From the IMG/VR virus record IMGVR_UViG_2548876861_000004, positions 1-17,495 of that record: a stretch of 17,495 bases of DNA; one strand, written 5' to 3'. A model generated the notes under the pieces. It had not been told where the DNA came from. It saw nothing but the letters and a program-made list of their open reading frames with translations, and did not search any database. Shown piece after piece: positions 1 through 17,495 of the stretch. The first letter of the stretch is position 1; each line of letters begins with the position of its first letter. This stretch comes from a virus (Duplodnaviria > Heunggongvirae > Uroviricota > Caudoviricetes). The position numbers and the translations under genes are program-made.

Positions 1-644
1 GCATCCCTGGCTGCATTACCGGCTGCACTTTCTGCCGTCTTTCTTGACAATTCAGCATCTGCTGCACTTTGTGATGACTCACTGGCTTTTTGAGCGGCCG
101 CAGAGGCCGAGGACGAGGACGCCTCCTCTGACTGCTTTGCAGCGGCTGCACTTTCTGCCGCCTGCCGGGCTGACTCCGATGCATCCCCTGCTGAAGTGTC
201 AGCATTTGCAGCGCTCTCTTCTGCCTGACTGGCTGATATGCCGGCATTCCTCGCTGATGTCTCCGCCTCTCCGGCATTCTTCTTCGCCTCCTCTGCGTGA
301 CGCGCCGCTTCTTCCACCATCAGTTCAAAACGACGCATTGCCTCCGGCCGGACGTCATCCTCCGACATGGCACCGAGAAAATCATTCAGCGTCCCCGGTT
401 GAGAATCTTCATACACGGTGATGGTCCCGGCATGTGATGGAGGGAATCCCTCCACCAACAGAGTGACGCTGTACTGACCATACTCGACGTCCATGCTGTA
501 ACGCCCTGCCTCATCCGGATTTTCAGAGGCCACCGTGTTCACCACCACCGTGGTGCTGTTACGTCTGGCTTTCAGTTGAATGGTGCAGTTCTGTATTGGT
601 TTTCCTGTGCCGTCTTTCAGCACACCTGAAATCTTTACTGCCAT
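1..644 (-). CDS. stf: Side tail fibre protein Stf, N-terminal part (partial; gene continues beyond window start)
   Basis: Minus-strand ATG at 642-644 opens MAVKISGVLKDGTGKPIQNCTIQLKARRNSTTVVVNTV..., which matches the N-terminus of lambda Stf (orf-401) as I recall it. It is followed by an Ala/Ser/Glu-rich low-complexity shaft, and the frame stays open to position 1. Not in the ORF track because no stop lies in the window. Confidence 0.8.
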   Translation of the reverse strand, partial: MAVKISGVLKDGTGKPIQNCTIQLKARRNSTTVVVNTVASENPDEAGRYSMDVEYGQYSVTLLVEGFPPSHAGTITVYEDSQPGTLNDFLGAMSEDDVRPEAMRRFELMVEEAARHAEEAKKNAGEAETSARNAGISASQAEESAANADTSAGDASESARQAAESAAAAKQSEEASSSSASAAAQKASESSQSAADAELSRKTAESAAGNAARD

Positions 645-653
645 ATTCACCCC

Positions 654-682
654 ACAAAAAAGCCCGCCTGAACCGGCGGGCT
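654..682 (-). terminator. Intrinsic terminator-like hairpin downstream of lom
   Basis: Plus strand reads A-run (656-661), stem AGCCCGCC (661-668), loop TGAACC, stem GGCGGGCT (675-682). On the minus strand this is a GC-rich 8-bp stem followed directly by TTTTTT. Read by eye. Confidence 0.5.
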
Positions 683-708
683 GTCATAACACTGTGTTAC
701 CTGGCTAA

Positions 709-1332
709 TCAGAATTTATAGCCGACACCCACGATGAAGCCGTCAGTGCGCCAGTCGCCACTGCCGGAACCTTCATAAGCAAGGTCAATAACCACCGTCT
801 CTACGGGACTGAACTGAATCCCGGCATTCCAGGCCGGCGACAGATGACGCGCAGTATGACCATCACTGGCGGTGGTGGTCTCCTTCACATACCCCGGTTT
901 CACTTCATCACGTCGGTAATCCTGAACACTGTCAGACCAGCGGGTGTACGCCATCCCGGCCATGCCATAGAGACTGACCCGCTCACTGAGCTGCCAGACA
1001 GGGCCGGCCATCAGACTGACATAACGACCGCGCAGGCTTTCATAATGGAAGGTATTTTCACCCGTCTTCATCGTGTCACTTTTCTTCACCGATGCATAAC
1101 TCAGCGCGACAATGCCGCCCAGGTGATCCGTGAACTCATAACGGTATTTCACATTAATCCCTTTCAGATCGCCGGCCCTGATGCCGGTACCGGAAAGCCC
1201 CGGCGTACCGTCCGGGTGCACCTGTGTGTACCCCACAGAAAATGCACCGTGTCCGCTTTCAGCCTGTGCAGGAAAGGCAATTCCTGCCAGCAGGGTAGTA
1301 AACAATAATATCGTTGCGTATAAATGCCGCAT
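709..1332 (-). CDS. lom: Lom outer-membrane beta-barrel protein (Ail/Lom/PagC family), lysogenic-conversion cargo gene
   Basis: Track ORF 709..1368. I place the start at the internal ATG (1330-1332), which has an AAGAGG Shine-Dalgarno 5-6 nt upstream and gives MRHLYATILLFTTLLAGIAFPAQA, a typical signal peptide. The C-terminus ...YEGSGSGDWRTDGFIVGVGYKF matches lambda Lom. The track's upstream extension starts at a GTG inside the J terminator hairpin. Confidence 0.9.
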   Translation of the reverse strand: MRHLYATILLFTTLLAGIAFPAQAESGHGAFSVGYTQVHPDGTPGLSGTGIRAGDLKGINVKYRYEFTDHLGGIVALSYASVKKSDTMKTGENTFHYESLRGRYVSLMAGPVWQLSERVSLYGMAGMAYTRWSDSVQDYRRDEVKPGYVKETTTASDGHTARHLSPAWNAGIQFSPVETVVIDLAYEGSGSGDWRTDGFIVGVGYKF

Positions 1333-1354
1333 GATTACCTCTTTGTTTTCAGTC

Positions 1355-1381
1355 AATAAAAAAGGCACCTCCTGAGGTGCC
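1355..1381 (-). terminator. Intrinsic terminator-like hairpin downstream of J
   Basis: Plus strand reads AATAAAAAA GGCACCTC CT GAGGTGCC. On the minus strand this is a GC-rich 7-8 bp stem followed by TTTTTTATT, between the J stop (1401) and the lom SD. Confidence 0.55.
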
Positions 1382-1400
1382 CGTCCGGGTTAATAAACCG

Positions 1401-4400
1401 TCAGCTGATACTGATCCCTGCCGTGGATTTTTTCATGACCACAACCAGTAAATCACTGATGTACGTTGTCGGCGTCCAGTTGTTCGCACCGGCCGACGAC
1501 ACATTAAACGTCAGGGTGACATGACCCCGCCCTGCCGGCATATCTATCACCGATGAGAACACCCGGCTGACATCCGTTGCCGGTTCATGGAAAATCTCAA
1601 CCCCGTTCTTCAGCACCTGCAGCTTACAGGTGGAATACCAGTACGACTGCTGATTCGGGCTGTTGAAATTCTGGTGTTTCGTCCCGCGAAACAGCACCGG
1701 GGGAATGATAATCTGCCGGTCGAAGCCCTGGTCATCGTAAACTGTGACGGTTACCGTCCCGCTGGCATAACTGTTATTCCGGGGAAAGGCTTTCCCCACC
1801 GTCTTCACCAGGTCGCCTTCAATCTGGTTTGCAGACAGTTTCCCTCTGATGACACAGTTCTCGTTAATGGTGACATTATTGAGCGTGCCGGTATTCGCGG
1901 TAATTGCTCCGCTGATATCCGCGTTCCTTGCCGTCAGCTTTCCTTCCGGCGTCAGGGAAAATGCTGGGGGATTGCCGGACGAGGTGATGCTCACCGCAAA
2001 CAGTCGTTTCAGGAACACGTCGTTCATGAACAGCTGATTCCCCTGCGCCACAAATAACGGAGTGCTGTTGCCGCTCTCCGGATTTATCATCGCGATACGG
2101 TCAGCCAGCAGCAGTATGTTGCTCAGTGGCTGGCCATCAGTATCCTCAATCCCTGCACCAATCCCGGCCACATAGGGAATGCCGTCTTTCGTTTTTTGAA
2201 CCTTCAGCATGTACAGCGCAGCCAGGTCATCATTTGTGTCCTTCTGCACGCGCTGTATCTGCTGTATGGTGGCGCTCTGGTTCTCCAGTGTTTTACTGAC
2301 CGTCTGTGTGATTTCATTGCGGGTTTCGGTGATGGTGGTCTTCATCTCCGCCATCTCATCTGCAAGCTGGCTGTTATCTATCAGTTCCCACAACCCCTGA
2401 GCCAGATGCAGTTTTCCTATTTTTTCCCGGAAAAATTCCAGATACCCTTCACCATCATTGCTGGGCTGCCCGCTGACTTCCACAAACGCAGATTTCCCCA
2501 CCAGGTTGACGCTGCGCACGTAAAACCAGAAATCCGTCCCCGGCTTAATCCGGCTTCCCTGGACAGTCCACTGACTGCCGCTCCCCAGATAACGGGCAGA
2601 TTTTTCCACCTGTGCCGTGTTCGTGATGCGTTTTTCCGAAAACCAGAACTCAAACTGTACCGTCGGGTCATACACCGCAAGACGCGGGACCGCTGTTATC
2701 TGAAAATAGCCCGGTGTCAGCTCAATCGTGGCGGGTACCGCAGGTGCATTAATCCTGAACGTGGTGGTGGCCGGTTCCCCCTGCTGGCCATAACTGTTAA
2801 TTGCCCTGACTGTCAGGGTGTATTCCCCGAGCGGCAGACCACTGAAACGATGCTCTGTATCCGCAGTGATGGCGGTGGTCACCAGACGGCTGTCCTGACC
2901 GCTTCCACTGGTCAGGCGCAGACTGAAGCGCACGCCCTTCACCACCCGCGGCGTGTCCCATTTCGCCTGTGCCAGATACTGACCGTCAGCCGCGCTCACC
3001 TCCACCGTCAGGTGCTGCACTGCCGGTGGAATAACGCTGTTCAGGGTGCCTGACTGCGGCTCAAAGCTGGCCCCGTTATCCACGATGGCTTCTTTTTCCG
3101 GTACGTGCTGCACCGCCGTGATGGCAAAGGTGCCGTCCGTGTTTTCCCGGATGGAGACACAGCGGAACAGGCGACGACGCAGTGACGGCAGGGAGAGTCC
3201 CCATACACCGTATGTCTCCACACCATCAGGCAGGGTGCTGACCTGTATCCGGTCCGGCGCGGGGTGTGCAGTGATGGCCACGCTCACCGGCTTACCGCTG
3301 CCGTTAATCAGGTTCACCGTGGCGGCACCTGTCTCCGGCAGGGTCACCTCACGGTCCAGTGTCAGGGTGCGGCTGGCGGCATCGATGGACAGGATACGTC
3401 CGCCGGTCATGGTCCCGGCATAGTCGTTATCACAGATTTCAATAATGTCACCGGGTGTGTGACGTAGCCCCTGTGACCCGAGCGTGAAATCCACCGTCTG
3501 CGTTTCCAGCAGTCCGGTCTTTATCACCCACAGCCCGGCACGGTGGGCCTGACCGCGACTGGTGCAGCCGAACGCATCCATCTTCAGCAGGTTGCGCCCG
3601 TAGCGCAGTATGGCTTCCGGGTCTTCCACCAGTTCCGTGGAGGTCTGCCAGCCGTTCTGCGGGTCGGTGTAATTCACCTCCACCGCCGTGTGGCGGTCCT
3701 TCAGGGCGCTGAAGCTGTAGCGAACCCCCACGCCGTTATCATCCACCACCACATCGCAGTTGGTGTACGGCCACACCACATCCGACGGGCGGTCCTGAAC
3801 GAACGTCAGCGTCTGGCCGTTCCATACCGGCATACAGCGCATCGCCGAGCAGAAATCACTGAGAACGTCCCACGCCTTACGCTGTTGTGACAGGTACGCA
3901 TTAAAGGTCATCCGCGGCTCTGTGCCCCCGAAACCATCCGGGACCGTCTGGTCGCAGTACTGCGCAATGGCATACAGCGCCCACTTGTCCACATCCGCCG
4001 CCCCCAGGCGTTTTCCCATGCCGTAGCGCGGGTGAGTCAGCATGTCCCACAGGCACCAGACCGGGTTATTGCTGTATGCCGGTTTCAGGCTGCCGTCCCA
4101 GATGCCGCTGTACGTGCGTTTTTCCGGGTCATAGTTTGACGGCACCTGGATGATGCGACCTCGGATATGGTAGTTCACCGTCATCTGCTGACCGCCAAAC
4201 TGCTCCGCATCCACCTGCAGCCCCACAATCGCCGTGTTCGGGTAGCACTGTTTCACATCGATGATTTCGGTGTATGACGACCAGAGCGTCTTATTCTGCA
4301 GCTGGTCCGAGGTGCTGTCCGCTGTCTCCCGGACCATCCGGATGTTAAAGGGCCGCTCAGGCAGATTATCCAGAATCACCGACGCCAGAAACTGCGAGGT

Positions 4401-4877
4401 GGTCTTGCCGTTAATGGTGACATCCTTTTCCGTCACCCAGTTACCGTTACGCTGCAACTGAATCAGCAGTCGGACAGAAGAGGGATTACGGTCGCCCTTT
4501 GAGGTGGTCTCCAACAGTGACTGCACCCCGAAGGTGACCCGCAGGCGGTCAATGTTCGCGGACGTAATGGTGCGCGTCACCGGCTTTGCTTTCGTCACTT
4601 CCACGCCCAGTGCGGTTTCCGCCCCGGAGGACTCAAAGCCTTCAGGTGGTGTCTGCTCCTGCTCCCCGGCGCGCCAGACCGCTGTCACACCATGTATCAC
4701 AGGATTACCGTCCGTGTCCGTCAGCGGGGTTTTGTTCACCAGGATACTCTGCAGCCCCTTCACCGGACCTTCAATCGGCCCTTCACCAATGGCATCAATC
4801 ACGCTCATCATCTGCGTGGACTTAAGATTGTCCTTTGCCTCAACCGGCGTGTGCGCCTTGCCGCCACCTTTACCCAC
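1401..4877 (-). CDS. J: Tail tip / central tail fibre protein J (host specificity protein)
   Basis: 1158-aa ORF. The N-terminus [22 protein letters not shown]... and the long central region match lambda gpJ (1132 aa) from recalled sequence. The start codon is GTG (plus-strand CAC at 4875-4877), preceded by AGGAGAGGGGGA. The C-terminal ~300 aa diverge from lambda. Confidence 0.95.
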
Positions 4878-4920
4878 TCTGTCCCCCTCTCCTGTCTGAT
4901 GTCTGAATCTGTTTATGCCC

Positions 4921-4952
4921 CAAAAACGACAGGCACCCCGGAGGGTGCCTGT
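4921..4952 (-). terminator. Terminator-like hairpin in the I-J spacer, oriented with the operon
   Basis: Perfect 10-bp stem ACAGGCACCC (4929-4938) / GGGTGCCTGT (4943-4952) with loop CGGA. On the minus strand it is followed, after a 2-nt spacer, by TTTTT then GGGG. It sits about 45 nt upstream of the J start. Confidence 0.4.
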
Positions 4953-5085
4953 GTCATGACGGAATAAAATTTCTGAATTTCTTCACATTTTCTGTACGCC
5001 CCCGTGGCAGATATCATTCCCGGGCGTTACAGTTTTTTCGGGCCAATAAAAACAAAACTCCCTGTGGTTAATCTTCATTTTCTGT

Positions 5086-5118
5086 TCCCGCAGCCTCCAT
5101 ACACTGCGGGATTTTTTT
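5086..5118 (+). terminator. Terminator-like hairpin with T7 run, plus-strand orientation (convergent with gene I)
   Basis: Stem CCCGCAG (5087-5093) / CTGCGGG (5104-5110) with a 10-nt loop, then A followed by TTTTTTT (5112-5118) on the plus strand. It lies immediately 3' of the I stop codon (5124-5126). On the minus strand the run reads as A7 upstream of the stem, so it is not a minus-strand terminator. Confidence 0.4.
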
Positions 5119-5123
5119 ATGCT

Positions 5124-5804
5124 TTACCCCTGCCGCCCGATAACCACCACCTTCCCGCCACCACCTTCATCACGGGTGCTGATGTCCTGGGAGATTCGCC
5201 GGGAGCCAACCAGCATTTCACCGTAAGGCACCGGCATCGGGTTCCCCTGGGCAATCATGTTGTCCAGTGACGAAAAATACGTGTTCTGTTTACCGTTATC
5301 CGTACTTTTGTACTCCGGCGTCTTTGCCTTCGGGGCCAGCATCTGAGCCACACCGCCCAGTATCATGCTGGCACCCAGTGAAAACAGCATCGTGGTGGCA
5401 GAAAAACCACCGGCTGCCAGGGCTGAACCCCATAACGCCATCGAGCCTCCGGCCGTGAAGAAAGAGCCCACGATGGCTGCCGCCCCCAGCACAATCTGCA
5501 GTCCGCCTTTCCCTGCACCGGCCAGTCGCGGCACAATATGGATGACCGTTCCCTCACCCAGAGGTTCGTGAAGACGGGCGTACACCGCCTCCGGTGCCGT
5601 GTCCTCACCGCGAATACGTATCTGGTACCAGCCTTCGTTCATCTGACGGCGGAATCCCGGCATCTGCATCGACAGGGCACGGATGGCTTCCGCTGCCGTG
5701 TTCACATACAGGCTGAGGCGGCGGCCAAATCGTTGCAAATCCCCGTGAAGGCAGATGCGTGCCAGTGGCGGTGACGCCAGACAGAATGCGTTCGTCGTTG
5801 CCAT
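5124..5804 (-). CDS. I: Tail assembly protein I
   Basis: 226-aa ORF, ATG start at 5802-5804 with GGAGAGG SD. MATTNAFCLASPPLARICLHGDLQRFGRR... matches lambda gpI. The Gly/Ala-rich C-terminal half is hydrophobic. The 5' 103 nt overlap the 3' end of K, as in lambda. Confidence 0.9.
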   Translation of the reverse strand: MATTNAFCLASPPLARICLHGDLQRFGRRLSLYVNTAAEAIRALSMQMPGFRRQMNEGWYQIRIRGEDTAPEAVYARLHEPLGEGTVIHIVPRLAGAGKGGLQIVLGAAAIVGSFFTAGGSMALWGSALAAGGFSATTMLFSLGASMILGGVAQMLAPKAKTPEYKSTDNGKQNTYFSSLDNMIAQGNPMPVPYGEMLVGSRRISQDISTRDEGGGGKVVVIGRQG

Positions 5805-6445
5805 TTTTCGGAATACCTCTCCCGTTTACTCAGTTGTTCAGGCAGATGGTGAAGCAGTTCACCGTTGCCGCAGTAAATGGCGGCATGATTGGCCACCGAT
5901 GCGCCAAAGCAGCACAGCAGGATATCGCCCGCCTGTGCAGAGGACAGGGGCACCCGGTAAAAGCCGGTGACCGCCATATTGTCCAGGTAAAGGTTCTGAC
6001 CGTTGCGCCACCAGTCATCCTCACGCTCAAAACCCGGCATATCAATTCCCGCCAGATGGTAGGCATCCCGGAACAGCGTGTAACAGTCCGTCACCCCGTG
6101 CTCAAAGCGCCGTCCCGTCAGGTGCGGCACGCAGCGGAATTTGTGAATGTCACCCCGGCAGACCAGCCACCAGGGCAGTGCGCTTTTTATCTGCAGCCGC
6201 CGGTCAGCCTCGCTCAGCCAAGGCAGACCACCGGGATGACTGTGGACCAGTGCCACAATCTCCCCCTGCATCTCTGCCCGCAGCCAGTCTTCCGGTGCAA
6301 TACGAAAATACGCCTCCGGCTCTGCAGAGATATTCACACAAGGGATATACCGCTCCCCCTCCGGCGTTCTCACCACGAAGCCGCACGACTCCGCAGGCAC
6401 ACACCGCCGGGCATGCGCCAGAATCGCTGATTCTGTCTGTGTCAT
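5702..6445 (-). CDS. K: Tail assembly protein K (JAMM/MPN metallopeptidase plus NlpC/P60-like domain)
   Basis: 247-aa ORF starting MTQTESAILAHARR, as in lambda K. It carries a perfect JAMM motif, HSHPGGLPWLSEAD (HxHx7Sx2D). ATG at 6443-6445, 5 nt after the L stop. Confidence 0.9.
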   Translation of the reverse strand: MTQTESAILAHARRCVPAESCGFVVRTPEGERYIPCVNISAEPEAYFRIAPEDWLRAEMQGEIVALVHSHPGGLPWLSEADRRLQIKSALPWWLVCRGDIHKFRCVPHLTGRRFEHGVTDCYTLFRDAYHLAGIDMPGFEREDDWWRNGQNLYLDNMAVTGFYRVPLSSAQAGDILLCCFGASVANHAAIYCGNGELLHHLPEQLSKRERYSEKWQRRTHSVWRHRHWHASAFTGICNDLAAASACM

Positions 6446-6450
6446 TGGAT

Positions 6451-7149
6451 TTACTGCGAAAGTTTGTTAATGGAAAGGAAACCGCCAAAATTAGCCACCA
6501 TGCCGCGCATCTCACACCCGCGCATGCACTTGCTGCATCTGTCCTTACGGATATCGGTGGTGGGTTTATCGAACTCATCCGCCACCGCAGGACCGTTATA
6601 CCCGCATTCATCTCCCCGGTAATCCCACATACAGGTGTTCGCCAGCATGATGCGACCGGGAAACAGCGCTCCGTCCGTCTCCGTCGGTGTTGCCAGCACA
6701 AACGAGGCTGTCATGGCCGTCAGCTCTGACATCTGCTCCACCACCCAGCGGTCGCTCAGCTCCTGCTCCGGGTCCGCTTCCGGATTGCCCGCCACAAAAT
6801 TCACCGCATCCAGAAAACGGGCATACACCCGGCGGCGGACCACCGTGGCCCCCACCAGGCTCTGCAGGTCCTCCGCCATTCCGGTGACCAGACCGAACAG
6901 ATTGGACACCGTCAGTGACGGGCGGGCACTGCTGCCCTTCCCGTTCATCTCAAAACCGCTGCCGTCAATCGGGTATGCCTGATATTGCCGCCCCTGCCAG
7001 GTAACCGCCTCCCCTTTTTCATTCAGCTCATTGCAGAAAAAATACCGCTCACCACCCTGTACCGTCAGGTCGATTTCCCAGAGTACCACCCGCGGTGACT
7101 GCTCTGATTTAACCGACTCGTTCAGACTTTCTTCGTGAATATCCTGCAT
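6451..7149 (-). CDS. L: Minor tail protein L
   Basis: 232 aa, the same length as lambda gpL. The Cys-rich C-terminal motif (CSKCMRGCEMRGMVANFGGFLSINKLSQ) matches lambda gpL. The start ATG overlaps the M stop (TGATG). Confidence 0.92.
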   Translation of the reverse strand: MQDIHEESLNESVKSEQSPRVVLWEIDLTVQGGERYFFCNELNEKGEAVTWQGRQYQAYPIDGSGFEMNGKGSSARPSLTVSNLFGLVTGMAEDLQSLVGATVVRRRVYARFLDAVNFVAGNPEADPEQELSDRWVVEQMSELTAMTASFVLATPTETDGALFPGRIMLANTCMWDYRGDECGYNGPAVADEFDKPTTDIRKDRCSKCMRGCEMRGMVANFGGFLSINKLSQ

Positions 7150-7478
7150 CAGTTCACCACCTGCTTAAACTCCGCGCTGAATTCAACCCGCAGCATGCGA
7201 ACCCGTGATGACCAGGCGGCACAGGTCACCTTTATCTGCCGCCAGGCATAAGGCGGTGTCCACAGAAACGCCTTCCAGCCACCGTGCTCTGCCAGGAATG
7301 CCTCCAGATGTCGGGCCTCCTCCCGGGTCACGGAAAGCGTCACACGGTATGTTTTCAGGTCAGCATTCAGCCCCGCCGCCATACGCTGCGAATACCCGTC
7401 ACCAAAACGCACTTCACGCACCGATGGCTGCGAGTTCACCTCCATATCCGGCTTCACTTTCCAGCGAAATGTTTTCAT
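7149..7478 (-). CDS. M: Minor tail protein M
   Basis: 109 aa, the same length as lambda gpM. ATG at 7476-7478 overlaps the H stop (ATGA); GGAGG SD upstream. Confidence 0.92.
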   Translation of the reverse strand: MKTFRWKVKPDMEVNSQPSVREVRFGDGYSQRMAAGLNADLKTYRVTLSVTREEARHLEAFLAEHGGWKAFLWTPPYAWRQIKVTCAAWSSRVRMLRVEFSAEFKQVVN

Positions 7479-10054
7479 CGCCTGCCTCCGGAAAATACGC
7501 CGCCATCACGCATCTGCGCCTGAATCTCATCCTGCGCCCCCTTGCGGGCCATGTCATACACCGCCTTCATCAGCTGCGGCCCCGCCCGTCCGTTGGTGCC
7601 GTCGTTCTGAATCACCACGTGATTGTTCTGATTAAAATTAATGCCTTCCGTCCGCCGCATCTGCGCCGGACTTCCGGCACCGCCCACATAACCACCTTCC
7701 GCATAGCCCCGCATCAGGCGGTACAGGTTGCCGACGCCAATCCGGCTGGTTGCCTCCTTCGTGAAGACAAACTCCCCGCGATGAACAATCCCCGCAGGTT
7801 CATATTTACCCCCCGTCCCCGTAAATCCCCCGGTCGCGAAATGGAAGTTCGCCGCCGCAGCCTGAATGGCCGTCCCCGTGGAGGCAGACGCACCACCACC
7901 GAAAGCACCGCCAATGGCGCTGCCGATACTCCCGACTATCCCCACCATCGCCTGCTTCAGAAAAATCTCTGTCAGCATGGAGAGCACAGAACGGGTGAAA
8001 CCACGCCAGTTCTGTTCGCTGCCGGTCAGCATCGCTGCCATATTCTGTGCAATACCGTCAAAGGTCTGCGTGGCCACGCTTTTAACCTGCGAAAAACTGT
8101 CCGTCGCACTTTCCGCCCACTCGCCCCAGCCGGACTTCAGACCGGCCATCCAGCTTCCACGAAGCTGCTCCTCCGCAGACCAGGTGTTCTTCAGTGCAGA
8201 TGTGGCCTTCGCCAGCGCATCCGGATTATCACCGTACACGTCACGAAGGCGCTGCTCTTCCGACTCCCGCTGCGCCTGACGGTCGGTGAGGCCCCGCGCC
8301 TGGGCACTGATTGCCGCCTGCTTCGCGCTCTGCTGCTGCTCAAACCGCGCAGCCTGCTGTGCCAGCTCATTCAGCCGTTTCTGGTGTTCAACTTTGTCTC
8401 CCAGCTCAGCCAGCTGGCGTTTGTACTCCAGCGTCTCTTTCTCATGGGTCAGCAGGGATTTTTCCTGCTCAGATAACTGCCGTTTCGTGGCTGCCTCTTT
8501 CAGGACCGCATACTGATTTTCCGCTTTCCATAAATCGCGACGCTGCTGGCTGATTTTCTCATTCGCACCGCTGAGTTTTTCCAGCGTCCGGAGCTCGGTT
8601 TCAAGCGCCAGCAGGGCAGCATGCGCCTGGTCTTCCTGACGCTCACCGGCTGACACTTTGACTCCTGACGACTTCGGCTTTTTCAGCGTCGATTCATAAT
8701 CCTTTTTCGCCGCCGCCATCAGCGTGTTGTAATCCGCCTGCAGGATTTTCCCGTCTTTCAGGGCCTTATTCAGTTCTTCCTGACGGGCGGTATATTTCTC
8801 CAGCGGCGTCAGCAGACGCTCATACGCCTTCTGCGCCTCTCCGGTATACTTCAGCTGTGATGCGTCCCGTTCGGCCCGGTCCCTGGCGGCCAGTTCACCG
8901 GCTTTTTCCATATCCGACTGCAGCGTGGCCGCTGCCAGCCCCAGACGGGCATTTTCCCGGTCATCCCATGCACCCTGAAGGTTCGCACGAAAAGAGGCGG
9001 TTTTTCCCCGGCGCTGGCTCCGGCTCTGGTACCACTGCCATTTTTTATCCGCCTCATCAAATGCCTTCTGTGCACTGGCGAGCATATCCGCTGAGGACTC
9101 AGGACGACCGATATCCAGAATGGCATCCCACATCGATTTGAATGCCTTCCCTGTTTTATCCGCCCAGGTCTCCAGTGTCCCCATGTTTTCTTTCAGGCGA
9201 CGGGTCTGCTCATCAAAGCCTTTCGTGGCGATATCGTTCGCCGCCTGTAAGGCCCCGGCCTCATCACCGGAACGCTGCAGCTGTGCAACATACGCAATCT
9301 GCTCTGCCGTCACGTTACGGAACTGGCGCGCCATCGCCATCAGTCCCGACGTCGGGTCAGTGGTCAGCTTCCCGAAGGCTTCAGCGACTTTATCCACCTC
9401 CACACCGGATGCAGACGCAAAACGCGCGACACTCTGGTTGATGGCATCAAACTGTTCACCACCACGCACACCGGCATTCACCAGGGCTGCCAGTGACTCT
9501 CTCGCCTGGTTAAACGTCAGCCCTGCTGCCTGCCCGGCTCTTGAGAGAGTCAGCATACGATCGGCAGTCAGTCCGGACTGATTACCGGAAAGAACCAGGG
9601 TTTTATTAAACGCTGAAAGCGTGGAATCCCCCTGGTACCAGGCGTACGCCAGCGCACCTGTCGCCACCGCCAGCGAGGTGACCCCGACCATCGGCAGGGT
9701 GATCGCACCGGCAAGTCCCCTGAACATGGGGATCATCCCGCCGAAGGAGTCCTTCACCTGACCGCCCTGTTGCAGCAGGATCAGCCAGGGATTCTGACCA
9801 CCGGCAAGCTGCGTGGCGATATCCGTAAACTGTGCGGGCAGGGTTCGCATGGCCGCTTTATACTGCCCGACGGAAATCCCGGCTTTTTGTGCAGCCAGCG
9901 CCTGACGACTCAGGTTCTGCTCAACAACACCGGCGGTTTTTCTGGCGTCAGTCTCCAGTCCGGAAAAATGACGCCTTACCCGGCTCATCTGCTCATCGAA
10001 ACGGACCGCATCCAGACTCAGGTCAATAACAAGATCACCAACCGGCTGGGACAT
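7475..10054 (-). CDS. H: Tail tape measure protein H
   Basis: 859 aa. MSQPVGDLVIDLSLDAVRFDEQ... and the Gly-rich C-terminal segment match lambda gpH (853 aa). ATG at 10052-10054 with GGAGGTG SD; overlaps the end of the T frame by 20 nt. Confidence 0.95.
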   Translation of the reverse strand: MSQPVGDLVIDLSLDAVRFDEQMSRVRRHFSGLETDARKTAGVVEQNLSRQALAAQKAGISVGQYKAAMRTLPAQFTDIATQLAGGQNPWLILLQQGGQVKDSFGGMIPMFRGLAGAITLPMVGVTSLAVATGALAYAWYQGDSTLSAFNKTLVLSGNQSGLTADRMLTLSRAGQAAGLTFNQARESLAALVNAGVRGGEQFDAINQSVARFASASGVEVDKVAEAFGKLTTDPTSGLMAMARQFRNVTAEQIAYVAQLQRSGDEAGALQAANDIATKGFDEQTRRLKENMGTLETWADKTGKAFKSMWDAILDIGRPESSADMLASAQKAFDEADKKWQWYQSRSQRRGKTASFRANLQGAWDDRENARLGLAAATLQSDMEKAGELAARDRAERDASQLKYTGEAQKAYERLLTPLEKYTARQEELNKALKDGKILQADYNTLMAAAKKDYESTLKKPKSSGVKVSAGERQEDQAHAALLALETELRTLEKLSGANEKISQQRRDLWKAENQYAVLKEAATKRQLSEQEKSLLTHEKETLEYKRQLAELGDKVEHQKRLNELAQQAARFEQQQSAKQAAISAQARGLTDRQAQRESEEQRLRDVYGDNPDALAKATSALKNTWSAEEQLRGSWMAGLKSGWGEWAESATDSFSQVKSVATQTFDGIAQNMAAMLTGSEQNWRGFTRSVLSMLTEIFLKQAMVGIVGSIGSAIGGAFGGGASASTGTAIQAAAANFHFATGGFTGTGGKYEPAGIVHRGEFVFTKEATSRIGVGNLYRLMRGYAEGGYVGGAGSPAQMRRTEGINFNQNNHVVIQNDGTNGRAGPQLMKAVYDMARKGAQDEIQAQMRDGGVFSGGRR

Positions 10055-10906
10055 ATCTCACACCTCCGGAAATCCCCGCTGAAGCCATCATTAATGCGAC
10101 ATCATCCTCGCTGACATCCGCCACATCCGCAGACGATAAAATCTCACGCCCTCCGTCCCCACCAAACCGGACGCCTCCGGCAAGTCCTGCCGCTTTCTGC
10201 ATCAGCATTTTTTCCTCATCCGGCATCTCCGTCTGCGCTTCCTCACGCCGGGGGGCAAGCAGACTGAAATCAGAGGGATGCATATCCGGATCGCAAAAAA
10301 ACAGGCTGAGTACGGCGTACGTCAGCCCGGAAAAATGCATATCCAGTTGGGTATCGAGAAAATAATGCGTACGGTAAAAATGTCGCCAGTCGGCATATTC
10401 GGTGGATGTCATCCCGGCAAGCATGGCGCGCCAGTCAGGCCTCCCCATCTCACGCGCCAGTCTGAGGGCAAAATTCAGCTCGCCGTCGAAGACTTTCCCG
10501 CAGAAAAATCATCATCAGTCAGCGCGTTATTTTTCGCCACTTCGGTGCTGTCAGTATCCGCATGAACAGCCCCGCTCATCCCGGACAGACGCAACACCAC
10601 ATCTTCCGCCCGGGCAATGGCATCCGCAGGCCAGGTGGTGAGCACCTCCTGTTCGATCTGCATCACAGCCTCATTCATTGACGGTGATGCCGTTTTCTGC
10701 GGATGGTTATGCCACAGGGACATCGCCACCAGAAACGCGCCGGTTCTGACGAGATCTTCCACGCTTACCTGCAGGTTGCCGCTGGATTCTGCCTGTTCTG
10801 CACGCCGTTTCAGGAGGGCAAGATGCTCAATACGCTGCAGCGCAGACAATTCGGAAAGCGTGACGGACACACCGTTATATTCAAATTGTTCTGTTTTCAG
10901 AAACAT
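10035..10906 (-). CDS. G-T: Tail assembly chaperone G-T fusion, made by a programmed -1 ribosomal frameshift
   Basis: The G frame (10475..10906) and the T frame (stop at 10035-10037) overlap. I translated across the junction by hand: slipping -1 at GGGAAAG gives ...GKVFDGELNFALRLAREMGRPDWRAML..., which runs into the track ORF 10035..10448. Confidence 0.85.
10475..10906 (-). CDS. G: Tail assembly chaperone G
   Basis: 143 aa. MFLKTEQFEYNGVSVTLSELSALQRIEHLAL... matches lambda gpG (140 aa). ATG at 10904-10906 with GGAGG SD. Confidence 0.92.
   Translation of the reverse strand: MFLKTEQFEYNGVSVTLSELSALQRIEHLALLKRRAEQAESSGNLQVSVEDLVRTGAFLVAMSLWHNHPQKTASPSMNEAVMQIEQEVLTTWPADAIARAEDVVLRLSGMSGAVHADTDSTEVAKNNALTDDDFSAGKSSTAS
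10493..10499 (-). promoter_or_regulatory. Slippery heptamer G GGA AAG for the G-T -1 frameshift
   Basis: Plus-strand CTTTCCC at 10493-10499 is GGGAAAG on the minus strand, in register G GGA AAG, six codons before the G stop. This is the same heptamer used by lambda. Confidence 0.8.
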
Positions 10907-10919
10907 GTATTACCTCCGT

Positions 10920-11672
10920 TTACCCTGCAGCGCCCGCTTCAGTAACGGTGACTTCAGCCACTGCGGCGAACTGACCATTTCCGCTCACCACAGGGATCTG
11001 CACCTTACCTGTCGCCACGCCGTTTACCGTAATTGTCATATCTTTCACACTAATGGTGGCTTTCGACGGATCGGCGGAAACCGCTCTGAACGTCTTGTCG
11101 GTTGCACTTTCCGGCTCAAAAGAAACCGTCAGGGTGGTTGTTTTCCCTTTTGCCACCGTACCGGATGTCGGCGTCACCTTAATCGCAGTGACCGGCGTAA
11201 TTTTGCTGCGTTCTTCCGCTACAGAAGGTTTGCCCACGTTGGTCACTTTCACCGTGCGGGTGATCACTTCTTTCGCCGTCACGGCCTTACCGATACTGCT
11301 GACCCAGCCACGAAACACATCCACCGTGCCGTTCGGAAAACGGATTTTATAGGCCCGCACATCCCCGCTTTCAAACCAGCCTATAAGCCCTTTCTGACCT
11401 TCTTCTCCCGGTTTCCAGGCCAGCGTAAAACTGGTATCTCCTGCAGACTTCTGCCCCTGCCCGGTCGCGGTCCAGTCCGCGTCTTCATCATCCAGGTAGT
11501 TATCATCGTAGGGTTCTGCCGTCATCTCGCCCGGCGTCAGATCCTTCACCTTAGCCAGTCGCTGCCAGTCATCGTCTGACAACGGGTTTGCATAGGCGTC
11601 ACCCTGACCGTTATAAACCCACAGGGTGGTACCGGCACCTTTTACCGGCTCAAGGGGATTTGGTGTTGACAT
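10920..11672 (-). CDS. V: Major tail tube protein V with C-terminal Ig-like domain
   Basis: 250 aa. ...[10 protein letters not shown]...[15 protein letters not shown]...[36 protein letters not shown] matches lambda gpV; the C-terminal ~90 aa resemble its Ig-like (Big_2) domain. ATG at 11670-11672. Confidence 0.93.
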
Positions 11673-11679
11673 ATCGTCC

Positions 11680-12075
11680 TCACATCTCGTATGTAATGGA
11701 ATAAGTCAGATCCGCAGAACTCCATAACGCCATATCGTCATCACGACGATACTCATAGCCCTGCGTAACCATCGTGGTAATCAGGTCTGCCAGTGCCGGG
11801 ATCGCAGTCATCGCCGGATAAATCCGGCTTTCCATCCACGAATCCAGCTCCGAATCCGGTACCTGTGCTGGTAAAAACACCTCAATATGCAGTGTGGCCC
11901 GCCAGGTATCTGCATCCAGCTCTTCACCGGTATACTCTGCATCCGTCAGATAAACCGCGACCGCGGGAAAATCCTCTTCGTCAAAAACAACGGGGCGACC
12001 ATCAAACAGCGTCGCCCCGTGTTCATGCAGCTCCAGTGCATCCAGCACTGCAGCACGGATATCAGTATGTTTCAT
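11680..12075 (-). CDS. U: Tail terminator protein U
   Basis: 131 aa, the same length as lambda gpU. ATG overlaps the Z stop (ATGA). Confidence 0.9.
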
Positions 12076-12605
12076 CGTTTTATCGCAATCCTCAGTTGTT
12101 GTTTCAGCGCGTATGCCAGTTCTCCGGGCAGACGTTCACGCCGGATACGGTCAACATTCTCATCAAACGCCTGTTTCAGTGGGGCCGCCATCGGGATTTT
12201 CACCACATCAATGGGGTAACGGTTTTTCCCGACCACACGCTGCATGACATGCCAGCGACCATTTTTTAATCGCTGAATAAATGCCCGCTGATAACGATGC
12301 TGACCGGCTTTGAGTATGCTGTCCGGACGACGCCCCGGCATCCTGATCCCCAGCTTAATCACCGGGAGATCACCGCGGTTAACGATAATTCTGGCATTCG
12401 GATTTCTGACCGTGGCCCGTTTCAGCCTGGACCGTTCCTTAACCAGTTTCCGTCTCACCCTGGTTTCCCGGGCAACCTGTGATGAAGACTGATTAATCGC
12501 CGTTGTGGCCACGCGGTTAATGGTCATTGCAGAAGCCGCCGGAATGGCGTTTTTACGAACCCGGCTCAGATTATCAATCGCCTGCTCAAGCCCTTTTATC
12601 GCCAT
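12072..12605 (-). CDS. Z: Tail completion protein Z
   Basis: 177 aa. MAIKGLEQAIDNLSR...AFIQRLKNGRWHVMQRVVGKNRYPIDVVKIPMA matches lambda gpZ. ATG at 12603-12605. Confidence 0.9.
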   Translation of the reverse strand: MAIKGLEQAIDNLSRVRKNAIPAASAMTINRVATTAINQSSSQVARETRVRRKLVKERSRLKRATVRNPNARIIVNRGDLPVIKLGIRMPGRRPDSILKAGQHRYQRAFIQRLKNGRWHVMQRVVGKNRYPIDVVKIPMAAPLKQAFDENVDRIRRERLPGELAYALKQQLRIAIKR

Positions 12606-12620
12606 AATTTCACCCTGCGT

Positions 12621-12974
12621 TTATCGTCGCCGGTTAACGGCGGGTGGTTGCCCACGGTTGAGCCAGAGATAACAGCTGCCCCCGTCATCCGGAGAAACAC
12701 GATCCACCCAGAACGTCTCACCATTAATGGTCAGCGTGTCACCACGCCGCACAGCACGAACCGTATCCGTCCGCACAAATAATGACGGGCTGCTTCCTTC
12801 AATACGGACCCCGCTACCGGCAAATCCCAGCGACTCCGGATCGTCAAAAACCCCCTGAACTTCTCCGCCACACTGTGCCCCCGAGGTGAACTGTGCACAG
12901 AGCCCCATCACTTCAACAATCGTACTGTCCACCCCGGCAAGGGCAGCATCAAAGGCATTCTGAAAATCACGCAT
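12621..12974 (-). CDS. FII: Head-tail joining protein FII
   Basis: Track ORF 12621..13010. I place the start at the internal ATG 12972-12974, giving 117 aa (the lambda gpFII length) that open MRDFQNAFDAALAG... and end ...GDTLTINGETFWVDRVSPDDGGSCYLWLNRGQPPAVNRRR. This ATG overlaps the FI stop (ATGCGTGA). Confidence 0.85.
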   Translation of the reverse strand: MRDFQNAFDAALAGVDSTIVEVMGLCAQFTSGAQCGGEVQGVFDDPESLGFAGSGVRIEGSSPSLFVRTDTVRAVRRGDTLTINGETFWVDRVSPDDGGSCYLWLNRGQPPAVNRRR

Positions 12975-13341
12975 AAACAGCCATTCCGCCATCAACGTGT
13001 GTTTTTGCATCTGAGGACATAATCAGAATCACCCGACCAACATCCGCAATCTCAACGGATTCCCCTGTTTCACCATCAATGCCACAGAGATGGAGGCAGG
13101 TCAGAACTCTGATGCGCGTTAACGCACCGGATGTATCCTCACGAACATCATGAGCCGCGGTTTCCCGCTCCCGGATCACCGTATCCCCAACCTGAACATC
13201 CTCGCCGGATGACTGTATTTCCTCTTCCCATTCCGCCACCCGCTGCGCTATCTCTGCGGCACTCCCGGATATATCCGGCTCACGCCCCAGAATCAGGGCC
13301 AGTTCATCAAGCCGTTTCAGATTTTGCTCTTTCGTTGCCAT
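12967..13341 (-). CDS. FI: DNA-packaging / head assembly protein FI (divergent)
   Basis: Track ORF 12967..13389 starts at a GTG 3 nt after the E stop. I place the start at ATG 13339-13341 (MATKEQNLKRLDELALILG...), which has a G-rich SD-like run (CAGGGGGCTGAT) upstream and aligns with the lambda FI N-terminus. 124 aa, more diverged than neighbouring genes. Confidence 0.75.
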   Translation of the reverse strand: MATKEQNLKRLDELALILGREPDISGSAAEIAQRVAEWEEEIQSSGEDVQVGDTVIRERETAAHDVREDTSGALTRIRVLTCLHLCGIDGETGESVEIADVGRVILIMSSDAKTHVDGGMAVYA

Positions 13342-13355
13342 ATCAGCCCCCTGTG

Positions 13356-13384
13356 AAAAAAGACACGGGGGCATTTCGCCCCCG
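13356..13384 (-). promoter_or_regulatory. GC hairpin plus T6 run between E and FI (possible attenuator)
   Basis: Plus-strand stem CGGGGGC (13366-13372) / GCCCCCG (13378-13384) with loop ATTTC. On the minus strand a T6 run (13356-13361) follows after a 4-nt spacer, just 5' of the FI SD. The spacer makes terminator function uncertain. Confidence 0.3.
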
Positions 13385-13392
13385 CTCACGGA

Positions 13393-14421
13393 TTATTTCA
13401 CCTGTACCACCACAAACTCATCCGGGTCCGGCAACACCATCAGCGGCGCGGACTGCGTCATGGTAAATTCACGGGCGGGATCCCCCACCGTCAGCCAGTG
13501 TTTCGGATAACGGGAAGAGGCCACCACACCTTCGGACAACGCCTGCGCATCCTGAATGGCACCGTAACAACGGATCCCATCTGCAGCAGTATTCCCCAGA
13601 ACCAGCATGCCCTCCGGCAGATAACGTTTTTCGATACCGTCTTCTGCTATATAAGACGTTTTCGCCACCACAATGGCCAGATCGCCGTAATACCCCTTGA
13701 AGGACACCACTGCGCCCAGATCTTTCACTGCCGTTTCGAGTTGAGAATTTGAACCGCGACGGGTATCCAGTTTTTCGCGGAACAGCTTAAAACCATTCAG
13801 AAGACGCCAGACGGTACCGTCCATAATGGCAATATTCACAAGACCGCTGGCCTGGTCGCAGTAGAGGTCAAGATCATGTGTAGGATCGAACGTGTCACGA
13901 TCCTGTTTTGACCACTCCTTACCACTACCCTGAGTGATGTTATTCTTCGTCGACCTGCCAAAATCGACCTCAATTTTCTCGAACTGGTCTCCTTCCATCG
14001 TATATTTGCCATACAACACAGCATTTACCGCCTGTATTTCTTCCACCTGGACAATCGCGTGCTCTTCCTGTTTGAGGTTATCGGTAATGATACGCAGACG
14101 GCGGTAAGCCGGATCGTTCAGTTGAGCCGGATCTTCACCAGGAAGGCGCTCAACCGCCTGCTGGTAATTAAATTCGTGTTTCGGCTTGACGTAGCCCGGA
14201 CGTAACACGCGGGTTTCACCACCACGATGACGCAGCACTTTTCCTTCAACAACCGGGGAGACATAGGCCGCCACCGGCGTTTTTCCGGTAATTTTGTCCA
14301 GCATCACCTCTTCGGTATGGAAATTCACCGTACGGCGGAAAAACAGCTCCAGAAACAGCGCACGAAATTTCACTTTTTGTTCGGTATAACCGAGTAACTG
14401 GCGGGTCGTAAACAATCCCAT
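13393..14421 (-). CDS. E: Major capsid protein E
   Basis: 342 aa (lambda gpE is 341). ...PGYVKPKHE...NNITQ...LDTRRGSNS.LETAVKDLG...TTGDPAREFTM.QSAPLM matches lambda gpE. ATG at 14419-14421. Confidence 0.95.
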   Translation of the reverse strand: MGLFTTRQLLGYTEQKVKFRALFLELFFRRTVNFHTEEVMLDKITGKTPVAAYVSPVVEGKVLRHRGGETRVLRPGYVKPKHEFNYQQAVERLPGEDPAQLNDPAYRRLRIITDNLKQEEHAIVQVEEIQAVNAVLYGKYTMEGDQFEKIEVDFGRSTKNNITQGSGKEWSKQDRDTFDPTHDLDLYCDQASGLVNIAIMDGTVWRLLNGFKLFREKLDTRRGSNSQLETAVKDLGAVVSFKGYYGDLAIVVAKTSYIAEDGIEKRYLPEGMLVLGNTAADGIRCYGAIQDAQALSEGVVASSRYPKHWLTVGDPAREFTMTQSAPLMVLPDPDEFVVVQVK

Positions 14422-14450
14422 AAATCAGTTCCTTTCATTCAGAAATCAGT

Positions 14451-14470
14451 CAGGCCACCGCGGTGGCCTG
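14451..14470. repeat. Perfect 20-bp palindrome in the D-E intergenic region
   Basis: CAGGCCACCGCGGTGGCCTG is its own reverse complement and contains a SacII site. It lies between the D stop (14479-14481) and the E SD. No T-run follows on either strand. Confidence 0.6.
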
Positions 14471-14478
14471 ATAACGTG

Positions 14479-14826
14479 TTACGGCAGCGCCGCGTGACTC
14501 AGGGCACTGCCGGCAAAGGCATTTGCCTTTTTGTGTTCATCCACACTTTCAGGCCAGCGGATTGCCTCCGTCGCAAAGGTCCCCGACTTGTAATAGGTCA
14601 GTACCGTCTCTGTGCCTTCAAGCGGCAGTACCAGTATGCCAACTGCACTACCGGCTTTCTGTCCGTCCCAGACCACCAGTTTCCCGCTGGCTTCATCCAG
14701 CATCAGGGGCGTCAGTGCCGGTGTTGCCGAGGAAATCCCGCTGCTGCCTGTGGCGGTATGAGCCGGATCATTACCGGCAAAAATACGTACTTCCGCACGC
14801 TGTTCAGTGATGGTTTTCGTTACCAT
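14479..14826 (-). CDS. D: Capsid decoration protein D
   Basis: 115 aa. ...DPAHTAT...TPLMLD...GILV...YYKSGTF...AFAG matches lambda gpD (110 aa). ATG at 14824-14826 with AGGAGG SD. Confidence 0.92.
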   Translation of the reverse strand: MVTKTITEQRAEVRIFAGNDPAHTATGSSGISSATPALTPLMLDEASGKLVVWDGQKAGSAVGILVLPLEGTETVLTYYKSGTFATEAIRWPESVDEHKKANAFAGSALSHAALP

Positions 14827-14862
14827 ATTGTAAAAACCTCCTGTTGATGATCAGCACTGACT

Positions 14863-15678
14863 TCATGGCATGGCCATGAGCATTTTCACGTCCGCATCAC
14901 CGTCTGCTGACGTCTGTGGCACGCCACCCTGTACCGCTGCCGGTGAATGGTTCGCCATGATGCGTTCAAACAGGGCGGTTGTGGATGCAGAGACCGGTTC
15001 TGCCTTACCTGATCCCGCAGCCAGCACAGCCCGGGCGCTCTCCACAGTCATTCCCGGGCAGGCAGCCAGTTGTTCAGCCTGCGCCTCAGCCCCTTTTGCC
15101 TCATCCAGTGCCATGATCTGATCACGGAGTGAGGGTCCGGCATCCGCCTGCGGTGAAGCAGCCAGGATCGGGCGGGCTTTTTCCACCGTCATCTCCGGCA
15201 TCGCCGCCAGCGTTGCCGCCAGTTGTTCACGACCGTTCGCTTCTTCACACGCCATAATGCGATCGGCTTCACTCTGCGTGGATGCCACCGGCTGCTGCGG
15301 TGCCGCCGCGGCCAGAATCGCCCGGGCCTGTGCAACGCTCATGCCCTGTTGTCCTGCCAGCATCGTGGCAAGCTGTTCACGTCCTTTCGCTTCCTGGCAT
15401 GTCAGGATCCCCATCACTCGCTGGTTCTCCTGCGCGGCGGCTTCCGTTGCAGTTAATTGCGGCATAGTGCCTCCTCTGACATTACTGTTCAGCGCCGTGG
15501 CCATCACACTGATGGCATCCGACGCATTGACTAATTCATCCGCCAGCCCGGCCTCAATGCCGGACTGACCTTCAAAAACGGCGGCCTCTGTTCCCGTGAC
15601 GGCATCAACAGACAGACCGGTAAACATCGCCACTTTTTCGGCAAACATCCGGCGCGCCGCATCAATGCGCTGCTGCAT
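14863..15678 (-). CDS. Nu3: Putative Nu3-like scaffold protein from an in-frame internal start within C
   Basis: By analogy to lambda, where Nu3 starts in frame at C residue 239. The nearest in-frame ATGs here are residue 231 (15676-15678, AGAGG about 11 nt upstream) and residue 241 (15646-15648). The exact start is not determinable from sequence. Confidence 0.35.
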   Translation of the reverse strand: MQQRIDAARRMFAEKVAMFTGLSVDAVTGTEAAVFEGQSGIEAGLADELVNASDAISVMATALNSNVRGGTMPQLTATEAAAQENQRVMGILTCQEAKGREQLATMLAGQQGMSVAQARAILAAAAPQQPVASTQSEADRIMACEEANGREQLAATLAAMPEMTVEKARPILAASPQADAGPSLRDQIMALDEAKGAEAQAEQLAACPGMTVESARAVLAAGSGKAEPVSASTTALFERIMANHSPAAVQGGVPQTSADGDADVKMLMAMP

Positions 15679-16357
15679 GTCCTGGCGAACCTCTGCCGGT
15701 AAGGCTTCAAACTGATTGCCATCCACCTTGTGCGCCCCTGAGTAAATCAGCGTGATATCCACACCGGCCTGCGCCAGATGACCGGCATAGCTGACATGGC
15801 TCATCATCACGCCAATGGAGCCGATACGGGATGTCTGGGTAACCAGCCGTCGGGAGCAGGCCGACGCCAGCAGCATGGCTGCAGAACAGGCCGTGTCATT
15901 GCACAGTGCCCAGACCGGCTTCTGCTGACGGAGGCGGTAAATCATGTCAGCGCAGTCAAACGCGCCGGCGGCCTGCCCGCCCGGACTGTCAATGTCCAGC
16001 AGTATGCCCCGCACCTGGCTATCTGCCATTGCCTGCTGAAGACAGGCGACAATGCCGTCATAGCCAGTCATTCCGGAAAATGGCCGCATCCCCCCCAGCC
16101 GGTGCACCAGCGTGCCGGTCACCGGCAGTACCGCAATACCGTTCACCACCCGGTAAACACGGGCCGGTCGTTTACCTCCGGCCATGTACTCGTCCGTTTC
16201 AGCCAGCATTCCGGGAGCATCAAGCTGTACCTGCTGTTGTGGTACCGAAAGACTTGCTGCCCCCATCTCGCGCCCGAGCGCGCAAAAGAAAACCCGCGCA
16301 TAGGCGGGCTCCAGAAGCAGCGGTTCATTGAATGCTGCGGCAATAATGTGTGAAAGA

Positions 16358-16368
<11 letters not shown>
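14863..16368 (-). CDS. C: Prohead protease C (S49/ClpP-like N-terminal domain) with expanded C-terminal scaffold-like region
   Basis: 501 aa. ...NLSHIIAAAFNEPLLLEPAYARVFFCALG and ...DSPGG.AAGAFDCAD...KPVWAL.ND...RRLVTQT.R.GSIGVMM match lambda gpC (439 aa). The start is GTG (plus-strand CAC at 16366-16368) with an AGGAG SD about 10 nt upstream; it overlaps the B stop by 11 nt. Confidence 0.9.
14929..15432 (-). repeat. Tandem in-frame repeats (about 3.3 copies of a ~50-aa module) in the C/Nu3 C-terminal region
   Basis: Protein-level repeats: RVMGILTCQEAKGREQLATMLAGQQGMSVAQARAILAAA / RIMACEEANGREQLAATLAAMPEMTVEKARPILAAS / QIMALDEAKGAEAQAEQLAACPGMTVESARAVLAAG / partial ERIMANH. Matching DNA motifs (GTTCACGNCCNTTCGCTTC) recur at about 150-nt spacing. 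The copies are diverged. Confidence 0.7.

Positions 16369-17495
<1,127 letters not shown>

Follow-up and report, generated by a model that had tools for sequence, protein, structure and literature searches.

We analyzed a 17,495-nt stretch of viral DNA (hereafter, the window) and found that the tip attachment protein J encoded in it most likely binds the porin OmpC and not LamB, as judged by comparing its receptor-binding domain (RBD) with those of characterized relatives. Positions 1401-2453 (minus strand) belong to an intact, lambda-like prophage of E. coli and encode the distal half of its central tail fibre. The receptor tip of this fibre is an instance of ordinary lambdoid swapping of receptor modules, and the module itself is common and already catalogued.

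Gene J and its neighbourhood

According to the ORF list and its translation, gene J (tip attachment or central tail fibre protein; 1401..4877, minus strand) is intact and encodes 1158 aa. The protein is identical to RefSeq WP_024214867.1, an exact database match to an E. coli entry. Six Pfam domains, FNIII-A_GpJ, Phage-tail_3, Ig_J, Ig_J_second, Phage_Tail_Tip and Ig_GpJ_C (PF24801, PF13550, PF24421, PF24489, PF09327 and PF12421), were found in the order of lambda, all far above the gathering score. In other words, the ordered hub domains, two FNIII/Ig domains, tail-tip fibre and C-terminal Ig-like RBD of a lambda-type J are all present. Its distal part consists of a trimeric alpha-helical shaft, then a beta-prism fibre and then the RBD. 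The tail operon also has the lambda-type order, with ...H-M-L-K-I-J followed by lom and stf, as seen from the ORF order, the annotation of a 97.5%-identical prophage and Pfam/PHROG matches, and the ORFs of the head-tail module across the window are intact and lambda-like. Two antisense ORFs within the region (1587-2057 and 2196-3053, plus strand) had no Pfam match and were dismissed as by-products of coding on the opposite strand.

A terminator-like hairpin with a T-run (1363..1382, minus strand) was located directly after the J stop codon by a consensus scan. Downstream of J, as in lambda, lies lom (709..1332, minus strand), which encodes an Ail/Lom outer-membrane beta-barrel (Pfam Ail_Lom, E = 1.2e-51) and has an annotated homologue of the same length in the 97.5%-identical prophage. 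The 5' part of a side-tail-fibre (stf-like) gene (1..644, minus strand; PHROG tail fibre families, E = 3e-122) is cut by the contig end; its relative in the same prophage is annotated as 'prophage tail fiber N-terminal domain-containing protein'. The stf-like gene is a second host-range determinant of the same tail.

We also considered the host. It had been suggested that this phage might infect a different species, and we reject this notion: among the listed homologues of the C-terminal 199 aa of J, all 120 with a source name are from Escherichia (E. coli and one E. marmotae; a few rows were nameless), and the exact protein is an E. coli entry.

Identity profile against lambda J

End to end, J is 65% identical to lambda J. 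Residues 1-825 are 72% identical, with values of 48 to 86% per 50 aa; the original prediction that the N-terminal and central parts track lambda closely is therefore right as to homology, but overstates the closeness. Similarity had also been expected to fall from about residue 860 onward. It does fall, but in two steps: identity collapses over residues 826-897 of the alpha-helical shaft (23%, with a net 28-residue insertion), recovers over residues 898-1034 of the beta-prism fibre (66%, and 78% at 951-1000) and drops again over residues 1035-1158, the Pfam receptor-binding domain (46%, with three indels and 10 gap columns).

The last 159 aa are 49% identical to lambda, with 10 gap columns. 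The indels of the RBD relative to lambda (4 aa deleted, 5 aa inserted and 1 aa deleted) are located in or next to distal loops. The near-identity, including the lengths of the four distal loops L1-L4 inserted into LamB, that marks a LamB-binding RBD of the lambda type was not observed, given the 46% identity and three indels over residues 1035-1158. The C-terminal end is indeed distinct from that of lambda, as had been claimed; identity over the last 250 aa is 56%, and not the more than 90% that would have spoken against this claim.

Helical shaft and extra segment

On alignment with lambda, the alpha-helical shaft spans J ~809-897 (2187..2453, minus strand) and is longer than its counterpart in lambda gpJ (residues 809-861; PMC11101478). 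In BLASTP and MAFFT alignments, an extra segment lies at J ~835-865 (2286..2375, minus strand) and amounts to a net gain of 28 aa over lambda and 434; the alignments leave its precise position ambiguous, since identity in the flanks is only 23%. The extra segment of the original prediction therefore exists, but most of it lies outside the interval 1401-2300 to which it had been assigned, which covers J residues 860-1158 and the stop codon; the peptide quoted at the time is J 829-899 (nt 2181-2393).

Residues 829-898 contain no Pro or Gly, and their hydrophobic residues are spaced by 3-4. Since heptad scoring showed only a weak preference for one register, with a hydrophobic fraction of 0.5-0.75 at the a/d positions, we describe the shaft as helical with 3-4 spacing rather than as a canonical coiled coil. 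A single-sequence AF2 model of the last 359 aa showed helices at J 810-830 and 838-888; its mean pLDDT was 38.5, with values of 63-75 only in the long helix, and it served for the helical character of the shaft only and not for the fold search. If the helix is continuous, the 28 extra residues would add a reach of ~4 nm. The extra segment is not due to chance: the long form of the shaft, which lambda and 434 lack, recurs in BP-4795, phi330, ev203 and Stx2a_JNE071577, and the last 900 nt of J have close matches in many E. coli genomes (see below).

Receptor-binding domain and its loops

The shaft is followed by the central straight fibre, a beta-prism (J 898-~1030; 1788..2186, minus strand) that is 91% identical to phi330, as against 66% to lambda. 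Pfam Phage_Tail_Tip matches J 871-998, and the fibre sequence has PDB matches in lambda gpJ (8xck/8xcj) and A8 (9wca). The RBD itself (J ~1031-1158; 1404..1787, minus strand) is an Ig-like beta-sandwich (PF12421 Ig_GpJ_C, E = 2.4e-38) and an allele of the A8/phi330 type. An AF2 model of J 960-1158 built with an MSA had pLDDT values of 80-96 over the RBD, and Foldseek returned 9wca/9wcb at the top (79% identity), followed by lambda 8xck/8xcj (52%).

Over the last 159 aa, J is identical to A8 at 125 of the 159 positions and to phi330 at 76-77%, with no gap and with the same loop lengths. The 34 residues that differ from A8 are concentrated in distal hairpin L3 (1097-1105) and the neighbouring strands. 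The RBD is not of the OmpC-binding phage 434 type, to which it is 49% identical with 11 gap columns.

We compared the putative OmpC-contact hairpins with those of phi330, whose contact residues are AlphaFold3 predictions and not the solved 9wcb interface; the distal or proximal placement of the loops, L3 included, was derived from the up-down parity of the strands and not from coordinates. Distal beta-hairpin L2 (J 1067-1082, tip P1074-N1075; 1632..1679, minus strand), as assigned by DSSP on the AF2 model, exceeds the loop of lambda by 5 aa. By residue mapping onto the published numbering, its counterpart is phi330 E953-S962, a hairpin predicted to enter the OmpC barrel (PMC12502783). Eight of the 10 residues are identical to ENFNSNNQQS of phi330 and A8, and the tip shows a change from Asn to Pro (P1074). 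Distal loop L4 (J 1131-1142; 1452..1487, minus strand; alignment and AF2 model) contains ANNWTP, which is identical at 6/6 positions to the phi330 A1015-P1020 hairpin that is predicted to contact the OmpC rim (PMC12502783). Distal beta-hairpin L3 (J ~1097-1107, tip D1102-V1103; 1557..1589, minus strand; AF2 model and alignment) departs from A8/phi330 more than any other stretch, with HEPATDVSR here and NQSTTDAQG there, and only ~2/7 positions are identical.

OmpC as the probable receptor

The relatives of this RBD for which a receptor has been determined point to OmpC. A8 delivers into a lamB-deleted strain, and when an ompC-deleted strain was given OmpC variants on a plasmid, 21 of 23 variants allowed efficient delivery by A8, by 1A2 or by both, with differences between the two in the variants accepted (PMC11338833). 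PDB entry 9wcb, a cryo-EM complex that contains three OmpC chains, is entitled 'Open state of A8 gpJ 713 central tail fiber with OmpC G17 from E. coli EDL933'. Phage phi330 does not plate on the Keio delta-ompC strain and is rescued by Plac-ompC (PMC12502783). OmpC is also the receptor of two alleles more distant from this J, the 1A2-like one (68%) and that of 434 (49%), which places this allele inside a group of OmpC binders; the matching of 1A2 to the Stx2a_JNE071577-type RBD was inexact, since it was made by fragmentary tblastn on supplementary DNA whose OCR text was noisy.

These results support a receptor other than LamB. The non-lambda specificity that had been predicted is thus corroborated, in that the RBD allele is not that of lambda (46-49% identity and three differences in loop length) and has OmpC users as its nearest characterized relatives. 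We found no receptor experiment in the literature on this exact allele, nor on BP-4795, phage 1717 or long-tailed Stx1a/Stx2a phages, and its use of OmpC is what we infer from these relatives. As for the mechanics, three RBDs would dock on the OmpC trimer with their distal hairpins inserted into and around the barrels; upon binding, the bases of the RBDs would move apart, the prism would twist and the helical shaft would flip, so that the tail tip opens and DNA can be ejected. We propose this sequence of events because it has been shown for lambda-LamB and A8-OmpC.

Lambda J can gain the use of OmpF via a handful of point mutations, and therefore 79% identity is no guarantee of the same receptor or the same OmpC variant range. 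With so divergent an L3 hairpin and with Pro at the tip of L2, the same fold and docking might serve another trimeric porin (OmpF, PhoE, OmpN or a LamB-like one) or a narrow subset of OmpC variants. The substitutions relative to A8 (34/159) are clustered at 1085-1105 and 1117-1120, P1074 occupies the tip of the putative barrel-entering hairpin, and A8 and 1A2 are already unlike in the OmpC variants that they accept (PMC11338833). However, we consider this unlikely: all characterized relatives at 49% to 79% identity, lambda excepted, use OmpC, and J has the loop lengths of A8/phi330 as well as their exact L4 rim-contact motif, ANNWTP. A diverged J of the lambda type that still binds LamB is very improbable. 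Although the Pfam domain (PF12421) and overall fold are shared with the lambda RBD, identity to it is only 46-49%, with three indels in or next to the distal loops, and this RBD is much closer to the solved OmpC binders. In addition, the lambda-LamB structure paper describes clashes of OmpC loops with the open-state RBD of lambda, which implies that each porin calls for a set of loops of its own.

The original prediction also implied a link between the extra segment and the choice of receptor, and the 28 residues are indeed the most conspicuous departure from lambda in the C-terminal third of J. However, the segment belongs to the alpha-helical shaft and is separated by ~170 residues from the RBD downstream, and the same long shaft is paired with at least four different RBD alleles. 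Furthermore, phi330 has a long shaft and the A8 chimera keeps the short shaft of lambda, and both use OmpC, which means that shaft length and OmpC use are separable. We therefore reject the segment as the receptor determinant, a role that seems extremely unlikely; the longer shaft instead characterizes the lineage of these prophages. It is equally hard to believe that J is a decaying remnant of a cryptic prophage without a current function in adsorption. Many lambdoid prophages of E. coli are defective, and several are present per genome (a median of 2 matching places per genome). On the other hand, the J ORF is of full length with all domains present, the whole head-tail module of the window consists of intact lambda-like ORFs, and phage genomes on deposit, among them BP-4795 and Stx2 phage 1717, encode the very same RBD (100% identity).

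OmpC binding therefore remains the reading that we prefer. The widespread allele of BP-4795, phage 1717 and the Stx1a/Stx2a phages might not be equivalent to A8 in function: its rewritten L3 and the L2-tip proline could give a distinct OmpC variant range or shift the porin, and in combination with the 28-residue longer shaft could define a central fibre of the EHEC lineage with its own host range. We regard this as rather unlikely; if true, it could shape which strains long-tailed Stx phages can convert.

Module sharing and recombination junction

At the protein level, the last 159 aa are 100% identical in 26 deposited phage records, which include BP-4795, Stx2 phage 1717 and long-tailed Stx1a/Stx2a phages, and the last 900 nt are closely matched (>=95% nt) by 331 complete genome records of E. 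coli. Sliding-window nucleotide identity on the alignment revealed a recombination junction at J ~972-992 (1904..1963). On the upstream side, the DNA matches phi330 at ~100%; on the downstream side, identity to phi330 drops to 60-77% and BP-4795 is the ~100% match. The junction is within a conserved stretch (NADISG...NNVTINENC) that adjoins lambda aa 964, the fusion point of the engineered A8 and 1A2 chimeras (PMC11338833). The RBD, taken as everything from residue ~975-990 to the C-terminus, is an exchangeable cassette that was joined by recombination within this stretch.

The J sequence and the nearest structure are already public. As a textbook case of the modular exchange of J receptor-binding cassettes among lambdoid prophages, its fundamental value is small. 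Its practical value is modest and lies in the presence of the allele on many long-tailed Shiga-toxin phages and in the E. coli records counted above: knowing the receptor and the OmpC variant range would help to predict which strains can be lysogenized, and the module would extend the lambda-chimera toolbox built on A8 and 1A2.

Comparison with known systems

The best PDB match to the RBD, by both sequence and structure, is A8 gpJ, a chimera of lambda gpJ 1-964 and the J C-terminus of a natural E. coli prophage (PMC11338833), solved in a closed state (9wca) and in an open state with OmpC of EDL933 (9wcb). Over its 159-aa natural part, A8 is 78.6% identical to this J without gaps; the loop lengths are the same, and the ANNWTP rim loop, the C-terminal strand and the tail are identical. 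It differs by the 34 substitutions, most densely placed in the L3 hairpin and neighbouring strands, by the Asn at the L2 tip where this J has Pro, and by the short lambda shaft on which it was studied, 28 aa shorter than that of this J.

Phage vB_EcoS_phi330, an infectious and OmpC-dependent Stx2a siphophage (PMC12502783), shares the long helical shaft (97% identical) and the prism (91%), with DNA identity of ~100% for J ~792-970. Its RBD is of the same type (76-77%, gap-free), and lom and stf lie downstream in both. However, it has another RBD allele past the junction at ~975 (60-77% nt identity) and other mosaic patches in the Ig/FNIII domains (residues ~653-712). BP-4795, phage 1717 and the long-tailed Stx1a/Stx2a phages carry the same RBD module, at 100% protein identity. 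Over the last 900 nt, the DNA of this J is 96-98% identical to that of BP-4795 and of the best-matching Stx1a/Stx2a phage records; J of BP-4795 has the same length of 1158 aa, but differs by 12-20% of its DNA in upstream patches (residues ~752-830 and 892-912).

The 1A2 gpJ/Stx2a_JNE071577-type RBD and that of 434 J belong to the same Ig-like family and use OmpC; their barrel-entering hairpins differ in length from that of this J, and they align with 9 (68% identity) and 11 gap columns (49%), respectively. Lambda gpJ, a LamB binder (PDB 8xck/8xcj and 8iyk), has the same domain order and fold, with 65% overall identity, and its receptor-triggered opening mechanism probably applies to this J too. 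It differs from this J in its shaft, which is 28 aa shorter, in its RBD, which is 46-49% identical with three indels in or next to distal loops, and most likely in its receptor.

Divergence of J from lambda gpJ

The J gene (window 1401-4877, minus strand) encodes a tip attachment protein of 1158 aa, of which residues 860-1158 correspond to nt 1401-2300. Pfam recovered every domain of the gpJ series in the right order, the last two being Phage_Tail_Tip (871-998) and, at the C-terminus, the receptor-binding Ig domain PF12421 (1035-1158). In the ORF list, the longest reading frame starts with GTG rather than ATG (4875-4877). Its product begins MGKGGGK, which aligns with lambda MGKGSSK from residue 1, and the annotated J of phage BP-4795 is also 1158 aa long.

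The protein is 65% identical to lambda J (NC_001416) overall. Over the last 250 aa, identity is 56%, short of the >90% that would have refuted the proposal, so the C-terminal divergence from lambda J is real, and the original prediction was confirmed in part. The proposed loss of similarity from residue 860 onward exists but is not monotonic: identity is 72% over the hub and Ig/FNIII domains (1-825), 23% over the alpha-helical shaft (826-897), 66% over the beta-prism fibre (898-1034; 78% at 951-1000), and 46%, with three indels, over the receptor-binding domain (RBD; 1035-1158). Likewise, the predicted extra segment exists as a net 28-residue insertion relative to lambda, but it sits at J ~835-865 (nt ~2286-2375, minus strand), mostly beyond the 1401-2300 interval in which it had been placed.

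This insertion falls inside the shaft, which in lambda (J 809-861) consists of three bundled helices, has the FNIII domains on one side and the beta-prism on the other, and flips and partly turns into beta-sheet upon LamB binding (PMC11101478). Residues 829-898 lack Pro and Gly and carry hydrophobic residues 3-4 apart, and a low-confidence single-sequence AF2 model gave one long helix at 838-888; from helix geometry, the insertion would add ~4 nm to the fibre. The long shaft is common to BP-4795, phi330, ev203 and Stx2a_JNE071577, with the short form in lambda and 434, and the long form accompanies four or more distinct RBD alleles. Moreover, the chimera A8, which like 1A2 is a natural E. coli prophage J C-terminus joined to lambda gpJ at residue 964 (PMC11338833), uses OmpC while on lambda's short shaft, whereas the J studied here has the long one. 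Therefore, the extra segment is a lineage feature of the fibre and not a receptor determinant, contrary to the role implied for it.

Probable receptor

As to the receptor itself, the A8 and 1A2 chimeras deliver DNA into lamB-deleted cells, and 23 OmpC variants, each supplied on a plasmid to a strain lacking ompC, were used to assay their delivery (PMC11338833; also 10.1101/2025.02.28.640725). The central tail fibre of A8 is available as PDB 9wca ("Closed state of A8 gpJ 713 central tail fiber") and as 9wcb, an open state with OmpC G17 of E. coli EDL933 that contains three OmpC chains. The RBD of the Stx2a siphophage phi330 is nearly identical to that of A8; this phage does not plate on Keio delta-ompC unless Plac-ompC is supplied (PMC12502783). 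The J of phage 434 likewise gives OmpC use (PMC11101478). The last 159 aa of our J, from NNVTINENC (hereafter the module), are 89% identical to ev203 and PhiR57_1 and 77-79% to A8 gpJ and phi330, all without gap columns, 68% to the Stx2a_JNE071577 type (probably the 1A2 type; 9 gap columns), and 49% to both 434 (11 gap columns) and lambda (10 gap columns). Judged by sequence, the RBD allele thus sits within the OmpC binders, with the LamB binder of lambda an equally distant outgroup. The non-lambda receptor originally proposed is therefore favoured by homology, and it is probably OmpC. The other suggestion, a different host species, is not supported: among the homologues listed for the last 199 aa, all 120 that carry a source name are named Escherichia.

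An AF2 model built with a 23-sequence alignment reached pLDDT 80-96 across the RBD and best matched 9wca and 9wcb (79% identity), with lambda 8xck and 8xcj next (52%). From strand order and up-down parity in this model, four loops would lie at the distal, receptor-facing end: L1 (J ~1031-1039), the hairpins L2 (1067-1082, tip P1074-N1075) and L3 (~1097-1107, tip D1102-V1103), and L4 (1131-1142). L2 corresponds to the phi330 hairpin E953-S962, predicted by AlphaFold3 to enter the OmpC barrel (PMC12502783), and shares 8 of 10 residues there with the ENFNSNNQQS of phi330 and A8. L4 contains ANNWTP, which phi330 has unchanged as its rim-contact hairpin A1015-P1020. Relative to A8, the 34 substitutions cluster at 1045-1047, 1085-1105 (including L3) and 1117-1120. 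This loop comparison and the placement of the differences make it likely that the receptor is the same as that of A8; the range of OmpC variants may be altered, and another porin is less likely.

If so, the trimeric RBD would dock onto trimeric OmpC, and, on the model of lambda-LamB (PMC11101478) and of A8 in its open and closed states, docking would spread the RBD bases while the prism is compacted and twisted. The shaft would flip next, the FNIII strings would let go, and the tail tip would open for DNA ejection. The side tail fibre, whose gene lies downstream (window 1-644), would make the first contact independently and probably reversibly, as in Ur-lambda.

F950 of J (nt 2028-2030, within GNQLFMNDV) is the counterpart of lambda J F924. 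The lambda F924S mutant escapes HepS, the Gifsy-1 abortive-infection nuclease, and Gifsy prophages have Ile there (PMC13043305). Because Phe is kept, this J would be expected to trigger HepS. PDB chain 9oik_C, named 'J tail tip', also matches J ~923-959.

Mosaicism within J

Sliding-window DNA identity revealed a mosaic. J ~513-640 is 98-100% identical to phi330 and 92-98% to BP-4795, and J ~792-970 is ~100% and 83-98% identical, respectively; identity to phi330 is 60-77% from ~975, and that to BP-4795 is ~100% from ~990. The junction (nt ~1904-1963) falls within a conserved stretch, NADISG...NNVTINENC, and adjoins the fusion point picked for the engineered A8/1A2 chimeras. When the whole window was compared with phages by megablast, other relatives lost similarity at nt 1781 or 2223, which points to more natural breakpoints at RBD and shaft boundaries.

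Further patches occur at nt ~2504-2920 (J ~653-792, Ig/FNIII domains). J 653-712 matches BP-4795 (92-97% nt) and not phi330 (57-65%), and J 752-792 is 80-85% identical to both, which are identical to each other there. Thus, recombination tracts extend beyond the RBD.

Prophage context

The window is a whole E. coli contig of 17,495 bp carrying a lambda-like prophage head-tail module on the minus strand, in the order portal (cut), protease/scaffold, decoration, major capsid, FI/FII-like, Z, U, V, G/T, H, M, L, K, I, J, lom and the start of the side-tail-fibre gene. The contig ends within the portal gene and within the stf gene. Per E. coli genome, the last 900 nt of J have a median of 2 matching places and a maximum of 10. 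The assembly probably broke at repeats common to co-resident lambdoid prophages.

In the G-like ORF (10475-10906, minus strand), the lambda G/T slippery heptamer GGGAAAG occurs at 10493-10499, a few codons ahead of the stop, and the T-like ORF (10035-10448) follows. This placement is consistent with a conserved -1 frameshift giving G-T; the argument rests on position, not number (4 copies in the window, where chance predicts 2.65). On either side of lom lie terminator-like GC hairpins with T-runs, directly past the J stop (1363-1382, minus strand) and the lom stop (661-682, minus strand), with 2 observed against 0.8 expected from shuffles. Thus bracketed, lom may be a transcriptionally insulated unit; a simple scan found no sigma-70-like promoter.

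At L007 1726-4883, in a prophage of E. coli O145:H28 that shares 97.5% identity with the window, the genes for tail fibres precede those for type III effectors (nleB2, an nleC fragment, nleH and nleF). This type of prophage is therefore an effector-carrying lambdoid of EHEC/EPEC; the window stops short of the corresponding region.

Comparison with known phages

The J protein, its RBD allele, its family and the receptor complex of a near relative are all already public, and nothing here is new. Full-length J is exactly RefSeq WP_024214867.1 ("host specificity protein J [Escherichia coli]"), whose cluster at 90% identity has 10,581 members. At >=95% identity, the last 900 nt of the gene have matches in 331 complete E. 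coli genome records, and the module is 100% identical in 26 deposited phages, including BP-4795, Stx2-converting phage 1717 and many long-tailed Stx1a/Stx2a phages.

Follow-up and report, generated by a model that had tools for sequence, protein, structure and literature searches.

A probable antisense small RNA gene of the PasB/EcOnc22-24 family in the I-J spacer of a lambdoid tail operon

Introduction

The closest described relatives of the locus considered here come from EPEC and EHEC prophages. The small RNA (sRNA) PasB, for pathogenicity-associated sRNA B, is encoded in prophage PP6 of EPEC E2348/69, where its 83 nt were placed on the minus strand at NC_011601.1 1466343-1466261 (PMC8550237, Table S6); the northern probe used for it was AATCCCGCAGTGATCGCGGAGCT (PMC8550237). 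PasB is Hfq-dependent, its level dropping by 6.8 log2 units when hfq is deleted (Pearl Mizrahi et al. 2021, PMC8550237), and its seed has been located immediately ahead of the terminator (Zhu, Shabalina and Storz 2026, bioRxiv 10.64898/2026.05.13.724894). In EHEC Sakai, three homologous Hfq-CRAC peaks were reported (PMC4104026, Table S2), namely EcOnc22 in prophage Sp15 (2902714-2902774, plus strand), EcOnc23 in Sp14 (2676643-2676704, plus strand) and EcOnc24 in Sp11 (2166694-2166753, plus strand). EcOnc22 gave a northern band of about 85 nt and was destabilised without Hfq, while EcOnc23 and EcOnc24 were reported as Hfq-CRAC peaks (Tree et al. 2014, PMC4104026). A review lists EcOnc22-24 with targets unknown (PMC7873438). 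For the PasB/EcOnc22-24 RNAs, targets have been listed from RIL-seq, and their function is described as not elucidated. In the literature that we searched, no link was drawn between PasB and EcOnc22, the latter being named only in a review, and the PasB entry of Table S6 (PMC8550237) gives no EHEC homologue.

Another point of comparison is provided by the anti-sRNAs AgvB and AsxR and the convergent sRNA pairs, which EHEC prophages carry at their PR' moron site (Tree et al. 2014, PMC4104026). AgvB and AsxR resemble the family discussed below in being prophage-borne, Hfq-binding, short, multicopy, conserved at the 3' end and variable at the 5' end. They differ from it in lying downstream of PR', outside the tail operon, and in their unrelated sequence. 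We know of no sponge activity for PasB or EcOnc22.

Herein, we describe a spacer between the tail genes I and J of a lambdoid prophage, compare it with these published loci and with homologous junctions, and weigh several explanations of its contents.

Results

The I-J junction and its distribution

The window, that is, the whole stretch of 17,495 nt that was analysed (positions 1 to 17,495 of IMG/VR record IMGVR_UViG_2548876861_000004), carries on its minus strand an operon with the portal, protease, capsid and tail genes, the tape measure, M, L, K, I, J and lom. These gene identities are backed by a near-identical annotated operon of E. coli O145 FWSEC0002, and the stretch as a whole represents a lambdoid prophage's operon of late structural genes. 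The junction of interest consists of the following parts:

1401..4877, minus strand, J tail gene, with a GTG start
4878..5123, no strand assigned, I-J spacer of 246 nt, a polymorphic cargo slot of lambdoid tail operons
5124..5804, minus strand, I tail gene, marking the other gene boundary

An earlier note on this DNA had pointed to an enlarged spacer between I and J and had given about 60 nt for the same junction in lambda. Both points hold, since the spacer measures 246 nt between the two genes and, in our comparison of junctions, lambda and the phages closest to it had a gap of 59-60 nt. Nor is the spacer confined to this phage. Of 5426 complete E. coli genomes, 786 contain it, the median number of copies being 4, and so do 147 phage records. 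It recurs at 95-100% identity in many Stx1a-, Stx2a- and Stx2c-converting phages and in BP-4795; the allele of the window itself is represented in BP-4795 and in the Stx1a phage Stx1_111698, at 99.6-100% identity. None of the 786 carrier E. coli genomes has an annotation for it in RefSeq.

For the comparison of alleles, we took 79 IMG/VR I-J junctions with an I protein at least 95% identical, together with reference loci. Their I-proximal 125 nt collapsed into 37 unique variants, which aligned well. The window allele is the commonest single class in the IMG/VR sample (16 of the 79 junctions).

The plus-strand element and its published relatives

The I-proximal part of the spacer, read on the plus strand and thus antisense to the tail operon, contains three nested features:

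5024..5118, plus strand, sRNA gene of the PasB/EcOnc22-24 family, assigned by a covariance model match; antisense to the tail operon
5045..5078, plus strand, single-stranded sRNA body, the likely seed and Hfq-contact region; motifs conserved and predicted unpaired
5086..5118, plus strand, predicted Rho-independent terminator of the sRNA (8-bp stem, 10-nt loop, U7 tail)

A stem followed by T7 beside the I stop had been seen earlier, and it withstands closer inspection: UCCCGCAG at 5086-5093 pairs with CUGCGGGA at 5104-5111, T7 follows at 5112-5118, and the hairpin, at -13.9 kcal/mol (z = -4.7), was more stable than each of 200 shuffles. A simple terminator scan, which admits loops of up to 8 nt, did not call this hairpin because of its 10-nt loop. 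The U7 tail ends at 5118, 5 nt from the I stop codon. Among the 37 unique alleles, the stem is unchanged in 36 (the exception reads CCCGCAA), and the loop varies in length and sequence. With one single-base change and no compensatory pair in the 37 alleles, no covariation was seen in this stem, as it hardly varies. A Rho-independent terminator with a long U tail is the usual Hfq-binding module, and the window copy shares it with the PasB/EcOnc22-24 family.

Upstream of the terminator, the alignment of the 37 variants reveals a conserved GCGUUA-N-U-rich start of the RNA, followed by a variable stretch of about 25 nt (about 5030-5055) in the 5' part, which falls into at least 4-5 allele classes. 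The body then contains an A-rich (A-R-N-like) run at 5045-5057, AACUCC at 5056-5061 and UUAAUCUUCAU at 5068-5078, the latter two motifs being conserved across the 37 alleles. According to folding predictions, the RNA outside the terminator is largely unpaired, as would be expected for an Hfq-dependent base-pairing RNA. Positions 5045-5078 are likely to be the seed and Hfq-contact region.

To place this element among the published RNAs, a covariance model was built from 16 alleles, including PasB and EcOnc22 and leaving out all window-type alleles. The model matched the plus strand of the window over its full length at 5024-5118 (67.3 bits, E = 1.7e-12), and the next-best match in the window reached 8.5 bits. 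The window allele is 77% identical to PasB over about 100 nt and 75% identical to EcOnc22, the differences lying mainly in the 5' half. It thus has homology in sequence and structure to the published members, and it also shares with them the location in the I-J gap, the antisense strand and a 3' end beside the I stop.

In E2348/69, both genes are on the plus strand, with the end of I at 1466255 and the start of J at 1466496. By these coordinates, PasB is situated between the two genes on the antisense strand, and its 3' end is 6 nt away from the I stop. PasB and the window copy therefore agree in gap and strand, and they also share the CCCGCAG/CUGCGGG stem, whose U7 tail runs to within 5-6 nt of the I stop, the AACUCC and (U/G)AUCUUCAU motifs and a -10 hexamer at the same aligned column. 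They differ in the 5' part of the RNA, in the terminator loop and in the -35 hexamer, which is TTCACA for PasB and the weaker TTCTGT in the window. Expression and Hfq dependence were established by experiment for PasB and are predicted for the window allele.

The Sakai loci required a correction, as the coordinates of Tree et al. (2014) refer to NC_002695.1 and our comparison record was NC_002695.2. The shift between the two, about +128 to +146 nt, was anchored on AgvB (by its Rfam match) and on the StxS tR' terminator and falls short of single-nucleotide precision. In Sakai, the I-J gaps span 2902691-2902930 (Sp15), 2676622-2676861 (Sp14) and 2166672-2166911 (Sp11). After the shift, the EcOnc22-24 peaks fall in the I-proximal third of the gap, on the body of the RNA that ends at CCCGCAG/CTGCGGG-T7. 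These peaks, being on the plus strand, are antisense because the tail operons of Sp15, Sp14 and Sp11 are on the minus strand. EcOnc22-24 thus share slot and strand with the window copy, and both the alignment and the covariance model place them in one family. The 110 nt nearest to J, among them the sense hairpin (see below), are almost identical between the Sakai EcOnc alleles and the window, but the central part of the spacer, about 70 nt, has diverged. The exact allele of the window is absent from Sakai Sp4, Sp10, Sp11, Sp14 and Sp15.

Such evidence induces us to infer that PasB and EcOnc22-24 are alleles of one family at one phage position. By sequence and predicted structure, the plus-strand element of the window is an unannotated copy of this sRNA gene with a different 5' end. 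The earlier suggestion that the spacer might harbour a small RNA is thus borne out for the plus strand, by the covariance match and the published loci. The earlier note had also said that a spacer common among lambdoid phages with no transcript ends mapping there, or hairpins no more stable than shuffled controls, would speak against it. The spacer is indeed common, yet published transcript ends map to it, and both of its hairpins were more stable than every shuffle.

Several other sRNA families were considered. Rfam yielded no family for this sRNA, whether the region was searched at a permissive E-value or gathering thresholds were applied to the whole window; the highest-scoring match in the region had 18.5 bits against a threshold of 49.5 and covered the terminator only, and the same Rfam search recovered AgvB and STnc100 at Sakai control loci. 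AgvB, AsxR, STnc100 and Esr41 did not reach their gathering scores in the window. An identity with the AgvB/AsxR anti-sRNAs was rejected on the different locus and the missing model match in the window. Likewise, we rejected HnrS (EcOnc10-12), a multicopy prophage sRNA, whose published coordinates lie about 5 kb from the PR' site.

The putative promoter and the ends of the RNA

Two further plus-strand features precede the sRNA gene:

4957..4989, plus strand, A/T-rich block with upstream TTCACA (ACGGAATAAAATTTCTGAATTTCTTCACATT), nearly invariant among the window, Sakai and E2348 alleles
4990..5017, plus strand, putative sigma-70 promoter of the sRNA, assigned by alignment with the E2348/69 PasB promoter

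Upstream of PasB, E2348/69 has a near-consensus TTCACA-16-TATAAT (11 of 12 matches), which aligns with the putative promoter of the window. The latter is composed of TTCTGT at 4990-4995, a 16-nt spacer and TATCAT at 5012-5017. Its -10 hexamer, at the column of the PasB TATAAT, matches the consensus at 5 of 6 positions, and its -35 hexamer is poor (2 of 6). A -10-like hexamer (TATAAT, AATAAT, TATCAT or GATAAT) stands at this one fixed column in all alleles whose slot lacks sodC (the gene is introduced below), with a perfect TATAAT in many of them, and the sodC-linked modules have no -10 at the aligned column. A consensus promoter scan called no plus-strand sRNA promoter in the window; the same scan made no call on the northern-confirmed Sakai allele either, so the missing call is weak evidence against expression. 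The A/T-rich block at 4957..4989, which is largely kept in the spacer class of 336-343 nt, may contribute an upstream or UP-like portion to the sRNA promoter.

From the promoter geometry, the primary transcript would start near 5024 and measure about 95 nt; if it resembles the 83-nt PasB, the mature RNA probably starts near 5036-5039. The published 5' end of PasB corresponds to about 5036 of the window; because the ends of PasB were set from RNA-seq coverage and band size, this position fits either processing or initiation. For the window allele itself, expression and targets are extrapolated from its published relatives, and the start site from the promoter geometry.

The 31-codon open reading frame

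The middle of the spacer also contains, on the operon strand, a short open reading frame (ORF) that had been remarked on before:

4983..5078, minus strand, 31-codon ORF, judged spurious; translation MKINHREFCFYWPEKTVTPGNDICHGGVQKM, then stop

The ORF is present at 5078..4983 and translates as reported, and its Shine-Dalgarno sequence is weak in the window, again as reported. That it encodes a 31-residue protein expressed with the tail operon appears extremely improbable to us, even though its Sakai and E2348 counterparts share MKIN at the start. We looked for a conserved frame among the homologous loci and did not see one: the ORF has 31 codons in the window, 41 in Sakai and 22 in E2348, the 3' part being frame-shifted, and its ATG is ACG in the L078 and L073-type alleles. 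Besides, the start of the ORF (ATGAAGATTAA) is the reverse complement of the conserved sRNA motif UUAAUCUUCAU, with which the shared N-terminus coincides. With length, frame and start codon all unconserved across alleles, the ORF was rejected as a gene.

The sense-strand hairpin

The J-proximal part of the spacer contains a second hairpin, this time on the strand of the operon:

4922..4952, minus strand, terminator-like hairpin called by the terminator scan; 10 bp, tetraloop, then CG and U5

The earlier note had described a perfect 10-bp GC-rich stem followed by TTTTT about 45 nt upstream of the J start. The stem (4952..4929, with 7 GC pairs and a 4-nt loop) and the TTTTT at 4926-4922 are as described, and the distance from the end of the stem to the J start is corrected to 51 nt. 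At -23.1 kcal/mol (z = -5.6), the hairpin was equalled by none of 200 shuffles. It has a GC-rich stem, a short loop and a U-run 3' of the stem, as intrinsic terminators do. In nine variants of the hairpin, pairing is kept in 98.9% of the stem cells. At one pair, three variants have U-A instead of C-G, with U.G as the intermediate, and seven further stem cells are G.U or U.G, which on the opposite strand would be A.C mismatches. If the hairpin is under selection, it is thus the operon-strand RNA that would be selected. The compensatory support is modest, resting on one pair, and 19 of 500 column shuffles scored as high.

Lambda, too, has a GC-rich operon-strand hairpin that runs into a T-rich tract a short distance ahead of J, although the lambda hairpin differs in sequence (AAACCGCC/GGCGGTTT), lies 19 nt rather than 51 nt from J and belongs to a spacer of 60 nt without an antisense gene. 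A Citrobacter prophage likewise has an unrelated GC hairpin and T-rich tract, 19-20 nt before J. Our literature search found no published function for the lambda I-J hairpin.

Late transcription starting at PR' is subject to antitermination by Q, and intrinsic terminators are expected to be read through. In view of this established lambda biology, the hairpin at 4929-4952 with its U5 is most likely an intrinsic terminator or insulator in the prophage state. An attenuator of the I:J ratio, as had been proposed, or an element of mRNA stability or processing is a possible alternative. In its general form, this alternative holds that both hairpins have a cis effect on the mRNA of the late tail genes, by attenuation, processing or stability and with or without pairing of the sRNA, and so set the I:J ratio. 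The canonical terminator form of the minus-strand hairpin and its strand-specific compensatory changes suit this idea, the lambda and Citrobacter hairpins 19-20 nt before J suggest a recurring need at the junction, and, read from the sequence, the sRNA would be perfectly complementary to about 95 nt of late mRNA after the I stop. On the other hand, Q-antiterminated transcription is expected to pass intrinsic terminators, and the sense hairpin is absent from sodC-type junctions in otherwise near-identical operons, from which it follows that the hairpin is not essential for J expression. Overall, we regard a cis role as conceivable, if rather unlikely.

Could the same hairpin be the end of a second sRNA, transcribed from the minus strand of the spacer? 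A strong terminator-like hairpin with U5 and about 110 nt of J-proximal sequence nearly identical between alleles would suit such an RNA. However, no promoter-like site was seen on the minus strand of the window or on the operon strand of the Sakai and E2348 loci, and all peaks that the published Hfq-CRAC list places in these gaps are on the antisense strand (PMC4104026). Nor do the EPEC RIL-seq tables, in the portions available to us, list such an intergenic RNA. The conserved block, for its part, is explained as the upstream part of the sRNA promoter, to which recent recombination with the adjacent 5' end of J may have added. We therefore hold a second sRNA to be very improbable and keep to a terminator or insulator as the preferred reading of the sense hairpin.

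The junction as a cargo slot

Sorted by length, the I-J junctions form several classes. The spacers of 234-260 nt were found at 49 loci, those of 340-343 nt at 19 and those of 848-851 nt at 13; further classes are the lambda type of 59-60 nt and the 714-nt form of the Citrobacter prophage. The 848-851-nt and 714-nt forms contain an antisense Cu,Zn superoxide dismutase gene in the slot. This gene, sodC, is annotated in O145 FWSEC0002, whose operon is 97.8% identical to that of the window, and it is also found in the slots of Sakai Sp4 and Sp10 (ECs_1120 and ECs_1989). The slot genes appear to be the phage sodC-F genes of D'Orazio et al. (2008, PMC2569942).

Where the slot of E. coli prophages holds sodC, an sRNA-like module is located between sodC's own terminator and the I stop; this module may be silent, or transcription running on from sodC may produce it. 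The O157:H7 morons sodC-F1 and sodC-F2 thus share with the window the I-J slot, the antisense orientation and the I-proximal module with its final terminator. They differ by the presence of sodC, by a module without the -10 hexamer and by an unrelated J-proximal spacer. The alternative contents of the slot are, accordingly, the sRNA, the sRNA with an extra element, and sodC with the sRNA module. Allele classes and slot classes are shuffled relative to each other, and this pattern indicates modular recombination. As in morons, the module is absent from lambda, the slot has alternative contents and a terminator is present, with a promoter that is predicted.

The earlier note had also offered the enlarged spacer as the scar of a lost insertion, and part of this idea stands, as the slot is polymorphic and near-identical operons do carry sodC in it. 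In its strict form, the idea says that the spacer is an inert remnant of a lost sodC moron, an old 3' untranslated region with its terminator, functionless now. It is in line with this that the 97.8%-identical operons have antisense sodC with the same module in the slot, that Sp4 and Sp10 are arranged likewise and that the sodC-linked copies of the module have no -10 at the aligned position. Against it, the -10-like hexamer is fixed in all sodC-less alleles, being a perfect TATAAT in many, and two sodC-less alleles are expressed as discrete Hfq-dependent RNAs. In addition, the seed motifs are kept across alleles that are 68-77% identical overall, and the spacer outside the module is unrelated between sodC and non-sodC forms, which argues against a simple deletion. 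An inert scar is, in our view, quite improbable: because of the fixed -10 and the two expressed sodC-less alleles, we read the spacer as a gene rather than as a dead scar.

Discussion

Our results suggest that the I-J spacer of this EHEC/EPEC-type lambdoid prophage is, with good probability, a cargo module containing an antisense, Hfq-dependent sRNA gene and a separate sense hairpin. The following scenario might be proposed. A sigma-70 promoter with its -10 TATCAT at 5012-5017 would start transcription near 5024, yielding a largely unstructured RNA body with an allele-specific 5' part, the A-rich run, AACUCC and UUAAUCUUCAU, and the transcript would end at the terminator 5086-5111 with its U7 to 5118. 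By analogy with PasB and EcOnc22, the RNA would be made in the lysogen, be stabilised by Hfq and base-pair in trans with host and island mRNAs, and the differing 5' regions of the alleles might give them differing target sets. The sense hairpin would stop unmodified RNA polymerase before J, lom and the downstream cargo in the lysogen, while Q-modified polymerase would read through it in lytic growth.

It is tempting to suppose more, namely that the I-J slot is a diversifying sRNA system, with one scaffold and interchangeable 5' regions, whose RNA possibly also acts in cis on the late mRNA. We consider this extended scenario unlikely as it stands. If it were true, the promoter position, AACUCC, UUAAUCUUCAU and the terminator would form the conserved scaffold, and at least 4-5 5' regions would recombine freely with the slot contents (sodC and the extra J-proximal element), so that each prophage copy would re-target Hfq regulation differently. 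If the cis action were true as well, the RNA would be complementary to the late tail mRNA just upstream of J and, with the sense terminator as its partner, would tune J or insulate the downstream virulence cargo in the lysogen.

Returning to the cargo module with its antisense sRNA gene, the feature noticed in this spacer is real and is largely explained already, the window adding a distinct allele of a known family. Existing knowledge is not overturned, and the outcome is consolidation rather than surprise. What goes beyond the literature that we searched is that PasB of EPEC and EcOnc22-24 of EHEC would form one family at one fixed phage position, and that the phage sodC-F genes are found in the same slot, upstream of the same module. 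This raises the question of whether the sRNA was born from, or captured by, the 3' region of sodC. The I-J locus is among the most widespread unannotated features of EHEC/EPEC prophages, and the comparison made here provides a simple route to annotate the family and to ask whether the 5' regions of its alleles alter their target sets.

Other contents of the I-J slot

The gap between the tail genes I and J (246 nt in the window) is occupied in some related operons by a gene for Cu,Zn superoxide dismutase (sodC), lying antisense between I and J, in operons that share 97-98% identity with the window. The positions of sodC, together with an additional segment found in a class of longer spacers, are as follows:

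L045 5011-5538, plus strand: antisense sodC, in the slot that corresponds to I-J of the window
L126 10678-11205: sodC in the I-J slot of Sakai Sp4
L127 8675-9202: sodC in the I-J slot of Sakai Sp10
L008, with a spacer of 336 nt, and spacers of the 340-343-nt class, e.g., L078 and L059: extra J-proximal segment of ~130 nt

It is because sodC sits between I and J that many whole-window matches contain an extra segment of ~600 bp. In these sodC-bearing slots, the sRNA-like module is found downstream of sodC and lacks a -10 element. The extra J-proximal segment of L008 and the 340-343-nt class carries a different hairpin, AAACCCGGTATC/GATACCGGGTTT, flanked on both sides by T-rich tracts. This hairpin could be a bidirectional terminator, or a second antisense RNA, one that overlaps the ribosome-binding region of J, could end there.

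Elsewhere in the Sakai prophages, two matches to the Rfam family STnc100 were found:

L005 838-1047, minus strand: STnc100 match, downstream of stx1B in Sp15
L006 428-620, plus strand: STnc100 match, adjoining AgvB, a prophage anti-sRNA, in Sp10

Both appear to correspond to the partner RNAs in the convergent sRNA pairs known from the PR' moron site, in the EcOnc42 and EcOnc06 regions.

Assemblies, coordinates and gene annotation

Lambda or E. coli prophage sequence was also observed within assemblies labelled Neobacillus, Pseudomonas, Chromatium, Shewanella, Streptomyces, Enterococcus and others. The loci concerned are L010-L023, L027 and L034-L040, all with a lambda-type I-J junction, plus L008 and L042, and their carriers are often low-coverage contigs or contigs of ~48.5 kb. 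Almost certainly, these species-representative assemblies are contaminated with E. coli or with lambda DNA at all of these loci.

For Sakai, the published sRNA coordinates (NC_002695.1; Tree 2014, Sy 2020) are offset by ~+128 to +146 nt relative to the current RefSeq record, NC_002695.2, at 1.94-2.93 Mb, so that naive look-ups reach the wrong part of a 240-nt intergenic region.

The true start of gene I is ambiguous. Its longest ORF in the window (226 aa, ATG at 5804, minus strand) shares with K a 103-nt overlap (5702-5804, minus strand), while homologues in current RefSeq start ~99 nt further in and have 193 aa; old and new annotations of E2348/69 disagree in the same way.

Finally, the annotation of Sp15 splits J (L002 719-4191) into two CDS that overlap, ECs_2943 and ECs_2944, and the CDS at the J start in Sp14 (L003), ECs_2720, has the same truncated length as in Sp15. 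This suggests that the host-specificity gene J is frameshifted and defective in both prophages, though the adjoining sRNA is expressed.

Follow-up and report, generated by a model that had tools for sequence, protein, structure and literature searches.

The triplicated scaffold module of a phage-21-type head protease/scaffold gene in an Escherichia coli prophage

Nu3 of bacteriophage lambda is a scaffold that interacts with itself, with C, with the portal protein B and with E (two-hybrid), and it is degraded by C before packaging (PMC3224144). The corresponding genes of phage 21 are 5 and 6, encoding the protease gp5, of 501 aa, and the Nu3 analogue gp6, the latter with an internal ribosome-binding site and ATG. 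The GenBank entry that describes them, 'Bacteriophage 21 head gene operon' (M81255.1), holds three repeat_region features inside gene 6 under the names 'Tri1 box', 'Tri box' and 'Tri3 box', with the note 'function unknown; putative'; the paper associated with this record is reportedly that of Smith & Feiss 1993, Gene 126:1-7. A search of the literature on Nu3 repeats or on the Tri boxes of phage 21 returned nothing usable. The DNA analysed here, referred to as the window, is a stretch of 17,495 nucleotides of a virus of the class Caudoviricetes (IMG/VR record IMGVR_UViG_2548876861_000004), and it contains a gene of the same type, in which a C-terminal module is present in three copies.

The gene is located on the minus strand, and the rest of the window is a lambda-like head-tail operon. 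The genes and the domain needed for its identification are the following:

16358-17491, minus strand: portal gene fragment, preceding the C-type gene
14863-16368, minus strand: gpC-type head protease/scaffold gene, 501 aa, GTG start (ORF listing, Pfam Peptidase_S49)
15490-15933, minus strand: S49 (SppA/ClpP-like) serine peptidase domain, aa 146-293 of the C-type protein (Pfam)
14479-14826, minus strand: D-like (decoration-like) gene, 115 aa, after the C-type gene
13393-14421, minus strand: E-like (major-capsid-like) gene, 342 aa, after the D-like gene

Residues 146-293 match Pfam family PF01343 (Peptidase_S49) with E = 5.9e-35 and 120.9 bits at a cutoff of 24.9, and residues 77-290 of the 501-aa protein match the solved SppA structures 3rst and 4kwb by sequence (E about 2e-16). 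The succession of portal, C, D-like and E-like genes is the late-operon position of a lambdoid gpC/Nu3-type gene; phage 21 and lambda have the gene order of the window, and the Pfam-typed order in close relatives was Nu1, A, W, portal, S49, HDPD, Phage_cap_E, FI, FII, Z, U, V, G, T, H. Because of the S49 domain and the operon position, the gene is regarded as the equivalent of lambda C/Nu3, and the protein combines, as expected of the gpC/Nu3 type, an N-terminal S49 domain with a C-terminal module homologous to lambda Nu3. Over 1506 nt the gene shares 98.5% of its nucleotides with gene 5 of phage 21 (M81255.1, OL657228.1), and 10 of 501 residues differ between the window protein and gp5 (491/501 identical). 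Unlike the phage 21 copy, that of the window sits in a prophage; among complete E. coli genomes the best match to its 603-nt Nu3-like region was found in E. coli O145 RM9872, with 100% identity. It is near-certain that the feature studied here belongs to the lambdoid head protease/scaffold gene, C/Nu3 in lambda, in its phage 21 form (genes 5/6), located in the late operon of an E. coli prophage.

As in phage 21, the scaffold-coding part of the gene has putative signals for a start of its own:

15470-15475, minus strand: strong Shine-Dalgarno sequence AGGAGG, 4 nt upstream of an internal in-frame ATG (read from the sequence)
14863-15465, minus strand: putative Nu3-like internal ORF, 200 aa, starting at M302 (MPQLTAT...) (homologue of phage 21 gene 6)

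The Nu3-like ORF has the same frame and the same C-terminus as the protease. Its ATG at 15465 is the annotated start of phage 21 gene 6, a putative ribosome-binding site is annotated at the same place in both M81255.1 and OL657228.1, and lambda has a like arrangement of Shine-Dalgarno sequence and start, AGGAGGgcgaATG, at lambda coordinate 5342. An earlier, sequence-only reading of the window had taken the C-terminal region for the part held in common with a Nu3-type scaffold, and the AGGAGG and ATG at the start of phage 21 gene 6 support this. Matches in PHROGs were to head scaffolding (phrog_8399) and to capsid assembly protein (phrog_8940), with three stretches each. Given the internal Shine-Dalgarno sequence and ATG, the modules described below are therefore carried on both the protease and a predicted 200-aa Nu3-like product.

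The region that the earlier reading had singled out (14929-15432) corresponds to aa 313-480 of the gpC homologue. The protein's C-terminal part was delimited as follows:

15304-15429, minus strand: module R1, aa 314-355 (HMM, 72 bits), overlapping the Tri1 box (window 15295-15398)
15151-15270, minus strand: module R2, aa 367-406 (HMM match), corresponding to the Tri box (window 15148-15258)
15010-15129, minus strand: module R3, aa 414-453 (HMM match), corresponding to the Tri3 box (window 15004-15117)
14953-14973, minus strand: apparent fourth-copy remnant, aa 466-472, LFERIMA, helix 1 only (position conserved in homologues)
14866-14952, minus strand: C-terminal tail, aa 473-501, low-complexity and acidic (alignment)

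Smith-Waterman scores between the copies were 95 (R1-R2), 81 (R1-R3) and 97 (R2-R3), compared with shuffle means of 25-27 and a standard deviation of about 5; the resulting z values are 10.5-14.3 (for R1, 14.3 versus R2 and 10.5 versus R3), and 0 of 2000 shuffles reached the observed copy-copy scores. A module HMM gave three matches of 72-80 bits in the window protein, and the presence of about three full tandem copies in the C-terminus of C, as first proposed from the letters, is thereby established. The module length of about 50 aa that had been proposed along with it agrees with the period including the linker, which is 47-53 aa, and is too long for the core, which measures about 40 aa. The linkers between the modules consist of 7-11 residues and are rich in P, Q, A, S and G. 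From 123 divergent modules the consensus I-x-x-[CL]-x-E-A-K-G-R-E-x-L-A-x-x-L-A-x-x-P-G-M-[TS]-V-[ED]-x-A-[KR]-x-I-L-A-A-A-P was obtained, and within its EAKGRE turn the conservation of the residues E, A, G, R and E is 89-98%. R1 is the copy closest to the single module of lambda, with helix 1 longer by 2-3 residues (MGIL), and R3 is the most diverged one, the arginine of EAKGRE, found in 96% of modules, being replaced by alanine (GAE).

The partial fourth copy of the sequence-only reading is short, and F-E-R-I-M-A (aa 467-472) on its own had no significant similarity to the modules in the shuffle test (z about 0), whereas its place is conserved in relatives and in lambda, the counterparts at the same position being FEHFM in phage 21, FDQFM in Salmonella and DRLM in lambda. 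Two of the ten substitutions that separate phage 21 from the window make the difference between FEHFM and FERIM. Furthermore, a 15-nt DNA motif is common to the remnant and the starts of R2 and R3, and we read F-E-R-I-M-A as the probable helix-1 remnant of a fourth copy. The tail downstream of it ends in D-x-D-V-K-M-L-M-A-M-P, which is conserved in the homologue alignment.

The window protein and lambda gpC (NC_001416, C 4418-5737; 439 aa) follow one plan: they have in common the S49 domain, with 60% identity over the first 300 aa, the gene order B-C-D-E, the nested scaffold frame, the module, the remnant and a hydrophobic C-terminal tail. They differ in the number of modules. Alignment to lambda C, which the sequence-only reading had named as a comparison that could overturn it, revealed one module in lambda, at aa 357-399, and three in the window protein; with one 80-bit HMM match and DRLM, lambda has one full copy and a partial one, in agreement with the sequence-only reading. 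The linker before the module is 36 aa longer in lambda and rich in Ser, Thr and Ala. Compared with lambda, the window protein is 105 aa longer between the start of the first module and the C-terminus, 36 aa shorter in the linker and 7 aa shorter further upstream, the net difference being +62 aa; the expansion accounts, as had been supposed, for the extra length (501 versus 439 aa) once the shorter upstream linker is subtracted.

The triplication is already known, since it is annotated as Tri boxes in phage 21, the GenBank annotation itself being the source for this statement. The boxes map to aa 324-358, 371-407 and 418-455 and coincide with R1-R3, and the window gene has all three at the annotated places together with near-identity over its whole length. 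About 17 further isolated E. coli phages carry the gene at 95-98.5% DNA identity, and the three-copy form was found in all of the isolated phages with this gene type in the collection searched (about 20 of about 20). A match to the 603-nt Nu3-like segment is present in about a third of the complete E. coli genomes (1,870 of 5,426), and for 38 out of 40 entries taken at even spacing along the ranking of these genomes the match was one full-length 603-nt piece, corresponding to three copies. It is clear that the feature is ordinary and extremely common.

The copies are 45-52% identical to each other in protein sequence and 53-62% in DNA. Owing to this low DNA identity, Tandem Repeats Finder detected no array in the region, and the repeat is visible at the protein level only. 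Nucleotide identity between copies amounts to 0.60-0.78 at codon positions 1-2 and 0.33-0.40 at position 3, and per copy pair 10-13 of the 18-21 identical residues use different codons. The divergence at position 3 and the use of different codons indicate that the triplication is old and that selection on the peptide, rather than on the DNA, has preserved it. The homologues from Salmonella, prohead proteases of Gifsy-1-type prophages (P0147, P0152, P0154, P0157, P0160 and others), are 50-64% identical to the window protein in the scaffold region and likewise have three modules, with the GRE motif in each; Salmonella Gifsy-1 itself was matched at the DNA and protein level only. The three copies are thus real, old and maintained by selection on the peptide, and the judgement of the earlier reading that they are diverged, and not due to recent slippage or artefact, was correct.

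Two other explanations of the repeats can be assessed with these values. According to the first, the repeats would have arisen by recent replication slippage or during assembly. This has practically no probability left, as it is refuted by the divergence of the copies in DNA and by independent sequences, the same copies being found in independently sequenced phage 21 (M81255.1, OL657228.1), in about 20 isolates and in about 1,870 complete genomes; nothing in the three copies of the window speaks for it, and the one sequence that might is a singleton relative (P0001) with a perfect 156-aa duplication. Scarcely more probable is a role of the repetition at the level of DNA or RNA, as a regulatory repeat, as CII sites or as an antisense gene. 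It is true that OL657228.1 annotates two matches to the CII-site pattern inside the gene and that antisense ORFs of 77-103 aa overlap the region, but the CII pattern occurs 2 times in the window where 2.7 occurrences are expected by chance, the antisense ORFs lack support and lie in a stretch of 63% G+C, and there is neither an Rfam match in the window nor a Tandem Repeats Finder array in the region. What the copies have in common lies mainly at positions 1-2 of the codons in the minus-strand frame, a pattern that effectively refutes this explanation.

Searching 1.84 billion representative proteins with a three-copy profile yielded 407 matches at E <= 0.001. Among the best 150 of these 407 there were 55 full-length proteins (at least 380 aa), of which 54 have one module near the C-terminus and one has three, and many others among the same 150 are stand-alone proteins of 120-200 aa with one module each. 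In diverse S49 prohead proteases the module is found about 40-180 aa from the C-terminus, and the majority of distant relatives have a single module. The single copy is the common and, judging from these homologues, probably the ancestral state; its predominance points to the multi-copy array as a derived feature, confined to an enterobacterial clade.

The survey of copy number that the sequence-only reading had recommended gave 2, 2.5, 3 or 4 modules in close E. coli relatives, in which the major capsid protein stays about 98% identical. Modules were counted in the 120 closest protein clusters, 109 of which are complete proteins. Two full modules and no truncated one were present in 24 clusters, two full and one truncated in 66, three full and none truncated in 16, four full and none truncated in 2, and five full and one truncated in 1, cluster counts not being frequencies, as the three-copy form dominates in complete genomes. 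The 2.5-copy allele was considered as the commonest form and rejected, in view of the predominance of three copies in complete E. coli genomes, and no isolated phage with this allele was found in the phage collection searched.

The alleles differ in how they were formed. Those with two copies, of 451 aa, show at least three different in-register junctions (P0083, P0099, P0138) and, because the junctions differ, arose independently. The allele of 482 aa (P0040/L004) has lost the second half of R2 through a 57-bp in-frame deletion bounded by the microhomologies CTGGCGGC and CTGGCTGC; it is found in apparently intact head-tail operons, and compared with the window its capsid E protein is 98.2% and its protease domain 98.0% identical. 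Alleles of 551 aa have four copies, the extra unit being an R3/R2 hybrid, and in a separate E. coli lineage (P0151) three of four copies are nearly identical. The singleton P0001, of 657 aa, has the 156-aa duplication mentioned above, which may be an artefact or a very recent event. The alleles described here show that the arrays still expand and contract, either by in-register recombination or by microhomology deletion, and from this natural series it seems that more than one copy number can be tolerated.

A structure of the single module R2 was predicted with AlphaFold2 as a three-helix bundle (pLDDT 82.4, pTM 0.61). For the Nu3-like region, aa 302-501, with an alignment of 19 sequences, the model had a pLDDT of 70.7 and a pTM of 0.29 and resembles beads on a string, with helices within the modules and low confidence for linkers and tail; the C-terminal tail has low pLDDT except for a short terminal helix. 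The prediction is accordingly that each module forms a small bundle of three helices, that flexible linkers join the modules and that these do not pack together. Among viral proteins, the module's fold was matched best by other S49 prohead proteases, in their C-termini (TMq 0.69-0.75). With the whole 200-aa model Foldseek found no match in the PDB, which is to be expected because of the beads-on-a-string model and its pTM, and by sequence the scaffold part gave chance-level matches to Lac repressor only. The scaffolding protein of phage P22 binds the coat protein through a small C-terminal helical (helix-turn-helix) element, and similarity of the modules to this element was found neither in sequence nor in fold. 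Staphylococcal protein A domains, UBA/CUE domains and RuvA domain III are likewise small helical protein-binding units that sometimes occur in tandem, a likeness to be understood as analogy only. The title of Medina et al. 2011 is said to describe lambda gpNu3 as intrinsically disordered, which, so far as a title can tell, is in tension with the predicted bundle; the module may be marginally stable or fold only on binding.

A further possibility is that the modules bind DNA, since the segment L-A-x-x-P-G-M-T-V-E-x-A-R-x-I-L resembles the consensus of helix-hairpin-helix (HhH) units. Pfam has no family for the scaffold part, and its HHH match, obtained with R3 only, i.e. one of three copies, scored 13 bits with E = 0.095, far below the gathering cutoff of 24; on this sub-threshold score the HhH explanation was rejected. 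Against it are also the absence of the second glycine of the G-h-G hairpin and the fact that the relatives in sequence are all prohead proteases or scaffolds. Moreover, the match to RuvA is to domain III, a protein-binding three-helix domain and not the HhH domain, and the scaffold of lambda is removed before DNA enters the procapsid. DNA binding of this kind is hence very improbable, if slightly less so than the two explanations rejected above.

Most likely the array is a multivalent scaffold domain for procapsid assembly, common to the protease and to the internally initiated Nu3-like protein. Two products would contain the C-terminal region: the S49 protease, at whose end it sits, and, in larger amounts, the Nu3-like scaffold made from the internal Shine-Dalgarno sequence and ATG. 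The helical modules with their near-invariant E-A-K-G-R-E turn would act as units of protein-protein interaction, binding further scaffold chains and/or the major capsid protein on its inner face, and this binding would nucleate and fill the procapsid and tether the protease inside, after which the protease would destroy the scaffold before the DNA is packaged. With three modules on flexible linkers of P, Q, A and S, the scaffold would be a multivalent chain. For the mechanism of binding and valency taken by itself, we consider the chances to be about even. The conserved C-terminal tail could instead be what binds the capsid, in which case the modules would be only oligomerisation units or spacers.

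The only serious rival to a multivalent scaffold domain is that the extra copies are neutral padding, one module being functional, as in lambda, and the others tolerated by-products of unequal recombination that would leave assembly, stoichiometry and processing unaffected. The alleles with 2, 2.5, 3 or 4 modules, accompanied by a capsid protein and a protease domain of 98% identity, would agree with this, as would the single copy in 54 of 55 diverse full-length homologues and the loss from R3 of the near-invariant arginine of EAKGRE. Neutral copies, however, would be expected to decay or to be lost, and all three keep the structural consensus despite nearly saturated synonymous sites; three copies also persist in the E. 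coli and Salmonella lineages, in about 20 isolated phages and in most of the about 1,870 genomes. Neutral padding therefore appears unlikely, although by some way the least unlikely of the rivals. Because 2, 2.5, 3 or 4 modules occur beside a capsid protein that is about 98% identical, the modules of the scaffold domain are probably partly redundant. If prophages with 2-4 modules are viable, three copies are not strictly needed; the isolated phages found all have three. Copy number may, as the sequence-only reading suggested, alter stoichiometry or processing. It is also conceivable, though we regard it as doubtful, that the array serves as an evolvable dial for scaffold valency, reset again and again by in-register recombination between the old repeats to 2, 2.5, 3, 4 or more modules, whose copy number would tune the rate of procapsid nucleation, the fidelity of size or the amount of protease packaged.

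As the triplication has been in the GenBank record of phage 21 since the early 1990s, it carries small weight as a discovery. What is added here is incremental: the multi-copy state is derived, alleles differ in copy number, and a three-helix fold is predicted. The conserved Shine-Dalgarno sequence and ATG bear on where the reading frame of Nu3 truly starts in lambda. As a signature of fusions between S49 prohead proteases and scaffolds the module is widespread, but it has no Pfam family or solved structure, and a domain definition and a structure would fill this gap. Alleles with 2-4 modules beside the same capsid protein constitute a ready genetic series for the role of scaffold valency, and if copy number did act as a dial, these prophages would represent a natural allelic series on scaffold valency in the assembly of a T=7 shell.

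On the minus strand, a lambda-like late operon fills the whole window (1-17495), extending from the portal gene through the J-like tail tip gene:

1401-4877, minus strand: J-like tail tip gene, 1158 aa.

Because the Nu3-like segment nested in the C gene is 100% identical to sequence of E. coli O145 str. RM9872, an EHEC origin of the prophage is suggested by this sequence match.

The array of three scaffold modules (R1-R3) near the C-terminus of the C protein varies in both directions among its relatives. The module R2 is shortened in an allele of 482 aa. The assembly collection lists this exact protein in 3,592 of its indexed blocks, and the head-tail operons surrounding the allele look intact:

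7050-7250 of the E. coli locus L004 (GCA_000458315.1), equivalent to about 15150-15210 of the window: in-frame deletion of 57 bp, removing helices 2-3 of R2.

The deletion is bordered by the microhomology CTGGCGGC/CTGGCTGC. Four modules are present in P0151, a partial E. coli protein of 346 aa from a separate lineage, with 47% identity in the scaffold region; the final three are near-identical among themselves (GDQIMALPEAKGREQLAQ…), a pattern indicative of a recent and independent event, either expansion or gene conversion. A perfect duplication of 156 aa was found in the singleton E. coli relative P0001 (657 aa), where the sequence restarts in the final part of the protease domain (…DELVNASDAISV…), after which R1-R3 are repeated; this is either a very recent duplication or a misassembly.

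Two further relatives, P0081 (721 aa) and P0085 (577 aa), are chimeric ORFs that follow a normal C protein to the end of R3 and then pass into unrelated sequence from the identical point, …ARAVLAAGSG. Their continuations are tail-fibre-like in appearance, one of them being Gly/His-rich, and both ORFs are probably products of prophage deletions by which distal tail genes were joined to C.

In OL657228.1, a record of phage 21, "transcription factor CII" sites are annotated inside the gene, corresponding to two matches of the pattern TTGYN6TTGY:

15213-15226, plus strand: annotated CII site.
15447-15460, plus strand: annotated CII site.

Across the window the pattern occurs at chance frequency (2 observed, 2.7 expected).

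The start used for phage 21 gene 6 is found in the window as a Shine-Dalgarno sequence followed by ATG:

15463-15475, minus strand: SD and ATG, AGGAGGcactATG.

The same strong combination is kept in lambda at position 5342, reading AGGAGGgcgaATG. The lambda RefSeq nu3 start (ATG, 5132) has as its window counterpart an ATT codon (Ile234), and therefore the equivalent start is unusable here. As the SD and ATG are common to phage 21 and lambda and the upstream codon is ATT in the window, the downstream start, rather than that annotated for nu3 in RefSeq, may, judging from these comparisons, be the conserved internal start. If this is true, lambda Nu3 would comprise 131 aa instead of 201 aa.
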